Shown here: positions 1-64,000 of the stretch, one piece after another
Numbering within the stretch: the first letter of the stretch is position 1
Layout of the letters: every line of letters begins with the position of its first letter
DNA from: a virus
IMG/VR virus record: IMGVR_UViG_3300027963_000040
Reading direction: 5' to 3' (one strand)
Length of the DNA stretch: 64,000 nt
The notes under the pieces: model-generated
Database searches by the model: none
What the model was told of the DNA's origin: nothing
What the model saw: only the letters and a program-made list of their open reading frames with translations
Position numbers and translations under genes: made by a program

Positions 1-2119
1 CAATACCCGTTTGACGATTTTGCATTTTATTTAATATTTTATCTCTAGCGTCTGGGTGCGTTTTTGTGATTTGACCAAGATGTTCTAAATCTCTAGGAGA
101 ACCAGAACTTGTCGCAGCTTTCTTGACATACGAAGCAAGAGTTGACCTCTTCAGCTCATCAAGTTGGTCAACTTCTTCCTTACGAAGCTTCTTCTCATCA
201 GAGATCGTATAATCAGCTGTTGAGTTCTTTGTATTGAAACCGCTCTGGTCCTGATTAGCTCCGCGAGTTGGAGCTGAGGTTACAGTTGGCTTGGCTTCGG
301 CTAGCTCGGCAGCAATGGCTTCAATGCGTTCAATCTCTTCAGCTGAGAACTCAACTTCTTCTTCCTTAACTACACCACGACCGACTAACACATCCTTGTG
401 CGTGATCTTGTCCTTTGGTGAAGCGAGAGCAGCAAGCTTCTTTTCTTTTTCAGTTTTAGGTTCAGTTTCGGACTTTGTTTCTTCCTTTACTGCCTTCTTC
501 TTGCCCTTGGCTGCGGCATCATCATCATTTTGCTTGTCATCTGTTTCCGGATCAACGTCAACAACAGTCTTACCACCTGTCATCTTCTTTGGATCCTTTT
601 CGTCTTCGTCTTTCTTTTCAACGATTTGACGAACTGCGTCGATAAGGCTCTTAGGAAGCCCAAAGTTTGGTACTGACATAGTTGGTTTTTCCTCTATAAT
701 TTTTTTAATTGATCCGGTTTTACTCAAAGTGGATTTTTCTGATGTAGGTTTGGCGCCATCCATACGAGCAACATTCTCGATCTTTTCGCGCTTCTCTGTA
801 TTGGTTTCTTCACCCAGAGTGTCAACCTTCTTCCCATCAACATACAGATTGTGTCTGATCTTTCTGGTTGGGTTCAGCTTTGTGATAGTCTCATGCTTCT
901 TTCTGGCTTCTTCTTCCGAAGCGTGATAGCTCTTTGCATCGTGCATTCCGCTCTCGCTTCCATCCTTCTTGAGAGAAACAAGCACAGCTGATTTTTTTGC
1001 GTCCGAAACAGCAGATCTTTGTTTTCTAATATCGCTGGCAGCGTTCTTCCAACCCTTGATTGCTTCTTCGAGCTTATGTTCAATCACTGCTCTGTGTTTT
1101 GGACGTTCGACCTTGATGCCTCTTTTAGCAAGTTCTTTTCTTGCTTTCAATTCGTTATCAATCTGATCAGCAAAACCTGGGTGACTGTATGTCAGTTTTT
1201 TATTATTCGGATTGGTGATACTGGCGTGAGCTCTTTGATGAATACCTCTGATGGTTTCGGTATCAACATTAGGTCCGATATTAGCTTCAACAACCGTATC
1301 TTCGTGTAAACCTTTGTATTCAATAGACTTCACACTATGAACACCGAAGTTTTTTGCAGCGTAACGAGTGGCTTTATCTCTTGCTGTTCTTGTATCATGC
1401 GCCGGAACTGTCAGCTTGATTTTAGTTCCCTTGGGCTTGGCACCAATAGGTTCAACAGTATTATCATCAACCATTTTACCAAGTCTCGTATCATCCGCAT
1501 GTAGATGAACGTGAAACACATGTTTGGATTCGGTCATAGTTTCTTCTTTCAGAGAATGTTGATGTTGTTGAACAAAATATTCTGCCGCATCTTTTGAATT
1601 GTTATGGTATCTGTTATGCCTATTAAATTGTAGACCGTTCGCGTCGCTATGAATAGTGTATTTTGTAATATCTTTTCTAGACGCAACGTAACGTTTACCG
1701 GGAATTTTAGTGTCTTTATAAGCACTGAAAGGTTCTAGCGTAGCTACTTTTTTGCCTTTATGATGGATATCGTAAGTCGGCTTACCATCCGGATGAGCGG
1801 TAGTTGATTTCTTGCCAGTCTTTACTAATTTATAATCGGGGTGTATTTCTTCCTGTAATTCTTCTTTAGACATCTTCATCGTTTCCTTTTGGCGCTGTTT
1901 AGCTTCTCTATTACGTTTTTCAACTTCATCTTGGCGGTTATCCGCTCTGTCGGCAGAAGCTTCTTTAGCTGCGCGTTCACGATCGTGAACTCTATTGGCT
2001 CCGATGTTCAAACCGCTTTTATCGTTTGAAGATGACGTGTCTCTGAAAGAAGATCCACCAGAACCAACTGTTTTACCTTGGCTTACAATGCCTTCTAGGA
2101 TAGACTTGATGTCTCTCAT
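1..2119 (-). CDS. Large modular virion internal (head) protein, >700 aa, truncated by the window edge; absent from the ORF track
   Basis: ATG at 2119 overlaps the Dps stop (ATGA) and the frame is open to position 1 (MRDIKSILEG...LQEEIHPDYKLVKTGKK...LDELKRSTLASYVKKA). Repeated LxE(E) motifs resemble gp21 cleavage sites. Possible internal start at 679 with a GAGG SD. Confidence 0.8.
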   Translation of the reverse strand, partial: MRDIKSILEGIVSQGKTVGSGGSSFRDTSSSNDKSGLNIGANRVHDRERAAKEASADRADNRQDEVEKRNREAKQRQKETMKMSKEELQEEIHPDYKLVKTGKKSTTAHPDGKPTYDIHHKGKKVATLEPFSAYKDTKIPGKRYVASRKDITKYTIHSDANGLQFNRHNRYHNNSKDAAEYFVQQHQHSLKEETMTESKHVFHVHLHADDTRLGKMVDDNTVEPIGAKPKGTKIKLTVPAHDTRTARDKATRYAAKNFGVHSVKSIEYKGLHEDTVVEANIGPNVDTETIRGIHQRAHASITNPNNKKLTYSHPGFADQIDNELKARKELAKRGIKVERPKHRAVIEHKLEEAIKGWKNAASDIRKQRSAVSDAKKSAVLVSLKKDGSESGMHDAKSYHASEEEARKKHETITKLNPTRKIRHNLYVDGKKVDTLGEETNTEKREKIENVARMDGAKPTSEKSTLSKTGSIKKIIEEKPTMSVPNFGLPKSLIDAVRQIVEKKDEDEKDPKKMTGGKTVVDVDPETDDKQNDDDAAAKGKKKAVKEETKSETEPKTEKEKKLAALASPKDKITHKDVLVGRGVVKEEEVEFSAEEIERIEAIAAELAEAKPTVTSAPTRGANQDQSGFNTKNSTADYTISDEKKLRKEEVDQLDELKRSTLASYVKKAATSSGSPRDLEHLGQITKTHPDARDKILNKMQNRQTGI

Positions 2120-2550
2120 TTACCTGTGGCTTTCAACATCCAAGAATGTTTTGCGTGAATATCAATACGATCCTGTAGAAAGTTAGAAAGACCAGGCTTA
2201 TTTTCTTTTTCAGCCAGAACGTATGCCTTTGTCAATTCCGCGATAACCTTCTGATTATCTGATTCCAACTCAGAGAACATTGCTCTTGCATTTGGAATAT
2301 TGATTTGATCATCGACAACCGAAAGCTGGGAAAAACGACCGAGACTACCAGGAGCGTAAGCATCAAGTGCTCTAATGTGTTCAGCAATAGCATCTACAGC
2401 CTCCCAAACTTCGTTATACAGTCCATCAAGAAAAGAATGATACTGAGGAAAGTTAGGACCCTCAATATTCCAATGAAAATTGTGAGCCTTCAGATAAAAA
2501 GCGAAAGAGGACGCTAGGACCACTTTCATTTGCTGAACAAGCTGATCCAT
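2116..2550 (-). CDS. dps: Dps-family mini-ferritin
   Basis: KAHNFHWNIEGPNFPQYH and DAIAEHIRAL ferroxidase signatures; C-terminal HAKHSWML. Confidence 0.9.
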   Translation of the reverse strand: MDQLVQQMKVVLASSFAFYLKAHNFHWNIEGPNFPQYHSFLDGLYNEVWEAVDAIAEHIRALDAYAPGSLGRFSQLSVVDDQINIPNARAMFSELESDNQKVIAELTKAYVLAEKENKPGLSNFLQDRIDIHAKHSWMLKATGK

Positions 2551-2870
2551 TACTTCTTTGCCTTTTTACCGATTATCTTGGTTTTTACAGATTCGATCTC
2601 AGCAACTACAGCTTCTTCGATTTTCTTCTCGACTTCTACAACTACTTCTTCCGCTTTTTTTTCGATGGTATCTACAACTTGAGCCGCAGCAGCTGCAGTT
2701 TTTTCTTCAAAAGCTTGAAGATCTCTTTTTGCAAGATCCCAAACTGCACTATCTTTCGCGATAATAGCAGCTTCTTTCTTCAGAAACCATCTCTTTCCAA
2801 ACCAAACAAGACCACCTACGATAATAACAATTCCAAGAAATTCCATTTTATCCTCCATTTCCGCCACCAC
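2550..2870 (-). CDS. Hypothetical membrane-anchored protein
   Basis: N-terminal TM segment plus acidic/Ala-rich coil; coupled to neighbours. Confidence 0.6.
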   Translation of the reverse strand: MVAEMEDKMEFLGIVIIVGGLVWFGKRWFLKKEAAIIAKDSAVWDLAKRDLQAFEEKTAAAAAQVVDTIEKKAEEVVVEVEKKIEEAVVAEIESVKTKIIGKKAKK

Positions 2871-3264
2871 CGGAGCTTCCGCTTTTTCCGGGTGGATGTT
2901 TTTCTATTTTACCTGATACCATTCTAATCGCCACCATTGGCGTAGAAACTTCTTTACGTTTACCAGTTGTTCCAGCCGGAACACTCAGTTCGTTTAGTCT
3001 GAATACATGCGTCACATATGATCTGTTCTTACTAGCTCTACTCTTTTGTTCGCGATCGCGACTACCAGACTGCGAAGCCAGTTTGAAATGACCTTTCTTA
3101 ACCAAGTTGTGAGCTGCTTCCAACTCTCTGTTTTTTCTTGGGTTGTGACTTATTTCATGAGTCACTGATACCATTTTTTGTGGATGACCGTGAGCTCGAT
3201 TGAACAAATCTTTTTCTGTTTTACTTAGTGATGCTTCATTCAAATATTGTTTGAAACTCAACAT
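2848..3264 (-). CDS. Putative internal head protein with capsid-targeting sequence
   Basis: N-terminus MLSFKQYLNE resembles the T4 IP capsid-targeting sequence; basic, His-rich. Confidence 0.65.
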   Translation of the reverse strand: MLSFKQYLNEASLSKTEKDLFNRAHGHPQKMVSVTHEISHNPRKNRELEAAHNLVKKGHFKLASQSGSRDREQKSRASKNRSYVTHVFRLNELSVPAGTTGKRKEVSTPMVAIRMVSGKIEKHPPGKSGSSGGGGNGG

Positions 3265-4007
3265 TTCCAGGCTCTTCTTGACCAGTAGTTCGCGCTTGTT
3301 TTTTTATTCAGGTTGCCTTGACCACCTGAACGAGCGCAATACGAACGTTTGCGTGCTGGAATATTCTTCTTGATACTAAGATTTTTATCGCCGAAGTTTA
3401 CCTTTACGACGTTGCCTTTTTCGTTCTTAACGTAAACTTTTGACTTCTTTACGTCGCCAGCCATCGGCTTGTTGAGAGTAACCTGATGACCCTGATATTC
3501 GGCTTCTGTGACCGGAGGCTTCTTACCGCAAGTGCAATTACCATTACACTCATAGAGAACTTCCTCGATAACTTTTTTTACAATTCTGTGTGTTGACTGT
3601 CCTGGAGTGTCTTTCTTATAAGTGTCAACCAATTCTTTAGAACCTTCGAATCTAGAAGATGGCTTCATTTTATTTTTTGAATGAACCTCAGCATCTTCTT
3701 TCATATCTTTTGGTTTCTTGCCAGCCTTTTTCATAGAGATAGCAATAGCTGCTTGTTGCGCTGGCGAAACTGCTTCTGGAACGCAATCAGGAACCATTCT
3801 GTTTCCTTTCTTCTTCATGCCAACTTTCTTGTATCCGTCCCAGCATGCCTCGTCGACGCTATCTTCTTTCATTGCAGCCATATTGTCAACAAGATTTGGA
3901 TATGGGCGACCAGCTGCTCGCGCGCGTGCTTTCGCGCTCTTGACTTGAGAGCTTGACATACTTTTCCCTTTAGACGGGACTTCGTGATTCCAAGGTTTGT
4001 CTGACAT
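3258..4007 (-). CDS. Modular basic virion protein of T4-like phages
   Basis: Modules EACWDGYKKVGMKKKG..PDCV and EAEYQGHQVTLNKP...SANYWSRRAWKC; TATAAATA upstream. Confidence 0.7.
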   Translation of the reverse strand: MSDKPWNHEVPSKGKSMSSSQVKSAKARARAAGRPYPNLVDNMAAMKEDSVDEACWDGYKKVGMKKKGNRMVPDCVPEAVSPAQQAAIAISMKKAGKKPKDMKEDAEVHSKNKMKPSSRFEGSKELVDTYKKDTPGQSTHRIVKKVIEEVLYECNGNCTCGKKPPVTEAEYQGHQVTLNKPMAGDVKKSKVYVKNEKGNVVKVNFGDKNLSIKKNIPARKRSYCARSGGQGNLNKKTSANYWSRRAWKC

Positions 4008-4027
4008 TGATGGCTCCAGTTTTGATG

Positions 4028-4035
4028 TATTTATA
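4028..4035 (-). promoter_or_regulatory. T4-type late promoter TATAAATA
   Basis: Exact consensus 20 nt upstream of the 4007 ATG. Confidence 0.75.
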
Positions 4036-4063
4036 AAAAACGATTGGCTATAGTTTTTGCGCT

Positions 4064-6046
4064 CTAACGAGATTTCAATCTCTGAAACACTCTGCTCAGT
4101 AAATCGTCGGTCTCTTCGGCTACAGTCGTTTTTTGTTTGACAGCTTTCGGTTTTCTAACTGGTTTCTTCATAGCTTTCATACGTTGTCTGCGCTCAACCT
4201 CAGCGCGAGCTTTTACTCCAATTGGGTCATTACGTTTAGCGTAACGTGATAGTGATATACCGGAAGTCTCGGGTCCAATCTGAATGTCCATACCTTTACG
4301 AACATCATTGAACATCTCGCGCGCATGCTCGGGATGGACGTGAGGAGGAATACCTTTCTTGAACTCACCGAATCTGTTTGTTATAGCGTGGGCGCGCATC
4401 TTTGATGCAGACATACCTGCAACACCCTCAGCATCCGGATCGCGTTCGCCAGCTGAAACAACGTCAATCTTTTTGAAATTGAACTCTCCGTTCGGACCGT
4501 TATATCTATCTAACAGCTTCTTATATTCATCGACACGGTCAGAACCAGCAACCATGGTCGCATGAGTCACGCCTTGTTTATAAAGCTTCTTCAGCTGTTC
4601 GATGAAAGTCGGAGCATCGTCATCTGCCGCAGTGATATTAGCTCCTGGGAAAAATCTTTTGGCGTGTTTCAGTTTCTGCTCGGGAGTCAGAGGATTCTTC
4701 TCTGGATCCTGCGAGCTAGAGATAACGATAGAATGACCTGCTTTCTTAGCAGCTGCTAGTTCCCTGACTTTATCAACCAGAGCGCCGTGACCGACGGTAG
4801 GAGGATTCATTCTACCAAAAGCGAACACATGTTCCTTATCGCCTTCTTCTGTCGGAGTGGCGTCCGGTTCGCCTTTACCTCTGTTGTTAGCGAAATTGAG
4901 TCTGCTGAACTCTGCTCTATCAACCAGCTTCGTAGGTTTACCGTCTCTGATTGAAACAAACCCTTCAGGCTTGACCTGTTTACCGCCGACCGTGTTTTCA
5001 AACTCTGTAGGGTTGCCTAGAGCTTTTACCAGAATGTCTTTTGCGGCTTGTAGATGATGATGGAGATCGAAAGCTGACTTGTATTTTTCTTCGTTTGTTT
5101 TCAGGTCGTCTATGAGTTCGTTATATGCGCCAGCTTTCTTTTCTTTGGCTGCTTCTGTCTTCAGTTTCTCTGTTTCTTTGTTTCGTTTGTCTTCAAGAAA
5201 CTTCATGTAATCTTTTACGTTTGGTGTAGTTCCGTCTCTAACGGTTTGATTGATGTATGGTTTGATGAATGTATCGTGTTTGCTTAGAGATTCTAGAATG
5301 TCAGTACCGGTATTTCTGTATGCTTCATCCGCAGCTTCTCTATGTTTAGCGTATTCAGCTTGCATAGCTTTAGTGTATTTTGACTTGCTCGTATCGTTGA
5401 CTTCTGGATTGACTAGGTTTACGTCTGGGTCTTGTTTGAACTTTGAATGATCAACATCGAATCCTGCCTTCATATCGGCAAGATTTTTTCCTTTGTATTT
5501 CGTATGAACAACAAATCCTATCTGAGAAGCTGCTATCTTTCTACCTTGTGCGCTGTCTTTATCGGCTGAATATGTAATCGTGTTGGGGGCAAACTTGTAT
5601 TTGTCGTTTTCATCTTGAACATCTGGTTTCTCGTAAAGAAAATCGCCTTGATATACACCACCTTCTTTCGGCATAACTTTTTGAAGATGCGCAAGAGCCA
5701 CTTTCAACTTAGCAACAAGACCAGGAGCATGACCGTGGTTCTGCTCGATATCTTTATCTGTGTAGTTGATTTTTGGATTTTTGTTGAATGCTGACTTCGA
5801 GGCTACAAAAAACTTACCATTCTCTGGATTGATACCGAACACAATTGAAGGCGAACCGTCATACTTTGTTGTGATCTTAGACTTAGATTTACCGCCAGTA
5901 AGAAGGCTGTGAAGATCATCTAGGTTGTCGGCAGCATGCGCAACACCCGCATCTCCTCCATGAATGATATGATCCTCAGCATGTTCAAGATGTTTTAGTT
6001 TGTCAACATCGAGAGATTCAACTAGGAATGTAGAGAATGTTAACAT
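4064..6046 (-). CDS. Fusion of an RNA-ligase-like nucleotidyltransferase domain and a HIGH-superfamily cytidylyltransferase/NMNAT-like domain, with CTS-like N-terminus
   Basis: N-terminus MLTFSTFLVE; TTKYDGSP, YQGDFLY, KPEGFV..KLVD; then FAFGRMNPPTVGH, VAGSDRV, GMSASKMR. Confidence 0.75.
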   Translation of the reverse strand: MLTFSTFLVESLDVDKLKHLEHAEDHIIHGGDAGVAHAADNLDDLHSLLTGGKSKSKITTKYDGSPSIVFGINPENGKFFVASKSAFNKNPKINYTDKDIEQNHGHAPGLVAKLKVALAHLQKVMPKEGGVYQGDFLYEKPDVQDENDKYKFAPNTITYSADKDSAQGRKIAASQIGFVVHTKYKGKNLADMKAGFDVDHSKFKQDPDVNLVNPEVNDTSKSKYTKAMQAEYAKHREAADEAYRNTGTDILESLSKHDTFIKPYINQTVRDGTTPNVKDYMKFLEDKRNKETEKLKTEAAKEKKAGAYNELIDDLKTNEEKYKSAFDLHHHLQAAKDILVKALGNPTEFENTVGGKQVKPEGFVSIRDGKPTKLVDRAEFSRLNFANNRGKGEPDATPTEEGDKEHVFAFGRMNPPTVGHGALVDKVRELAAAKKAGHSIVISSSQDPEKNPLTPEQKLKHAKRFFPGANITAADDDAPTFIEQLKKLYKQGVTHATMVAGSDRVDEYKKLLDRYNGPNGEFNFKKIDVVSAGERDPDAEGVAGMSASKMRAHAITNRFGEFKKGIPPHVHPEHAREMFNDVRKGMDIQIGPETSGISLSRYAKRNDPIGVKARAEVERRQRMKAMKKPVRKPKAVKQKTTVAEETDDLLSRVFQRLKSR

Positions 6047-6843
6047 TACATGAACGCTCTAAGGATTGGATCTGTAGATAACTTTCTAACGTCAATTTGT
6101 GATTTACTACCCGACGATAATGGGCAAAGATTGTATGGCGATTTCGATATTCCATAAAACTGTAAAGTCATAACAAACTGATAGTCTCCACCGCCTTTGT
6201 ATTGACAACGAACTCTTATTTTGCATTTTGCGGCATTTGAAAAATCTGGTATTGATGTCAAACCTTGTTTAGTGAGAGTACTACTCAATTTTAAAGGGTC
6301 AGAGCCGTTCAACAAATAAAATCCGTGAGTTCCGACATTTATGTAATGACATTTCTTTTCATTATAATAATCAGAAACTGCTTTACCGCCGACATCGATA
6401 TGAATTTCGTTGTCTTTTCCAAATTGTTTTAGATCATAGGTATAAGCTTCTCTTTTATCTTTGAAACCTGGAGCTACAATTTTTGCACCAGCTGCGTTAT
6501 TTTGCAAAGCGGGGGTTTTACCTCTCCAGTTCCTTCCTGCAGCACCAGAAGTATTCATTTCTCTGAGCAAATTGCTTTTTTTTGCTAAAGCATACATGAA
6601 TTCTTTTTCTGGATCACCTGTGTAATCGCCAAAAGACCATTTTCCATTGTAATATTTCATAACAAGACTACCAGCAGCAGTTTGTGAAATCTTCAGCTCA
6701 CAACCTGCAGTTGTATTTCCTTTTTTTATAGTCAAATCTGGTTTGTCGTGTGAAGCTCCGGCAGTTCCGCCAGTGCTTATATTGTATTTTCCTAGAGCTT
6801 CGTATGCGTTCTCTTCGTAAAGAAATCCCTCTTGCGCCGCCAT
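6046..6843 (-). CDS. Putative PD-(D/E)xK endonuclease
   Basis: YEE...KPDLTI...GCELK motif. Confidence 0.55.
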   Translation of the reverse strand: MAAQEGFLYEENAYEALGKYNISTGGTAGASHDKPDLTIKKGNTTAGCELKISQTAAGSLVMKYYNGKWSFGDYTGDPEKEFMYALAKKSNLLREMNTSGAAGRNWRGKTPALQNNAAGAKIVAPGFKDKREAYTYDLKQFGKDNEIHIDVGGKAVSDYYNEKKCHYINVGTHGFYLLNGSDPLKLSSTLTKQGLTSIPDFSNAAKCKIRVRCQYKGGGDYQFVMTLQFYGISKSPYNLCPLSSGSKSQIDVRKLSTDPILRAFM

Positions 6844-6874
6844 ATCAATCCCTAACTAGTTGTGTCATTTCAAC

Positions 6875-6882
6875 TATTTATA
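6875..6882 (-). promoter_or_regulatory. Late promoter TATAAATA
   Basis: Exact consensus upstream of the 6843 ATG. Confidence 0.75.
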
Positions 6883-6885
6883 AAC

Positions 6886-6916
6886 AAAAAAGGGTTGGAC
6901 CTTCCGATCCAACCCC
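6886..6916 (-). terminator. Rho-independent terminator
   Basis: GGGTTGGA/TCCAACCC stem plus T-run. Confidence 0.75.
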
Positions 6917-6925
6917 TCTTTTTTC

Positions 6926-7018
6926 GCAGTAATGTCGGGCGGAACCCCACCGTGCTCCCGACTGTTCCTTCGGTATTACCCTCTGTGCCTCATTGCGTCT
7001 AGATTCGCATAGAACTGC
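6926..7018 (-). ncRNA. Candidate structured intergenic RNA
   Basis: Closing stem GCAGT/ACTGC, hairpins TGCG/CGCA and GTCGGG/CCCGAC; lies between a CTAAATA element and a terminator. Confidence 0.45.
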
Positions 7019-7025
7019 CTTGATT

Positions 7026-7241
7026 TTATTTAGTCGAAATACGCGACTTTTTTTTCGGTTCAACAAAATATTTTTCAAGCATGAATGCTGGAGTCCAGCC
7101 ATCAAACCCATACCCACGATTGAAATTGGTCTTAGCAACTTGAGCATCTTGAACCGTGAGATAAGTTCCAATGACTTGTTCAGTTCGAGTTTCTAGTAGA
7201 TCCCAAGCCTCACCGCTCTTCATAATCTTGTAATTCATCAT
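7026..7241 (-). CDS. Small conserved T4-like hypothetical protein
   Basis: Coupled to gp41; NRGYGFDGWTPAF motif. Confidence 0.65.
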   Translation of the reverse strand: MMNYKIMKSGEAWDLLETRTEQVIGTYLTVQDAQVAKTNFNRGYGFDGWTPAFMLEKYFVEPKKKSRISTK

Positions 7242-8647
7242 GCAAATCCTTCAAAATCTTTCTTACCAAACTTAGACTTCTTTTTATAGAAATCGCTATC
7301 ACGTTCGCCGAAGTCAGTTTTGTCCATTACCGGTCGATCGTCAACCAACCCTTCCTGAGCATCCTGTTCAACATCGAACAATTTCATCTTAGACCGATCG
7401 ATACCAATAACAAACCTACGATACGATGCAGGATCGTTGTATCGATTCTTCAGCTGCTTGACCATAATCTGACCGAGACCTTCTAGTTCCTCGGACGTAA
7501 TAAGAGCAAACATGAAGTCAGCCGTCGCCGGAAGACCAAACGACTCGGAAGTATCTTCAAGACCCACGTCGCTGTTACCGAAACCAGAACGAGTGGTCTG
7601 GGTTGCAGAAACGATTGGAACATTGAACTCAACTGCCAAGCCACGAAGCTCCTCAGCAATCGCCTTCACATACATGTAGGAGTTGACGTTGTTGCCGTAC
7701 TTCATTCTAGACGAAGCGCAGATGTTCAGATAGTCGATGTAGATTATCTCTGGGCTAAAGTTCTTTTTCAGCTTCAACTCATTGATCAGGTGACGGAAGT
7801 TAGCTGAACCAGCTGCAGCTGTAGGATACTCCTTGATGATCAACTTACCAGTCGTCTTGTTCTTTACGCGTTCAAGCTTCCGGTCATAGGTTTCCTTGTT
7901 CATCTCACAGAGCTCATCCATGCTAACATTCATGAGATTAGCGTCAATACGCTCGGCGATGCGTTCCTCAGCCATTTCCATAGTGATATACAGAACGTTC
8001 TTGCCATCAAGCAGATTGCCAGCCGCGCAGTGACACATGAACAAAGACTTACCCACACCCGTTCCCGCGAGCGCGATGTTTAGTGTCTTGTTCGGCAGAC
8101 CGCCCTTAGTGATACGGTTGAAGTAGTCTAGGTTGAATGGAACCTTAGATTCCTTGCGGTGATAAAACTCGTAGCGAGAGTCAGCATCATCAAGGAAGTT
8201 GTGACCGATGTTTGTATCAAAACTAATTCCCAAAGCATCAGAAAGGATCTGAGGAATGCTACCCTTATCCTTCTTCTGATCCTTGTTATCTAGAATCTGA
8301 ATGGATTGCATGATCGCGTTATAGACCGAACGTTCCTGAACGAACTTCTCGGTCTTATCAACAATCCACTCAAGCTCGGTTTTAGGGTCGTAGTCTAGAA
8401 CCTCTATGTTACTGACGATAGTCTTGACCTGATCATCGTTGATCCCATTCATACTAACGAGATCGATAGCGAGAGCTTCCTTGGTTGGAAAGCGATTATA
8501 CTTCAGTACATAACCTTCAATGAGCTCGAAAAGAACCTTATCATCACGGTCTTGAAAATGCTCCTTCTTTAGGAATGGGATAACCTTTCTACCATAGTCC
8601 TCACGAAAGACTAGGTTACCGAATATGACTTGTTCAAAACTGCTCAA
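7238..8647 (-). CDS. gp41: Replicative DnaB-like helicase gp41
   Basis: LAGTGVGKS Walker A, IYIDYLNI, SATQTTR, SESFGLPATAD. Confidence 0.97.
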   Translation of the reverse strand: MSSFEQVIFGNLVFREDYGRKVIPFLKKEHFQDRDDKVLFELIEGYVLKYNRFPTKEALAIDLVSMNGINDDQVKTIVSNIEVLDYDPKTELEWIVDKTEKFVQERSVYNAIMQSIQILDNKDQKKDKGSIPQILSDALGISFDTNIGHNFLDDADSRYEFYHRKESKVPFNLDYFNRITKGGLPNKTLNIALAGTGVGKSLFMCHCAAGNLLDGKNVLYITMEMAEERIAERIDANLMNVSMDELCEMNKETYDRKLERVKNKTTGKLIIKEYPTAAAGSANFRHLINELKLKKNFSPEIIYIDYLNICASSRMKYGNNVNSYMYVKAIAEELRGLAVEFNVPIVSATQTTRSGFGNSDVGLEDTSESFGLPATADFMFALITSEELEGLGQIMVKQLKNRYNDPASYRRFVIGIDRSKMKLFDVEQDAQEGLVDDRPVMDKTDFGERDSDFYKKKSKFGKKDFEGFA

Positions 8648-8862
8648 TCGTTACTCCCTTCTAATTTTAGAATACCCAACACGTAATTCTCTGACATATC
8701 CTCCGCGTATCGCAGAGTATGATCAACCACTTCTCTGGTTCCCATCAGAACGTCATTCTCGTAGAACTCCACGAGAAAACCTTTGTCCATTTTGTAAATC
8801 GTCGAGTGTCGGACATTTCCAGTCTCGCTGGAAATAGTGTTTTTGATACATTCATTCTTCAT
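8644..8862 (-). CDS. Hypothetical protein
   Basis: Overlaps both uvsX and gp41 ends. Confidence 0.6.
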   Translation of the reverse strand: MKNECIKNTISSETGNVRHSTIYKMDKGFLVEFYENDVLMGTREVVDHTLRYAEDMSENYVLGILKLEGSND

Positions 8863-9889
8863 CGCGAATCATCTCTCCTTGTCCAAGCGAATACTTTTCC
8901 TTGATCCATTCTGCGAACCTAGTCTCTTCAAGGATTGCCTTCCAGAAGTCACTGTTATCAATGATGTCAGCCGCACGATAGTTCTTACCCATGATCTCAC
9001 CAGTTTCCTGATCAACACGTGCATACCAGCCTTGCTTTGGCTTTACAATGAATTGACCCTCTAGAGCCAGGTCAAGCATACCAGACCACCTATTGATACC
9101 CGAATCAAAACTGACAGTGATAGGAATCTTAGATTTCTCCTTGAGGTAGCGAGACTTCTCAATGTTAATAACAAAGTGATAGCCAAGAAGCTCCTTGTCA
9201 TCCTTGTCCTGCTGACGACCAATGATCCAGATGTTGTCAGCTGAGTAGTAGATGCCAGTTCCACCGCTGACGACTGCCTTAGAATACATCTCCTGGGTCA
9301 TATAGACGTGATTGACCACGACCATAGGAATGTCCTTGAGAGTCAGGTGAGGAGTGACCATACGGAACAGAGACTTCAGCTGCTTCGCGCGAGTCATGTC
9401 AGCAGCAGAGCTCTGCTTCATCGCATCCTCAACTTCCTTCTTCGAAGCCAGGTTACCGACCGAGTCAATGATGATCATGATCTTATCATTACGCTTGATC
9501 TCACTCAGCTGATGCATCACATCAAACTTGAGCTGCTCGATATCAGTGATGGGTGTATGGACCACGGAATCTAGTGGTACGCCGAATGAGGTGAAGTAAG
9601 ATTCTGGCGTACCGAATTCTGAGTCGTAGAATAGGATGATACCATCCGGATTCGCTTTCAAAAATGCAGAAGCCAGCAGCAAGCTAAATGCGGTCTTGAA
9701 GTGTTTTGATGGCGCAGCAAGAACCGTAAGCCCAGGAGTCAATCCGCCATCAATCCTACCGGAAAGAGCGACGTTGATCATAGGAACTCGAGTAGGAATC
9801 ATATCCTTCTTGCCGAAAATCTTTGAATCGGTCAAAGTTGCAGTAAAATCAATGGTGCTGTTTTTTATCAGGCGTTCTCGTAGTGACAT
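8852..9889 (-). CDS. uvsX: RecA-like recombinase UvsX
   Basis: APSKHFKT, FYDSEFG, DSVGNLASKKE, ADMTRAK. Confidence 0.97.
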   Translation of the reverse strand: MSLRERLIKNSTIDFTATLTDSKIFGKKDMIPTRVPMINVALSGRIDGGLTPGLTVLAAPSKHFKTAFSLLLASAFLKANPDGIILFYDSEFGTPESYFTSFGVPLDSVVHTPITDIEQLKFDVMHQLSEIKRNDKIMIIIDSVGNLASKKEVEDAMKQSSAADMTRAKQLKSLFRMVTPHLTLKDIPMVVVNHVYMTQEMYSKAVVSGGTGIYYSADNIWIIGRQQDKDDKELLGYHFVINIEKSRYLKEKSKIPITVSFDSGINRWSGMLDLALEGQFIVKPKQGWYARVDQETGEIMGKNYRAADIIDNSDFWKAILEETRFAEWIKEKYSLGQGEMIRDEE

Positions 9890-9933
9890 ATGTTTCTCCT
9901 TATTGGAACTTCATTATACCGTCAAAGGCAAGA

Positions 9934-10290
9934 TTAGTCAAGCAGTTTATCCATCTTCTTGATGAACGCATCAACACTCTTGATACGATCCTTACCTGGC
10001 CACTGAATGATATCTTTCTCTGGATTCTTCTTCAGATTCAAAAGCAAAGGCATGATCATATCTCGAAGCTGTTTGAGCTTCTCTTGATCAACAACTCTTT
10101 CTACCTTAGTGAAATCATCTTCGTTCGCAAACGTGAAGCCAAAATCGTGTTCTTGTTCAGCCATTTTCTTTCTCTTTTCTTGCTCTTTTTTTGCCGCGTC
10201 TAAAATAGACGGGTGATGATTTTCGCACTGCGGGATACACTCTCGGTATAGACCACACGGACACCCGCCACCATAGTCATACTTCGCCAA
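9934..10290 (-). CDS. Hypothetical protein
   Basis: T4-like DFGFTF..IMPLLLNLKKNPEKD..WP motif; start may be internal (MAEQEHDF). Confidence 0.65.
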   Translation of the reverse strand: MAKYDYGGGCPCGLYRECIPQCENHHPSILDAAKKEQEKRKKMAEQEHDFGFTFANEDDFTKVERVVDQEKLKQLRDMIMPLLLNLKKNPEKDIIQWPGKDRIKSVDAFIKKMDKLLD

Positions 10291-12781
10291 AGAACGACTC
10301 CAGGCTGCTACGTTGTTCCGTATCCCAGCCGATGATCTCTAGGATCGACTTGATGGGATCGAGGAATGCCTTTTCGAATTGCATATTATAATCGACATAC
10401 CGATGGAGATCTAGTTCCTTAGGTAGGTCTTCGGCGACTGAGATCACCGTGTCGCCTAGAATGTTGGGCGTCTTGAGATAGGCAAACTTGATTTTATCAC
10501 CGTCGCCGATCAAAGGATACTTACGGGTCAAACCCTTACGGTTCAACAGATCGTTATACAGCAGAGCTCCCTTCACGTGAATCGGAGTCCCTTTGATGTA
10601 GATCGTCGAGCGATCCTTATACTTATTGAGACCCTTCATACCACGCGGGAAAGCCACGTCTTCAAAAGGCAGCTGCATGAACCTTTCCTTGAAATCGGCG
10701 ATATATTTTTGAACCATTGCCTCATCGCCGTTCATGATCAGCTTGATGGCTTCCTTGATGCTAGACCTGCATGCCTTCGGAGTTGAAGATCTAACAGCCT
10801 CGATGCCTTGAATCTTCAGCTGAGGCTCGTTGTATTGCACACCCTCAATGTTCCAGGCATTGAGAATATACATCTTCTTACCGCGCCAGATGCCTTTGTC
10901 TGCGATGGTCTCTCGCTTCATAAACATCTTTTGCTGGTACGCATTCATATAATCCGCAAGCTCTTCGTAGGACTTGTTGATAACTTTCTGAATCTTTTGC
11001 TCGCAGAAAGCGTCAATTGCCTTTACAATCTCAATAGTGTCGTCTGATTCAACCAGGCGTGATAGAGGCTCCATGTTGACGTAAATCGAATCGGTATCCG
11101 AAGCGATGACGTAGTCAACCTTATCCGTCTTGAGAGTTCGGTTGAGATACTCGTTCATCTTCCGCTCGATCCAGCGGATAGACAGCTGACCAGACATAGT
11201 GATCGCCTCAGCCATATCAAAGCTGAACCACCTGAAATATTCATTGCCCAGAGCGCCGTAGGCTGAGTTTAGCTGAATCTTTTTGGCAAGCTGCAGATTG
11301 TGATACCTGGAGATATCGTTACCGATCAGCCTACGTTCCTCGGTCTTTTCCTTCGGCGTGTTCTCAAGCAGCTGCTTTGCTTCAAGCATCTTCTTCTTAT
11401 ACTCAACGCGATCGTTATACATCTTTTCCATCAGCGCAGGCAAGAAACCCTGCTTGTCTTTCCGGAACTTTACTCCATTCGCTGCCACTGCGTGCGGACC
11501 TTCAATAACCGCATAACCTTCAACCAGTGACTCAACGACGGGAAAGAAAGGTTCCTTCTCGACGATCATCTCGGGGCTGATGTTATATTGCATGATGAGG
11601 TGAGGATAGAGGCTGTTTAGGTCGAAGGAAACGACCCACTTGCTCATACCAATCTTCGGTTCCTTGACGTAACCACCAACCAGATTATCGTAGTTCGCTG
11701 TCTTTTTGAACTGATGAATGACGATGTTACGATCAAGAAGATAGTTGTGAATGATCACATCCCATGGGCGAACGGTCGTCATCGTATCAGCGTAGTTGAC
11801 CTTAGCGTCATAGGCGAAGGCAATCACCTGTTCGATGAACTTGAGCTTCTCCTCGAGCATATCGATCAGCGTAACGTCGTGCACGTTATAATCATAGAAC
11901 TTCTGGGGATTTTGAACGTACAGCTCATTCAGAGAACCGTACTCGGAATAGTCGAGCTTCTTAGACCCGAGCTCTTTTTCTGCAATGTTATCGAGCCTAT
12001 AGCTCTCCTGCATCTCAAACTTGAACTTTCTGTAGAGATTCAGGTAGTCAAGCACATTGACACCAGCTGGAGTGTAGGTTTGATTCTCTCTCCCTCGAAC
12101 CTCAATCTTACGTTCCTCAAGGATACCCCAAGGCGAAAGTTTCTTGGCTTCGTTCTGACCCAAGACAACGTTGATTCGGTTAACCAGATAGGGAATGTCA
12201 AAGAACTCGATATTCCAGCCGGTCACGATATCCGGAAGGTAGCGACCAGACTGCCAGATCTTCAGAAAGTTGCTAAGAAGGTGCCACTCATCCTTACACT
12301 TGATGTAGTGAACGCCATCGGCTGGTGTGTAATCCTTCATGCCAAACAGCACCTTCTCACCCTTACGACTGAGGGTGATAGCGGTTACTTCCTTGTCTGC
12401 TTTTTCAATGTCGGGGAATCCGTCTGACGAATCAGTCTCGATGTCGATACCGATGATGTTGATCTGTGATGTGTCATACTTCATATCGCCATGAAACTTA
12501 TCATGAATGAAGAGGTACTGGAAGTTGGTCAACCCGTAGATGTCGTAGTTGGAGACTTCTTCATACCTCTTGATAAAATCTCTCGCGTCGGAAATTGATT
12601 CAAAATCCATCCTGTTGACAGGCTTTCCGGCGAGGGTCTTGTATTTTGTGCTGGTCTTTCCGTCCGAGGGAATGAACATGTATGGCTTGTAGTTGATTAC
12701 GTCGGCGATCCGACGACCATCCTTGTAGCCACGGAGATAGACTTTATCCCCTCGCGAAAAAACATTGGTGTAGAAAAACAT
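10277..12781 (-). CDS. gp43: Family B DNA polymerase gp43
   Basis: DIET exo I, SFDLNSLYPH, KKIQLNSAYG, ASDTDS. Confidence 0.98.
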   Translation of the reverse strand: MFFYTNVFSRGDKVYLRGYKDGRRIADVINYKPYMFIPSDGKTSTKYKTLAGKPVNRMDFESISDARDFIKRYEEVSNYDIYGLTNFQYLFIHDKFHGDMKYDTSQINIIGIDIETDSSDGFPDIEKADKEVTAITLSRKGEKVLFGMKDYTPADGVHYIKCKDEWHLLSNFLKIWQSGRYLPDIVTGWNIEFFDIPYLVNRINVVLGQNEAKKLSPWGILEERKIEVRGRENQTYTPAGVNVLDYLNLYRKFKFEMQESYRLDNIAEKELGSKKLDYSEYGSLNELYVQNPQKFYDYNVHDVTLIDMLEEKLKFIEQVIAFAYDAKVNYADTMTTVRPWDVIIHNYLLDRNIVIHQFKKTANYDNLVGGYVKEPKIGMSKWVVSFDLNSLYPHLIMQYNISPEMIVEKEPFFPVVESLVEGYAVIEGPHAVAANGVKFRKDKQGFLPALMEKMYNDRVEYKKKMLEAKQLLENTPKEKTEERRLIGNDISRYHNLQLAKKIQLNSAYGALGNEYFRWFSFDMAEAITMSGQLSIRWIERKMNEYLNRTLKTDKVDYVIASDTDSIYVNMEPLSRLVESDDTIEIVKAIDAFCEQKIQKVINKSYEELADYMNAYQQKMFMKRETIADKGIWRGKKMYILNAWNIEGVQYNEPQLKIQGIEAVRSSTPKACRSSIKEAIKLIMNGDEAMVQKYIADFKERFMQLPFEDVAFPRGMKGLNKYKDRSTIYIKGTPIHVKGALLYNDLLNRKGLTRKYPLIGDGDKIKFAYLKTPNILGDTVISVAEDLPKELDLHRYVDYNMQFEKAFLDPIKSILEIIGWDTEQRSSLESFFGEV

Positions 12782-12832
12782 GCGCCACCTCTTTCATTCA
12801 TCATAACAGTATAACCCGGATGGCGCGAAAAG

Positions 12833-13447
12833 TCAAACGAATATATGCAGCGCCTCACTATAATGAGCCTGACGATCCGCAAGACCAATTGTGCCTCCGT
12901 TGATTTTCTTCGTGGCTGCTACCACGTCTCCTCTGTCTGCAATCTCATTCAAACCGTTCTTAGACCAGAACCAAGCAGCTGACACAGCAGCACCGTCTGG
13001 TGTTGAAAGATATTCGACAGCTTCTTCAACACTCATGCTCATATCGTTGGCAAAACGAGCGTAGTTGTCGTGTCCGGTTAGCTGAATCAGACCACGACCA
13101 CGATAACGATACCCGTCGCCACTTGACTCCGGACCGTTACCCATTCTGTTAGCGTAAACTCTGTTAGCGATCTTTTCGGGATTTCTAGCATACGCGCTCG
13201 GATTGACATCCCTAAAATACCGAGGGAACACCACCGGAAGACGTTCGGCTCTGTAGTTTAGATTCTCTTCGATGTGCGTAAGACCGCCAGACTCGTGACC
13301 CACCTGAGCCATAAACATGGCAATTCTTCCGGGAGTGTCGATCTGAAAAAGTATCAACGCATGATTGAGTGGTTCGACGTAACGATCGATAACGTTCGCT
13401 GGCGTATGATCAAAAAACTTGGCTAATTGTTCTCTTGAAACAAGCAT
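12833..13447 (-). CDS. GH19-family endolysin
   Basis: AQVGHESGG, YRGRGLIQLTGHDNY, SAAWFW, INGGTIGLADR. Confidence 0.9.
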   Translation of the reverse strand: MLVSREQLAKFFDHTPANVIDRYVEPLNHALILFQIDTPGRIAMFMAQVGHESGGLTHIEENLNYRAERLPVVFPRYFRDVNPSAYARNPEKIANRVYANRMGNGPESSGDGYRYRGRGLIQLTGHDNYARFANDMSMSVEEAVEYLSTPDGAAVSAAWFWSKNGLNEIADRGDVVAATKKINGGTIGLADRQAHYSEALHIFV

Positions 13448-13464
13448 GATTATCTCCTAACAAA

Positions 13465-13488
13465 TATGGGGAGCCGAAGCTCCCCATA
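13465..13488 (-). terminator. CUUCGG-loop hairpin/terminator
   Basis: TATGGGGAGC-TTCG-GCTCCCCATA. Confidence 0.7.
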
Positions 13489-13508
13489 CTTATATCGGCG
13501 AACAGAAG

Positions 13509-13667
13509 TCAAATGCCTCTAACTCGTTTCATCCCACAAGCTATAGCGTTAACATCAGTGCGATTTAGACCGATATCTCTTAAATCGCGATCTGACAACC
13601 TACTAAGATCGGACATTTCTCTCCGAAAATTCATCATACTACAAAACCAGTTATAGACATCTAACAT
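13509..13667 (-). CDS. DUF1127-like small protein (52 aa, below track cutoff)
   Basis: MLDVYNWFCSMMNFRREMSDLSRLSDRDLRDIGLNRTDVNAIA...; GGAG SD. Confidence 0.8.
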   Translation of the reverse strand: MLDVYNWFCSMMNFRREMSDLSRLSDRDLRDIGLNRTDVNAIACGMKRVRGI

Positions 13668-13673
13668 TTTTTC

Positions 13674-14156
13674 TTACTCCGTCAGCAGGGTTTTACCGGT
13701 CGAATCGTTAGCGTCAACGATTTCGATCTTCTTTGGCTTCTTATCTTCTGGAATGATATTCTCAAGCCAAACTTTGAGCATACCATTGATTAGGTGAGCG
13801 TTGTTGATTACAACGTTGTCCGCAAGAGTGAATTGGCGCGTGAATGCGCGGCTAGCAATTCCCATATGCAGATAGTTTGTTTTCGGCTCTGAATCAACCT
13901 GAGAATTACCCTTGATCAGAAGCTTGTTGTTCTCGAGTGTAATCTCGATATCCTGCTTGGCGAAACCAGCAACAGCCATTTCGATGACGTACTTGTTTTC
14001 GTCAGTCTTTTTCAGGTTAAATGGGGGATAGGTTGCGGCAGCGTTATTAGCGAGCCACTCAGCGTTTGCTCGAAGATTCTTGGCGATTGTATCAGCGCCA
14101 ACGAAAAAACGATCGAAATTGCTTGTATCCAAATTATATGTTTTCCAATGAGTCAT
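13674..14156 (-). CDS. Small heat-shock protein (Hsp20/IbpA family)
   Basis: YPPFNL, IEMAVAGF, YLHMGIASRAFTRQFTLAD, NGML; late promoter at 14216-14223. Confidence 0.93.
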   Translation of the reverse strand: MTHWKTYNLDTSNFDRFFVGADTIAKNLRANAEWLANNAAATYPPFNLKKTDENKYVIEMAVAGFAKQDIEITLENNKLLIKGNSQVDSEPKTNYLHMGIASRAFTRQFTLADNVVINNAHLINGMLKVWLENIIPEDKKPKKIEIVDANDSTGKTLLTE

Positions 14157-14247
14157 AGTCGTTCTCCTTATAAAGCGAGATTGAGGTTAATGCGTCCCGA
14201 AAGGCAACGCAAGGTTATTTATAGGCTACTTTTGCAAAAAGTCAAGT

Positions 14248-14469
14248 CTAATGAAACTTTTTTTTCATCCGTTCCTTGGAAGTGACGTAGATAGTCATTG
14301 TATCGCTATTGAGAAGATAAAGAGGAGACAGGTTGTTTTCTTTGAACACTTTACCAGTCTCTAGAGCATAAATAAAGGAGTTGTTCTTATCTTCCTCTAT
14401 CATAATTTCTGCTGCTTCGCGAATAAACTTCTCAGGGACAACTTGCATTGTCATAAACGATAATGTCAT
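14248..14469 (-). CDS. Hypothetical protein
   Basis: 73-aa ORF filling the gap. Confidence 0.5.
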   Translation of the reverse strand: MTLSFMTMQVVPEKFIREAAEIMIEEDKNNSFIYALETGKVFKENNLSPLYLLNSDTMTIYVTSKERMKKKFH

Positions 14470-14487
14470 ATCTCTTTACCTTAACGG

Positions 14488-14862
14488 ATGGTGATTGAAA
14501 TGTTTGGTTTCGGATTAGGCAAACTCGGTTTGTATCTTGTAATAGCTCTAGTTATTTCAGGTGCTCTAGGTGGAATTTATATAAGTTGGAAACGTGGTAT
14601 TGAACACCAAGCTTTCCTAGAACTCAACCAGAGACAGTTAGAACAAACCGTAAGAGAACAAGAACAGTTTACGAGACAGCAGCAAGCGATTGCTGAACGT
14701 CAACGAGCCATAGCGCAAGAAATGGCACAAAGAAACCAGACTCTCCAGAGAAGAGTCGACCAAACAAATCGTATTATAAACTCCAATGCTAATGATAGAC
14801 CAGCATCGGATGTTTTGAAACAGACAATCGACCAGCTAAGAAGTGAAGGTAGACCAAGATGA
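14488..14862 (+). CDS. Putative i-spanin (Rz-like)
   Basis: N-terminal TM plus Q/R-rich coiled coil; overlaps a downstream lipoprotein gene. Confidence 0.7.
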   Translation: MVIEMFGFGLGKLGLYLVIALVISGALGGIYISWKRGIEHQAFLELNQRQLEQTVREQEQFTRQQQAIAERQRAIAQEMAQRNQTLQRRVDQTNRIINSNANDRPASDVLKQTIDQLRSEGRPR

Positions 14863-15164
14863 GAATGATATTGATTCTAAGTCTGTTTCTGCTAACAGCA
14901 TGTGGGAACGAAACTATGACGATTCGTTCAACCAGAAACGTAGTTGTAACTCCAGATGAAGGAGTCTACAACTGCCAAGTTGTAGATACGTTTCCTGAGT
15001 CAGCAACCCTCACCGACTCGCAGGTTGCGAGACTCATTGTCACGTTATACCAAAACAACGTGCAGTGTAGGAATAGCATTGACGCTATCAAGTCTTTTCT
15101 AGAGAACGCAAGACAGACTGTCTCGGCTGAACCTAGCGCCGAGACTCCGAGTCTTCCTCGATAA
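14859..15164 (+). CDS. Putative o-spanin (Rz1-like lipoprotein)
   Basis: Signal peptide with lipobox LTAC; ATGA overlap with the i-spanin. Confidence 0.7.
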   Translation: MRMILILSLFLLTACGNETMTIRSTRNVVVTPDEGVYNCQVVDTFPESATLTDSQVARLIVTLYQNNVQCRNSIDAIKSFLENARQTVSAEPSAETPSLPR

Positions 15165-15327
15165 CCGGACGACCAACCATGTTGATGCTGGTGTTCGAGA
15201 TCTTACGAGCGAAATCGACTGCCTCGTTGAACATAGCGAATCGCTTGGTGCGCTCGACCAGGAACCCGAAGTTCTTCGACCCACGATCGTTGTTGACCTC
15301 GGCGTACGTGCACTTATAACCAACCAT
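15133..15327 (-). CDS. Hypothetical early protein
   Basis: GAGGAG SD and own sigma70 promoter. Confidence 0.65.
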   Translation of the reverse strand: MVGYKCTYAEVNNDRGSKNFGFLVERTKRFAMFNEAVDFARKISNTSINMVGRPVIEEDSESRR

Positions 15328-15357
15328 CTTATTTCTCCTCTCTCATCATATATAGGT

Positions 15358-15387
15358 TACTATAACCTATTTTTATAAAAAAGTCAA
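15358..15387 (-). promoter_or_regulatory. Sigma70-type early promoter
   Basis: TTGACT-17 nt-TATAGT with A-rich UP element; member of a repeated family. Confidence 0.75.
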
Positions 15388-15395
15388 GGAGTTTT

Positions 15396-15776
15396 TTACC
15401 CTCGACGCGATAAAGAACCGATTTTGGTCATATCCTCGTTCTTACTGAGCAGCTGTAACCCACCCTTGTTATAGAGCGGAACTGCCCGACTAGCCTTCTC
15501 GAGGATGGCTGCTTTGGTAGAAGCCGACTCTTTATGCAGGTTAGCCATAATCCCACCGACCCTACCACCGTCGACGACCGTATTGCTCAGCTTGACCTCA
15601 TCGACCTTGTAAGAAGGTAGCGGCGTCCTATACTGCTTCGCCTTGGCTAGCTGATCAGGGTGAACGTTGTTACGTCGAAGCCACGCTTCATGCTCTGCCT
15701 TGGCTCGTAGCTGCTTGGCGTTGAGCTTTCGCTTACCGCTGCCATGGTTGTTGAAATGGGGACCGAGAAGCTGCAT
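15396..15776 (-). CDS. Conserved T4-like hypothetical basic protein
   Basis: GAGG SD; PLYNKGGLQ C-terminal motif. Confidence 0.65.
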   Translation of the reverse strand: MQLLGPHFNNHGSGKRKLNAKQLRAKAEHEAWLRRNNVHPDQLAKAKQYRTPLPSYKVDEVKLSNTVVDGGRVGGIMANLHKESASTKAAILEKASRAVPLYNKGGLQLLSKNEDMTKIGSLSRRG

Positions 15777-15786
15777 TGTATATTCC

Positions 15787-15984
15787 TCAGGTCGAATAGC
15801 CGCGCTGGGCGCAGGTGGGTTGGACCAAACGAGTACCGCGAGGCAGCTGCGACAGACGTTCTAGAACCACTGCCCGACAGTGATCCTCGGAACGAAGGTT
15901 GGGCACCTCTACGTTGGTTCGAGCACCGGAACCTGCAACCAAAGCGAACGTAAGAACGTAAACGAGCATGGTTTTCCCTTTCAA
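15787..15984 (-). CDS. Hypothetical small exported protein
   Basis: Hydrophobic N-terminus, two Cys; likely start MLVYV. Confidence 0.5.
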   Translation of the reverse strand: MKGKTMLVYVLTFALVAGSGARTNVEVPNLRSEDHCRAVVLERLSQLPRGTRLVQPTCAQRGYST

Positions 15985-16229
15985 TAAAAAGAACCAGCGT
16001 GTAGATCGTTAACCTCTTCTTCTTCCTCCTCGACGATCGTCTTGAGGCGAATCGAAGCCATGAGCTCCTGAGCCTGTTCGTCCGGACAGTACCGAATCAG
16101 CGAGCTCTCAAGCCAACCGACGTAGATGGCGTATTGCCGCAAACGTTCGTGAATTTCTGGCTCCGATTCAATACCCTCGAACACAGCGTCCAAGAGCGTC
16201 ATAACGGCGATATAATTCTCTTCTCTCAT
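15981..16229 (-). CDS. Hypothetical protein
   Basis: AGGAG SD. Confidence 0.6.
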   Translation of the reverse strand: MREENYIAVMTLLDAVFEGIESEPEIHERLRQYAIYVGWLESSLIRYCPDEQAQELMASIRLKTIVEEEEEEVNDLHAGSFY

Positions 16230-16250
16230 TTCATTCTCCTTTCGAAGGTG

Positions 16251-16631
16251 TTAACCTTGGTACTCAACCGTCGCCTTGATATAAGCCTCGCGGTCGTAGG
16301 ACAGACCCTCGCGGAAGCAGTAGTAGCCGTAGTCGCCACCCACGTCCGCAGCCTTCACGTGCTGACGTATGGCATCGCCGACCGAGATTTCCTGCGCCGT
16401 AGCAAGCTCGAACATCCGATCGATCCAGGAGTTCCAGGCGCGGTCATGACCCTCGCGCTCGCGCTCGAGCTCGCGGTCAAGCTCGATGCACATGGCTTCC
16501 CATAGACCCTGCTTGTCGTCTGGGCTCAAACCCTTCCAGACCCGCATGAAGGTAGCGCCAGGGCGAGTGCCATAGGCATCCTTGTGGAGGTCAGAAACGG
16601 TCGCATCATCGTAGGTGTAAATCATATTCAT
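16251..16631 (-). CDS. Conserved phage hypothetical early protein
   Basis: SDLHKDAYGTRP motif; own promoter cassette. Confidence 0.65.
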   Translation of the reverse strand: MNMIYTYDDATVSDLHKDAYGTRPGATFMRVWKGLSPDDKQGLWEAMCIELDRELEREREGHDRAWNSWIDRMFELATAQEISVGDAIRQHVKAADVGGDYGYYCFREGLSYDREAYIKATVEYQG

Positions 16632-16691
16632 ATTCCCTTTCCTATAAGATCATAATAGCGCGTTTTTGAAAATAAGTCAAGGAGTATTTTA

Positions 16692-16958
16692 TTAAAATTT
16701 GTTAATTTCCGCCAGAGCAGCCTTACCAGCTTTGCCGAGAGCGTTGTTTGCGGTCAAAATCTCCACCCCCAGGTCGTAGCTGATATTACCTTCACGGATA
16801 GCCACGACGACCTGACGCTGGATCGCGAGTTTGCGCTCCGCCGCGTTTACGTTGGACCTCAACCGAGTACCCGTAGAGTTTGGGCGAGGACGTAGCGCAT
16901 GCTGCAGAGACATCGGGAGCTTCGCGAGATCAGCCAAGGTTTCAATTTTCGTGATCAT
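16692..16958 (-). CDS. Hypothetical early protein
   Basis: AAGGG SD; own promoter cassette. Confidence 0.6.
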   Translation of the reverse strand: MITKIETLADLAKLPMSLQHALRPRPNSTGTRLRSNVNAAERKLAIQRQVVVAIREGNISYDLGVEILTANNALGKAGKAALAEINKF

Positions 16959-17043
16959 ATCGGTATCCCTTTCCTATAAGATCATAATACCGCGATTCCG
17001 TAAAAAAGTCAAGCACTTTTTTTTAAAAAAAGATTAAAAAAGA

Positions 17044-17259
17044 TTAATCTTTGGGGTCTTGCCAGGGCGGCACTCGCTTAGGTCCGGCAGCCTGGTCGCC
17101 ATTAGCCTCAATTCTCTTCATAACTTCCTCGTATGCTATCATATAACCCTCGCTCCACGTCATATGAAGACTCAGATCAGTATCATAGTTATATGGATTA
17201 TCTGCGAAATGACGACCACGCTTATAGTCGTCATAGCCACTCCAGTATGCGTCGATCAT
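17044..17259 (-). CDS. Hypothetical protein
   Basis: AYWSGY..G....NPY.....W.EGY pattern reminiscent of phage Rmf-like proteins. Confidence 0.55.
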   Translation of the reverse strand: MIDAYWSGYDDYKRGRHFADNPYNYDTDLSLHMTWSEGYMIAYEEVMKRIEANGDQAAGPKRVPPWQDPKD

Positions 17260-17483
17260 TAATCTTCCTTTCGGCTAACTTGCGGACGAAGGTATATTTT
17301 CAGCATGGTATTATCTACCTTGTAAGAACCAAATGTATTGTAACGAAGACTTACACCTTCTTCCGCAGCCTCCGCGTTCAGTTCTTTACGGAACTTCACA
17401 ACGTCGTCGTAATACAGTTCCACTTCGGCGCGACCTTCGTTCGCCAAAGATTCCCAGACATCGTCAGTGTGAAATTGTTTCAT
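17259..17483 (-). CDS. Hypothetical protein (paralog of the next gene)
   Basis: Start moved to the SD-supported MKQFH; LNAEAAEEGVSLR. Confidence 0.55.
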   Translation of the reverse strand: MKQFHTDDVWESLANEGRAEVELYYDDVVKFRKELNAEAAEEGVSLRYNTFGSYKVDNTMLKIYLRPQVSRKED

Positions 17484-17496
17484 ATCGTTCATCCTT

Positions 17497-17721
17497 TCAG
17501 CTAAACTTCCGGAGGTATATGTCGAGCCGACCATCAGGCAGGGAGTTAATCCGGAGGCTCACACCCTCGCTGGCAGCCTCGGCATTCAGCTGATTCCGGA
17601 TCCAGCGACGAGCGACCTCATCAGCCACATTCCAATCTACGGCGGCAGCGAAAACCGTAGCATCAGAGACCCTAGCATTACCGAAGGTGGCCAAGGCAGT
17701 CCAGATATTAGTGGTGATCAT
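17497..17721 (-). CDS. Hypothetical protein (paralog of the previous gene)
   Basis: Start moved to MITTN after AAGGA; LNAEAASEGVSLR. Confidence 0.55.
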   Translation of the reverse strand: MITTNIWTALATFGNARVSDATVFAAAVDWNVADEVARRWIRNQLNAEAASEGVSLRINSLPDGRLDIYLRKFS

Positions 17722-17798
17722 ATCGTTCTTCCTTTCGTTCATCATATAAGCATAATAGCCTATTTTTGAAAATAAGTCAAGCACTTTTTTCAAAAAAA

Positions 17799-18065
17799 TC
17801 AGGCGGCGACCTTGAACCCTTCGAGCGCGGTGTACGTCACGAAACCATCATTCCGCAGAATCAACAGCGGAGGGTTGGACTTCAGCTTCTCCACCCAATC
17901 CTCGAGGGTGTAGTGCTTGCAGAGGATCTTGATATATTCGCTCCTCTTAACCGAGCCACGATACTTGAAGCGAGCGATGAAGTTACCCTTGTAAGAGAGG
18001 TAGCCACCGTGATACATGAAACCGCTACGTTCAAACTTCGTCATCGTTTTTCCCTCGTTCATCAT
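17799..18065 (-). CDS. Hypothetical early protein
   Basis: Own promoter; likely start MTKFE; FIARFKY motif. Confidence 0.6.
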   Translation of the reverse strand: MMNEGKTMTKFERSGFMYHGGYLSYKGNFIARFKYRGSVKRSEYIKILCKHYTLEDWVEKLKSNPPLLILRNDGFVTYTALEGFKVAA

Positions 18066-18188
18066 ATTTTCATCTTACCCTAGCTCGGTAAAAAAGTCAA
18101 GGAAAAAGATAACCAACAAAAACAAAGGGTTAGCAGAACGAATCCACTAACCCTTTGTTATCACAAGAGAATGTTTTTTGAAAAATCT

Positions 18189-18563
18189 TTAGCCTGAAAT
18201 CTCAGGCTCTATGCCTCTCTGGAGCGTTCGAACCGTGTGTTTTTCGGCTCCGTAAAACGCTAGAATGGTCTGCAGAGTGTCCTCTGGGTTGCAATCGCCG
18301 CACATGAACACGTCTAGAGCAGCGTAACCTTTCTCTGGCCAAGTATGCACCGATATATGGCTTTCGGATAGGATTATCACACCTGTATAGCCAAACCCAG
18401 AACCAAAATGGTGCCATCGTTCCGAAAGAACCGTGGCACCAGCATCCCTAGCTGACTGAACAAGAGCAGCTGCTGCCTCGTCCATGTTCCAATATGGAAG
18501 AGATCCGGGATTTCCCCAGACCTCAAGAATCATGTGCCGCCCGAGCGGTGGTACAATGTGCAT
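18189..18563 (-). CDS. speD: S-adenosylmethionine decarboxylase proenzyme
   Basis: GVIILSESHISVHTWPEKGYAALDVFMCG. Confidence 0.93.
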   Translation of the reverse strand: MHIVPPLGRHMILEVWGNPGSLPYWNMDEAAAALVQSARDAGATVLSERWHHFGSGFGYTGVIILSESHISVHTWPEKGYAALDVFMCGDCNPEDTLQTILAFYGAEKHTVRTLQRGIEPEISG

Positions 18564-18629
18564 CCCATGAAAATCCTATAAGTTGTTAACGGTGGATTAT
18601 TTATCTAATAAATACCACCGAAAACGGAG

Positions 18630-19403
18630 ATGCGAATGACAAAATACAAATCGATATGGATATCCGATGTTCATCTAGGAACGAAATCTTGCAAGGCGGA
18701 TCTTCTCTGCACGTTTCTCAAAAACAACCACAGCGAAAATCTCTTTATCGTCGGCGATTTCATCGATGGATGGAAGCTTCAAAGAGGATGGAATTGGCCA
18801 CAGGAACATAGCAACGTCGTAAGAAGGATTCTTACAAATGCGAAACGTGGCACGAAAGTCTCCTATGCCATCGGGAATCACGACGAGTTTTTGAGATCTT
18901 GGTTGAACGAAAACCTCAGATTCGGGAACATCGTCATCGACAACCATTTCGATTACGTTGATCTAAAAGGTAGGAAATGGTTGGTGACGCATGGCGACCA
19001 GTTTGATCAAGTCGTAAGAAACTGGAAGATCATCAGCTTTGCCGGAGACGTGGCTTACAATATGCTGTTAAGCTGCAACGGCATAGTCAATACGCTCAGG
19101 AGAAAGTTCGGTCTCGGATATTGGAGCCTTAGCAAACACATAAAATCCAAGACCAAACAGGCGATTGATTTCATTTACAAGTTTGAAGAGAATCTAGCCG
19201 AGCATGCTAAGAGGCAAAATTGCCATGGGGTGATATGCGGTCACATACACACTCCGGTGATAAAAACCATCGACGGAATAACCTATATCAATGACGGCGA
19301 TTGGGTCGAAACCTGTTCGGCAGTCGTCGAGACGATGGACGGCGAATTCCAGCTTTTGATTCTGGGAGCCGATGGTAAGATGAAAATTGAATCAACTTAT
19401 TGA
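18630..19403 (+). CDS. Calcineurin-like metallophosphoesterase (LpxH-like)
   Basis: ISDVHLG, VGDFIDGW, GNHD, THGD, CGHIH, NDGDWVE. Confidence 0.85.
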   Translation: MRMTKYKSIWISDVHLGTKSCKADLLCTFLKNNHSENLFIVGDFIDGWKLQRGWNWPQEHSNVVRRILTNAKRGTKVSYAIGNHDEFLRSWLNENLRFGNIVIDNHFDYVDLKGRKWLVTHGDQFDQVVRNWKIISFAGDVAYNMLLSCNGIVNTLRRKFGLGYWSLSKHIKSKTKQAIDFIYKFEENLAEHAKRQNCHGVICGHIHTPVIKTIDGITYINDGDWVETCSAVVETMDGEFQLLILGADGKMKIESTY

Positions 19404-19404
19404 T

Positions 19405-19492
19405 TGGCGGAGCGACTGGGAGTCGAACCCAGTCTACGCTTACGCGTAGTACAGATTAGCAATCTGCTGCATTACCGTCCTGCCCTCGCTCC
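19405..19492 (-). tRNA. tRNA-Ser(GCT)
   Basis: Cloverleaf with long variable arm, CCA. Confidence 0.9.
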
Positions 19493-19499
19493 GTACTCT

Positions 19500-19615
19500 G
19501 CATTCTATACACCCTGTGGGGAAGCCCATTGCGCTTATCGAGGTAAGTGTGCCCACATTAGCGAAAATTCCCCTCTGTTCTTTTCGCGAGGTCTCTCCGA
19601 GAGGTTCTAGAATCT
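19500..19615 (-). ncRNA. Candidate structured RNA between tRNAs
   Basis: Closing ATTCTA/TAGAAT stem with three internal hairpins. Confidence 0.45.
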
Positions 19616-19624
19616 CGGATAACT

Positions 19625-19698
19625 TGGCGCTTCGTAGGGGAATCGAACCCCTGCTATCCGCTGGACAGGCGAACGTCCTACCATTAAACGAACGAAGC
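19625..19698 (-). tRNA. tRNA-Asp(GTC)
   Basis: Cloverleaf, CCA. Confidence 0.88.
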
Positions 19699-19703
19699 AA
19701 ACT

Positions 19704-19777
19704 TGGAGGCGCATACGGGTATCGATCCCGTCTCCCTGGGTTGAGAACCCAGTATTCTCCCAATAAACTAATGCGCC
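19704..19777 (-). tRNA. tRNA-Glu(CTC)
   Basis: Cloverleaf, CCA. Confidence 0.85.
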
Positions 19778-19781
19778 AATT

Positions 19782-19859
19782 TGGTACCGCAGACGGGACT
19801 CGAACCCGCATTGCACAGATTGAAAATCTGGGTTCCTAGTCCAATTAGAAGACTGCGGC
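19782..19859 (-). tRNA. tRNA-Glu(TTC)
   Basis: Cloverleaf, CCA. Confidence 0.88.
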
Positions 19860-19941
19860 AAAGCTTTCAACTCATCATATACGTAGTATACCGTGTTTTT
19901 GTAAAAAAGTCAAGGAGTTTTTTAAGTGATGGATAAAAAAA

Positions 19942-20017
19942 TGGTGGAGACAGACGGGATCGAACCGACGACATTTAGCTTGCAAAGCTAACGCTCTACC
20001 AACTGAGCTATGTCCCC
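19942..20017 (-). tRNA. tRNA-Ala(TGC)
   Basis: Cloverleaf, G3:U70, CCA. Confidence 0.92.
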
Positions 20018-20018
20018 A

Positions 20019-20094
20019 TGGGGTGATAGACGGATCTTGAAACCGCAACATCTGGCTCCACAAACCAGCGCTCTGCCTTTGAGCTACTACCACC
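20019..20094 (-). tRNA. tRNA-His(GTG) with encoded G-1:C73
   Basis: Cloverleaf, CCA. Confidence 0.85.
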
Positions 20095-20100
20095 GTAAAC

Positions 20101-20177
20101 TGGTGCGCATGGAGGGACTTGAACCCCCAGAACCTGGTTTCTAAGACCAGTACGTATGCCAATTCCGTCACACGCGC
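20101..20177 (-). tRNA. tRNA-Leu(TAG), short variable arm
   Basis: Cloverleaf, CCA. Confidence 0.85.
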
Positions 20178-20184
20178 GTAAGAA

Positions 20185-20302
20185 GTCGGATTGCAGCGGA
20201 GGTGGTTCCTAGTCTCGAGCCATATGCCACTACGTCACTTTAATCGCCCAAACTCTAGCGAACTGCAATCCTAGCATGACGTTTTGGTTATTCGTCACGC
20301 GT
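20185..20302 (-). ncRNA. Candidate structured RNA between tRNAs
   Basis: GCGTGACG/CGTCATGC hairpin, then a GGATTGCAG/CTGCAATCC-closed junction. Confidence 0.45.
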
Positions 20303-20305
20303 TCT

Positions 20306-20382
20306 TGGCGTTGCGTAAGAGATTCGAACTCCTAACCCTCAGCTTCGTAGGCTGATGCTCTATCCAGTTGAGCTAACACAAC
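20306..20382 (-). tRNA. tRNA-Arg(ACG)
   Basis: Cloverleaf, CCA. Confidence 0.88.
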
Positions 20383-20390
20383 GTAAAACT

Positions 20391-20464
20391 TGGTTGCCCT
20401 TCATGGATTCGAACCACAACAAACGGAGTCAGAGTCCGCTGTACTACCGTTATACGAAAGGGCA
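20391..20464 (-). tRNA. tRNA-Gln(CTG)
   Basis: Cloverleaf, CCA. Confidence 0.88.
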
Positions 20465-20483
20465 AAAAACCTATTTAGTCAAA

Positions 20484-20557
20484 TGGATGCCCGAGCTGGA
20501 TTCGAACCAACGTATACTGAACCAAAATCAGCAGTCCTACCATTAGACGATCAGGCA
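20484..20557 (-). tRNA. tRNA-Gln(TTG)
   Basis: Cloverleaf, CCA. Confidence 0.85.
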
Positions 20558-20563
20558 TTAAGA

Positions 20564-20639
20564 TGGTGCCATTCCTTGGTTCCGCCCCAAGTCCTCGTGC
20601 TCTTCAGGCACACGCTTCTACTAAGTTAGCTTGAATGGC
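20564..20639 (-). tRNA. tRNA-Phe(GAA)
   Basis: Cloverleaf with non-canonical T-loop GGCGGAA, CCA. Confidence 0.8.
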
Positions 20640-20642
20640 AAA

Positions 20643-20717
20643 TGGTACCTGAGGACGGGATTGAACCGCCGACCGTCTCCGTGTAAAGGAGCTGCGCTAC
20701 CGCTGCGCCACTCAGGC
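20643..20717 (-). tRNA. tRNA-Val(TAC)
   Basis: Cloverleaf, CCA. Confidence 0.88.
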
Positions 20718-20903
20718 TTAATCTTCTTCATCCTCAAACGGAACGAAATCAACATAATCAGTCAGAAAATGATATGCTGCTTGTTGCGCAGCTTCTGGCG
20801 TATAATATATACAATCTTCGGAATATGAATTTTCACTTCCTTCGAATTCCCGAAACTGGACCTGCCAAGCACTTTCGGTCTCTATAATCTTAGCGGTTCT
20901 CAC
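20718..20903 (-). CDS. Hypothetical acidic protein
   Basis: GTG start, AAGGG SD, TTGACA promoter upstream. Confidence 0.55.
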   Translation of the reverse strand: MRTAKIIETESAWQVQFREFEGSENSYSEDCIYYTPEAAQQAAYHFLTDYVDFVPFEDEED

Positions 20904-20967
20904 GTTGAATCCCTTATCCCTATAAATTCATTATATACCATTATGGGAAGAATGTCAATAGGTTTTT

Positions 20968-21567
20968 TTATCTAGAAGTGATTTTATTACCAGGCTTCCC
21001 GAGCATCAATTTAGTATGCCACTCTCCGCCGATCTTACGCTGGTAGAAGTGATCTTTGTATTCCGGATGACGAACAATTTCTGGATCGTCTTCGGGGGGC
21101 TTGCGAATTTCATCATCTCTATCTAGATGATGGTGCACTTCATGATAAGGTACAACATGTTTCTTTAACTCTTCTGCTCCCAAATGTTTCTTGATGAAAG
21201 ATAGACTCTTAGAAGACTTCTCTCCGTATGCGCGACCAGTCCTAAGATCGTCAGACATAATATCAGAAGCACCACGCTTTCCGTGTTCAGTGCCATCGGT
21301 AGCAATCGCAACTGCTTTACGACCACCCTTGTCTTTATACATGGCTGCAGCAACAACTTTACCTTGATGCTTCTTAAGCTTCCACATAGGGATGTTCTTA
21401 ATCATATCATCCTTGTCTCTGAATCCAGAACCATGGATGCCGCCAACGGAGGCATATGATTTATCTAGCAAAGACTTGACCTCATCAGCATACTGTTGTT
21501 TTTTAGGGTCATCATGAAGTAGATTTACGAACTTCTCGTTTAGGATATATTGTCTGAATGAAAGCAT
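20968..21567 (-). CDS. Putative internal head protein with capsid-targeting sequence
   Basis: MLSFRQYILNE N-terminus; GAGG SD; TAATAAATA upstream. Confidence 0.65.
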   Translation of the reverse strand: MLSFRQYILNEKFVNLLHDDPKKQQYADEVKSLLDKSYASVGGIHGSGFRDKDDMIKNIPMWKLKKHQGKVVAAAMYKDKGGRKAVAIATDGTEHGKRGASDIMSDDLRTGRAYGEKSSKSLSFIKKHLGAEELKKHVVPYHEVHHHLDRDDEIRKPPEDDPEIVRHPEYKDHFYQRKIGGEWHTKLMLGKPGNKITSR

Positions 21568-21610
21568 AACTAACCTCTTTTTTGATTATTTATTATTATT
21601 CAGATTTAGA

Positions 21611-21687
<77 letters not shown>

Positions 21688-21858
21688 TTACTTGTCTTTA
21701 GTCTTTTCCTCGAATTCCTTAATTCGAGAACTGAAATATTGAAGAACTATCCCATGCGCTAGAGCACCCATCTTCAGCTGCATCGTTTGAGAATCCAGGT
21801 GATTGCTAACCTCGTCCTCAAACGCAGCCTTCTTTAGTACGTCGATAGAATAGCTCAT
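21688..21858 (-). CDS. Hypothetical 56-aa protein
   Basis: AGGAG SD; MSYSIDVLKKAAFEDEV... Confidence 0.55.
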   Translation of the reverse strand: MSYSIDVLKKAAFEDEVSNHLDSQTMQLKMGALAHGIVLQYFSSRIKEFEEKTKDK

Positions 21859-21876
21859 TCTAGTCTCCTAAAAAGA

Positions 21877-21969
21877 TGGAGGAAGAGGTGGGATTCGAAC
21901 CCACGGTAGAACTCCCGCCCTACGTCAGTTTTCAAGACTGATGACTTAATCCATCTCGCCCACTCTTCC
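21877..21969 (-). tRNA. tRNA-Ser(TGA)
   Basis: Cloverleaf with long variable arm, CCA. Confidence 0.9.
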
Positions 21970-21971
21970 AA

Positions 21972-22290
21972 TTTTGTCGGTTGATTCTGTTTCGAGGCTC
22001 AACCGTAAGCCCAAGAGATTACGCCGCTAGGCGAGTCTCAACTGCAAAGTTATCGTTTGCATTTGTAGTTTCGAACTGATTGAGGGTCGTATCTTACCCA
22101 TTGCCTACTTCAACCCTTACCGTCGCCAGTCGATCCTGTTTCGTCCCCGTCAAAAACACACTGTTACACTCACTTCTTGGAGTAAGAACCGATGCTATAA
22201 AAGCAAGGGTCCCCAATGTGCTTTTGGTGGAGACGCACGGTACTGCCCCGTGGTCCTGACAAACCTATTTGATTGCTATCAACAGCAACT
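21972..22290 (-). ncRNA. ssrA: Permuted two-piece tmRNA (alphaproteobacterial type), tag ANDNFAVETRLAA
   Basis: Acceptor piece ends GCGTCTCCACCA (22225) with a GGCAGTA T-loop; ~76-nt intervening segment; coding piece starts GGGGACG (22148) giving G3:U70; tag frame 22060-22019; TATAAATA at 22294-22301. Confidence 0.92.
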
Positions 22291-22332
22291 TCTTATTTAT
22301 ACCCTAGTTTGAAGGAAAAGTCAAGGATTATT

Positions 22333-22632
22333 TCAGACTAGGCTGAATATATCAACATGCTTGTCTTCATCTAAGATAGAATAAACATTTACTCCGGTGT
22401 AGTACCAGAAAGTCAGCTTCATAGCAAACAAAATCTTCTTATGATTTTCGATTGCTCGATTAGAAATCTTAGCAGCTTGATCGCTTATGTTGATCAAGAA
22501 CTCATAACATTCTTCTTCAGCCATCAGATTTTCTTCAAGCTCTTTTATCTGTTTGTAGAGAAGCTTGCAGAAGTTTTTACATTGACGGTTGTCAAACTTC
22601 AATTCACTGAATCTTACGTACGGTTCGGACAT
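22333..22632 (-). CDS. Hypothetical protein
   Basis: Start moved to MSEPY after GAGGAG because the longer ORF overlaps tRNA-Tyr. Confidence 0.55.
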   Translation of the reverse strand: MSEPYVRFSELKFDNRQCKNFCKLLYKQIKELEENLMAEEECYEFLINISDQAAKISNRAIENHKKILFAMKLTFWYYTGVNVYSILDEDKHVDIFSLV

Positions 22633-22672
22633 TTGATTTCTCCTCTCATACGTATTTATTGATTGGTGGGAA

Positions 22673-22762
22673 TGGGTGTGGTCGGAGTCGAACCAACAGT
22701 GTTTACCACATGGGACGCGATTTACAGTCGCGGGATGCACACGCCATAGCATCAACACACCC
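22673..22762 (-). tRNA. tRNA-Tyr(GTA), atypical 5-bp D-stem, no adjacent CCA
   Basis: GGGTGTG/CACACCC acceptor; CGCGA-CTGTAAA-TCGCG anticodon arm; TTCGACT T-loop. Confidence 0.8.
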
Positions 22763-23188
22763 TTACTTATTTTTCCCACACCAAGTGTCGGTTTGGGAAT
22801 GACAGTTTGGACACAAAAATCTTAAGTTAGACTTTTTGTGATTATTACTATTTCCGTCAATGTGATCCAGGTGTAGAACAATTTGTTTTCCGTTCCAATC
22901 CGAGATACCACATTCAACACATTTGTAATCAAAAACTTTCTCTTGCAGCAATTTTTTCTTAACTTTTCCGGTCTGAAAATAAGGATGAAGACCTTCCAAA
23001 ATTTCTTCTAACGGAACTTTTTTTGTTGTATTTCCGCCTATAACAAAACCTAGATCTAACTTTTTACAAAGCCTCCAAACTTGGACAGTTGGAATTTCCA
23101 ATTCAGCTGCCATTTTCCCAAGATGTTTATGTTTTTCGTAGCAAGCTTTTACTTGTTCTTCAGTGATTTGTTTGTGCTTTTGTATCAT
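22763..23188 (-). CDS. Free-standing HNH homing endonuclease
   Basis: CVEC...LHLDHIDGNSNNHKKSNLRFLCPNCHSQT; own late promoter 23207-23214. Confidence 0.9.
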   Translation of the reverse strand: MIQKHKQITEEQVKACYEKHKHLGKMAAELEIPTVQVWRLCKKLDLGFVIGGNTTKKVPLEEILEGLHPYFQTGKVKKKLLQEKVFDYKCVECGISDWNGKQIVLHLDHIDGNSNNHKKSNLRFLCPNCHSQTDTWCGKNK

Positions 23189-23221
23189 GATCGTTCTCCT
23201 TTGATCTATTTATACAAAAGC

Positions 23222-23265
23222 GGATTTCAAATCCAGTGCCCGTCCGCCGTCCGAGCAGCTTCCCC
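23222..23265 (-). pseudogene. 5' half of a tRNA-like gene (anticodon TGA) interrupted by the HNH cassette
   Basis: GGGAAGCT-GCTCG/CGGGC D-arm-CTGGA TTTGAAA TCC, then a break; matching TTCCCACCA remnant at 22664-22672. Confidence 0.55.
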
Positions 23266-23271
23266 GAAGTA

Positions 23272-23343
23272 TGGAGGCGCTAGTTGGTAACGATCCAACA
23301 CAAGTCGACTTATGAGATCGACCGGAACACCTGTTCTAGCGCC
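23272..23343 (-). tRNA. Atypical tRNA with CAT anticodon (Met/Ile2)
   Basis: GGCGCTA/TAGCGCC, tiny D-arm, 6-bp anticodon stem, ATCGTTA T-loop, CCA. Confidence 0.7.
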
Positions 23344-23347
23344 ATAG

Positions 23348-23420
23348 TGGTAACAGAGGGTTGAATCGAACAACCGTGGTCTAGGTTATGAGCCTAGATG
23401 GGATACCAATCCTCTCTGCT
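23348..23420 (-). tRNA. Atypical tRNA with CAT anticodon (Ile2/Met)
   Basis: AGCAGAG/CTCTGTT, tiny D-arm, 6-bp anticodon stem, CCA. Confidence 0.75.
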
Positions 23421-23424
23421 ATAA

Positions 23425-23498
23425 TGGAGCGGGATAGGGGAATCGAACCCCTGTCCTCAGCTTGGAAGGCTGTGATAATACCATTATACTAATCCCGC
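23425..23498 (-). tRNA. tRNA-Gly(TCC)
   Basis: Cloverleaf, U73, CCA. Confidence 0.9.
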
Positions 23499-24497
23499 AT
23501 TCTTGATTTTTTGATCAAGAAAATTGATTTTTTCCGAATAAGTCCCTGAACCATTCTGATCTGATAAGTTGGCTAGTTCCATCAACATCAGATCTTTGTG
23601 CATCCGTTCATCATAACTCGGTTCGTTATTTATAATCTTGTTATACCTATCGCGAAGAGTGCAAAACTCGTAAGCCAGCTTTTCGGAATATTCGCCGATC
23701 ATACCTCTTACAACTTCACGACTTATTTGACTCGAATTGTTGTAGTTGAAAAACTCTGTACCGTATACAGAATGAAACAGCCCTGCTCTACAGACATCCT
23801 CCGATCCTTTCAACACCTCTAATCTTAGCATAGTGTTGAAAAGATGTTCGAAGAATGTACGCTTAGAGTGAGGTATATTGACCGCAAGTTCTTTGATAAA
23901 CTCAACTAACTCGCTGTTAAAATTTGGATCAAGAGTCTTGAACACTAATACCGTTCTCAACGTAGGACACATCCTAGAAAGAGGTCTTGCCGCATGCAAC
24001 TTGTTTGAATCAAAAACCAACAGCCTACCGAACTTTGGTAGAATTGAACTCTCGATCTCTCTGTTATCATCATATATCACTGTTTCACCAGCCCAATCAA
24101 TGTCCCAGGATTCATTCAGGTAGAGTATGGCAGTCTCTGACATAGAGTCGTCGCCAAACTTCTTTTTAATCCAAGAATCATCATAGTGAGCATAAGCATC
24201 AGTGCCGTAAGTGTAACCGTTTATATACACTCGAAGCAAAGATCTTTGACCTATAACACCACAAATGCTATTCCATATTTGTTTAAGCTCTTTGTGGTTG
24301 TTAATGTAAGGCATGTCAGCATGGTCGTATGGTTCAATCTTACTGTTGTTCAGTATGTTATTGTTCCAGTGTCCAAAATCCCCTTTCAGGTTAACATTGG
24401 ACTTCCAACCAAACTTTAGACCATTATCAACGTAACGTCTAGTGATCGTCTTTAGTAGCTCTGGGGCTTGTAACGTTACTACGGTTGTGTTTTTCAT
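23484..24497 (-). CDS. 2OG-Fe(II) oxygenase fused to a C-terminal HD-like (DUF6817-like) domain
   Basis: AHYDD...W..DWAGET...LHAAR...LRTVLVFK; C-terminal HSKRTFFEHL...AGLFHSVYGT. Confidence 0.8.
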   Translation of the reverse strand: MKNTTVVTLQAPELLKTITRRYVDNGLKFGWKSNVNLKGDFGHWNNNILNNSKIEPYDHADMPYINNHKELKQIWNSICGVIGQRSLLRVYINGYTYGTDAYAHYDDSWIKKKFGDDSMSETAILYLNESWDIDWAGETVIYDDNREIESSILPKFGRLLVFDSNKLHAARPLSRMCPTLRTVLVFKTLDPNFNSELVEFIKELAVNIPHSKRTFFEHLFNTMLRLEVLKGSEDVCRAGLFHSVYGTEFFNYNNSSQISREVVRGMIGEYSEKLAYEFCTLRDRYNKIINNEPSYDERMHKDLMLMELANLSDQNGSGTYSEKINFLDQKIKNAGLV

Positions 24498-24526
24498 AAG
24501 TTATTCACCCCAGTTATACTAAAAAA

Positions 24527-24624
24527 TGGTACGAGCGATAGGAGCGTATCAGCTGCAACCATAATCTCTGGATGCCTCGTCTTGATCCTGTATAGCTCAA
24601 TGCGACTCCTAACAGCTATACAAG
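24527..24624 (-). ncRNA. Candidate ACCA-terminated, pseudoknotted non-tRNA RNA
   Basis: CTTGTATAGCT/AGCTATACAGG stem; loop TAGGAG complementary to downstream CTCCTA; ACGAG/CTCGT stem followed by ACCA. Confidence 0.5.
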
Positions 24625-24630
24625 TTACTT

Positions 24631-24706
24631 TGGTGCCGGTTGGAGGAATCGAACTCCCGACCTTCTCATTACAAGTGAGTTGCTCTACCAACTGAGCTAA
24701 ACCGGC
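24631..24706 (-). tRNA. tRNA-Thr(TGT)
   Basis: Cloverleaf, CCA. Confidence 0.92.
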
Positions 24707-24714
24707 AAACTTTT

Positions 24715-24808
24715 CGGTTTCACTGCACCATCAGCTTTGTAGCACACCCGCTCACGCAACTAAATCGTGCCTTGGTGTCGTCTAACGCAGTCGGACGACC
24801 GAAACCGG
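24715..24808 (-). ncRNA. Candidate structured RNA between tRNAs
   Basis: CGGTTTC/GAAACCG closing stem, GTCGTC/GACGAC, CACCA/TGGTG, possible ACTGCG/TGCAGT pseudoknot. Confidence 0.5.
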
Positions 24809-24811
24809 TAA

Positions 24812-24887
24812 TGGTGCTTCCTGATGGTCCCGACCCATCGACCTTTCGGTTATCAACCGAATGCTCTACCAGCTGAGCTAAGGAAGC
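24812..24887 (-). tRNA. tRNA-Ile(GAT)
   Basis: Cloverleaf with non-canonical T-loop, CCA. Confidence 0.85.
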
Positions 24888-24893
24888 AAAAAA

Positions 24894-24969
24894 TGGCTGG
24901 CTAGGCAGGACTCGAACCTGCGACCCGGTGATTAACAGTCACCTGCTCTACCAACTGAGCTACTAACCA
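24894..24969 (-). tRNA. tRNA-Asn(GTT)
   Basis: Cloverleaf, CCA. Confidence 0.92.
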
Positions 24970-24975
24970 AAAAAC

Positions 24976-25050
24976 TGGAGGACCCTAGTGGAATCGAACC
25001 ACTGTAGCAGGTTTTGCAGACCTGCGCCTAAGCCACTCGACCAAGGATCC
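24976..25050 (-). tRNA. tRNA-Cys(GCA)
   Basis: Cloverleaf, U73, CCA. Confidence 0.88.
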
Positions 25051-25051
25051 G

Positions 25052-25126
25052 TGGTGAGCCGGGAGAATTTCGAAATCTCGACCCAGGGATTAAGAGTCCC
25101 TTGCTCTGCCTCTGAGCTACCAGCCC
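25052..25126 (-). tRNA. tRNA-Lys(CTT)
   Basis: Cloverleaf, CCA; TATAAATA at 25136-25143 heads this tRNA run. Confidence 0.88.
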
Positions 25127-25153
25127 ACGGTATCTTATTTATACATCAAATTG

Positions 25154-25408
25154 TCAAACAGCAGAAGAAAGAAACTTACGCAACCTTACGCTTGCGAAGC
25201 GCGGTACACTGTAGTAACGGACGATGGTACCCTTAGAGTTGATACGAGTGTTACGCTCAATCACAACACCATCGTTACGTAGCCGATAGACCATATCGTA
25301 AGGATTAGTCACGCGGAAGCGCGAAGCAATCTGACGAGCGGTCAGCTGGGTGCCTTCGATAAAAGCAGCATGAAGACGATCCAGCTTAGAAACATTCGTA
25401 CTTGTCAT
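25154..25408 (-). CDS. Small winged-HTH-like protein
   Basis: G.QLTARQIASRFRVTNP...V..LR..G pattern. Confidence 0.65.
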   Translation of the reverse strand: MTSTNVSKLDRLHAAFIEGTQLTARQIASRFRVTNPYDMVYRLRNDGVVIERNTRINSKGTIVRYYSVPRFASVRLRKFLSSAV

Positions 25409-25489
25409 AATCTATTTCCTTTCAGGTTTGCAAACTCATTCAACTCAGTCATTATAGCTTATTTTGCAGAAAAGTCAAGCACTTTTTTT

Positions 25490-25771
25490 TCACCTCACAC
25501 GCCAATTTTTCTTAGTAGATTCGGCAACTTTCACTGCCTCATTTTTATCAAAATTGGCATGGTGTTCCCAAAACTTCATTTTTCGCTCACAAACCACGAA
25601 TTCTTTTTGGGCTTGAAGCTTTTCTACAGTAGTACCATTGTTCAAGAAAAAAGTTAGCATTAGGCTATTAGCATAATGCCGCGCCCAATTAGCGACAGCA
25701 TTTTGCTCATGATAAGGAATAATTGACACGTAAGCACGTTTACCGACGGGATTTTCGTCATAAACTAGCAT
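25490..25771 (-). CDS. Hypothetical early protein
   Basis: Own promoter and SD; EKLQAQKEF..CERKM.FW.HH.NFD. Confidence 0.6.
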   Translation of the reverse strand: MLVYDENPVGKRAYVSIIPYHEQNAVANWARHYANSLMLTFFLNNGTTVEKLQAQKEFVVCERKMKFWEHHANFDKNEAVKVAESTKKNWRVR

Positions 25772-25839
25772 TTCATCGCCCTTTCATCATTACCTTATCA
25801 TCATAGCCTAAAAGCGAAAAAAAGTCAAGAACTTTTTTC

Positions 25840-26025
25840 TCACTTATAAAGGATGTCTACGAGACGACCATCTTCGTCGACGACCCGAATATCGTATCCC
25901 GGATAGCATGCCTTCGCTCCTTCCATCTCGATAAGAATCTTTTGCGGTCCACTAGAAGCACTCAGGGTGGTGCAGGTGCGCCAGCCAGAGTTGTCACGAA
26001 ACTGAACGTAGTAGTCTTGCATCAA
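25840..26025 (-). CDS. Hypothetical protein
   Basis: AAGGAG SD; RVVDEDGRLVDIL. Confidence 0.6.
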   Translation of the reverse strand: MMQDYYVQFRDNSGWRTCTTLSASSGPQKILIEMEGAKACYPGYDIRVVDEDGRLVDILYK

Positions 26026-26207
26026 TGATCTCCTTGATTTAGTAGGAACACTTCGAAGTTTTTGAGAAGGTTCAGGATACTTCTACCCTCAACATTGAAG
26101 CCACCATTGTATTCGGGATTTTTTTCTACAAGAGCGATATGAAAACCGTATCGAACCCTAGCGCCGTTGTAGAGAAGATCTTTGTAGTTCGAAAACGTAA
26201 GTTGCAT
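26022..26207 (-). CDS. Hypothetical protein
   Basis: AAGGAG SD. Confidence 0.55.
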   Translation of the reverse strand: MQLTFSNYKDLLYNGARVRYGFHIALVEKNPEYNGGFNVEGRSILNLLKNFEVFLLNQGDH

Positions 26208-26232
26208 CTCAAAACTCCTTCTAAGAAATTGA

Positions 26233-26327
26233 GAACGAATCAGAGGACCGGGTGGGATTTGAACCCACGTTATAGAGATTAAAAGTCTCCTGTTTGGCCA
26301 CTAAACTACCGGTCCTCTGATTCGTTC
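26233..26327 (-). tRNA. tRNA-Lys(TTT)-like RNA with acceptor stem extended to 19 bp, no CCA
   Basis: Core cloverleaf 26244-26315 inside a perfect GAACGAATCAGAGGACCGG inverted repeat. Confidence 0.75.
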
Positions 26328-26403
26328 AACTCATCATATAGGTAATATACCGTGTTTTCATAAAAAAGTCAAGGAGTTTTTTCATTAACATTTTTTTATT
26401 TTT

Positions 26404-26478
26404 TGGCGAGGGTGGAGAGATTCGAACTCCCACTCCAGGGTTTTGGAGACCCGGCGACTACCGTTATCTTACACCGAC
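26404..26478 (-). tRNA. tRNA-Trp(CCA) with two acceptor-stem mismatches
   Basis: GTCGGTG/CACCCTC acceptor; other arms intact; G73, CCA. Confidence 0.75.
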
Positions 26479-26508
26479 AAAAAAAGAGGCGGAAACTAGT
26501 CCGCCTCC
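26479..26508 (-). terminator. Rho-independent terminator after the Ro60-like gene
   Basis: GAGGCGGA-CTAGTT-TCCGCCTC plus T7. Confidence 0.8.
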
Positions 26509-26519
26509 GGAGGAACTAT

Positions 26520-27926
26520 TTAGGCATAACGATCGACCATAAGAGTCTTCATCATAACGCCAACCGGAGTCAGGTTCTCCATATCACCAGACAGGACTGC
26601 CTTTAGAATGGATGGGCTGAAACCAGAAACCAGAGCAACTCCCCGTTCGTTAAACTTCACAGGCACATTATCCCTAGCGTTTAGATTCCAGAACACAACG
26701 TTCGGCATCTGGTAACCAGCTTCCTCATACTTGTTACGGATCATCTCAATAGCAGAGTCGTCTTGCTTAACGCAAGCATCGAACTGCATATCAGACATAA
26801 TCAGCAGAGTCTGAGGCATTTCCTCCTGAGGAACCTTACCCTTAAGCGCGACATCAAGAATCTTGTTGAACGCAGCGTGAAGATTGGTGTTCATTCCCCA
26901 CTTAGAGGTTACCATCTGTTGCACCTTCTGTAGGATGTCACCCTTCAGATTAAGCAGCTGAGGAGATTCAGAGAAAGTCAGGAACGTGTCCTTGAACTTA
27001 CCCTTGTTCTTATCAGCACAGTAAAGCCCAAGGCTAACAGCAACGTCCATAGCGGTAGTCTTACTACCACCTATGGCGGTTACCATAGAACCAGACACGT
27101 CAACCAGCGGAAGAACGTTGGCTTCGCCGATATAGTTCGGCAGAGCCTCCCACTGAGCAACTACAACATCGAGCTCCGTGTTATCGAGAGACGGTAATCC
27201 TAAAAGGTAGTTAGAAACTCCCTTCAGCACGTCGTAAGGATAGACAGCGCCAGCGTTAACCTTGACGGTCTTATCACCCTTGACCAGCTTCTCAGCCCAC
27301 TCCTTGTATTTCGGAGTGTTACGATTGAATGCCTTCTTGTAACGAGAAGCTGCAAGAGAAGGAACGTGGGAGAAGTTGATACCATCCCAATCCTTGGCGC
27401 ACATCTGAGTCTCAACAACCTTAGTCCGATTGACAAGAAGCTTACGGTACTGCTTCGGAGACAGCTGTAGAGCAGCGCGCAGCTTTACTGCGACCGGACC
27501 CTTACGTGGCATCCACTTAGCACACAGACCGTTGCCATCGATAAGAGCGGTGGCGATCTTACGAATAATGTACTCCTGGATATCAGCGTCAACTCCATCC
27601 TCAAGAAACACCAGCAGGTCGTCCCAGCGACCCAGTTCTGGAGTCTTGTCAATCAGATGCCGATTCACAGTGTGCTTCATAATCTTACGGAAGATCTCGC
27701 GCTCGCCCGCACCCTCGCGCACGTCGCGCGCCCAGAGAGCGATACGAGTTGCGATTTCTGCATCTTCAACGAAAGCTGCGGTGAACGCAGGAATCGGATC
27801 CTGTCCACGCATAGCTCCGATCTTGAAAAATAGATCGACGCAAGCAGAAGCTGTAGATGCTCGTGTCTTCATACCATTCTCGGTACGAGCTTCCTGGTTG
27901 ATAACTGCATTAGCGAAAGTATTCAT
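26520..27926 (-). CDS. Ro60/TROVE-like helical plus vWA protein (DUF2828-like)
   Basis: RTENG..STASACVDLFF, WARDVREGAGER, GRWDDL, AKWMPR, VVETQMC, VPSLA; vWA MIDAS DVSGSM, W.MNTN, MSDMQFD, VFWNL, LVSGFSP. Start set at MNTFA after GGAG. Confidence 0.85.
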   Translation of the reverse strand: MNTFANAVINQEARTENGMKTRASTASACVDLFFKIGAMRGQDPIPAFTAAFVEDAEIATRIALWARDVREGAGEREIFRKIMKHTVNRHLIDKTPELGRWDDLLVFLEDGVDADIQEYIIRKIATALIDGNGLCAKWMPRKGPVAVKLRAALQLSPKQYRKLLVNRTKVVETQMCAKDWDGINFSHVPSLAASRYKKAFNRNTPKYKEWAEKLVKGDKTVKVNAGAVYPYDVLKGVSNYLLGLPSLDNTELDVVVAQWEALPNYIGEANVLPLVDVSGSMVTAIGGSKTTAMDVAVSLGLYCADKNKGKFKDTFLTFSESPQLLNLKGDILQKVQQMVTSKWGMNTNLHAAFNKILDVALKGKVPQEEMPQTLLIMSDMQFDACVKQDDSAIEMIRNKYEEAGYQMPNVVFWNLNARDNVPVKFNERGVALVSGFSPSILKAVLSGDMENLTPVGVMMKTLMVDRYA

Positions 27927-27944
27927 TTTATTCTCCATGATGTT

Positions 27945-27999
27945 ACAGGCTGAACTTTTGGCTTTTTCGAAGAGCTTTGTTAGATGCTGAACTCAACCT
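27945..27999 (-). ncRNA. Y-like array unit 4
   Basis: AGGTTGA-GTTCAGCA...TCAGCCT-GT. Confidence 0.65.
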
Positions 28000-28006
28000 A
28001 AAATAG

Positions 28007-28123
28007 ACAGGATCGTTTTTGCTTTGACGGTTGCTCTACCATTGAGCTACATCAAGTGGTGCTTGATGATGGGATTCGAACCCATAACCAACTGTTTATG
28101 CGAATGATTGCAGAACAGATCCT
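28007..28123 (-). ncRNA. Y-like array unit 3 with a circularly permuted tRNA-like domain (YrlA-like)
   Basis: AGGATC-TGTTCTGCA; T-arm ATGGG TTCGAAT CCCAT; closed acceptor CATCAAG-CACCA-CTTGATG; D-arm TAGCTCAATGGTAGAGC; ends GATCCT-GT. Confidence 0.75.
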
Positions 28124-28130
28124 AAAATAA

Positions 28131-28252
28131 ACAGAGTGGCGCCTACTTCCTTTTTATCCTTGAGAAATCGAAAAACAAGTTGTCAGGTTCGCCGAAGCTT
28201 GCCGACTGTTCCGGAGGCACTTTAGTGCCGAAGGTGTTGCTGTATCCACTCT
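28131..28252 (-). ncRNA. Y-like array unit 2
   Basis: AGAGTGG-ATACAGCA...CCACTCT-GT with a multi-hairpin interior. Confidence 0.65.
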
Positions 28253-28260
28253 AAAACTAA

Positions 28261-28322
28261 TCGGGATTGTCTTGACCGCTAAGTCACAATGTTTAGCGAG
28301 GTTGTTTGCTGAATCAATCCCT
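28261..28322 (-). ncRNA. Y-like array unit 1
   Basis: AGGGATTG-ATTCAGCA...CAATCCC-GA. Confidence 0.65.
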
Positions 28323-28342
28323 AAACTCAATCTTATATAGTC

Positions 28343-28372
28343 ATCATACCCTAGATTTTCGATTTAGTCAAG
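28343..28372 (-). promoter_or_regulatory. Early sigma70-type promoter upstream of the RNA array and Ro60-like gene
   Basis: TTGACT-17 nt-TATGAT. Confidence 0.75.
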
Positions 28373-28391
28373 GAGTATTTTTGACTTTTTT

Positions 28392-28468
28392 TGGTACTCC
28401 CTGTCAGATTCGAACTGACAACACACTGAGCTTAAATCAGATGCCTCTTCCAATTGGGCTAAGGGAGC
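28392..28468 (-). tRNA. tRNA-Leu(TAA), short variable arm
   Basis: Cloverleaf, CCA; 5' part overlapped by the HNH ORF end. Confidence 0.85.
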
Positions 28469-29087
28469 AATATCTTAACTTGTTGACTCTATCGTAGTTA
28501 CCGCCCTTCGGCGTTAATCCGACGTTCAACAAGACTTGACGAATGGTAAGACCCTTTTCTAGTTCTGTGAGGATTTCTTCGTCGGAAACTTTAATCTTAC
28601 CAGTATTTATGTTTTTGCCTCTATAAAACTTAGTTTTAGCATGACAGTTAGGGCATAACAGTAACAAGTTTTCTTTTACGTTGTTCCTGTTATTTCCGTC
28701 TTTATGTTCTAGTTCCAGCGGAATAGGTTCACATAACCATTCTGTGAGATCACAACTTTCACAACGATGCCCTCGTTCTTTAATAAGAACTTTCTTATGC
28801 GAACCTTTACCGTCATAAGAAAAGTCTGCGTTACTTTTTTCTTTATTCCAACTCATACGAAGTTTTGATTCTTTTGGAAGAGAAGCGTAAATCAATTTAG
28901 CGTTTCTTTTACCAGAAGAATTGGCTTCTTTCAGCCCTCTGCTATTTTTCAGTCTGTTAGCTTCACATTGATTTGATGATTCGGAACAAGATAGTTTCCC
29001 GGACTTGTTCCGATATTTTGCAACAAAACCACATCCGTATGAACATAGTTCTGTCGTTATTACGCTCTCTGAAATCATTTTAGGCAT
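28437..29087 (-). CDS. Free-standing HNH homing endonuclease
   Basis: CSYGCG N-terminus; CESC...LELEHKDGNNRNNVKENLLLLCPNCHAKT; late promoter 29114-29121. Confidence 0.9.
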   Translation of the reverse strand: MPKMISESVITTELCSYGCGFVAKYRNKSGKLSCSESSNQCEANRLKNSRGLKEANSSGKRNAKLIYASLPKESKLRMSWNKEKSNADFSYDGKGSHKKVLIKERGHRCESCDLTEWLCEPIPLELEHKDGNNRNNVKENLLLLCPNCHAKTKFYRGKNINTGKIKVSDEEILTELEKGLTIRQVLLNVGLTPKGGNYDRVNKLRYCSLSPIGRGI

Positions 29088-29125
29088 ACGTCTTGCTCCT
29101 TAACTGCTAGACGTATTTATAATAT

Positions 29126-29154
29126 GCCGACGTTTACCGCTGGGCTAAGTGGGC
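29126..29154 (-). pseudogene. 5' tRNA fragment upstream of the HNH cassette
   Basis: GCCCACT-TAGCCC-AGCGGTA resembles the 5' end of the downstream tRNA-Leu (GCTCCCT-TAGCCC-AATTGG). Confidence 0.5.
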
Positions 29155-29160
29155 TTATTC

Positions 29161-29388
29161 TTACTTATAGATGTCTACAAGATCAATTCGCTTTTCGGTA
29201 AAAGAAGATGCATAACCACACGCCATCAAAAACTCTTGGAACCTAGCCAAGATATCCGTGACGTTTAGATCAGCACCTCGCATCTCGACATGCACGATAT
29301 CAGTAACTGGCGCACCGGATTCAGTGCCGCTGTTTTCCGAATATAGCTCGAACCTAAAATCTTGCTTAACACCTTGATAAGTTGTCAT
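29161..29388 (-). CDS. Hypothetical protein
   Basis: AAGGA SD; ILARFQEFLMACGY motif. Confidence 0.65.
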   Translation of the reverse strand: MTTYQGVKQDFRFELYSENSGTESGAPVTDIVHVEMRGADLNVTDILARFQEFLMACGYASSFTEKRIDLVDIYK

Positions 29389-29400
29389 GTTCTTTTCCTT

Positions 29401-29547
29401 TCAACGAACAAATAGATATGCATAAAGCACGTAGAACCAACTGAAGATACCGTGTAGGATTGCCCAACCGATGTGGTTATTCTCGTGAAAAGAAATAACC
29501 ATGGCAAGAGCATTACCGAAGCCCAAACCTACATATTCGACTTTCAT
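29401..29547 (-). CDS. Small membrane protein (48 aa, below track cutoff)
   Basis: GFGNALAMVISFHENNHIGWAILHGIFSWFYVLY. Confidence 0.65.
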   Translation of the reverse strand: MKVEYVGLGFGNALAMVISFHENNHIGWAILHGIFSWFYVLYAYLFVR

Positions 29548-29548
29548 A

Positions 29549-29782
29549 TCACTTATCATTCTCCTCTAGAAAATGCATAATACTACCAAGGGGATAGTTC
29601 GCACCATCCATACTGGCCAATACATCTTCCGCTTCACGCAAAAGAAAACAAGCCGAATTGAACTTCTCCTGAAGCTGATTATAATCAGCCTGAAGCTTTT
29701 GTACACGGGCAACCAACAAATGAAGATTCTTCATTTCAAGATCCGCCAACGCCTCTTCAAATTCGAGCTCAGTCATAATCAC
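29549..29782 (-). CDS. Hypothetical coiled-coil protein
   Basis: GGGAG SD; coupled. Confidence 0.55.
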   Translation of the reverse strand: MIMTELEFEEALADLEMKNLHLLVARVQKLQADYNQLQEKFNSACFLLREAEDVLASMDGANYPLGSIMHFLEENDK

Positions 29783-29925
29783 TTACTCCCGAAATAAGCG
29801 AGGTCAATGAACTCGCAGGTATACTTCCGCTCATTCTGAGAGATGAAGTAAAAAGCTTCGTCCATGTTAGAAAACTTCGTACGCGACACGATCTTGCGAC
29901 CGGACTTCAGAGTGACTTCGAACAT
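29779..29925 (-). CDS. Hypothetical 48-aa early protein
   Basis: AAGGG SD and promoter cassette; MFEVTLKSGRKIVSR. Confidence 0.5.
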   Translation of the reverse strand: MFEVTLKSGRKIVSRTKFSNMDEAFYFISQNERKYTCEFIDLAYFGSK

Positions 29926-30624
29926 CTTTTTTCCCTTGTTCATCATATTGTCATCATACCCTCATTCCGTAAAAAAGTCAAGGAGTTTTTTTGACTTTTT
30001 TGAGATTTTTTATCGAGGCACAACCTCACATTGGAGCTTTGAACCCTGAGGCAGCTGCGTCGGTCCGAAGACGTTGACGATAGTGATTCCTGCAGTGACG
30101 ATAGCCACGAACAGCAGGAATGTTACACTAGACGGCAACCGAATAGCCGACAAGTCAACATGTCCAGAAAATGCCATCAATTCGTTCCTTTCCAATAGGG
30201 TTTGTTGCAGCAAAGCTGAGATACCTCGTCAAGACTATAGCCAGGGATGGCCAGGCATGCCAAGAATACACACACTTCTTGCGCTACCTCATTAGCTATG
30301 TGACCGTAGTCCCTGGCGCAGTTGGTCATACAGGTTTCGTATGCGGCAAGGACACTTGCCGATGGTAGTCGTAATGCCTTAGCTACACTCATGGGGCGCA
30401 ATTCGTTCCTTTCATATGGTTCTTACGAGCGCAAAGAGGGTTCATGCAGGTCTGCTCGCTGGTTGGCGGACAGATGCAACCCATAGGCTGCTGGTGCCTG
30501 ACTCTCCGCCAATCTTGCTCAAGCACCTCACGACGGAGTAGCTTATCAGCAGCCAGACCCAGACAATACGGATTAGAGCAAGTCTGCCCAGGGCGCAGAG
30601 TGCATTTTGAGCATGGCGAATCAC

Positions 30625-31065
30625 TCATGGCATCACCTCCGGGGCTGCTGGCATTTCGCAGTAAGGGCATGGACCGCCAGCACCCCCATAGCAGCGGTCA
30701 TGCGCATTGACGCAGATCGGCTCCGGCTGCTTCACCTCCAAGGCTGCGTTGATGTTTTTCAATAGATTTTCCATTGCTATCCCGTTGTGCACAATTGCGT
30801 CGAATGTCTCGTCGCTGGCGTTAGTCAACGCCTCCCGCAGTCGCGCGTTCTCGGCGCGATGGCGAACAAGTATATCCCAAGCCTGATCAACCGGCACCAC
30901 CGCCCACCCTGCCGCGCGGATTGCGGCGAGGGCGCGGATAGCGTCAATTTGAAAGTCCAGTCTATCGCAATTTATATTGTCTACGCACCCGGATGGAGAT
31001 GGGCAGCAAAATGCTTTCGCTACCCGATCCATCAGTTCGGCTTCGTCTTTTGCTGGCTCGCTCAT
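30625..31065 (-). CDS. Hypothetical protein, apparently of foreign GC-richer origin
   Basis: RVAKAF...ALAAIRAAGWAVVP, LRAEN-like coil. Confidence 0.55.
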   Translation of the reverse strand: MSEPAKDEAELMDRVAKAFCCPSPSGCVDNINCDRLDFQIDAIRALAAIRAAGWAVVPVDQAWDILVRHRAENARLREALTNASDETFDAIVHNGIAMENLLKNINAALEVKQPEPICVNAHDRCYGGAGGPCPYCEMPAAPEVMP

Positions 31066-31295
31066 CGTTCTTCATCCTCTTCAACTTCTGCAAAATGTTC
31101 GTCATACTGATTTAGCATATCAGTAAGATCTTCAAGCAACGCAGGCATTTCGTGAAATGCAAACTTCTCATCACGAGAAGACATGCGCAATGGTTCACCT
31201 TCATCAATGGCTTCACCGATCATCTGCATCAGCTGACGGATCGCCTGAGAAGTGTTCTCAAAAGCGCAGTATGACATGTTAGGATAGTCTCTCAT
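31062..31295 (-). CDS. Conserved phage hypothetical protein
   Basis: NMSYCAFENT motif; start may be slightly offset. Confidence 0.6.
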   Translation of the reverse strand: MRDYPNMSYCAFENTSQAIRQLMQMIGEAIDEGEPLRMSSRDEKFAFHEMPALLEDLTDMLNQYDEHFAEVEEDEER

Positions 31296-31298
31296 CGT

Positions 31299-31586
31299 TC
31301 ATTCTCCCGTATGATATTGAATGCGAGTATAATCGGTGTTGTAGAACCGATCAGGATAAGGCAGAGGTTCACCACCGTAGTAGTGAACGCCTGGCATATG
31401 TTCGCCTTCCGGCACTTCGGAAATCGTAAGGTAGCGATAACCGCGATAGTTACCGGTCTTATGAAGCACATCCTCGAGAATGGCAATCATGCCCAGCCGA
31501 GTCTTAGGATCGGTCGTCGAAGTCCGGAGTGCCTCGTTAACTGTTTCAACAAGATACTTAACGTCGATCGTCTTACGTTTTGCCAT
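31299..31586 (-). CDS. Conserved phage hypothetical protein
   Basis: AAGGAG SD; LEDVLHKTGNYRGYRYL. Confidence 0.65.
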   Translation of the reverse strand: MAKRKTIDVKYLVETVNEALRTSTTDPKTRLGMIAILEDVLHKTGNYRGYRYLTISEVPEGEHMPGVHYYGGEPLPYPDRFYNTDYTRIQYHTGE

Positions 31587-31710
31587 CGATATTCTCCTTC
31601 AGCTTCTTACGGTTGTAAACTTTCTTGCTCTCGACCACCCGTTTACGGAAGAGCGGAGAGCGGAGTGCCCTAGCGATAGGATTACGCTTGCGGACCTGGC
31701 GCATCTTCAT
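31573..31710 (-). CDS. Small basic ArfA-like protein (45 aa, below track cutoff)
   Basis: MKMRQVRKRNPIARALRSPLFRKRVVESKKVYNRKK; CAGGAG SD. Confidence 0.6.
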   Translation of the reverse strand: MKMRQVRKRNPIARALRSPLFRKRVVESKKVYNRKKLKENIDGKT

Positions 31711-31906
31711 AATCTCCTGTGTCTCCTGTTGTTCGAACCCAATCTTCATAGTCCATCATGAGCTCATAGATTTCTTCGTCCGAGGGCTCATAACCGGCAA
31801 CCAGCGTAGCATATTCGCGCTGGCTCAAAGTAATCGGGTTCATCGTTTTCTCCTTCATCATAAAAGCATCATAGCCTGTTTTTGAAAATAAGTCAAGGGT
31901 TATTTT

Positions 31907-32137
31907 TCAAATAAACAGAAAAGCGCAGACGAAATCATTTCGAACGAACCCACCAGGTTCAATCAGGACAGCCTCAAAAAAGCCATCAGATGAACCCACC
32001 TCAGCCCCATTATCAGAAAGCCAGGTTTTGGCCATAGTTTCAGCCTCATCAAGAGAGCGCGCAAGCGCCACGCTATAAGAGGCATCATCAACGTAGTAGA
32101 TAACCAGGTAGAGCTTCATCGTTTTCTCCTTCATCAT
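31907..32137 (-). CDS. Hypothetical early protein
   Basis: Promoter cassette; likely start MKLYL. Confidence 0.55.
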   Translation of the reverse strand: MMKEKTMKLYLVIYYVDDASYSVALARSLDEAETMAKTWLSDNGAEVGSSDGFFEAVLIEPGGFVRNDFVCAFLFI

Positions 32138-32194
32138 AAAAACATCATAGCCTGTTTTTGAAAATAAGTCAAGCGAAAAAACATTAAGATTTGT

Positions 32195-32347
32195 TTATTC
32201 GTCGCAGTCGATGATCACGGCGCATCCCGGATCGTCACCAACATCGACGACGGGATTGACGTGCATCCCGGAAATCCAATTCAAAACATACACCTTGGCA
32301 TCCGGATCTTGGTCGCGGAGGATATCCATCAGTTGAGAAACGGTCAT
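32195..32347 (-). CDS. Hypothetical 50-aa early protein
   Basis: MTVSQLMDILRDQDPDAKV; AAGGA SD; promoter cassette. Confidence 0.6.
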   Translation of the reverse strand: MTVSQLMDILRDQDPDAKVYVLNWISGMHVNPVVDVGDDPGCAVIIDCDE

Positions 32348-32399
32348 TTTCTTTCCTTTCGATCTTATAAAAGCATACTAGCTTATTTTTGAAAATAAG

Positions 32400-32891
32400 T
32401 CAAGCACTTTTTTTGAGGCTGTCAAGGAATTTTTGAGCCTTGACGTGCTCAACGAACCGAACGTACAACCCTCGCTCGCGACCGTATGCCTCAATCTCCC
32501 AGGGCAGGTCCCAGTACTCAACCTGAGACCAGTCGCGCTTCTCATTGCGCCAACGCTGCAGCTTAGAATCGCTCATATAGTCGCGAAGCTCGCCAGTAGC
32601 GTACTGCTTGACGTGCACCATTTCATGAGCTAGGGAAATGAATGTTTCACGCTTACTCATCCCTTTCTCAAGAGTGATAGTAAACTCGCGCGGACGAGCA
32701 ATATCGTCTTCCCACGTAGCGCTATTACCTTGAGTTTTACTGAAGAACAACCGAACCTTCAGGTTCTTGATGAGGTTCTTACCCATCAATAGTTCGCCGT
32801 AGAACTGTGCGGCAGCCTCAAGCTCGTCGATAACCAGAGAAACTCCGGTAATATCAAACGTTCGAATCTGCATCTTCAATCCTTTCATCAC
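32400..32891 (-). CDS. Zn metallopeptidase-like protein (HExxH)
   Basis: SLAHEMVHVKQY...YWDLPWEIEAY. Confidence 0.8.
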   Translation of the reverse strand: MMKGLKMQIRTFDITGVSLVIDELEAAAQFYGELLMGKNLIKNLKVRLFFSKTQGNSATWEDDIARPREFTITLEKGMSKRETFISLAHEMVHVKQYATGELRDYMSDSKLQRWRNEKRDWSQVEYWDLPWEIEAYGRERGLYVRFVEHVKAQKFLDSLKKSA

Positions 32892-32935
32892 ATTACTGAT
32901 TATACCGGGATCGGTGAAAAAGTCAAGCAGTATTT

Positions 32936-33151
32936 TTACATATCACGGGGAGCCCAGCACCCCATTTCAAAAATATATTCATCACCGTCATCATCAACAA
33001 AAATAAAATCAAAACCCGGCATAAACTCAGCTTCAGGGTAACATTCAGCTTCAGCCTTCAAAATATATTCATAAGCCGATTCAAACGTAAAGCCCGAACC
33101 GAACTCAAAAACAGCGGCATTTTCAGCATTCACAGCGAAAAAATGGGTCAT
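32936..33151 (-). CDS. Hypothetical acidic early protein
   Basis: Promoter cassette and SD. Confidence 0.55.
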   Translation of the reverse strand: MTHFFAVNAENAAVFEFGSGFTFESAYEYILKAEAECYPEAEFMPGFDFIFVDDDGDEYIFEMGCWAPRDM

Positions 33152-33227
33152 CAGTTTTTTCCTTTCGTCTTATAAAATCATATTAGCCTATTTTTGAAAA
33201 AAAGTCAAGCACCTTTTTCAAAAATGT

Positions 33228-33300
33228 TTTAGGTCCTGACGTTGGGTTAGAAATCTCGAATCAGGGGATTATAGGGTCTAACCCAACGTCAGGACCTAAA
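33228..33300. repeat. Perfect 23-bp inverted repeat
   Basis: TTTAGGTCCTGACGTTGGGTTAG ... CTAACCCAACGTCAGGACCTAAA. Confidence 0.9.
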
Positions 33301-33307
33301 AAACACT

Positions 33308-33375
33308 AAACCGTTGATTTACCTAGATTTTCGTGATTATCTTATAGCTGAAAAATCTAGGTAAATCAACGGTTT
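33308..33375. repeat. Perfect ~24-bp inverted repeat
   Basis: AAACCGTTGATTTACCTAGATTTT ... AAAATCTAGGTAAATCAACGGTTT. Confidence 0.9.
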
Positions 33376-33380
33376 GTAAA

Positions 33381-33608
33381 TCAGGTAGGTTTCACCGTTG
33401 ATGGGCGAGCGACGATTGAGCCTTTTTCAAAAAGCTCGCCAGCCGCGCATTTAGAACGGTACAAAAGCCCAGATTCGTAAGATCGTTTTCCGCCAAACAG
33501 TCCACGGAATTTTAATCCGTAGAGGTCTTTAGGGGTGCCAGGGCGGCACCGTTTCACGGCACCACCACGGGCGAAAAATTCGGCGATCAGCTTTTCATCG
33601 TTCGTCAT
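33381..33608 (-). CDS. Hypothetical protein
   Basis: LIAEFFARGGAVKRC motif common in small phage proteins; promoter-like element upstream. Confidence 0.6.
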   Translation of the reverse strand: MTNDEKLIAEFFARGGAVKRCRPGTPKDLYGLKFRGLFGGKRSYESGLLYRSKCAAGELFEKGSIVARPSTVKPT

Positions 33609-33880
33609 ATTGTCAGCTTACCCTAAGACTGGAAAAAAAGCAAGATTTTTCTTTTTGAATGAAATCAATGACTTAATAATCGGCGTTTCACAACCCATTG
33701 AAATCGTTAGGGATTATTTTTTTCGAAAAAAATAAAAAAATCGGGAAAAATAATGTTCTTAGTTTTCAACGTCTTAGCTTCTTAGAATTCTTAACCCACT
33801 GCTATCGTTCGTTTTTATTTCTCTTGCCTTTTTATCCTTCTTAGGGTAATATGACAATATAACGTGAAGGGAAAAATCTG

Positions 33881-34759
33881 ATGCCTCGTGGTGTTCCTAA
33901 GTCTGGTTTTCGTGCTCCCCGTGGCGCTCATGGCGCTGCTAAGATCGCTAAGATCCTTAACGTCGTCCCTGCTCAAATTCCGGTGGTCGTTGAGACCGAT
34001 GCCGAAATCGAAGCCAAGCTGGCTGACCGTTTTGAGATTCTTGAGACGATGACCGATGCAGCGATCTCGGGTGATGCCCGTGCGCTGATCGTGTCCGGTC
34101 CTGCCGGTCTCGGCAAGTCCTACACGGTTGAGAAGGCTCTCAATGCATGGGACCCTAACGCGATCAACTACAAGATCGTGAAGGGTTATATCAAGGCTCC
34201 GGGTCTTTACAAGCTGCTGCACTCGCATCGTGGTGCCGGTCAGGTTCTGGTGTTCGATGACGCCGATGAGGTGTTCCTTGATGACACTGCTGTCAATCTG
34301 CTGAAGGCAGCTTGTGATACCAGCGAGCGTCGCGTGATTTCTTACATCACCGAAGGCACTCTTATTGATGAAGAGACTGCTGAGCGCCTGCCCAAGAGCT
34401 TCCAGTTTGAAGGCACGATTATCTTTATCACCAACTATGATTTTGACGCGATGATCGAGCGTGGCAGCAAGCTTGCTCCGCACCTGCAGGCTCTGGTTTC
34501 TCGTGCACATTACATGGACTTGGCGATGAAGACCAAGCGCGACTACCTGATCCGCATTCGTCAGGTGATTCGTCATGGTCTTCTGCGTAACATCGGTCTT
34601 ACCGATGAAGCGCAGCTTGATGTGGTTGACTTCATTGAGGACAACCAGGACCGCCTGCGCGAGCTTTCCCTGCGCATGGCGCTCAAGATTGGTGCGATCC
34701 GCCGCAAGGGTGCGGCTAACTGGAAAAAGGTGGCACGGGTCACCTGCTGCAAGAATTGA
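33881..34759 (+). CDS. AAA+ ATPase
   Basis: GPAGLGKS Walker A, LVFDDAD Walker B, IFITN; own plus-strand promoter TTGCCT-17-TAATAT. Confidence 0.85.
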   Translation: MPRGVPKSGFRAPRGAHGAAKIAKILNVVPAQIPVVVETDAEIEAKLADRFEILETMTDAAISGDARALIVSGPAGLGKSYTVEKALNAWDPNAINYKIVKGYIKAPGLYKLLHSHRGAGQVLVFDDADEVFLDDTAVNLLKAACDTSERRVISYITEGTLIDEETAERLPKSFQFEGTIIFITNYDFDAMIERGSKLAPHLQALVSRAHYMDLAMKTKRDYLIRIRQVIRHGLLRNIGLTDEAQLDVVDFIEDNQDRLRELSLRMALKIGAIRRKGAANWKKVARVTCCKN

Positions 34760-35034
34760 GAGGAGAAAATCTGATGTTTAAGTTTGACCTTGGCGATGTA
34801 ATCTATTATCTCGGGGACAATATGATTTGTTCCGCGCCTGTTCTTTCGCGGATGCGGGTTGAAAATGCCCACCCGGACTGGAATGCTACAGCTGGACAGC
34901 AAAAGCTTTTTCAGATGTTCGGTCCGGATCGCGAAGTTTACGCGACGTGTCACGGTAATATTTTAGCCGAAGAAGCGTTCAGATCAGCTCGCGAGCTGGC
35001 TGAATGGCTGATAAAGGATGCTGAAGGGGAATGA
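34756..35034 (+). CDS. Hypothetical protein
   Basis: GAGGAG SD; likely start MFKFDLG. Confidence 0.6.
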   Translation: MRGENLMFKFDLGDVIYYLGDNMICSAPVLSRMRVENAHPDWNATAGQQKLFQMFGPDREVYATCHGNILAEEAFRSARELAEWLIKDAEGE

Positions 35035-35084
35035 TACGCTAGGTTAATTGATACACTAATACAGAAATGATGAGAGGTGGAAGC

Positions 35085-35438
35085 TTATTCGGCTTCCACC
35101 TCTTTTTTGTTTTGGTCTGGCGTGTCAACGATGACGTACTTGGCACGTTCATCTAGTTGGGGATAGGCTCTTAGTATCTTACGAACTTCAATCAGTTGAT
35201 CAATCGCCTTTCTGATTGTGTTCTGAACAACCTTATCGTTGTTCCCTTCTTCAAGATCATACAGAGCGGATTGTAGATTGCTGTCTACAGAATAATCCAC
35301 CTGAATCACCAAACCCTCGTCTCTTTCAACTGTTTCAAGAGGCGGAAAAAGAAGCTCGGTGACTTGCTGAAGCTCCTCTGATCTTAGGATGATGGGTTTA
35401 GGTTTCAGCCACTTTAACATTGTTTTTTCGCTTTCCAA
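35085..35438 (-). CDS. Hypothetical protein
   Basis: Overlaps the regA end; likely start MLKWL. Confidence 0.6.
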   Translation of the reverse strand: MESEKTMLKWLKPKPIILRSEELQQVTELLFPPLETVERDEGLVIQVDYSVDSNLQSALYDLEEGNNDKVVQNTIRKAIDQLIEVRKILRAYPQLDERAKYVIVDTPDQNKKEVEAE

Positions 35439-35817
35439 TAGAGTACTTGGACTCTAAAATCCATTCTGACTTTTCTTTGTGTGGTAAAATCTTAATATGA
35501 CTCATAGGAGCCATTGGCTCTTCGAATCTTTCATTATGCACAATCTTAACCAAGTTCCATTCTTGAAGAAGATTTGCTATGGAGTTTCTGCGTCCCTTAT
35601 CTTCATCACTGAAGTCGGACTGTTTTCCATCTAACAAAAACAACTCTTTGAAGTGAACGATGTAGTATTTGCCACGTTTGTGTAGGATGTGACAGGACTG
35701 GTACAGTTTCTTTTCTTTCTTGGAGGCAACGCCGATACGAGTAAGAGTTTCCTTAATCTTTAGGAAATCTTCTTCTTCAGCTATGTTCACCTCCAATAAT
35801 GTATCTAACAAAGTCAT
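35398..35817 (-). CDS. regA: Translational repressor RegA
   Basis: DFLKIKETLTRIGVAS..LYQSCHILHKRGKYYIVHFKELF.LDG. Confidence 0.96.
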   Translation of the reverse strand: MTLLDTLLEVNIAEEEDFLKIKETLTRIGVASKKEKKLYQSCHILHKRGKYYIVHFKELFLLDGKQSDFSDEDKGRRNSIANLLQEWNLVKIVHNERFEEPMAPMSHIKILPHKEKSEWILESKYSIGKRKNNVKVAET

Positions 35818-35858
35818 AAGTTACCTCACAAAAGCAGTTTTTGCTTTTATTTAGGTAA

Positions 35859-36380
35859 TTACTTTCTTTTCAGCTTCAAGTCTTTTGTTTCCAGGTAAAC
35901 ATACTTTGCGAGGAACTCTTTACGCTGATCTTCTGACAGAACCTTCCAAAATGCTCTGGTCTTATTGAAGTTGTAGCCTATCACCTCAGCCACATCTTCA
36001 AGAAGCTTGATTTCTCGCTTCTCCTCATCGCTCTTCTTCAGCCACTTCTTACGGCGAACCTTCTTAGGAAGCGCGTAGAAAAGATAGTCATGCTGCATCT
36101 TCTTTTCAAGATTGTAACACTGGTTCATAAGCGAAGCATGATGCAGTGTATCAATATGGATAGAGAACGCACGATTGATGGTGAATGGTGTGTACTCCTT
36201 GGCAGTTTCATCGTCAAAGAGATAGCTCTTTTCCTCTGAGATGGAGTTGACGAAGGACCAGATGTTAGTGCCTGTTCCCCATTTTTCCTCTTCAACTTCG
36301 GGTTTGATTTCAATCTGACCGAAGAGAGTTGAAAGAGTCTCCTTGTCTGAAGACTCCTTCTTTTTGGGCTTTACTGCCAT
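35859..36380 (-). CDS. gp62: Clamp loader small subunit gp62
   Basis: Y.PF.INR.FS...D......MN...MQHDYL; lies between gp44 and regA. Confidence 0.85.
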   Translation of the reverse strand: MAVKPKKKESSDKETLSTLFGQIEIKPEVEEEKWGTGTNIWSFVNSISEEKSYLFDDETAKEYTPFTINRAFSIHIDTLHHASLMNQCYNLEKKMQHDYLFYALPKKVRRKKWLKKSDEEKREIKLLEDVAEVIGYNFNKTRAFWKVLSEDQRKEFLAKYVYLETKDLKLKRK

Positions 36381-37309
36381 TCAAGTTCCATCATCAGCTC
36401 GACGAAGAATGCCAGGAGGTTGATTTCCTGATCGACAACGAAGGCTGCCTTATATTGATAGTCGGCGATCTTCAAAACCAAGAGCGGGATAGTCTTCTTT
36501 GCGACATAGGCATCAGATGCTTCGTAAACAGAACGGAAGATGGTGTTCTGATCCTGATCCGAGTTATCGTGAACCCACTTACGAACGTCTTCAAACTTCT
36601 TCGCCTTGCAAGCAGCAAACAACTCCTGCATTGAGACATTCTGAAAGCTGCTCAGGATACCGCTATCAATCTTACCCAGGGCTGAGTAGCGTTGAAGCTC
36701 GTTGAGAACTCGACGCCAATCCGGGAAGAAAGATTCAATTACGGAAACCACCACAACCTTTTCGTACTCAACGTTCTCGTTCTTGAGAATGCACTCAGTG
36801 CGCTTCAGGAACTGAACAGCGAGCTTCGCCATATCCTTTTTACCGATCTTAAAATCGATGACAGAGCACCGAGAATGAAGAGGCTTGATGATACGGTTCT
36901 TGAAGTTGCAGGTCAGAATGAACCCACAGTTCTTAGAGAATTCCTCCATGAAGTTACGGAGGGCTGGCTGGGTTGAGTTTTGATTCAGATAGTCAGCCTC
37001 ATCAAGGATGACATACTTTCTCCCACCAGTCATTGAAACAGCTGAGGCGAAGTTGAGGATATCGTTACGGAGCGTATCAATGTTGCCATTCATAGATCCA
37101 TTGATCACGATATAATCGCAGCCGAGCTCTTCAAGCATGGCTCGAGCGACAGTGGTCTTACCAACTCCGGCAGAACCAGAGAGGATAAGATTAGGAACAT
37201 TCTTTTGATCAACGAACTGCTGAAACGTCTGCTTCAGGTCCGCTGGTAAAATAGTCTCTTCGATCTTCTTAGGACGATATTTTTCGACCCAGAGGAATTG
37301 TTCAAGCAT
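36371..37309 (-). CDS. gp44: Clamp loader large subunit gp44
   Basis: LWVEKYRP, GSAGVGKTT, ILDEAD, HSRC; start MLEQF. Confidence 0.96.
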   Translation of the reverse strand: MLEQFLWVEKYRPKKIEETILPADLKQTFQQFVDQKNVPNLILSGSAGVGKTTVARAMLEELGCDYIVINGSMNGNIDTLRNDILNFASAVSMTGGRKYVILDEADYLNQNSTQPALRNFMEEFSKNCGFILTCNFKNRIIKPLHSRCSVIDFKIGKKDMAKLAVQFLKRTECILKNENVEYEKVVVVSVIESFFPDWRRVLNELQRYSALGKIDSGILSSFQNVSMQELFAACKAKKFEDVRKWVHDNSDQDQNTIFRSVYEASDAYVAKKTIPLLVLKIADYQYKAAFVVDQEINLLAFFVELMMELEWQ

Positions 37310-37311
37310 TA

Positions 37312-37632
37312 TCAGTTTCCTTCGCATAGAAAATTGGAAAGTGTTGAAGTCGGCTGTTTATTCAATCGCGAATGCCTTGTACGTTTCCTTTCATCGAAAC
37401 AAATCTTACAAAATCCTTCTAGATCTTTAGCTTGTATATGTTCTGCTGGCATATTTTGAAGACCTGACTGCCTGTAGAAATTGGAATAGACTTGAGGCTG
37501 TAATGTCCAGCAGGTTTTGTTTGTGCAATATTTGACCCTAAGACCCTTCTTGCCAAACAAAGTTGATTCGTTTAAGTTAACAGCTGTTTTCGCGGTGATA
37601 ACCGGGATAACACCAGAACGAGCCCAACGCAT
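37312..37632 (-). CDS. Hypothetical Cys-containing protein
   Basis: C..K.C and CKIC; possible Zn binding. Confidence 0.55.
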   Translation of the reverse strand: MRWARSGVIPVITAKTAVNLNESTLFGKKGLRVKYCTNKTCWTLQPQVYSNFYRQSGLQNMPAEHIQAKDLEGFCKICFDERKRTRHSRLNKQPTSTLSNFLCEGN

Positions 37633-37693
37633 AAAATTCTTTCCGTCGATTTATGCATAAATCGGGGAGGATTTATGCCCTCCCCGATATGCA

Positions 37694-38347
37694 TCAAAAA
37701 TTGCTAGAGGCTTCTACAGCAATCCAGTAAGTCGCTTCGAGACCAACAAACTTAGAGATGCCCTTAGAAGAAATCTGAACCTGATAGTCGCCATCCATAA
37801 TCTTCATATTCTCAGGACGGAAGATAGCGCGGAATGCCTTATCTGTTTCACCAACAGAGATCTTATATTCACCAGACGAACCAGACTTGGAGTCGATGGC
37901 ACAAAGATACATATTCGCACCATCACCAATAACAGCAATTTCAGGAAGGTTTAGAACGCCCAAACCCTTCATCACGCTCTGAATATCCTTGTTGCTGAGA
38001 TTGAACTCAGCATCCACGGAAGGAAGCTTGATTTCCTTCTCAGGAGGAACCATAATGTTGGAAACTTCGCAGAAAGGGTAATTCATAAACTGATTATTGG
38101 AATGAATCGCAATAGTTTGAACGCCGAATTCAACCTCCGGATTTTCAAACATAGACAACGCTCCAATAAAACGATTCAGCTCGAATATACCGGTAACTTC
38201 GGGGAACTCATCTGGTACAGTCGCCCTCGCCATAATGGTCTTGTTCGGGGAAATGGTCGCGACCAAATTCCCAGGCTTCAGGACGATCGAAGTGTTGATC
38301 GTCGAAAAGTTCTTGAAAACATTGATAGTCTTAGCACTAAGTTTCAT
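37694..38347 (-). CDS. gp45: Sliding clamp gp45
   Basis: MKLS..TI...KNFS.IN; C-terminal YWIAVE. Confidence 0.95.
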   Translation of the reverse strand: MKLSAKTINVFKNFSTINTSIVLKPGNLVATISPNKTIMARATVPDEFPEVTGIFELNRFIGALSMFENPEVEFGVQTIAIHSNNQFMNYPFCEVSNIMVPPEKEIKLPSVDAEFNLSNKDIQSVMKGLGVLNLPEIAVIGDGANMYLCAIDSKSGSSGEYKISVGETDKAFRAIFRPENMKIMDGDYQVQISSKGISKFVGLEATYWIAVEASSNF

Positions 38348-38406
38348 TATATATCTCCATGTTTAATATCATAGTAACGTCATTATAAAGCTAAACTTGG
38401 GAAAAG

Positions 38407-39261
38407 TCAAGACTTTTTCTTGTTCTTACCCAACTGACTTGGGTCAGCTGTTGCAGGCGCTCCGATAGAAGCAAGATCAATAAGAGAACCGCCGAAGATG
38501 TAAGAACCTACGTGCTGCAGCTTCATCCATGGGCAATACCAAATCTTACCGCCAATCTCAATCATCTTCTGACAGAACCAATAGTCTTCCGAAAGATAAC
38601 GCTTAGAAACCGGATCGATCTCAGCCTGAAAGAACTGCATAATCTCACGCGAACCGTCAAAAGCTTCGGTGCGGACATGGTCAGGCTTGTAACTGTATTG
38701 TGGAAATGCCTTTTCAAATCTCTCGAAGGCAGAACGGCGAGTCATCATGAAGCCTGTACCAACTTCCATAACCTCAACTGGCTGATCAATACGAATGTTT
38801 CCGCCACCACCCTTCGGGTTGAATACGAAATCACCAACATACTTTTCAAGAACGTTCGGATCTTCGTCAGCAACACCCTTGTCAACAGCAAGCTTGATCT
38901 TTTCCCAGCTGATGCACTTCTTAGGATACGGACCGGCAAGAACGTCGTATTCTGTATCATCACCCTGTAACGCAAGCATCGCAAGAACGTCACGCGGATC
39001 AAATCCGATGTCTGAGTCAATGAACATCATATGAGTGCAGTCAGAACGCATAAACTCATCAACGCAGTAGTTTCGCGCGCGAGTGATGAGTGACTCGTTG
39101 AACAGGAAGTAAGAGCGTAGCTCGATACCGTTCGAGGTGCAGATAGACGACAAGTCTGCTACTGACTTAGCAAACATACCAGCGCATTGCCCACCATACA
39201 TGGGAGCCGCAAGAAACAGTTTACGCTTACGCAGTTCTTCAATTTCAATTGAGATTTCCAT
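38407..39261 (-). CDS. GT-A-fold glycosyltransferase-like protein
   Basis: APMYGG, ESLITRARN, MFIDSDIGF, GTGFMM, LSEDYWFC, L.HVG. Confidence 0.8.
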   Translation of the reverse strand: MEISIEIEELRKRKLFLAAPMYGGQCAGMFAKSVADLSSICTSNGIELRSYFLFNESLITRARNYCVDEFMRSDCTHMMFIDSDIGFDPRDVLAMLALQGDDTEYDVLAGPYPKKCISWEKIKLAVDKGVADEDPNVLEKYVGDFVFNPKGGGGNIRIDQPVEVMEVGTGFMMTRRSAFERFEKAFPQYSYKPDHVRTEAFDGSREIMQFFQAEIDPVSKRYLSEDYWFCQKMIEIGGKIWYCPWMKLQHVGSYIFGGSLIDLASIGAPATADPSQLGKNKKKS

Positions 39262-39547
39262 GATCTAATCCTTTTTGTTTGTAGTGATCATTATGCATCA
39301 TCAGTAAGATGTAATGCATTGCTTTTGTTAGGTCGGCTTTGTTGTTTCCGTTTTTCTTTCCGTAACGCCATAAATATTTTATTGCTGTGTCTCGGAAAGT
39401 AGTGGTGGCATCGCCTAATGCGATCCAAGCATCAAAACACTCAATGTTGTCAGATGCTTTGTAGTGCTCACCGTACGTCTTATCTATATAGGCAAGAAAA
39501 TCTTGAAGGATCAACCCTTCTTCGTACTTATAGTCAATTTTGCTCAT
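39245..39547 (-). CDS. DUF3310-like nucleotide-processing protein
   Basis: TYGEHY...IECFD...AIKYLWRYGKKNG...DL.KA.HY. Confidence 0.75.
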   Translation of the reverse strand: MSKIDYKYEEGLILQDFLAYIDKTYGEHYKASDNIECFDAWIALGDATTTFRDTAIKYLWRYGKKNGNNKADLTKAMHYILLMMHNDHYKQKGLDHGNLN

Positions 39548-40359
39548 AAAAAGAAACTTTCAATACTAGCTCCAGCTTCCTTACGAGTATCCTTCAGACG
39601 AAGCTCGGCATTGCCTGTAGTTTCACGAATATACATCGTGCAGTATTCAGGAAACATTTCGGCGATCTTAGAAATTGATTCGTGAACGTATTCCTTGGTT
39701 CTGATAGTCTGCAGACCACCATCTTCTTTGTAATAATTAGACTTCACAGTATAGTTGTCGAAACGGCAGAGAACGCCATTGTGAATGTACTGACGAATCG
39801 AGTACTCATAGTCTTCGCCGTGATTCGTAACCCTCTGCAGGTCATCATGATGTTCAACAACAACACCAAACATCGATGCAATGATATAGCAAAGCTTGGT
39901 GTAGACACGATCCTTCATGAAGTAGGCATTAGAGGCTGCATAGATACCAAATGTTTTAGAACCAATATTTTCACACTCATCAAAACCACGCTTGATGATT
40001 TCCTCGTACAGATCATCAATCGGTCCAAGCTTTTGTTCGCTGATTTTACGCTGTACTTCTTCAACGTCATCATCAAACATCATAAGCTTGGTTCCTTCAG
40101 GATACCAACGCTCGATGAAGTTTCGTTGCGCTCCGATCGTAGGAACACCAAGAACAATCTTATTGTGTGGCGTATCCTTTAGAGACTTACTGTAAATCTC
40201 GAACTCTTCTTCATTGGCAACGAAGATGTTAATTTTTTCTGGAGGAATATTATGACCCTCCAGAACCTTCAGAGTCTTCTTCTTGATAGTCTCAGGTCGT
40301 TTGTAGCTGGGAATCGCAATCTTATAATCAATCATATCAAACCTTTCAGAAAAAAGCAT
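39544..40359 (-). CDS. TET-associated GT-A glycosyltransferase
   Basis: IAIPSYKR, QRNFI, MMFDDD, GEDYE, GGLQ; coupled to the oxygenase; likely start MIDYK. Confidence 0.8.
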   Translation of the reverse strand: MLFSERFDMIDYKIAIPSYKRPETIKKKTLKVLEGHNIPPEKINIFVANEEEFEIYSKSLKDTPHNKIVLGVPTIGAQRNFIERWYPEGTKLMMFDDDVEEVQRKISEQKLGPIDDLYEEIIKRGFDECENIGSKTFGIYAASNAYFMKDRVYTKLCYIIASMFGVVVEHHDDLQRVTNHGEDYEYSIRQYIHNGVLCRFDNYTVKSNYYKEDGGLQTIRTKEYVHESISKIAEMFPEYCTMYIRETTGNAELRLKDTRKEAGASIESFFL

Positions 40360-41647
40360 CCAGACTGGAAGTTGTCTTGCCGTATGGATCCTGCATATTG
40401 TGCTTCTTCATATAGTCATGCCATTCTTGTTCTTCCCACATAGAGGGCGAGACACCATTCCAGAGCGGACGATAATACTTATGATCACGATTAGCACGAC
40501 GTTCTTCGATGTATTGCTTACGAAGCTGCTCATAATCCCAAGCCTTCAGATCAGTCATCTTCTCTCGGAAATAAGCAACGATGGTCATACGATCATTGTC
40601 GTCGCCGATCAGCTCATCATTGCCGTGAATACCTGCATGATTGTTAACCAGAAGCATATCGCCAGGTTGAAGGTTAATAGCAATCCGATACTCAGGAAGA
40701 ATGAACTGACCACCTTTCCATCCTTTACCTTCCGGTCCAGTGACTCCACAAATATTGCTGAAACCAACAGTGAGATCGCCAGCATCGCGATGGCAGGCTG
40801 TGCGCCAATTATGATTGACAGTAAGAGTAGTAAAGACAGTGTCATCAATAAGAAATCGCGGATCAAGTTTGTCAGCTTCATTACGTTGAGCCTTCCATCT
40901 TTCGGGGATTAGTTCCTTGAATTGTTCATTAAGCTTGCGAAGGTAAGGATAGCAAAGCGCAAACTTTTCGAGATTCTTCTCGGTGTATGAGGTAGCACGA
41001 CCGTATGGGATACGCGGATAACGGTCGAAATAACCAGCGATACCAGACATAACCGACTGAGCATAGTTGGTCTCAGAAATGTAATTGCTCAGAACGTTGT
41101 TGGCTTCCTTTCGCTGATCTTCGCGTGACAGATTGTGAAGACCATCAACCCACTTATCAAACCAACCGTGGTATTCCGGATAGTGCTTGCAAACTTCGGA
41201 ACGAAGCCAAACGCGACCGCGAGTCTCTTCCTTCTTTGGGTTTGCTGCATGTTCCGCACGAATTGATTCGATTGATTCTTCTTGGTAGATAGCATTATCG
41301 GGGCGAAGGATAAAATCAAGAATGTCCTGATGATACTCTGTCACCCAATCTCGACCACTACGACCAGCAGCACCAAGCATATCGCCACGCGGTCCAGCAG
41401 CAAGACCACGGTTTTGCGACTCAGTTGCAGCTTCCCTCAGACCAGCATACGCGAAATCACACTCTTCCTTGGTGAAAACATTCCTGCGAAACTTGAAAAT
41501 GATATTGTCTTCAGTAAGATCGCCTGTTACTGTTTCGGCATACAGATCAGTATCTTCTTGAATCACCATATCGTATCGGTCGTTAGTGATGAAAGTGCCT
41601 AGGGTATCTTCGGCATCGATAGCTTTGATTACAAGTGTCTTAACCAT
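40346..41647 (-). CDS. TET/JBP-family 2OG-Fe(II) pyrimidine oxygenase
   Basis: SGIAGYFDR, FTTLTVN.N.RTACHRDAGD, HGN, RMTIVAYFRE. Confidence 0.85.
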   Translation of the reverse strand: MVKTLVIKAIDAEDTLGTFITNDRYDMVIQEDTDLYAETVTGDLTEDNIIFKFRRNVFTKEECDFAYAGLREAATESQNRGLAAGPRGDMLGAAGRSGRDWVTEYHQDILDFILRPDNAIYQEESIESIRAEHAANPKKEETRGRVWLRSEVCKHYPEYHGWFDKWVDGLHNLSREDQRKEANNVLSNYISETNYAQSVMSGIAGYFDRYPRIPYGRATSYTEKNLEKFALCYPYLRKLNEQFKELIPERWKAQRNEADKLDPRFLIDDTVFTTLTVNHNWRTACHRDAGDLTVGFSNICGVTGPEGKGWKGGQFILPEYRIAINLQPGDMLLVNNHAGIHGNDELIGDDNDRMTIVAYFREKMTDLKAWDYEQLRKQYIEERRANRDHKYYRPLWNGVSPSMWEEQEWHDYMKKHNMQDPYGKTTSSLDAFF

Positions 41648-41698
41648 TTGAGGTCTCCTTATTGACTAATTGCATTATACTACGTATATATGGAAAAG

Positions 41699-42064
41699 TC
41701 AAAACTTTTTTCCACCATCAGCCATGCGATTTTGTAATTGGTGATCTGCGCGATTTGCGTTGTAGCGATGTTTCTCGTCAAGAGCGCCAGCAACATCAAG
41801 ACCCTCGCGAGCAGCAAGATCAAGAATGCGAATGATAGTGTCAGCGAGCTCCACCTCAAGCATTGTGCGTTCTGTTAGATGATCGTCCATAAGGTTCTTA
41901 CGCGCACCTTCAAGAGCCTCGGAAAGCTCTGAGTGACAAAGAGCAATCATTGTGCCAATTTCGCGCGGATTCTTATGCCAACCCATCGCAGTAGCTTGAC
42001 CGTGTAGCTTTTTTTGAATGCTACGGAGAGCGTGAATTTCGTAATCTTGAATTTCGTATGTCAT
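41699..42064 (-). CDS. MazG-like NTP pyrophosphohydrolase
   Basis: HSELSEALEG...EVELADTIIRILDLA. Confidence 0.85.
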   Translation of the reverse strand: MTYEIQDYEIHALRSIQKKLHGQATAMGWHKNPREIGTMIALCHSELSEALEGARKNLMDDHLTERTMLEVELADTIIRILDLAAREGLDVAGALDEKHRYNANRADHQLQNRMADGGKKF

Positions 42065-42073
42065 AATATAATC

Positions 42074-42286
42074 CTATCGGTTGTTAACGATGCAGGCACC
42101 ACCGCCTACAGTGGGAACCCAAGACCCGCGTGCCTCAAGACAAAGCTTTGCTTGTTCATGATACTGGCGAGAGCTTGACGTTGATCCAAAATATATTGCT
42201 GCAACCATCGCAATGAGCACAGAAGCAAAACAAATTGCAATGCAAAGCGGCACAATGTCGTCTTTATTCATAATCAAATAATCCAT
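42074..42286 (-). CDS. Small membrane protein
   Basis: TM helix plus C...RGSW.....C. Confidence 0.55.
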   Translation of the reverse strand: MDYLIMNKDDIVPLCIAICFASVLIAMVAAIYFGSTSSSRQYHEQAKLCLEARGSWVPTVGGGACIVNNR

Positions 42287-42810
42287 TCAGGAGGTTGACG
42301 GTTTTTCCAGGAGTGCATGCTTGCCTTCCCGATCTTGTAGTAATTACGGTAGTTGACGATTGGATCTTCGCTGACAACGTATTCGGGAGCCATAGCAGAA
42401 GGCATTGTCGTCATATGATAGTTAGTCAAATTCTTAGGAGGAGATTGCAGCTGGTAGCTGAGTTCCCCGAAACATTTATGAGTTTTACCATAGCGATAGG
42501 TGTATTCTTCGCCGAGAGCAAAAAAGTGCTCTGCAAGCCAGTTGTAGTTTTCAACCGACTTGCGCGCCCATACGGCAGAAGGATGGTTGATGTGTGTAGC
42601 TTGATACAGAACAGTATCGCGCGCATCATCAAGAACCCAACGTTTCACGTTGCGACCAGTCTTTGACTTACCAGCGATTTCTCTACCGTCTAGCACTCTA
42701 TGCGCAGTCGAAAGCAACTGCGCAGATTCTAAAATCATCTTTACAACGTGTTTATCGACCATCCACTGAGCAGCTTGCACAGGGTCAGGTGAGACATAGA
42801 AGATGTTCAC
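42274..42810 (-). CDS. Pyrimidine-dimer DNA glycosylase-like protein
   Basis: MNIF...DKHVVKMILESAQLLSTAH...THINHPS..W...EY..RYGK.H. Confidence 0.8.
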   Translation of the reverse strand: MNIFYVSPDPVQAAQWMVDKHVVKMILESAQLLSTAHRVLDGREIAGKSKTGRNVKRWVLDDARDTVLYQATHINHPSAVWARKSVENYNWLAEHFFALGEEYTYRYGKTHKCFGELSYQLQSPPKNLTNYHMTTMPSAMAPEYVVSEDPIVNYRNYYKIGKASMHSWKNRQPPEWII

Positions 42811-43286
42811 TTACGTTTCCATTTCCTCAAAGCTTGTTGACGATGGATTGGGTTTGCTTTTTGATAGAAAACCTCGCCATCTAGAAAATCCATACATTGT
42901 TGAAAAGCACGCGCCGTCATACCGGTATATGTTTCAGTTCTAATTTCACCATTAGGAGTAGCGAAACGAACCTTACAATGCTGCGGACGCTTTATCTTAA
43001 CCTGTAATCCGGGATAAGTCAAGCTAATTTCATCAAGCCGAATTTGATCATTGCTTGGCATAACAATTCTTGGGTTGAAACAGACAAAATTCTCTGGAGC
43101 GCCGCGCATACCGAAGATCCTAAGAGGAATCCCGACTTGGGGGGCAGTAAGACAGATTGCGTTGTTATCGTACATGAATTTAATAAGATTTTGAGAGAAC
43201 TCGACTGGATCAAACGGTGGGTTCTTGAAATCAAAAGGTTCTGACTTCTCTTTCAGCTGAGGGTCTCTGTAATCGATGATTTTCAT
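42807..43286 (-). CDS. Peptide deformylase homolog with degenerate active site
   Basis: PDF spacing (LTAPQVG, CFNPRI, LTYPG...KRP, G.TAR.FQ..D.LDG) but the EGCLS and HExxH motifs are lost. Confidence 0.8.
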   Translation of the reverse strand: MKIIDYRDPQLKEKSEPFDFKNPPFDPVEFSQNLIKFMYDNNAICLTAPQVGIPLRIFGMRGAPENFVCFNPRIVMPSNDQIRLDEISLTYPGLQVKIKRPQHCKVRFATPNGEIRTETYTGMTARAFQQCMDFLDGEVFYQKANPIHRQQALRKWKRK

Positions 43287-44989
43287 TCTGCAATCCTAGA
43301 AAAAGATTTTGTCTTGACGAACTTGATAACATTCTCGAACTTGTCGTGTAGAGTGTCTCTATGTGAGATAATGAACACGTTGGAATCCCTGCTGATATTC
43401 TGTAGAATCTTGAGCAAGTCTTCAGCCGAGTTACCGTCAAGAGAACTATCGAACACTTCATCGAGAATCAAAAGATTTGTGCTCAGAGAGTTACGAAGCT
43501 TGGCTACTGCTCTCCAGGTGAACAGAATAGCCAGGTCGATCTTCTGTTTTTCGCCTTCACTGAAAGATGCGTAGCTGAACTCATCGCGATAGCGAGACTT
43601 GATGACTTCATTGAACTGCTCGTCTAGATTGAATTCAACGAACAGATCAAACTCAGACAGATACTTATTGATCAGCTTGTTGATAACTGGTATGTATTGG
43701 TTCACGATACGAGTCTTGATACCTCCATCTTTCAACAACAAAGCTGCAGCATTGAGGACACGCTTGTCCTCCTGTAGTATATTATAATGATTTGACAGAT
43801 TAGTCAAGTCTTTTTCTAGGTCAACAACCTTCAAATCAGAATTTTCTTTTGAAGTCTTCTTAGCTTCATCAAGCTCTTTTGATATTGTTCTAACTTGATC
43901 GTTAAACATCTGAATCTTCAGAGTTTCATGAGATGCCTTGGTTCTAAGATCGTCGCATTCCTTATCAATTTCAAGTATCTTGCTGAGCTCCAAGTTGGTT
44001 TCTTCATACTTGTTCGCCAACTGCGACAGACCTGACTCAACTTCTTTGATTTCGTCCTCACGTTTTCCTACGATCTCGCAGCTAAACTCAGAACTGATTT
44101 CTTGTTTGCAAGTCGGGCAGTTGTCGTGATTATTGAAAAAATCAATCTCTTTCGAAAGAGAAGCAGTTTTGATCTCCATCTGCGCTCTCAGAGTTTTCAG
44201 TTTCTCAACTTTATTCTTAACGCTACCGAGGTTAGTAAGATAATCTGATTTTGATTTGATTACATCAGCTAACTCACTTTTAATCTGTCTAGCCTCTTCA
44301 ATCTTTTTTTCAACATCAGCAAGAGCAGTTTTCTTCTCTTGAATGAATTGTTCGTTCTTGAATTGAACTTCTTTCAGGTGCTCCCTGACCATCTTGATCT
44401 TAGCTTCAACGATCTTTCGGTCGTTTTCATTATCCTGAATGAGACTGGCATTGTCTTGCACTTTCTCTTTCAATAGAGTATTCATTATAGTGAACACTTG
44501 CAAGTCGAGTAGATCTTCAATGATCGTCCGACGCTGAGAAGCAGGAAGCTGCATGAAAGGAACGAAAGAAGCAGAACCAAGAACAACAACCTGACAAAAA
44601 GACTTGTAGTTGATCTTCAGAACGTTCTTTTCTAGAACTTCCTGGTAGTCTCTCATTTCAGCCGATTGGTTGACTAGGTTATCGTTACAGTAAACCTCGA
44701 AGACAGCAGGCTTGATGCCTCTGACGATTTTGTAATGATTTGATTGAATAGAGAACTCGAGCTCTACAACCAACTCTTTACGAGTGATTGTGTTGAGTAG
44801 CTGCGGCTTGTTAATGTTTCTGAAAGTCTTACCGAACAGAGCAAAAGTAAGAGCGTCAAGGATGGTTGACTTACCTGCTCCATTCTCGCCCACAATCAGA
44901 GTTGTTCCTGGTGTAGACAAGCTTAATTCTGTGAAGATGTTTCCTGTTGAGAGGAGATTTTTCCATCTTATTGTTTTGAAGTGAATCAT
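43283..44989 (-). CDS. gp46: Recombination nuclease ATPase subunit gp46 (Rad50-like)
   Basis: GENGAGKST, CPTC hook, FSEGEK, LILDEVFD. Confidence 0.97.
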   Translation of the reverse strand: MIHFKTIRWKNLLSTGNIFTELSLSTPGTTLIVGENGAGKSTILDALTFALFGKTFRNINKPQLLNTITRKELVVELEFSIQSNHYKIVRGIKPAVFEVYCNDNLVNQSAEMRDYQEVLEKNVLKINYKSFCQVVVLGSASFVPFMQLPASQRRTIIEDLLDLQVFTIMNTLLKEKVQDNASLIQDNENDRKIVEAKIKMVREHLKEVQFKNEQFIQEKKTALADVEKKIEEARQIKSELADVIKSKSDYLTNLGSVKNKVEKLKTLRAQMEIKTASLSKEIDFFNNHDNCPTCKQEISSEFSCEIVGKREDEIKEVESGLSQLANKYEETNLELSKILEIDKECDDLRTKASHETLKIQMFNDQVRTISKELDEAKKTSKENSDLKVVDLEKDLTNLSNHYNILQEDKRVLNAAALLLKDGGIKTRIVNQYIPVINKLINKYLSEFDLFVEFNLDEQFNEVIKSRYRDEFSYASFSEGEKQKIDLAILFTWRAVAKLRNSLSTNLLILDEVFDSSLDGNSAEDLLKILQNISRDSNVFIISHRDTLHDKFENVIKFVKTKSFSRIAE

Positions 44990-46044
44990 TCTACAGTTAT
45001 CGCCTGATTATACAGATCGACGATCACTCGTTCAAGTTTATCCCTGTTCAGATTAGGAGAGTTGACTTGATCGATATGTTTCATGAAGATGTCAAGAGTG
45101 CTTTCGGCTTCATTGACAATTTCGCTGTCTTCATCTAGATTCAGGTTTAGATGATCATCGACGATCTGAAGGTTGAGAATACCTTGCTTTTCAATACTCT
45201 CGCAAAACTTGTCAAACCAAAACGGATTCGTCTTGCTGGTGACGATCAGCTTTACGTAGGTTCCTTTGTGCTGAGTGAATTCGTAGTCGAGTAACTCTTC
45301 CATTGTTTTTGAAGAGTCATCATACCAGACCTTACTGAACATTATATATGGATTCTCAATAAAAGTCAAGTCTTTATTTTGAAGATCCAGTATGTGAAAC
45401 CCGCGAGAATCGCCATAGTCAGACCAAGTAAACTGACCGTGAGAACCAACATAACTAATGCTACCATCAGTGGACCGATGATGAAAATGACCAGAAAGTA
45501 CGCAATCAAACTTGTCAAAAAGTCTACGATCTTCGCCATGTGAACAGATACTCCCTTTGAACATTTGGAAACCTTGTAACTCAAGATGTCCCATACAGAT
45601 TGTTGATCTTGAATTTTCAATCATCTCCATCGTGTGTTCTTTGTTATCAGAACAGATCCAGGGGACGAACAAAATAGGTGTCTCGTGAATCACAACTTCG
45701 GTCGCGTTCTGGTAGATATGAACAGACTCATCACACAGTTCTTGCACCGAGTTGACTGCGTTCGTGTTCTTGTAATACGTGTCGTGATTACCCAAGATTT
45801 GATGCAGTTTAAAACCCATATGCTCTATCGGCTCGAGGAAGTCTTTACGGAGACGATTTGCAGTCTGAATATTGATGTACTTACGGCGATCAACTAGATC
45901 ACCAAGATGCACTATAGTCTCGATACCTTGTTTATGAATCTCAGGAAAGAACACATTATCAAGGAATTTCTTGAACATGTCCATAAATGCAACGTTATCA
46001 TTTCTGATGCCGGCATGCGAATCGCTTAATATAGCTATCTTCAT
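44986..46044 (-). CDS. gp47: Recombination nuclease subunit gp47 (Mre11-like)
   Basis: SDSH, LGDLVDRR, GNHD, SGHFH. Confidence 0.96.
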   Translation of the reverse strand: MKIAILSDSHAGIRNDNVAFMDMFKKFLDNVFFPEIHKQGIETIVHLGDLVDRRKYINIQTANRLRKDFLEPIEHMGFKLHQILGNHDTYYKNTNAVNSVQELCDESVHIYQNATEVVIHETPILFVPWICSDNKEHTMEMIENSRSTICMGHLELQGFQMFKGSICSHGEDRRLFDKFDCVLSGHFHHRSTDGSISYVGSHGQFTWSDYGDSRGFHILDLQNKDLTFIENPYIMFSKVWYDDSSKTMEELLDYEFTQHKGTYVKLIVTSKTNPFWFDKFCESIEKQGILNLQIVDDHLNLNLDEDSEIVNEAESTLDIFMKHIDQVNSPNLNRDKLERVIVDLYNQAITVE

Positions 46045-46281
46045 TCAGCGACGCTTAAGATAACGGTTGCTGAAAGTAGAATGCTCCCTTTCGTTTGTTG
46101 TTTCTCTCTCGACCACTTCCATACGGTTGTTCAATACTTCTTCACAAAACTTTTTGATATTGTCTAAATGCATACGCGAGTTCTGTCTGACGTTAGTATT
46201 AGGATGAGACAGAGCGTTCATTGCAAAATCAATAATGTTTTGCGGCAGTATGTTGTACTTTGGATTGTTTTCATTGCTCAT
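46045..46281 (-). CDS. Hypothetical protein
   Basis: Between gp55 and gp47; coupled. Confidence 0.6.
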   Translation of the reverse strand: MSNENNPKYNILPQNIIDFAMNALSHPNTNVRQNSRMHLDNIKKFCEEVLNNRMEVVERETTNEREHSTFSNRYLKRR

Positions 46282-46810
46282 TAGAATTCCCTTCTACAAA
46301 CTTTTCTACTCCCTGTATAATACTACTCTTTTTGGTTTTTGTCAACTTTTTTTCAAAGCTGTCGATGATTCCATTCGTAATATCGTTGTAATGGGGATTG
46401 TTACCTGTTACAGTGTTGAAAGTTTCAGTATCAAGCTCTGAAATCATCATGCTATTGATCATGTTTTTATGCTTGATGTATTGCTGTTTCTTTTCTTTTG
46501 AGATTCTTCTAATGAAAGCATTCCAGGCGATCTGGGTGAAATAAGCGAACGGGTTGCTTGATTTTTCCGGGTTGAATCCGTTTACGGAAGCAATACAATT
46601 TTCTACACCATCTGCAATCATTTCATCTCTAAAAGAGTAACCAATGAAATTGGGTTTGGTTGACAGTTTGTTACAAATTGCTAAAATGCATTGACCGACA
46701 TAATCTGGAATTTTGGTATTAGGGTTCTCGATGAACTTGTTTTTATAAGCGACTAGAGCTTCATAAAAATCTTTGTTGTTCACGTAGTGGCGCTTGGGTT
46801 TTGCTGACAT
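46271..46810 (-). CDS. gp55: Late sigma factor gp55
   Basis: HYVNNK, PNFIGYSFRDEMIADG, NPFAYFTQI..NAF.RRI.KEK; start MSAKP after GGAG. Confidence 0.96.
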   Translation of the reverse strand: MSAKPKRHYVNNKDFYEALVAYKNKFIENPNTKIPDYVGQCILAICNKLSTKPNFIGYSFRDEMIADGVENCIASVNGFNPEKSSNPFAYFTQIAWNAFIRRISKEKKQQYIKHKNMINSMMISELDTETFNTVTGNNPHYNDITNGIIDSFEKKLTKTKKSSIIQGVEKFVEGNSNEQ

Positions 46811-46866
46811 AATGCTTGACTTCTCCATAAATGTAGGTATAATCACTAATGTGTGAATGATAATAA

Positions 46867-48315
46867 TTAGAGTAAATCTACAGTGTAGGTCTTGTAAGGA
46901 AACTTTTCCTCGCTATAGATCTTGATTCGCTCGACGAAATGAAGGATGGTATGATTCTTTTTAGACTTCCAAGTCAGGTCATCGGCAATGTCATACAGAG
47001 TAGCTTCCGATTTAGTATCAGAAGTTCTGAGACCTCTACCAATCGACTGGAGGTTCCTCACTCTGGACTTTGAAGGACTAGAAAATACAACGTTGTGCAG
47101 ATTACGAATGTTAATGCCGGTGGAGCTAGTTCCGTAGCTAGCAACAACAATAGCATTTTCTTCTGTTTCAATGATTCTCCGAATTTCTTCACGTTTCTCT
47201 CCATCAATAGCACCAGAAATGAAAAAGACCTTACGATCAACAGCTTCTTTTGATATAAGATCATATAGAGTTTTGCCGTGTTTTTCGACAAACTGAAACA
47301 GTAACAGAGTGTTACCATTCAAGGAAAGAGCAAGATTCTTGATGAATCTGTTGCGAGCTTCGTTTCTTACAATAAAGTCTATCTCGGTTTGATAGTCAGT
47401 TCCAGTCATAAGTTTTCTTACGTCTTCTGGATATTTGAGAACGATAGCCTTGATGCTGAAATCAGCTAGATGTTTTTGTTCAATCAGATCGGCAGTTGTT
47501 GTAATTTTACGAACTGCGCCAAACAAACCTTCGAGTACGAGCTTGTGGGTTTGAGTGCCGTCCAGAGTTCCGGTGAAACCGAATCTGTATTTACAACCAG
47601 TCATTTTGCTCATGATGGTTGAAAGAGACTTGGCTTTGAACAGATGCGCCTCGTCACCAATAACAACATCGAACTGATCGAACCACTTCTTCGGCTGTTT
47701 GTAGATTGACTGCCAGGTTGAAATGACGAAACGTTTGTTTGATTCTTTTTCTTCGCCAGACATTATCTTATGAGTCATTCCCTTCGGTAGACCATAATCT
47801 TCAAAGTCCGAAGCCATCTGATGAACCAGAGACGTTGTTGGAACGATTACCAGAGTTTTTGTTTGATACCAACAAGCAAGAAGGTAAATGATAAATGACT
47901 TACCAGAACCAGTCGGAGACAGTAGAACGCCTCTACGTTTTCTTACTGCATGCACGAACGCATCAATCTGATAGTCTCTAGGCTGATGTTTCGGTTGTAG
48001 TTTCTCTATGAATTGTTTTGCTTCAATGAGAGAGAATTCTGTATCAGAGAACGGACCTTCGTATTCTATCTCGTAATTTCTGCTCTTGCAGAACTGCTCT
48101 AGATGATGATTCAATCCTGCGTAAAGTAACGAAACAAGTGGATTGAAGAGTCTAATCTTTCCGTCCCAGACTTTGTTTCTGAAAGATGGCATAAACTTAG
48201 CGCCAGGTACTTCAAACGTGAAATGGTCCGCTAACTCCATGGCTAACCCGGAGTCGCAGACTATCTTGTTGTATACTTCATCGTAACGTGTCACTCTTAT
48301 AATATCAGTCATCAA
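46867..48315 (-). CDS. uvsW: SF2 helicase UvsW
   Basis: WDGKIRLF, SPTGSGKS, DEAH, GFTGT, QSIGRGLR. Confidence 0.96.
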   Translation of the reverse strand: MMTDIIRVTRYDEVYNKIVCDSGLAMELADHFTFEVPGAKFMPSFRNKVWDGKIRLFNPLVSLLYAGLNHHLEQFCKSRNYEIEYEGPFSDTEFSLIEAKQFIEKLQPKHQPRDYQIDAFVHAVRKRRGVLLSPTGSGKSFIIYLLACWYQTKTLVIVPTTSLVHQMASDFEDYGLPKGMTHKIMSGEEKESNKRFVISTWQSIYKQPKKWFDQFDVVIGDEAHLFKAKSLSTIMSKMTGCKYRFGFTGTLDGTQTHKLVLEGLFGAVRKITTTADLIEQKHLADFSIKAIVLKYPEDVRKLMTGTDYQTEIDFIVRNEARNRFIKNLALSLNGNTLLLFQFVEKHGKTLYDLISKEAVDRKVFFISGAIDGEKREEIRRIIETEENAIVVASYGTSSTGINIRNLHNVVFSSPSKSRVRNLQSIGRGLRTSDTKSEATLYDIADDLTWKSKKNHTILHFVERIKIYSEEKFPYKTYTVDLL

Positions 48316-48749
48316 CCACCCATTGTAAACTTCGTAAACTCAATAGCGTTCTTGATTATATAGCCTCTGGTTTGAAACGACTTGATGATGGACTCTAGGA
48401 ATTCAATCTTCTCTTGCTGCATACCAATCTTCAGCGAAAGATCGATTATGTCCTGGTCGCCTTCCATGTATAGAGGAATATCAGCCTTCAGGATCAATCC
48501 TCGCGCTGGCATGCGCCAGCCTTTTTCTTTCGTCTCTTCGGTTGGACCCTGAGTGTAAAACTCATGCTTCTCGAGCTTCAACTTCTTCATATCAGACTCG
48601 AGTTTTCTGAGGATCACTTTCTCGCCAACGTAGATAGTATAGTATTTGTGATGGAGCTTGGGAATCTTTAGGCTCTCATCAGCAAGTTCTGTTCTATCAA
48701 TAACGCTGTCTTTTTCCCAAGAAGCAAAAACGTCTTCAAACTTCATCAT
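48312..48749 (-). CDS. uvsY: Recombination mediator UvsY
   Basis: W.KDS.ID...L..ES..IPKLH.KY; RGY.IKNAIEF. Confidence 0.92.
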   Translation of the reverse strand: MMKFEDVFASWEKDSVIDRTELADESLKIPKLHHKYYTIYVGEKVILRKLESDMKKLKLEKHEFYTQGPTEETKEKGWRMPARGLILKADIPLYMEGDQDIIDLSLKIGMQQEKIEFLESIIKSFQTRGYIIKNAIEFTKFTMGG

Positions 48750-48798
48750 TACACCTTGCTATATCAAAGCTTTATATTACTATAGAAGGTGACAAAAG

Positions 48799-49323
48799 TC
48801 AAGCAATAACTTTAGAAATTTCGTATTTTGTGTACTTGAAAGATGCCGAAGCTTCTACGTAAGCAACGTCTTCATTCGTTGTATTCATTTCAAACCCTGA
48901 TAATCCGGTCGGGAAACAATCTTCAAAAACAATTTCGTAGTTGGGTCTTTTGGCGCTTGACAGAATAGTCAAAGAAATTTCAGACGTTGTAGATTCACCG
49001 GTGATTTTTGATTTTGCAACTAAATTCGCATACGCACTGTAAGATTGTTGACCGACTGCTCTTATCCAGTTATCGATCTCGAGATAGTTTTGCATATCTT
49101 CATCAACTCTGAAAGTTATAGAAAGATCCCCGAACTCCAAGTGATCACCAAACTGAGGAATGCGAATCAGAGGAGTTGGAATGTTAAATGCCGGCAATGT
49201 AAGCTCTGGCAGTGTAACTTTCTGTACGAAAAAATTGATAGTTGGCGCTCTCTTCATAATGAACTTGAAATTGAGAGGACTCAAGAAATTCTTGTTTGTA
49301 GGTGTGTTATCAACTGCTGACAT
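48799..49323 (-). CDS. gp3: Tail tube terminator gp3
   Basis: NFLSP..FKF, FF.Q...LP, F.VDEDM.NY, DCFPT.LS; position before uvsY. Confidence 0.85.
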   Translation of the reverse strand: MSAVDNTPTNKNFLSPLNFKFIMKRAPTINFFVQKVTLPELTLPAFNIPTPLIRIPQFGDHLEFGDLSITFRVDEDMQNYLEIDNWIRAVGQQSYSAYANLVAKSKITGESTTSEISLTILSSAKRPNYEIVFEDCFPTGLSGFEMNTTNEDVAYVEASASFKYTKYEISKVIA

Positions 49324-49332
49324 ATGGTTTGC

Positions 49333-49650
49333 CTATTCTGAATGTTTCAATAGTTTCCATTCGTTATCACCTACTTTTCGGTGAATCTCGTGGTTTAGAA
49401 TCTTACCTTGTTTTGTTATAGCTACAGTCATAGTATGTTTTTGAGCAGCGTTTGCCATCACAACATTTCTTACTGCAGATTTAGGATCGTCGCGTTTGTG
49501 AGGTCTCGCGTAGATTTTGTGCTCGTGACTGTCAACATATGTTTTGTAATCGGGATGACTCGCAATAGATTTCATCTGACGTTTGTTAAAAATTTCACCA
49601 GGTGAAGAATAAGATTCGTTGATAAACTGTTTGAATGAAAGCATTGTCAA
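49333..49650 (-). CDS. Putative internal head protein with capsid-targeting sequence
   Basis: MLSFKQFINE; late promoter 49663-49670. Confidence 0.65.
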   Translation of the reverse strand: MTMLSFKQFINESYSSPGEIFNKRQMKSIASHPDYKTYVDSHEHKIYARPHKRDDPKSAVRNVVMANAAQKHTMTVAITKQGKILNHEIHRKVGDNEWKLLKHSE

Positions 49651-49671
49651 TTCCCTTTCAAATATTTATAT

Positions 49672-49700
49672 AAAAAAAGGGGAGCCGAAGCTCCCCTTTC
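49672..49700 (-). terminator. CUUCGG-loop terminator of the gp23 transcript
   Basis: AAAGGGGAGC-TTCG-GCTCCCCTTTTTTT. Confidence 0.85.
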
Positions 49701-49731
49701 TAGTCTGCGGCTTGAAACCGTCTTCTGGGTC

Positions 49732-50370
49732 TCAGATTTCAACTGACTGAGATTCTTTTGTATTTAGTTGTTTGTTTTTTCTAAACTCTTCCCAGCGTTT
49801 TTTTGCCGCTGCAGATACTGATTGTTTTCTCTTAGAATCCGCAGACCATTGGTCTTTCATGCGTTCGGAATTGGCTATTTTCCATTCTTCAGTATGCGGT
49901 TTCTTTTTGATACCTCTTAGAGCAGCTTTATGCTCTTCAGTCATACCACCTCGTTCTGCAAACTTTTTTTTCTTTGCCTCCGAAATAGCTTTAGCCTTTT
50001 CAGGTGAACAAGGACCGGTTGATTTGCCTTTCTTTGCTGCGGAAATCTTTTGACCAATCGTTTTTATGTGGTCGTCGTACTTGTGCCAAACTTCGTTGTT
50101 TTTAATGTTCAGGTTGTAATAACGAGTTTTGATTTCTTCCGGTTTGATCATATCAAGATAACGCTGTTCTTCTTCGTACAACTCTTTTCTTGATTGTATG
50201 TTTGTTTTTATTATTCTTCTTTTAAAATCTTCTGGGCGACGTTTGAAAGCTTTTCTCATCCATCTAGAGCTACAAATGTAGCTATCATTTTCACGCCCCC
50301 ACCTACAACCAACGTAGTAACGTTCGTGTTTGCGGTCAAACCAAATGTAAATAAATCCGTGCTTTACCAT
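49732..50370 (-). CDS. Seg-like GIY-YIG homing endonuclease with NUMOD3-like repeats
   Basis: GFIYIW...YYVG...Y..SS...RRI...E.R.L...YYNL; KISAAKKGK repeats. Confidence 0.9.
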   Translation of the reverse strand: MVKHGFIYIWFDRKHERYYVGCRWGRENDSYICSSRWMRKAFKRRPEDFKRRIIKTNIQSRKELYEEEQRYLDMIKPEEIKTRYYNLNIKNNEVWHKYDDHIKTIGQKISAAKKGKSTGPCSPEKAKAISEAKKKKFAERGGMTEEHKAALRGIKKKPHTEEWKIANSERMKDQWSADSKRKQSVSAAAKKRWEEFRKNKQLNTKESQSVEI

Positions 50371-50480
50371 AAAAAAATACCTCCAAGATTTCTCCTGGAG
50401 GTATTTAGCGCCTTTGAGGTTAGGTTATACACTATCAGCCACGCTATTACAGAATGGCTGATAATATAAAACGGGTCCAC

Positions 50481-51878
50481 TCACATAAGATTCGTGACGA
50501 TAACGCGACGATAGTAGAGGTTGCTGTTGAATGTCAGAGCGCCTGAACCAACTGTTAGACCCTGGGCGAATGGATTTGCTACCATGCCGTAACGAGTCTT
50601 GAAGCCGATCTTTGGCTGGAAGGTTGACTGGTCAACAGCGCGAACCATCTGCAGAGGAACGTATGGGCAGTAGAACAGACCAGCGTCGAAAGCAGAAGAA
50701 CCCTTATAACCGATCGTGATATAGTTGCCACCGATTGCATATGGATCGATGTAAACCTTTAGACGACCATTAAGAACACCAGCAAAAGTATTGCCTGTGT
50801 CATCAACGTTGAGGTTGTTTGAGTTGAGGGCAGGAGCGTAGTCAAGAACACCAGCCATCTGTAGAGCCGAAGCAACGTCGGACGAGCAGATAACGATGTT
50901 ACCCTTACCACGACGAGTTGTACGAGCGATAGCATTAGCTTCACGTTCCAGCTGGAACATTAGACCCTTGAACTTTTCGACTGACCAACGACCGTTTGAG
51001 TCGGTGTCAAGGTCGAAAATACCAGCAGTTGTAGTATTGTCCTGAGCGCCAGTTACAGCAGTGATATTGATCGTACGAACAACTTCACGGTTGATTTCAG
51101 CCATGATTTCAGCTGAAAGGATGTTAGCAAGTTCTGTTTCAGCATCAAGACCATGAATAGCCTTCAGATCCTGAGCCAGTTCCATTGTGTACTCAGCCTT
51201 CAGGGCACGTGACTTCGCAGTTACAGTTACCTTCTCGATTGAGAAGCCCATCTGAGCGAATGCAGTGTTACCGTCAGTTCCAAGTACTTCAGCCTGAGCT
51301 GTTGACATACCTGTGCCGGTGTTATAACCGTTAACAGCTGACATGATTGAAGTGTTTGTGTCACCTGGGATTGTACCAACAAACTTCTGACCGAACGAGT
51401 TAGCACCTGAAGTTACAGATGTGAACGACGAGTCAACTTCGTTGTAGAAAGTTTCTGAACCAAGTCTTGTGTTACCGATTGCAGATGTGTTACCAAGAGC
51501 AGCAGAGTTGCCGTACTTCGAACGCATTGCAAAGATAAGTCCTGTTGGACCTGTCATTGGCTGAGTACCAGCAATGTCATAAGCAATCAGGTTTGGCATC
51601 GCACGACGAACCAGTGAGATAAGTACTGGGTCGAATGTGTCGATTGGACCAGCGCCGGCAGTTGAGCTAGATGCTCCAATACCGTTGAATGCACCACCTG
51701 AAGTTGTTTCAGTAAGAGTTTGATATTGACCGTGAACGGCGGATTCGCGAAGAGCGCGCTCTGTGTTTTCTAGAAGAACTGCAGTTACCGAACGACGATG
51801 AGCGTCACGGATTGTTGGCAGTTCTGAGTGCTCTAGAATAGGAGCCCACTTCTTTTGGATTTCTTCCTGTAGAAACAT
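50481..51878 (-). CDS. gp23: Major capsid protein gp23
   Basis: KWAPILEH, QPMTGPTGLIFAMR, KSRALKAEYTMELAQDLKAIHGLDAE; late promoter 51909-51916. Confidence 0.99.
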   Translation of the reverse strand: MFLQEEIQKKWAPILEHSELPTIRDAHRRSVTAVLLENTERALRESAVHGQYQTLTETTSGGAFNGIGASSSTAGAGPIDTFDPVLISLVRRAMPNLIAYDIAGTQPMTGPTGLIFAMRSKYGNSAALGNTSAIGNTRLGSETFYNEVDSSFTSVTSGANSFGQKFVGTIPGDTNTSIMSAVNGYNTGTGMSTAQAEVLGTDGNTAFAQMGFSIEKVTVTAKSRALKAEYTMELAQDLKAIHGLDAETELANILSAEIMAEINREVVRTINITAVTGAQDNTTTAGIFDLDTDSNGRWSVEKFKGLMFQLEREANAIARTTRRGKGNIVICSSDVASALQMAGVLDYAPALNSNNLNVDDTGNTFAGVLNGRLKVYIDPYAIGGNYITIGYKGSSAFDAGLFYCPYVPLQMVRAVDQSTFQPKIGFKTRYGMVANPFAQGLTVGSGALTFNSNLYYRRVIVTNLM

Positions 51879-51921
51879 TTTAGTTATTCCCTTTCTTTAG
51901 GTTTTTTTTATTTATAAAAAA

Positions 51922-53250
51922 TTACTTCTTGACGGTTCTTGAGATTGCTTGTACGTACTTGTTAACCTGAGGATCAACATTTACGGTTTTCTCGCCGATT
52001 TCGCCTTCGAACGTTTCTTCCTCGATATTCGAAGACTGAGGCTTCGTTGCTGGGAAATAGTTTTCCTTTACAACCGAAAGTTTCTTCTTGTAAACATCGA
52101 GGTTGCCGTCAAAGCTGACTCCCTCGGCAAGTGAAAGAAACTTTTCGGACTGAGTTAGAGTGAGACCTTCCGCGATTTCATCGACAGTTTCCTGTCTCGC
52201 CGATTCCAGAATAGCAACTTTTAGCTCAGCATTTTCATTGATTGTCTCATCGAGAGCAGCTTCTAGTCTTTCAACCTTAGCAGCTAGTTCTTCAACAACA
52301 TTGATCTTTTCTTCTGGCATATCAATGTAATGCTCAGCAAATAGGTTCTTCAGACCACCAATGAATTCTTCCATGATTTCGTTACGTAGCGCCGATTCAA
52401 TCGCCACTTCGTTTTCCTGCATCCAGTTTTCAACAACGTAATCAAGGTATGTGTTTAGGTTATTTTCGACACCTTCAACGATAGAAGTAACTTCTTCTTC
52501 TAATCGAGTTTCGTACTCTTCCTCAAGGCGCGTAATTTCAATCACAGCACGCGCATTAACTGCAGCTTCGAATAGAGTTGAAGCTTTATCTTTAAACTCT
52601 TCTGAAAGATCTTCACCATCAAACATTTCTTCAACGTCTTCTTTAACGTCAATTTTTGGCATAGCGTCACGAGTCTTCGGACCCTTACCGGTCTTCATAT
52701 CGATACTTGATGCGTTAGAGTCAGACGAAGCTCCGGAAGGTAGTGAGCTTGCTTCCTTACCGATAAGAGCCATGGCTTGTGTATACCACTTTGTCAAATC
52801 GTCCTTACGCATAGAATGCATTGCGCCGATAACTGAAGTGATAGCTTCAATCTTCGACTTTGGATCTGAACCAACTGAACGAGAACCCGCCTTCAGAGTT
52901 TCTGAAGCGATTGATTCGTCTAGCTCGTCGATTGTTTCTTCTTTGATATTTTTAGTATGCCATTTGGTTTTAGCTACGCCGTCGATGAACGCTTTTGCGC
53001 CTTCGCCAGGACCGTTGTGTCTGTCATATGGAACCTTTTTACCATGGATAGTAGCTTCATAAGAATGACCGCCGTAATCGTTATGATGGTGAACTACGGA
53101 ACCGATTTTTTTATCGCCCTTGTGGATATCGTAATGCTTTTCAACAGCTTTTACGGGATGATCTTCGTCGTCGGTTACATCCTTGGGATGCGTTGTTTTA
53201 GTTAGTTTTAAATCATAGTTTTCTTGAAGTTCGTAATTTTCTTCAGACAT
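51922..53250 (-). CDS. gp22: Prohead core scaffold gp22 with N-terminal extension
   Basis: LSEEFKDKASTLFEAAV, YLDYVVENWM.EN..AIE; start MSEEN. Confidence 0.93.
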   Translation of the reverse strand: MSEENYELQENYDLKLTKTTHPKDVTDDEDHPVKAVEKHYDIHKGDKKIGSVVHHHNDYGGHSYEATIHGKKVPYDRHNGPGEGAKAFIDGVAKTKWHTKNIKEETIDELDESIASETLKAGSRSVGSDPKSKIEAITSVIGAMHSMRKDDLTKWYTQAMALIGKEASSLPSGASSDSNASSIDMKTGKGPKTRDAMPKIDVKEDVEEMFDGEDLSEEFKDKASTLFEAAVNARAVIEITRLEEEYETRLEEEVTSIVEGVENNLNTYLDYVVENWMQENEVAIESALRNEIMEEFIGGLKNLFAEHYIDMPEEKINVVEELAAKVERLEAALDETINENAELKVAILESARQETVDEIAEGLTLTQSEKFLSLAEGVSFDGNLDVYKKKLSVVKENYFPATKPQSSNIEEETFEGEIGEKTVNVDPQVNKYVQAISRTVKK

Positions 53251-53282
53251 TAAAGGTCTCCCTTCCAATTTGTTTAGTTTAT

Positions 53283-53960
53283 TTATATTAGATTTGTTTT
53301 TGACGAGAGAGACTTTAGGAAGCTCTCATAGATACCGAACTTACCTTGCTCGATCTCATCCATACGCATTTTCTTCATTTCTTTACGTGTTTCATATAGT
53401 TTCTCTTGATACCAAGATTCTGTAGATGCATCATAAACCCACTCAGCTCCTTCCATAATACCTTTGACAAAAGCATTAGGAGCAGAAGGATCAGCTACAA
53501 TATCCGCAGCTGTAGCAAGATGAAAATCATCCTGTACTTCCATGATACCTTGTTTGTTCGGCTTCAAAGAACCAAGACCACGAGAAGAAACGCCAAGATT
53601 AGCACCAGACTTCAGCAGACCCTTAGCAATATTACCCATTGGTGTATCTATAAGTCTAGCTTTACCAATGAAATTTGAACCATCACGCTTTAGTTCTGTA
53701 ATCATATGAGAAACACGATCAAGATTAATCTGAGGTCCGGCTGGGTGACCGAGCTCGCCATAAGCTCTTTTCTGATTGATATTGTTCTCGATGTATTTAT
53801 TGACTGCGGTTTCTAAAACAGGTAGGCTGTAAATACGACCATTGCGGTTAGGAGTATCAGCTTGCATGAAGATACCATGGATGTAATGGTCTTTAGAACC
53901 ATCTTCTTTAGCTTCGTAGAGGTATTCGACCTCTTCGGTTAGTTCTGTAATGAGTTTCAT
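53283..53960 (-). CDS. gp21: Prohead protease gp21
   Basis: NRNGRIY, GELGHP, RVSH, GVSSRGLGS, DIVADPSAP. Confidence 0.97.
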   Translation of the reverse strand: MKLITELTEEVEYLYEAKEDGSKDHYIHGIFMQADTPNRNGRIYSLPVLETAVNKYIENNINQKRAYGELGHPAGPQINLDRVSHMITELKRDGSNFIGKARLIDTPMGNIAKGLLKSGANLGVSSRGLGSLKPNKQGIMEVQDDFHLATAADIVADPSAPNAFVKGIMEGAEWVYDASTESWYQEKLYETRKEMKKMRMDEIEQGKFGIYESFLKSLSSKTNLI

Positions 53961-53969
53961 TTTTATAAC

Positions 53970-54248
53970 CTAATTCGTGAATGCAATAGGAACAGCCACT
54001 AGTGTTGTCGCTGTATTATTAGAAGTTAATATATCAGTTGGACTTTTTTGAACAATCAAAGTTTCGCCACCAATAATAGACATTGTCCATTTAGTAGTAG
54101 TATTGGTTGAATCTTTACACGTTATTAAAGCCAAAGATGTGACTGCAGAAGCATGAGAAAGCTTGACTAATCCGCTATTACCATATGAACTAAATGTTGT
54201 GGTGTTACAAACAGATTCAACACCAAGAGGTTTGATTATTGCACTCAT
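53970..54248 (-). CDS. Hypothetical protein
   Basis: Coupled within the head operon. Confidence 0.65.
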   Translation of the reverse strand: MSAIIKPLGVESVCNTTTFSSYGNSGLVKLSHASAVTSLALITCKDSTNTTTKWTMSIIGGETLIVQKSPTDILTSNNTATTLVAVPIAFTN

Positions 54249-55843
54249 ACGTTTCTTCCTGTATTAACGTCGACCGAGTAATTCGGGAATGTGTTTCTTG
54301 GAGCTCCGGTCATATCGATACCACCATCAACAGGTGCCGTTTGCTCGTCTTCTTCTTTGTCTTTTGAATGATCGCCGTAGACCATGTAATCATGAACTGC
54401 AGATACGTGATCTTTAGCAACTGCAATCTTTGCTTGCACCCATGGTTCAATCATTTGTTCATCACCCAGTTGCATAGCAAGATGCAACGCTTTATTTGCA
54501 AGAGCACGCAGTTGCGTTTTTGCCATTTCAGCGGATTCATCGCCGTCTGAACCGCCAAGTAGAGGAACTGCTAGGTCTTCCTTGATCGACGCTTGATGAT
54601 GTCTGATTACACTATTAGCTACGTGTGCAGCTGTTGTATCATTTAGTTCCGACGTTTTTCTACCGGGTAGACTTGCGCTGTATTTTGTGATGTCTTTACG
54701 ACTTGCGACTACGCGAGAACCAGGCGTTTTTTTATCTTTATACGCCGAATAAGGATGAATAGAAGTTAACTTTTCGCCTTTGTAATGAAGATCGTATGTC
54801 GGTTTGCCGTCAGGGTGCGCAGTGGTTGATTTCTTACCAGTTTTGACCAGTTTGTAGTCTGGATGTAAATCTGTTGCTTCGACGATTTCGGTGGAGCCAA
54901 CTCCGTGTAGAGCTCCTGAATTAAAACCCTCTGTTTCTTCTCCGAGGTGTGGAGTTACAGTAAACTTGTGGGTTTTACCGAGAGTTCCGGTTCTAGCCTT
55001 TGATCTAACATGAACTGTTTTACCGTCGTTCTTTGTTACCATACCGTAACTTTTGTCGCCTGTACCATGCTGATAGAAGTCAGTGTGCATACCAACATCC
55101 ATACCCTTCGCCATGTCTGGGTGCATCTTACCCTTGGCGCCATATTCGCGATGGTTTACTTCGTTGATTGGCTCAACTTCTTCGTTAGTCTTCTTTGATT
55201 TTTCTGGGTGCATGCTGTAATAAGCACCAAGAGCCATACGCTGACGTTCTTCGCCTGACTTACCAGCGAACTTCTGATCCTTTGACTTGCGGAAATCCCT
55301 GATTATGTCGCCAGCTGAAGTATTTTTTGTGAGAACTTCTTTGAGAGTCTTTTTTGGCTTAGAACAGTCAGCCATTTCGTGGACTGGGCAAGAAACACCT
55401 TCCTCGGTCATGTTGCACTTTGCGACTTCATTAGCTTCGTGCTTTATCGTGTATTGTTTGCCGGACTTATCTTTAGCTACAGAATAACCTTTACCAACAA
55501 ACTTTACGGTGGCTTTGGATTTGAAATCCGGATTGTTTTTGCTAGGGGAAACGTCGACCTCGTCACCAACCTTCTTAGCTTCATTTACACTTTCTGAATC
55601 TTTGATATTTTTACGACCATGTTTTGTTTCTTTAGCAAGAGCAGGCTTGATGTTCGTAGCCTGATACAACTCATCGGTATTACCAACGCGATCTGAATGC
55701 TTCTCAGTCTTGTGCAGTTTTACGAATTCTTGTTCGTTCGGAGCCTTCGGTTCGTAATCAACACCAGGATCCTTACCAGTTGAACCTGGTACGACTTTGG
55801 AGGTTTTTACGCCGTTTAAGATATCTTTAAGCGTCTTCGCCAT
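54245..55843 (-). CDS. Modular prohead core/internal polyprotein (gp68 position)
   Basis: Located between gp67 and gp21; modules separated by (V/I/L)xE motifs; shares a module with the 1-2119 ORF. Confidence 0.75.
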   Translation of the reverse strand: MAKTLKDILNGVKTSKVVPGSTGKDPGVDYEPKAPNEQEFVKLHKTEKHSDRVGNTDELYQATNIKPALAKETKHGRKNIKDSESVNEAKKVGDEVDVSPSKNNPDFKSKATVKFVGKGYSVAKDKSGKQYTIKHEANEVAKCNMTEEGVSCPVHEMADCSKPKKTLKEVLTKNTSAGDIIRDFRKSKDQKFAGKSGEERQRMALGAYYSMHPEKSKKTNEEVEPINEVNHREYGAKGKMHPDMAKGMDVGMHTDFYQHGTGDKSYGMVTKNDGKTVHVRSKARTGTLGKTHKFTVTPHLGEETEGFNSGALHGVGSTEIVEATDLHPDYKLVKTGKKSTTAHPDGKPTYDLHYKGEKLTSIHPYSAYKDKKTPGSRVVASRKDITKYSASLPGRKTSELNDTTAAHVANSVIRHHQASIKEDLAVPLLGGSDGDESAEMAKTQLRALANKALHLAMQLGDEQMIEPWVQAKIAVAKDHVSAVHDYMVYGDHSKDKEEDEQTAPVDGGIDMTGAPRNTFPNYSVDVNTGRNV

Positions 55844-56063
55844 CTTCCTGGTCCTCTACTTCTTCTGTTTCTAGTTCTTCTTCAGTTTCATAATCGTCAG
55901 AAGGGTTTACGAACATGTTCATTGCCATTTGTTGTTTCTTACCTTCAATCGCCGAAGCAACCCTATCCTGAAGAATAGCCTTGAAAGCGTCTTCAAAATC
56001 GATAGGCTTCTGAATTGAACTGAACTTGATAAGATCTGCTACCCGAGCTTCAATTTCCGTCAT
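55827..56063 (-). CDS. gp67: Prohead core protein gp67-like
   Basis: Small, acidic C-terminus, directly after the portal gene. Confidence 0.7.
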   Translation of the reverse strand: MTEIEARVADLIKFSSIQKPIDFEDAFKAILQDRVASAIEGKKQQMAMNMFVNPSDDYETEEELETEEVEDQEDGEDA

Positions 56064-56074
56064 GTCTATAATCC

Positions 56075-57781
56075 TTATTTATTTCTTGATAATATTTGCA
56101 CTGCTGATCTATATTTAGATTCATCCTGTATAGAACGTTTATCTTTTTTACTTAACAGATTAACCGTTGCTTCGGCTTCTCTTATTTTTTTAGCTTGCGC
56201 ATCATCTTCGGGTGGTGACTCTTCTTCATCAGGAGGTTGTTCGCTCCCATCAGATATTTGATCGTCCATTCCATCCATAGGAGAAGGAGGATTCCAGCGA
56301 GGATCATCCTGCTCTTCTTCAATTTGCTTGTCATGTTCTTCAATATCATCATCTGACTGCTGAAGGATATTTTTACGTGCCCACTCGTGCGAGTAGTACT
56401 TACCAAGTAGACCACCCTGATCCATAGTCATCATGAGCTGAGCTCGATTCTGAACCACTTCGGAATTCTTCAGCTCGGTGAAGTAGTTGTCTTTAGCGAA
56501 ATCGAATCGAATATCCGGAGCAATATTCTGCCAATCCTCGATCGACATAATACCTTTCAGAACCAGCTGCTTTTCTAACAGTGAAGTGAATAGTGTGCTG
56601 AAACGACCGCGAAGTCTTGAAATAAACTTAGAGAACTTCAGTTCGTCTCTTGTAACTTCTGTTGCTCTACCAAGAGAGAACAGAGCATCAGAATTTAGGC
56701 GATTCACAGGCACGTTTAGAGTTTGATACATCTTTTTCTGGAAGTAAAGAACATCATCCATCTGACCGAGCGTTTGACCGCCTGGTAGTGTAGTTACTTC
56801 CGTACCACGTCCGCCTTCTCTACGAGGCAGCCAGTAGTCTTCAAGCATCGTCATGAACTTTCTGTCGTCGCGAACTTCACCGGTGGCGCCATCGTAAATC
56901 AAACGATTTTTGTGCTTGACCATAATGTCGCGAACATACTGCTCAGCCTTCATCTTAGGCAAGTTACCAACATCGATATACCAGATACGACGCTCAGGAG
57001 CGCGCGCGAGGCGGTAAATGACTAGAGCATCTTCGAGAGTGCGAAGCTGATTTAGTGCTTTGATTGCTTTGTGAAGATATGAGAGAACCATTGTTCCCTG
57101 AGTGTCAGACAATCCGGATGTAATATACACAACCGAGTCTTTGGCGATCTTCATACCAGTTGTTGAAGGACCAACTACCTTATTACCGTAGTTGAAACCC
57201 TTGTCGTTGAAGATGAAGTATTCGTTTTGAACTTTTGGAACGACAGCCTCATGACCGTCTCCACCAGGAACTTTTCTTTTTGCCACTTCACGAACTTTAC
57301 GGATTTTTCTAGGATCAACGTATCTTACTTCTTTGATACCAGCACTTACGTTCTTTTCATCAATAACAACGTGGTAATACAATCTACCATCAATGTACCA
57401 GCGACGGTAGATATCGTATGCTCTTGATTGGAAATCTAGAATGTTCAAAACGTTTTGGAATTCGTCTCGAATGGCTTTCTTGACCTTGTCTGTGACTTCA
57501 AGGTTGTCGAGAACAATACTGACGATATTTTGTTCGTCGATTGATATTGATTCGTTAACGATTTCATCTACAGCCGAATCAATTTCAGGCTGTAGAGACA
57601 TTTCTCTGTACTTAGTTACTAACTCGGCTTCGGTTCTTACCGTCCCGTCTAGGTCAATATAAGTGCCGTAAGCACCACCTGCGGCAACGATAACTGCTCC
57701 GTCGTCTGCTTCTTTCGGAGCAAAAGACGGAGCTGTATCAACAGGAACTTTACGTTGGAATTCGAATCCGAATAGTTTCAT
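56075..57781 (-). CDS. gp20: Portal protein gp20
   Basis: YRLARAPERRIWYIDVGNLPK.KAEQY, EDYWLPRREGG. Confidence 0.98.
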   Translation of the reverse strand: MKLFGFEFQRKVPVDTAPSFAPKEADDGAVIVAAGGAYGTYIDLDGTVRTEAELVTKYREMSLQPEIDSAVDEIVNESISIDEQNIVSIVLDNLEVTDKVKKAIRDEFQNVLNILDFQSRAYDIYRRWYIDGRLYYHVVIDEKNVSAGIKEVRYVDPRKIRKVREVAKRKVPGGDGHEAVVPKVQNEYFIFNDKGFNYGNKVVGPSTTGMKIAKDSVVYITSGLSDTQGTMVLSYLHKAIKALNQLRTLEDALVIYRLARAPERRIWYIDVGNLPKMKAEQYVRDIMVKHKNRLIYDGATGEVRDDRKFMTMLEDYWLPRREGGRGTEVTTLPGGQTLGQMDDVLYFQKKMYQTLNVPVNRLNSDALFSLGRATEVTRDELKFSKFISRLRGRFSTLFTSLLEKQLVLKGIMSIEDWQNIAPDIRFDFAKDNYFTELKNSEVVQNRAQLMMTMDQGGLLGKYYSHEWARKNILQQSDDDIEEHDKQIEEEQDDPRWNPPSPMDGMDDQISDGSEQPPDEEESPPEDDAQAKKIREAEATVNLLSKKDKRSIQDESKYRSAVQILSRNK

Positions 57782-57796
57782 TTATTTTATTTTTCC

Positions 57797-57823
57797 AAAA
57801 CGGAGAGGAGTAATCTCCTCTCC
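57797..57823 (-). terminator. Hairpin/terminator after gp19
   Basis: GGAGAGGA/TCCTCTCC stem followed by TTTT. Confidence 0.65.
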
Positions 57824-57847
57824 TTCACAATATATATTATTTTACAA

Positions 57848-58420
57848 TCAGCCGCCAGGCTCGCCGGTGTCGATAGCAGCACCAGTTCCACCAAACTGAA
57901 TCGGAATCCAATAATCGTAAGAGAATGTTACATCGAACGTCTGAATAGCGTTTGTGTTATCCCAGTCCAGAGCCATATTAGAAACGGTTGTCGGAAAAAT
58001 ACCAACAAACTGATAAGATCTAATAGCGGTGCCTTCCTTAGAGAACTGTGTTACATAAGCATCTGTATTCTTGTAACTGTTTGCCGCAAGAAGCTTTACG
58101 TTTCCGACAAACTGATTGATCTGATTTGACCAATCTTCAAACATATTTCTTACTAGATAATCTTCATCATTCATAACCGTGACGGACCAATCGGCGAAAG
58201 TACGATCGCCAGCCAACTTAATCTGACGACCAAAATACGGAACGTTTACTGGATCGATAGTTGCTGCCGGAACTTCGGAAGCGCGACAAGTAAAAACAAA
58301 CTTATCGATTGTCGCTTGATCTTCGCCGATATTTGGATTGATCTGAACTTGAAAAAGACTTGGTCTTGCGCCACCTAACGTAAGACCGCGACTTTTGAAG
58401 TCATTGATATTAAAAGCCAT
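57848..58420 (-). CDS. gp19: Tail tube protein gp19
   Basis: GGARPSLF, GRQIKLAGDRTFADW.VTV.ND, F.YDYW. Confidence 0.96.
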   Translation of the reverse strand: MAFNINDFKSRGLTLGGARPSLFQVQINPNIGEDQATIDKFVFTCRASEVPAATIDPVNVPYFGRQIKLAGDRTFADWSVTVMNDEDYLVRNMFEDWSNQINQFVGNVKLLAANSYKNTDAYVTQFSKEGTAIRSYQFVGIFPTTVSNMALDWDNTNAIQTFDVTFSYDYWIPIQFGGTGAAIDTGEPGG

Positions 58421-58448
58421 GTTCGTTACTCCTGTTTTTCTTTATTTA

Positions 58449-60560
58449 TTAGAACTGACCGATGATTGTTGAGAACTGAACGCCAGTTCGAACAGCCACG
58501 AAATTCAGCTGAATAAAGTTGATTGAACGATTTGGCTTGATGTAAATATCACCCCAGAACTCATTTCGATCAATTCTTTCTGCTGTGTTATTTGTGGAGT
58601 CGCAAACAACCAGGAAGTCAGTTATACCACGACGAGCCTGAACGTCACGCAGATAAGGAACGACTAGGTTCTTAAACTGCGATCTTGTAAATTCATCGTT
58701 GAACTCAAACAGAGAGAATCTTGAAGCATTAGAGATTGATTTTTCAAGATTGATGAATAGACGACGAACATTGATATGATCGAATGCAGAAGGCTTCTTT
58801 GTTCCAGTCTTATCACCGAACAGAACGGTTCCTTGACCTGGGAATGTTACAATCGGATTGATCGAGTTTTTGTAAAGGAGATCTCTTTCGAGCTTTACTG
58901 GATTATAACGAAGCTTTACAATGTTTTTAATCTGACCGCGATTGAAACCGGCTGGAGAAAACCAAGCATCGTTTGTTGCTTCTGTTCTTGCTGCAAGACC
59001 AGCGATATCGCCGTTCAGAGGAACATAACGATAAACGTCGTTATAACGATCGTACATATACTTGTAACTTGAGTCGTACACAGCGTATGTAGAATCAGAA
59101 AGAGCGCCAAACCAGTTAACAAGCGAAGTAGCTTCCGCCCCAACGTTGCTCTTTACAAGAGAATCATCTGGAGAGATGAATGCAACGCAGTCTTTACGAG
59201 CTTCGGCGATATTCTGAATCAGATAATTCGCAAGCTGAAAGTTATTTACAGTCTGACCATTTACAGTTGTAGAACCGCCAGTTGGTTTACCCTGCATCAG
59301 TAGAGCAATATCGACTGTCTCTGTAGATTTATAAAGATCATACGCAGAAGCAAGAATGTTTAGAGGGGCTGTTGATTCTGTATAACCATCAGTTCCACCA
59401 GCGAACGATAGAGACAGAGGAGACATGTTAGATGAACTTGCGATATTCAGAGCAACATTTGAAACAGCACCGGTACGATCGTTAGCCCACCATACGTAAG
59501 CAGAACCATCGTTGATTACTGTTTTATAGTAAAGTGAAGCGCCTGCCTGAGACTTAGCATCAGTAGCACGGGAAACGTTCTCGTAAACTTCTAGAACTGC
59601 GTTAGGAATTCCAGTGAACATACCGTCTTGGTCAACAACCACTACGTGCATAGTATCAACGGCTGAAGTGTTACCGAAGTTTGTATTATAGTAAGAAGAT
59701 ACAGGAGCTCCATCGACTCTGTCGAAGAATTCCCAGTTTCTTGTCAAACCGATAACCGTGGTATTACCGTTAGTTGTAGTATTAGCGGTGAAATCGGTTG
59801 AAAGCTTGTAACCGCTATCGAAGTTTAGTGCAAAAGTTGCTACTGAAGCATTGGCAGTAACTGATCCAACAGAAGTAACTTTCAGATACTGAGTTCCGAT
59901 AGAACTGTTTCCTACAGTTACAGCATCACCGACTATTAAACCATTCGCGATTGTATTTGCATAAGTGTTAGCTGCGCCAACAACGCCATCAGAAGTGAAC
60001 GAGAAAGTACCTGTGTTCGAACCAATGCTTAAAGAGAAAGAACCAGTAATCGTGTTACTTGTTACGGTTCCAACAAGAGCGAGGTTTGAGCTGTATGCGT
60101 TAACGCTGTCGCAAACCGAGATCTTCAGCGATGTTCCAAGATAACCAGGATACTTTGCGATATAAACTGCATTTGAAGAAGTGTTACCATCACGAACGTT
60201 TAGATAATCATTTCTGTTCTTTACAACGTTAGCCGCTACGTTTGCTACGTTCGTATTTGCAATCGCGTTAAACGCGCCTTGAGCAGCATTTGAGCTAGTC
60301 GTATTGGCAGCACGAACTACGTAAAGAGAAGAACCGTAACCAAGAAAGTTAGCGGCAGTGAAAAAAGTCTCGTAGTTGTTTGATGTTGGTTTACCGAATG
60401 TGTTAACGAGAACGTTTTCATCGGTTACCAAAAATCTTTCGCCAACCGGACCCCAGCGAAAAATGCCGGCAACTGCACCGGTTGAAGTGGCTACGCCTGG
60501 AACAACTGTAGTAAGGTCGACCTCAGTTACGTTTACGCCAGGACTTATTTGATATGGCAT
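58449..60560 (-). CDS. gp18: Tail sheath protein gp18
   Basis: SPGVNVTEVDLT, F.WGP, WFSPAGFNRG, INVRRLF; late promoter 60607-60614. Confidence 0.98.
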   Translation of the reverse strand: MPYQISPGVNVTEVDLTTVVPGVATSTGAVAGIFRWGPVGERFLVTDENVLVNTFGKPTSNNYETFFTAANFLGYGSSLYVVRAANTTSSNAAQGAFNAIANTNVANVAANVVKNRNDYLNVRDGNTSSNAVYIAKYPGYLGTSLKISVCDSVNAYSSNLALVGTVTSNTITGSFSLSIGSNTGTFSFTSDGVVGAANTYANTIANGLIVGDAVTVGNSSIGTQYLKVTSVGSVTANASVATFALNFDSGYKLSTDFTANTTTNGNTTVIGLTRNWEFFDRVDGAPVSSYYNTNFGNTSAVDTMHVVVVDQDGMFTGIPNAVLEVYENVSRATDAKSQAGASLYYKTVINDGSAYVWWANDRTGAVSNVALNIASSSNMSPLSLSFAGGTDGYTESTAPLNILASAYDLYKSTETVDIALLMQGKPTGGSTTVNGQTVNNFQLANYLIQNIAEARKDCVAFISPDDSLVKSNVGAEATSLVNWFGALSDSTYAVYDSSYKYMYDRYNDVYRYVPLNGDIAGLAARTEATNDAWFSPAGFNRGQIKNIVKLRYNPVKLERDLLYKNSINPIVTFPGQGTVLFGDKTGTKKPSAFDHINVRRLFINLEKSISNASRFSLFEFNDEFTRSQFKNLVVPYLRDVQARRGITDFLVVCDSTNNTAERIDRNEFWGDIYIKPNRSINFIQLNFVAVRTGVQFSTIIGQF

Positions 60561-60609
60561 TTGTTATCTCCTTTCGAAAGTATATAATAATCGAGCGTTT
60601 CAAACTTAT

Positions 60610-62253
60610 TTATAAAAACCCGTGTTCTGGCTCGTCGCTCATCCATCCTCTAATAGTCGGAGCCTCGACTATCTCTGCATGCGTCATGCCATTATCAACA
60701 AATCCAAACGGAGTAAGATCCTGTGAAATTTCTTCATCTGTTTTTTCGCGGAGCCTCGAAAGTGTATTTATCGATGTCAATTCTTTGAAATACATCTGAT
60801 CCGAAAGCCAGGCGAACAGAACCAAACCCATAACCATATCATCATGTTTGCCGGACTCAGCTTCGTAGGACAATCCTTTTCTGGAAAAAGTAGAGAGTTC
60901 GCTAATAGTTTCAAAATCATTTATTACAAACTGATTTTGTTCGATGAGAAGCTTCAAGATTGAACAACCGACAGATTTTACTGATTTTGTTGTTCTGATA
61001 CCTTTGTCGATATTACCGCCGAAACCTGAAGTGATTCTCTTGCCGTTTCTGCCAGCTGATTCTGTGAACAGAACGTTATCGTATTCAAAATCATAATGTA
61101 ATGAATTTGCTACCTGACCACCCATGTTATTGATTTCAACAAGAACAACAGCGCTGTTATACGATTTGCAAACTCTGAAAACAATCTCAGCATAGTCAAT
61201 TGGCGACACTAGATTGTTACGGTAAGTGCAGACCTGTTTGTAAGGCATAGAATGAACGTCTATTATACTGAATGCCGAGTAGTCTAAACCTTTGCCCTCT
61301 GAAACGTCGACGATACAGACGTAAGGGCGATCTTTCACAGGTTGTTCAAATAACTGTAACCCATTGTTTTTATGCATTGGTATTTTGTATACGAGCTCTT
61401 TTAGTTTCCAACCAGCGATAAGAGTACCAGAGCTACCTTGGAATTCTACACAGTATTCTTGATCAAACTTTTCTGTATCAAAATTCATCGCGGAAAGAGT
61501 GTCTTTTCTCCAGGCTTCGTCTCTTCCTGGAACGTCATGCCACATGACTTTGATTGGCTTGTAATTGTTTTTACCTTCGGACGAGTTCTGCCAGATTTTG
61601 TAGAAGTGATTTAGACCGTTTGGAGTTGAAACCAAAACGATCTTTGATTCGGTGCCGGATGAAATTGTAGGATAAACGGATGTGAAGAATTCGTCCCAGT
61701 TCTCAATGAACGCAGCTTCGTCGATAAACAATAGGTTGATAGAGTAACCACGAATGTTATTAGAAGAAGTAGCAGCTGCTATGACTCGGCTATTATTCTC
61801 TAACTCAAACGATCCTTTGTTCCATTCTTTTACACCCTGTTGCAACCATTTAGGAAGATACTGATACGCCAGCTGAATACGCCCAAGGATTTCGCGTGCT
61901 GTATCACCTTTATTTGCAAGTAAAGCGACGGTTTTGTCGGCATGGAAAATGATATACCAAAGAATGAATCCACAAGTAGTAGTTGACTTACCAGCCTGTC
62001 TAGCCGTAGCGATGACAGTGTATCTTTCTTCTGCCATCGTCTTGAGCATTTGTTCTTGATATGTATAAGGAACGAAGTTAACCAGACCACGGTTGATGTT
62101 GATGATCTTCATGTAAGTTGTAACGAAGTATACAACATCGTTTTTGCACTTCATGTATTCTTGCACTAATTCCGGAGTCCAGTTTACGGAGACTCCGCTG
62201 CGCTTTAGATTAGGATTACCAAGATAACTTCTGAAATTGTTAATCTCATTCAC
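60610..62253 (-). CDS. gp17: Terminase large subunit gp17
   Basis: YLGNPNLK, RQAGKST, IDEAAF, STPNG.NHF, HDDMVM. Confidence 0.98.
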   Translation of the reverse strand: MNEINNFRSYLGNPNLKRSGVSVNWTPELVQEYMKCKNDVVYFVTTYMKIININRGLVNFVPYTYQEQMLKTMAEERYTVIATARQAGKSTTTCGFILWYIIFHADKTVALLANKGDTAREILGRIQLAYQYLPKWLQQGVKEWNKGSFELENNSRVIAAATSSNNIRGYSINLLFIDEAAFIENWDEFFTSVYPTISSGTESKIVLVSTPNGLNHFYKIWQNSSEGKNNYKPIKVMWHDVPGRDEAWRKDTLSAMNFDTEKFDQEYCVEFQGSSGTLIAGWKLKELVYKIPMHKNNGLQLFEQPVKDRPYVCIVDVSEGKGLDYSAFSIIDVHSMPYKQVCTYRNNLVSPIDYAEIVFRVCKSYNSAVVLVEINNMGGQVANSLHYDFEYDNVLFTESAGRNGKRITSGFGGNIDKGIRTTKSVKSVGCSILKLLIEQNQFVINDFETISELSTFSRKGLSYEAESGKHDDMVMGLVLFAWLSDQMYFKELTSINTLSRLREKTDEEISQDLTPFGFVDNGMTHAEIVEAPTIRGWMSDEPEHGFL

Positions 62254-62675
62254 TTTTTCATATCCTCGATCATCTTCTGAAGCTCGGATGTCGAACCTAC
62301 AAAAAGATTGTTCGTAACGTGTTTTTTCGCTTCTTCATCCTGAGGAACATCCGCCTTGTCAATCGTTCTGATCTGCTGCTGTATGTCAAGCAACTGTTTA
62401 GATGCGTTTGTGACTGTATCCATAAGTTTAGCGAGGACCTCGAACGCTCTTGGATTTTGAGACTGATCTGCGATAGTTGCAAGTTTTGCGATAGCGTCAG
62501 TACCATTTTCTATAACCTCTCGAACGTTCGCGCGCGCGAAGGTAAAATCTTCTTTAGCCGAATCATTTCTCGCCGTGTTAACGATAGTAGAAATTGATTT
62601 ACTATAGTCTGGTGGAACAATTGGTCCCAGATTCAATGCCCTGTCGATTGGGCTCTCATCATCATTATTGTCCAT
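62250..62675 (-). CDS. gp16: Terminase small subunit gp16
   Basis: D...AR.N, PRAFEV, NNLFVGSTSEL. Confidence 0.92.
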   Translation of the reverse strand: MDNNDDESPIDRALNLGPIVPPDYSKSISTIVNTARNDSAKEDFTFARANVREVIENGTDAIAKLATIADQSQNPRAFEVLAKLMDTVTNASKQLLDIQQQIRTIDKADVPQDEEAKKHVTNNLFVGSTSELQKMIEDMKK

Positions 62676-63501
62676 AATCCCGTTCCGTGATGTTAGTTAC
62701 GTAGCCAAAATCGTCTGTTGCAACAATATTAGCAACTGGTATCGAAAGGCTAGAGTTTGAAGTTGGTTTACCATTTGCAGTCAATCCAGGCTGCACCTGG
62801 ATGTATGATACAACTGGATTGGATGTATTTGCGACAATGTCACCTTTTACGACAAAGAATTCTGTATTCGAAAACTTGATAACTTTGGAAGTTTTTACCG
62901 GACCGTATAGATAAGCTTTCATAGTGAAATCAAGATTCCAAACCATCGATCTGCGTTCTTTGAAATCGCCTTCGTATACGTCTTCAAGATTAACTCTATT
63001 CAGAACGACCGGTATGTCCATGGTCACATTCATCTCGGGAATAAGATGAACAGTAGTTGTCCAGTCTGGTGTGAAGTAAGGTAGAATCTGCTCTACGATT
63101 TTGTTACCATCTTCGGCATTCTTTACAAGCACGCTGAGTTGAAAGTTGATGTTGTAGGGAACTGGCATATACTGATATTTGTTCTTCGACTTATCATCCG
63201 GGTCTACTACTGCAATACGATTAATCGTCTGGAGTTTTCTAGAACCATCATAGTCGAAGCCAGTCATTTCGAACGCCATCATCGGTAATGGATACGTCGC
63301 TGTTGGGCGATCAATATTAGGATCCTGAACCACACGAGACAGCATTTTGTCTTTTGGTCCGTATGTAATCGGAACTCTTTCGACAAGATTCACGTTACCA
63401 TTTTTATCTGTTCTGCTGATGTAGATACCGTTGAACAAAGTTCCGAACAGGATAATGTATTTACGGATCGATGAGAAGTAGAATGGTGTTGATGAGAACA
63501 T
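62665..63501 (-). CDS. gp15: Tail terminator/sheath stabilizer gp15
   Basis: FGTLFN, VPI.YGPK.K, QILPYF.P, DIPV.L. Confidence 0.95.
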   Translation of the reverse strand: MFSSTPFYFSSIRKYIILFGTLFNGIYISRTDKNGNVNLVERVPITYGPKDKMLSRVVQDPNIDRPTATYPLPMMAFEMTGFDYDGSRKLQTINRIAVVDPDDKSKNKYQYMPVPYNINFQLSVLVKNAEDGNKIVEQILPYFTPDWTTTVHLIPEMNVTMDIPVVLNRVNLEDVYEGDFKERRSMVWNLDFTMKAYLYGPVKTSKVIKFSNTEFFVVKGDIVANTSNPVVSYIQVQPGLTANGKPTSNSSLSIPVANIVATDDFGYVTNITERDYGQ

Positions 63502-64000
63502 CAGATTTTGCCCTCACTGAAAGGATCTTTTTCGGTAAAGTCAATAAAGTCATCCGATCCCAGCGGGAAGTTATCAGTTCCTTGCTGAATCGTATCGTTT
63601 TCAGACGCTGGATTGATAGTTTCAGGTTTGTAACCCTCTACAACCAGATAATTACTATCTTCATCAGTCAAATTGACACCCTCTTCATTCATAATAGCAT
63701 AATCAAGAATATTAACAGAGTAATTTTGCTGAATTGCATCGATCTCAGGAATACCAGTGTTGAATTGTTCGTTGCTGTATTCGAAGAGCTCACAAATCAG
63801 TTCCCAAGTCTGCAAAGCACCGAACTGATAAAACATCTCGAACTTATTGACGAACTTGATCTGGAAACATTTGCGATTCAGTGGGAAGTAAATCAGATCG
63901 CCTTCGTTCGGTCTTACCTGATCAGTTACAATAGCAACTTCCTGATTGAACGTTCTCTGGGCAATGCTGAATACAACCTGATCGCGAATCTGCAGTCCAA
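63501..64000 (-). CDS. gp14: Neck protein gp14 (5' end outside the window)
   Basis: RPNEGDLIYFPL, FYQFG, CELFEYS.E..NTG...ID, DFTEKDPF. Confidence 0.92.
   Translation of the reverse strand, partial: GLQIRDQVVFSIAQRTFNQEVAIVTDQVRPNEGDLIYFPLNRKCFQIKFVNKFEMFYQFGALQTWELICELFEYSNEQFNTGIPEIDAIQQNYSVNILDYAIMNEEGVNLTDEDSNYLVVEGYKPETINPASENDTIQQGTDNFPLGSDDFIDFTEKDPFSEGKI

What the first reader, a model, noticed from the sequence alone, without database searches (positions are those of the whole stretch)
26520..28375. Ro60/TROVE-like vWA protein preceded by an array of four modular Y-like RNAs
Seen: an early-type promoter (28343-28372) is followed by four units, each preceded by TTT(T). Each has the layout AG-stem-(A/T)C(A/T)GCA-variable interior-complementary stem-G(T/A): AGGGATTG.ATTCAGCA/CAATCCC, AGAGTGG.ATACAGCA/CCACTCT, AGGATC.TGTTCTGCA/GATCCT and AGGTTGA.GTTCAGCA/TCAGCCT. 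The stems differ in sequence but all stay paired, and the interiors are unrelated (units 55-122 nt). A helical plus vWA (DVSGSM) gene and a terminator follow immediately. Known: Ro60/Rsr (TROVE plus vWA) binds the terminal stem of Y RNAs, whose other end recruits effectors such as PNPase, and bacterial Y RNA genes lie next to rsr. Inference: this divergent DUF2828-like protein binds the conserved stem/CAGCA handle of each processed unit, giving one scaffold several interchangeable RNA adaptors. Possible roles are RNA repair, decoying tRNA-targeting defences or redirecting nucleases. The handle is not the canonical Y RNA GGUCCGA/bulged-C motif, so this may be an undescribed RNA class.
Basis: partly seen in the sequence, partly recalled or inferred. 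Interest (0 to 1): 0.92.

Follow-up and report, generated by a model that had tools for sequence, protein, structure and literature searches.

The report
Phage Ro60-like protein with partner-RNA array
A large uncultured phage carries four small RNA genes that share one conserved "handle" just ahead of a gene for a protein predicted to fold like the RNA-binding ring Ro60, and I found this pairing in hundreds of phages but in no paper or RNA catalogue.

Summary
On the minus strand lie one promoter, four head-to-tail units, a 468-aa gene and a terminator. Each unit has a terminal stem, then UUCNGCA(A), a variable interior, the complementary stem and G(U/A).

The protein is Pfam DUF2828+DUF7788. 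Its model (pLDDT 89.8) matches Ro60 over its whole length (Z 21.4 to 1yvp; the ten best chains are all Ro60/TROVE).

The same kind of array lies upstream of 70 of 72 related IMG/VR loci: 280 units on the gene strand against 11 opposite, with 97 different stems that stay paired. A CAGCAA handle also flanks distant homologues in Listeria, Staphylococcus, Enterococcus, Bacillus, Campylobacter, Mycobacterium, Klebsiella and Felix O1-type phages.

Unit 3 carries a permuted tRNA mimic like YrlA. No Rfam family or paper I found covers the handle. The nearest look-alike is the Dictyostelium Class I RNA, below threshold.

I confirmed that Bas63 gp130, a published Ro60-like counter to the Ppl defence, belongs to this family, and found four unannotated units in its tRNA array.

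Most likely these are Y-RNA-like partner RNAs of a divergent Ro60. Expression, binding and function remain untested. This scan has reported the same system many times on other DNA.

The parts
28343..28371 (-). Sigma-70-like promoter (TTGACT, 17 nt, TATGAT) that drives the array and the gene
   Evidence: Consensus scan, 10 of 12 matches. The same hexamers recur at the neighbouring tRNA-Lys promoter, 26372..26344.
28261..28322 (-). Unit 1 (62 nt): handle plus a CGCUAA/UUAGCG hairpin interior
   Evidence: Sequence and fold. R1 model 37.8 bits, but this unit was in the training set. Units of the same type occur in L001, L002 and L006.
28131..28252 (-). Unit 2 (122 nt): handle (UACAGCA) plus a large structured interior that ends in a UUUCGAUUUC-loop hairpin and AAAAAGGAAGUAG
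   Evidence: Found by the strict unit finder. Most of 35 units in related loci share the 3' hairpin and the AAAAAGUAG element. The R1 model did not find it.
28007..28123 (-). Unit 3 (117 nt): handle (UUCUGCA, 6-bp stem) plus a circularly permuted tRNA mimic (T arm, loop-closed acceptor-like stem, D arm) at 28092-28030
   Evidence: Rfam YrlA RF02553, model positions 24-84 of 114, 38.8 bits, E 4.4e-7 in a 521-nt search, below the gathering score of 69. R1 model 22.2 bits, E 0.0025, not in the training set. Folding z-score -2.6.
27945..27999 (-). Unit 4 (55 nt): minimal unit with the handle and a small GCU/AGC hairpin; it ends 18 nt before the start codon
   Evidence: R1 model 49.3 bits, in the training set. 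A unit starts 70 to 85 nt upstream of the start codon (-70 to -85) in most related loci.
26520..27926 (-). Gene for a 468-aa Ro60-fold protein: a HEAT-repeat ring plus a vWA domain with an intact MIDAS site (Pfam DUF2828 + DUF7788)
   Evidence: Pfam PF25043 5.4e-52 and PF11443 3.1e-23. AlphaFold2 model pLDDT 89.8, pTM 0.89. Foldseek: the 13 best chains are all Ro60/TROVE, E 7e-10 to 3e-6. VIA-align Z 21.4, 405 residues aligned, rmsd 3.8 to 1yvp_A. D276, S278, S280, T347 and D379 are invariant in 68 homologues.
26485..26508 (-). Intrinsic terminator that closes the operon
   Evidence: 9-bp stem (6 G-C pairs), 6-nt loop, T run.

Best explanation
This is a phage operon for a ribonucleoprotein of the Ro60/Y-RNA kind. 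One promoter transcribes four structured RNA units and then the mRNA of a divergent Ro60-fold ring protein of the DUF2828/DUF7788 family.

Inferred steps: host RNases cut the U-rich spacers and release each unit as a small RNA whose 5' and 3' ends pair in a 6-7 bp helix. The protein binds the shared handle, that is, the terminal helix with its conserved G-C and U-A pairs plus the single-stranded UUCNGCA(A) on the 5' strand. This would resemble the way Ro60 binds the terminal stem and conserved 5'-strand motif of Y RNAs.

The variable interior is then the working end. In U3 it is a YrlA-like permuted tRNA mimic. In relatives it is a whole tRNA body, an anticodon-arm-like hairpin or some other fold. 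One protein scaffold would thus be loaded with several interchangeable RNA adaptors.

The most likely use, stated with lower confidence, is during infection. The particles would present tRNA-like surfaces to tRNA-directed host enzymes such as nucleases, repair or decay enzymes, or would shield or triage the phage's own abundant tRNAs. That places the system in phage counter-defence or RNA quality control. Binding to the last unit, 18 nt from the start codon, could also feed back on the protein's own translation.

Shown here: the anatomy, the Ro60 fold, the conserved pairing of gene and RNA, and stem covariation. Inferred: processing, binding and function.
For: Fold: Z 21.4 over 405 residues to Xenopus Ro60. 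The ten best chains are all Ro60/TROVE, and the next hits are isolated vWA domains at Z 9.9 or less. The MIDAS residues are invariant.

Linkage: strict units number 280 on the gene strand against 11 on the opposite strand in 81 loci. Density is 5.6 per kb in the 250 nt before the gene against 0.2 per kb or less elsewhere (0.02-0.28), apart from a tail that falls from 4.5 to 0.4 per kb between 250 and 1500 nt upstream; 70 of 72 loci have a unit within 600 nt upstream.

Structure: when 205 distinct 5' handles are found without using any pairing information, 82% have the exact complement of their own variable stem downstream, against 10% when stems are swapped between handles. There are 97 distinct stems, and 5 of 7 helix pairs change on both sides.

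Breadth: in 11 distant phage loci (Felixounavirus, Listeria, Campylobacter, Mycobacterium, Staphylococcus, Enterococcus, Bacillus, Klebsiella, Lak and others) there are 29 stem+CAGCA(A/U) units on the gene strand against 4 opposite, with 3.8 expected from shuffles. They lie upstream of the gene, downstream of it, or between tRNA genes.

Y-RNA likeness: the U3 core matches YrlA. Full-length sub-threshold YrlA hits fall on units of Klebsiella phage KP2025 and mycobacteriophage Wyatt2.

Context: the gene sits in tRNA clusters and near RNA ligases (RtcB in Listeria AG20; RNA ligase in Serratia BF).

Experiment in the literature: Bas63 gp130 is described as Ro60-like and counters the Ppl defence (PMC11482910). 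I verified that bas63_0130 is a homologue (44% identity, E 4e-95) and that four handle units lie in its tRNA array.

Precedent: TROVE-type Ro60 with adjacent Y-like RNAs is known in phages (PMC4201824; PMC12135203).
Against: There is no expression, processing or binding evidence for this or any family member.

The handle differs from every known Ro60 ligand motif (GGUCCGA, GNCGAA, CGAA).

Bas63 gp130 alone, expressed from a plasmid or from T7, which carries none of Bas63's handle RNAs, sufficed against Ppl. At least that activity therefore needs no phage RNA.

Two homologue loci, Vibrio nt-1 and Serratia BF, show no convincing units within 2-2.5 kb.

Folding energies of U1, U2 and U4 do not differ from shuffles.

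The alignment used for pair counts was chosen for pairing, so its 100% pairing is by construction; the unbiased test is.
Confidence: 0.7

Rival explanations
1. The units are cis-acting operator sites in the 5' leader of the gene's own mRNA. The protein, or another factor, would bind the repeated handle only to regulate translation or stability, and no free RNAs would be made.
For: In this window there is one promoter before U1 and one terminator after the gene. U4 ends 18 nt from the start codon. A unit starts 70 to 85 nt upstream of the start codon (-70 to -85) in most related loci.
Against: In mycobacteriophage Wyatt2, Staphylococcus phage Ph12, Klebsiella KP2025, EC6 and Bas63 the units lie downstream of the gene or between tRNA genes, not in its leader. 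Arrays of up to 8 units with tRNA-like bodies are more than an operator needs. Some arrays hold internal promoters.
Confidence: 0.1
2. The handle is a processing or stability signal of phage tRNA operons, recognised by a host or phage RNase or a modification enzyme. The Ro-like protein would be merely a neighbour in the same tRNA-centred gene neighbourhood and would not bind the handle.
For: The units are embedded in tRNA clusters and separated by U-rich spacers. Bas63 gp130 works without phage RNAs against Ppl.
Against: Within 64 kb that hold 24 tRNA genes, units occur only next to the DUF2828 gene. The pairing persists across phages of six or more bacterial phyla with different gene orders. 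The layout (terminal stem, single-stranded motif, effector module) is that of Y RNAs, and the protein has the fold of their binding partner.
Confidence: 0.12
3. The tRNA-like units are circularly permuted or split tRNA precursors. They would be cut at the handle and religated, for example by RtcB, to give functional tRNAs.
For: U3 has a T arm, then a loop-closed acceptor stem whose loop reads CACCA, then a D arm. One relative (L059) has ACCA directly after the 3' acceptor strand. RNA ligase genes lie nearby in some phages.
Against: Most permuted units have no CCA in the acceptor loop and no anticodon loop. The same handle flanks interiors that have nothing tRNA-like: 154 of 224 distinct units. 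The handle is single-stranded CAGCAA next to a plain helix, not a bulge-helix-bulge splice motif.
Confidence: 0.03
4. The units are selfish repeated DNA: miniature elements with terminal inverted repeats that multiply locally.
For: They have terminal inverted repeats and a tandem arrangement. Unit number varies from 1 to 8 between relatives, and units come and go.
Against: There is a strict strand bias relative to one gene (280 against 11). Compensatory changes preserve RNA pairing, including G-U pairs. The conserved motif is asymmetric, on the 5' strand only. The interiors are tRNA-like. In the one complete genome searched (Bas63), 4 of 6 pattern matches lie beside the gene.
Confidence: 0.02

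Closest known systems
Bacterial and phage Ro60 (Rsr, TROVE+vWA) with YrlA/YrlB/Yrn1 Y RNAs (Chen et al. 2014, PMC4201824; Rfam RF02553)
   Same: A ring protein of HEAT repeats plus a vWA domain. The partner RNA genes lie next to it on the same strand. The RNAs close their 5' and 3' ends in a stem, with a conserved single-stranded motif beside it and a second module that mimics tRNA in permuted order (T arm, closed acceptor stem, D arm). There is often more than one RNA per locus.
   Different: The protein matches Pfam DUF2828/DUF7788, not TROVE, and sequence searches do not reach Ro60. The handle is (U)U(A)CAGCAA, not GNCGAA. Arrays reach 8 units. Many interiors are whole tRNA bodies in normal order, anticodon-arm-like hairpins or unrelated folds. 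No unit reaches the YrlA gathering score.
Thermus phage phiLo Ro60 with Yrl1 and Yrl2 (PMC12135203; PDB 9KOP, 9L5Y)
   Same: A phage-encoded Ro60 with two Y-like RNA genes just upstream. It is a structural match to my model (Foldseek E 7e-10; Z 16.8). In vitro it binds the RNAs and host PNPase.
   Different: phiLo Ro60 is a TROVE-family protein whose RNAs carry the CGAA motif. It has two RNAs, not a modular array, and no tRNA-mimic modules are reported.
Bas63 (Escherichia phage JohannRWettstein) gp130, counter of the Ppl defence system (PhageMaP preprint, PMC11482910)
   Same: It belongs to the same protein family: 44% identity, E 4e-95; locus tag bas63_0130, directly upstream of the tRNA array. 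The authors noted its Ro60-like structure and guessed that Y RNAs hide among the tRNA genes.
   Different: The authors did not identify the RNAs. I find four unannotated handle units between the tRNA genes, two of them under small ORFs annotated on the opposite strand. gp130 alone sufficed against Ppl, so the link between the RNAs and that phenotype is open. Here the array precedes the gene instead of following it.
Dictyostelium Class I RNAs (Rfam RF01414; Kjellin et al. 2021, PMC7919456)
   Same: The layout is the same. A 6-bp stem joins the 5' and 3' ends, then comes a conserved single-stranded motif directly after the 5' strand (Rfam consensus CUUACAGCAAU), then a variable interior, an A-rich 3' strand and a two-base 3' tail. 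Stems covary while the motif stays fixed.
   Different: These are eukaryotic, dispersed genes with their own promoter element, and were reported as unique to dictyostelids. Their known direct binder is the RRM protein Rnp1A. Only two Klebsiella-phage units score against RF01414, and both fall below threshold (25.0 and 22.6 bits against 41.5). The window's units, which lack the A before CAGCA, give no hit at all. I could not test whether dictyostelids encode a DUF2828 protein.

Membership tests
Pfam DUF2828 (PF11443) + DUF7788 (PF25043) protein family | Scores above the curated cut-offs for both domains | tested here: met
   PF25043 176.7 bits (cut-off 27.1) and PF11443 82.8 bits (cut-off 29). 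All 120 listed homologues carry both domains.
Ro60 / TROVE proteins | Ring of HEAT-like helical repeats closed by a C-terminal vWA domain (whole-chain fold) | tested here: met
   Model pLDDT 89.8. Z 21.4, 405 residues aligned, model 9-451 against chain 12-537 of 1yvp_A. The ten best chains are all Ro60/TROVE.
Ro60 / TROVE proteins | Sequence membership in Pfam TROVE (PF05731) | tested here: not met
   No TROVE hit at E 0.1 or better. phmmer against PDB finds no Ro60. A family profile gives only E 0.18-0.3 to Ro60/TROVE chains, over the MIDAS stretch.
Ro60 / TROVE proteins | MIDAS motif (DxSxS, T, D) in the vWA domain | tested here: met
   D276, S278, S280, T347 and D379 are invariant in 68 homologues.
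Ro60 / TROVE proteins | Binds Y RNA on the outer surface and RNA 3' ends in the central hole | not testable with these tools
   This needs EMSA, RIP or a structure of the complex.
Y RNA / YrlA (Rfam RF02553) | 5' and 3' ends pair in a terminal stem | tested here: met
   6-7 bp in all four units. Covariation in relatives.
Y RNA / YrlA (Rfam RF02553) | Encoded next to the Ro gene on the same strand | tested here: met
Y RNA / YrlA (Rfam RF02553) | Conserved Ro-binding motif (GGUCCGA with bulged C; GNCGAAN0-1G in bacteria) | tested here: not met
   The motif position holds UUCAGCA, UACAGCA or UUCUGCA instead. The YrlA model aligns only its positions 24-84 to U3, not the handle.
Y RNA / YrlA (Rfam RF02553) | tRNA-like domain in permuted order (T arm, closed acceptor stem, D arm) | tested here: met
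   Present in U3 only: 38.8 bits, E 4.4e-7. U1, U2 and U4 lack it.
Y RNA / YrlA (Rfam RF02553) | Reaches the Rfam gathering score (69 bits) | tested here: not met
   The best score is 38.8 bits in the window and 40.1 bits in related phages. None reaches it in 20 loci at gathering threshold.
Dictyostelium Class I RNA (Rfam RF01414) | Short terminal stem plus an 11-nt motif (consensus CUUACAGCAAU) directly 3' of the 5' strand | tested here: inconclusive
   The layout is shared. The window has UUCAGCAA (no A before the C), while EC6, Bas63, Staphylococcus and Enterococcus phages have UUACAGCAA.
Dictyostelium Class I RNA (Rfam RF01414) | Reaches the Rfam gathering score (41.5 bits) | tested here: not met
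   No hit on the window units at E 10 or better. 25.0 and 22.6 bits on two Klebsiella-phage units.

The most novel reading that the evidence does not exclude
Phages carry a cassette-based RNP counter-defence platform. One Ro60-like ring is loaded, through a universal CAGCAA handle, with interchangeable RNAs that display tRNA bodies or anticodon-arm mimics. These would act as decoys or adaptors against tRNA-targeting host immunity, and the repertoire would evolve by cassette gain, loss and swap. The same handle family would extend to the long-unexplained Class I RNAs of Dictyostelium, making those Y-RNA-like partners of a Ro-type protein.
Probability: 0.2. Interest if true: 0.92.

Novelty: new variant of a known kind. 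Interest (0 to 1): 0.78.

Why it matters
Ro60/Y-RNA particles are known from animals, from about 5% of bacteria and from a few phages. Their RNA partners have always been recognised by one motif next to a TROVE gene. Here a second, very large branch appears. The protein family has 6,294 clusters at 50% identity and occurs in 711 deposited phage genomes. It has its own handle and arrays of up to eight modular RNAs, and it sits in tRNA clusters of phages that infect at least six bacterial phyla.

This gives a concrete answer to the suggestion in the Bas63 study that Y RNAs hide in the tRNA array of a phage whose Ro-like gene defeats a defence system. It also names the exact RNAs to delete or mutate. 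It flags dozens of unannotated RNA genes, and some spurious small ORFs, in well-studied phages such as Felix O1 relatives, Listeria Pecentumvirus phages (AG20) and cluster L mycobacteriophages. Finally, it offers a testable lead on Dictyostelium Class I RNAs, whose partner and mechanism have been open since 2004.

Tried and rejected
- Nucleotide searches of the locus and of the array against 50,697 phage records found nothing, in near and distant mode.
- phmmer of the protein against PDB gave no Ro60. A family profile gave only weak Ro60/TROVE hits, so the fold had to be predicted.
- Model R1, trained on the window's clade, is too clade-specific. It found only one weak hit in five distant phage loci and missed U2 in the window.
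- I tested extending the terminal helix by three pairs. Position 13/84 pairs in only 28 of 71 rows, and the two U-R pairs never covary, so the extension is not supported.
- The permuted-tRNA-precursor idea is rejected because CCA and anticodon loops are not conserved.
- The anticodon-loop reading of the short interiors is suggestive only. 99 of 224 units have a hairpin of 4 bp or more with a 7-nt YU-NNN-R loop, against 17 in shuffles, but that count includes T loops, and the commonest loops (CUUGUAA, CUUGAAA, CUUUUAA) might be one motif rather than many anticodons.
No whole genome is held for the window.
- Not held: the Annual Review on bacterial Ro60, the supplements of Chen 2014 and Avesson 2011.
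- Literature searches for DUF2828, for Ro-like phage proteins and for ACAGCAA found no description of these RNAs.
Full report
**Anatomy.** The feature lies on the minus strand of a tRNA-rich region. ARAGORN finds 24 tRNA genes plus a tmRNA between 19405 and 28468. The window belongs to a large myovirus with T4-like replication and structural genes: family B DNA polymerase, tail sheath, portal and major head protein.

After tRNA-Leu (28468-28392) comes a promoter, TTGACT-17-TATGAT, at 28371..28343. Four head-to-tail units follow:
- U1, 28322-28261
- U2, 28252-28131
- U3, 28123-28007
- U4, 27999-27945

Next come GGAG, an ATG at 27926, a 468-codon frame ending at 26520, and a terminator at 26508..26485.

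Every unit follows a T run and opens with (A)G. It has a 6-7 bp terminal helix, one or two unpaired bases, then U(U/A)C(A/U)GCA. It closes with the complementary strand followed by G(U/A).

**Chance.** A deliberately loose definition is: TNCNGCA, a stem of 7 bp or more, and a G(T/A) tail. It gives about 4 hits per shuffled window with both strands counted. Three or four such units in tandem within 380 nt are therefore not chance. Single-sequence folding does not help: only U3 folds better than its shuffles. The argument has to be comparative.

**The protein.** Pfam gives DUF7788 (5.4e-52) and DUF2828 (3.1e-23), with no TROVE hit. Sequence searches do not reach Ro60. A 68-member profile touches Ro60/TROVE chains only at E about 0.2, over the MIDAS stretch.

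An AlphaFold2 model built on that alignment is confident (pLDDT 89.8, pTM 0.89). By Foldseek its 13 best PDB matches are all Ro60/TROVE: phiLo phage Ro60 at E 7e-10, then Xenopus, human and Deinococcus Ro60. VIA-align gives Z 21.4 with 405 aligned residues spanning nearly the whole chain of Xenopus Ro60. The first non-Ro hit is an isolated vWA domain at Z 9.9. The MIDAS residues are invariant. The protein therefore has a Ro60 fold but belongs to a sequence family distinct from TROVE.

The family is very large: 6,294 clusters at 50% identity and 711 deposited phage genomes by tblastn. In those records it is variously labelled hypothetical, DUF2828, vWFA, RNA-binding or Ro-like protein.

**Close relatives.** IMG/VR holds 262 relatives, and I kept 80 loci at 59-91% identity. 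Their upstream regions show the same kind of array.

A strict unit finder gives 280 units on the gene strand and 11 on the other strand in 519 kb. Density is 5.6 per kb in the last 250 nt before the gene and 4.5 per kb in the 250 nt before that, then falls with distance from 1.3 to 0.4 per kb between 500 and 1500 nt upstream. Everywhere else it is 0.02-0.28 per kb. 70 of 72 loci with enough upstream DNA have a unit within 600 nt, and arrays hold 1 to 8 units. There are 224 distinct units with 97 distinct 5' stems and lengths of 51-412 nt.

That finder requires pairing, so I repeated the test blind. I located 205 distinct 5' handles by sequence alone. Of these, 82% have the exact Watson-Crick complement of their own five variable stem bases downstream, against 10% when stems are swapped between handles.

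In an alignment of 71 short units, five of the seven helix pairs change on both sides, while G2-C and U5-A never vary. The rows were chosen for pairing, so only the variety of pairs is informative there.

The clade consensus is UUUU|AGG(A/U)UNN-N-UUCAGCAA ... A-rich ... NNA(A/U)CCU|GU-U(G/A)A.

**Covariance model.** Model R1, built from these units, finds only U4, U1 and U3 in the 64-kb window. U4 and U1 were training members. U3 was not and scores E 0.0025. Nothing else scores better than E 2.6.

**Interiors.** U3 matches positions 24-84 of Rfam YrlA: T arm, loop-closed acceptor-like stem, D arm (38.8 bits against a gathering score of 69). Interiors in relatives include:
- permuted tRNA mimics of this kind
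- whole tRNA bodies in normal order without an acceptor stem, which Rfam's tRNA model picks up from about position 8 to 63
- short hairpins with 7-nt loops such as CUUGUAA, CUUGAAA and CUUUUAA that look like anticodon arms
- a U1-type CGCUAA hairpin
- a widespread U2-type body that ends in a UUUCGAUUUC-loop hairpin and AAAAAGUAG

The closest relative (L001, 91% protein identity) has an extra tRNA-body unit between U1 and U2. Its U3 has the same stem but a different interior. Units are therefore gained, lost and re-filled as cassettes.

**Distant relatives.** In 11 annotated phage loci at 26-50% protein identity, a stem followed by (U)(U)ACAGCAA recurs beside the gene:
- three units upstream in Listeria AG20
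- two upstream in Campylobacter CP30A
- three downstream in mycobacteriophage Wyatt2, one with a permuted tRNA mimic
- three downstream in Staphylococcus phage Ph12
- one upstream in Enterococcus VRE9_2
- three upstream in Bacillus Izhevsk
- several downstream in Klebsiella KP2025
- four between the tRNA genes of E. coli phage EC6
- one beside the Lak megaphage gene

The count is 29 on the gene strand against 4 opposite, with 3.8 expected from shuffles. Vibrio nt-1 and Serratia BF show none that convince. Several of these loci also hold RNA ligases: RtcB in AG20 and an RNA ligase next to the gene in BF.

**What is known.** Chen et al. 2014 found YrlA-type RNAs next to TROVE-annotated Ro60 genes in 254 bacteria and 22 phages, recognised by GNCGAA near the 5' end. 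The phiLo study solved a phage TROVE Ro60 and showed binding to two upstream CGAA-bearing RNAs and to host PNPase.

The PhageMaP preprint found that Bas63 gene 130, noted as Ro60-like, counters the Ppl defence. The gene alone rescues T7. The authors guessed that some annotated tRNAs downstream might be Y RNAs.

I located the record (MZ501086) and confirmed three things. First, bas63_0130 is a DUF2828-family homologue of the window's protein (44% identity, E 4e-95). Second, four handle units lie between its tRNA genes, at 82072-82138, about 82239-82300, 82694-82761 and 82781-82906; the last has a permuted tRNA mimic, and two lie under small ORFs annotated on the opposite strand. Third, four of the six genome-wide matches to the handle pattern are these units, with none on the reverse strand.

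No paper in the held library links DUF2828 to RNAs. No Rfam family reaches threshold on any unit.

**A look-alike.** Earlier notes of this scan pointed to Dictyostelium Class I RNAs. I checked this. The Rfam RF01414 consensus is a 6-bp terminal stem, then CUUACAGCAAU, a variable interior, an A-rich 3' strand, the closing stem and UG. Two Klebsiella-phage units align to it end to end at 25.0 and 22.6 bits, below the 41.5 threshold. The window's units give no hit.

The published description matches the phage layout: 42-65 nt, a stem joining the ends, an 11-nt motif beside the 5' strand, covarying stems and a conserved 5' G. This is a resemblance, not membership. Whether dictyostelids have a DUF2828 protein could not be tested here.

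**Mechanism.** Shown: the anatomy, the fold, the linkage and the covariation. Inferred by analogy with Ro60/Y RNA: the transcript is cut in the U-rich spacers, each unit's handle is bound by the ring protein, and the interior acts as the effector end.

Three things point to tRNA-centred conflict or RNA quality control during infection: the tRNA-cluster context, the tRNA and anticodon-arm mimics together with the nearby RNA ligases, and the Bas63 phenotype. However, gp130 acts on Ppl without phage RNAs. The RNAs may therefore broaden or redirect the protein's activity rather than being needed for it.

My confidence by step:
- about 0.95 that these are real structured RNA elements functionally tied to the gene
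- about 0.7 that the protein binds them through the handle
- about 0.3 for a decoy or adaptor role against tRNA-directed defences

**Status.** This scan has reported the same system repeatedly on other DNA. The tests above were run independently on this window.

Noticed in passing
window 21975-22328 (-): Phage-encoded two-piece (circularly permuted) tmRNA: Rfam tmRNA_permuted 117.5 bits and alpha_tmRNA 105.1 bits, ARAGORN tag ANDNFAVETRLAA. The relative L002 has one too, at 7007-7345.
   Followed up: partly
window 19405-28468 (-): There are 24 tRNA genes on one strand, with the Ro-like operon embedded among them. tRNA-Trp (26478-26404) and tRNA-Lys(UUU) (26315-26243) follow the operon's terminator. 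A second copy of the same TTGACT promoter type lies at 26372..26344, between them and just upstream of tRNA-Lys.
   Followed up: partly
window 28392-29087 (-): The 216-aa ORF 29087-28437 overlaps the 5' part of tRNA-Leu(UAA) at 28468-28392. I did not examine it.
   Followed up: no
L098 (Bas63, MZ501086) 82748-83022: The small ORFs bas63_0137 and bas63_0138, annotated on the opposite strand, overlap two handle units (82694-82761 and 82781-82906) and are probably spurious. In Klebsiella phage KP2025 a 'tRNA-Arg' feature of 432 nt runs into the DUF2828 gene.
   Followed up: partly
L083 (Listeria AG20) 5255-6500; L090 (Serratia BF) 319-1578: RNA ligase genes lie close to the Ro-like gene: RtcB ('tRNA splicing ligase') 1.2 kb downstream in AG20, and an RNA ligase about 400 nt upstream in BF. 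BF itself shows no clear handle units.
   Followed up: no
L091 (Klebsiella phage KP2025) 3551-3604 and 3635-3688: Two short units align end to end with Rfam RF01414 (Dictyostelium Class I RNA) at 25.0 and 22.6 bits, below threshold. Neighbouring units at 3715-3830 and 3865-3967 give full-length sub-threshold YrlA hits.
   Followed up: partly
L001-L080, unit interiors: Many short units carry a 4-5 bp hairpin with a 7-nt loop of anticodon-loop form: CUUGUAA 13, CUUGAAA 13, CUUUUAA 6, CUUAUAA 4 and CUCAUAA 4 distinct units. The same CUUGUAA loop sits in the anticodon position of the whole-tRNA-body units.
   Followed up: partly
W01 (Bas63) 3274-3290 and 3896-3909: Two more matches to AGACC-N(2-6)-CAGCAA lie on the forward strand, far from the tRNA array, at about 3.3-3.9 kb. 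I did not check whether they are units or coding-sequence coincidences.
   Followed up: no
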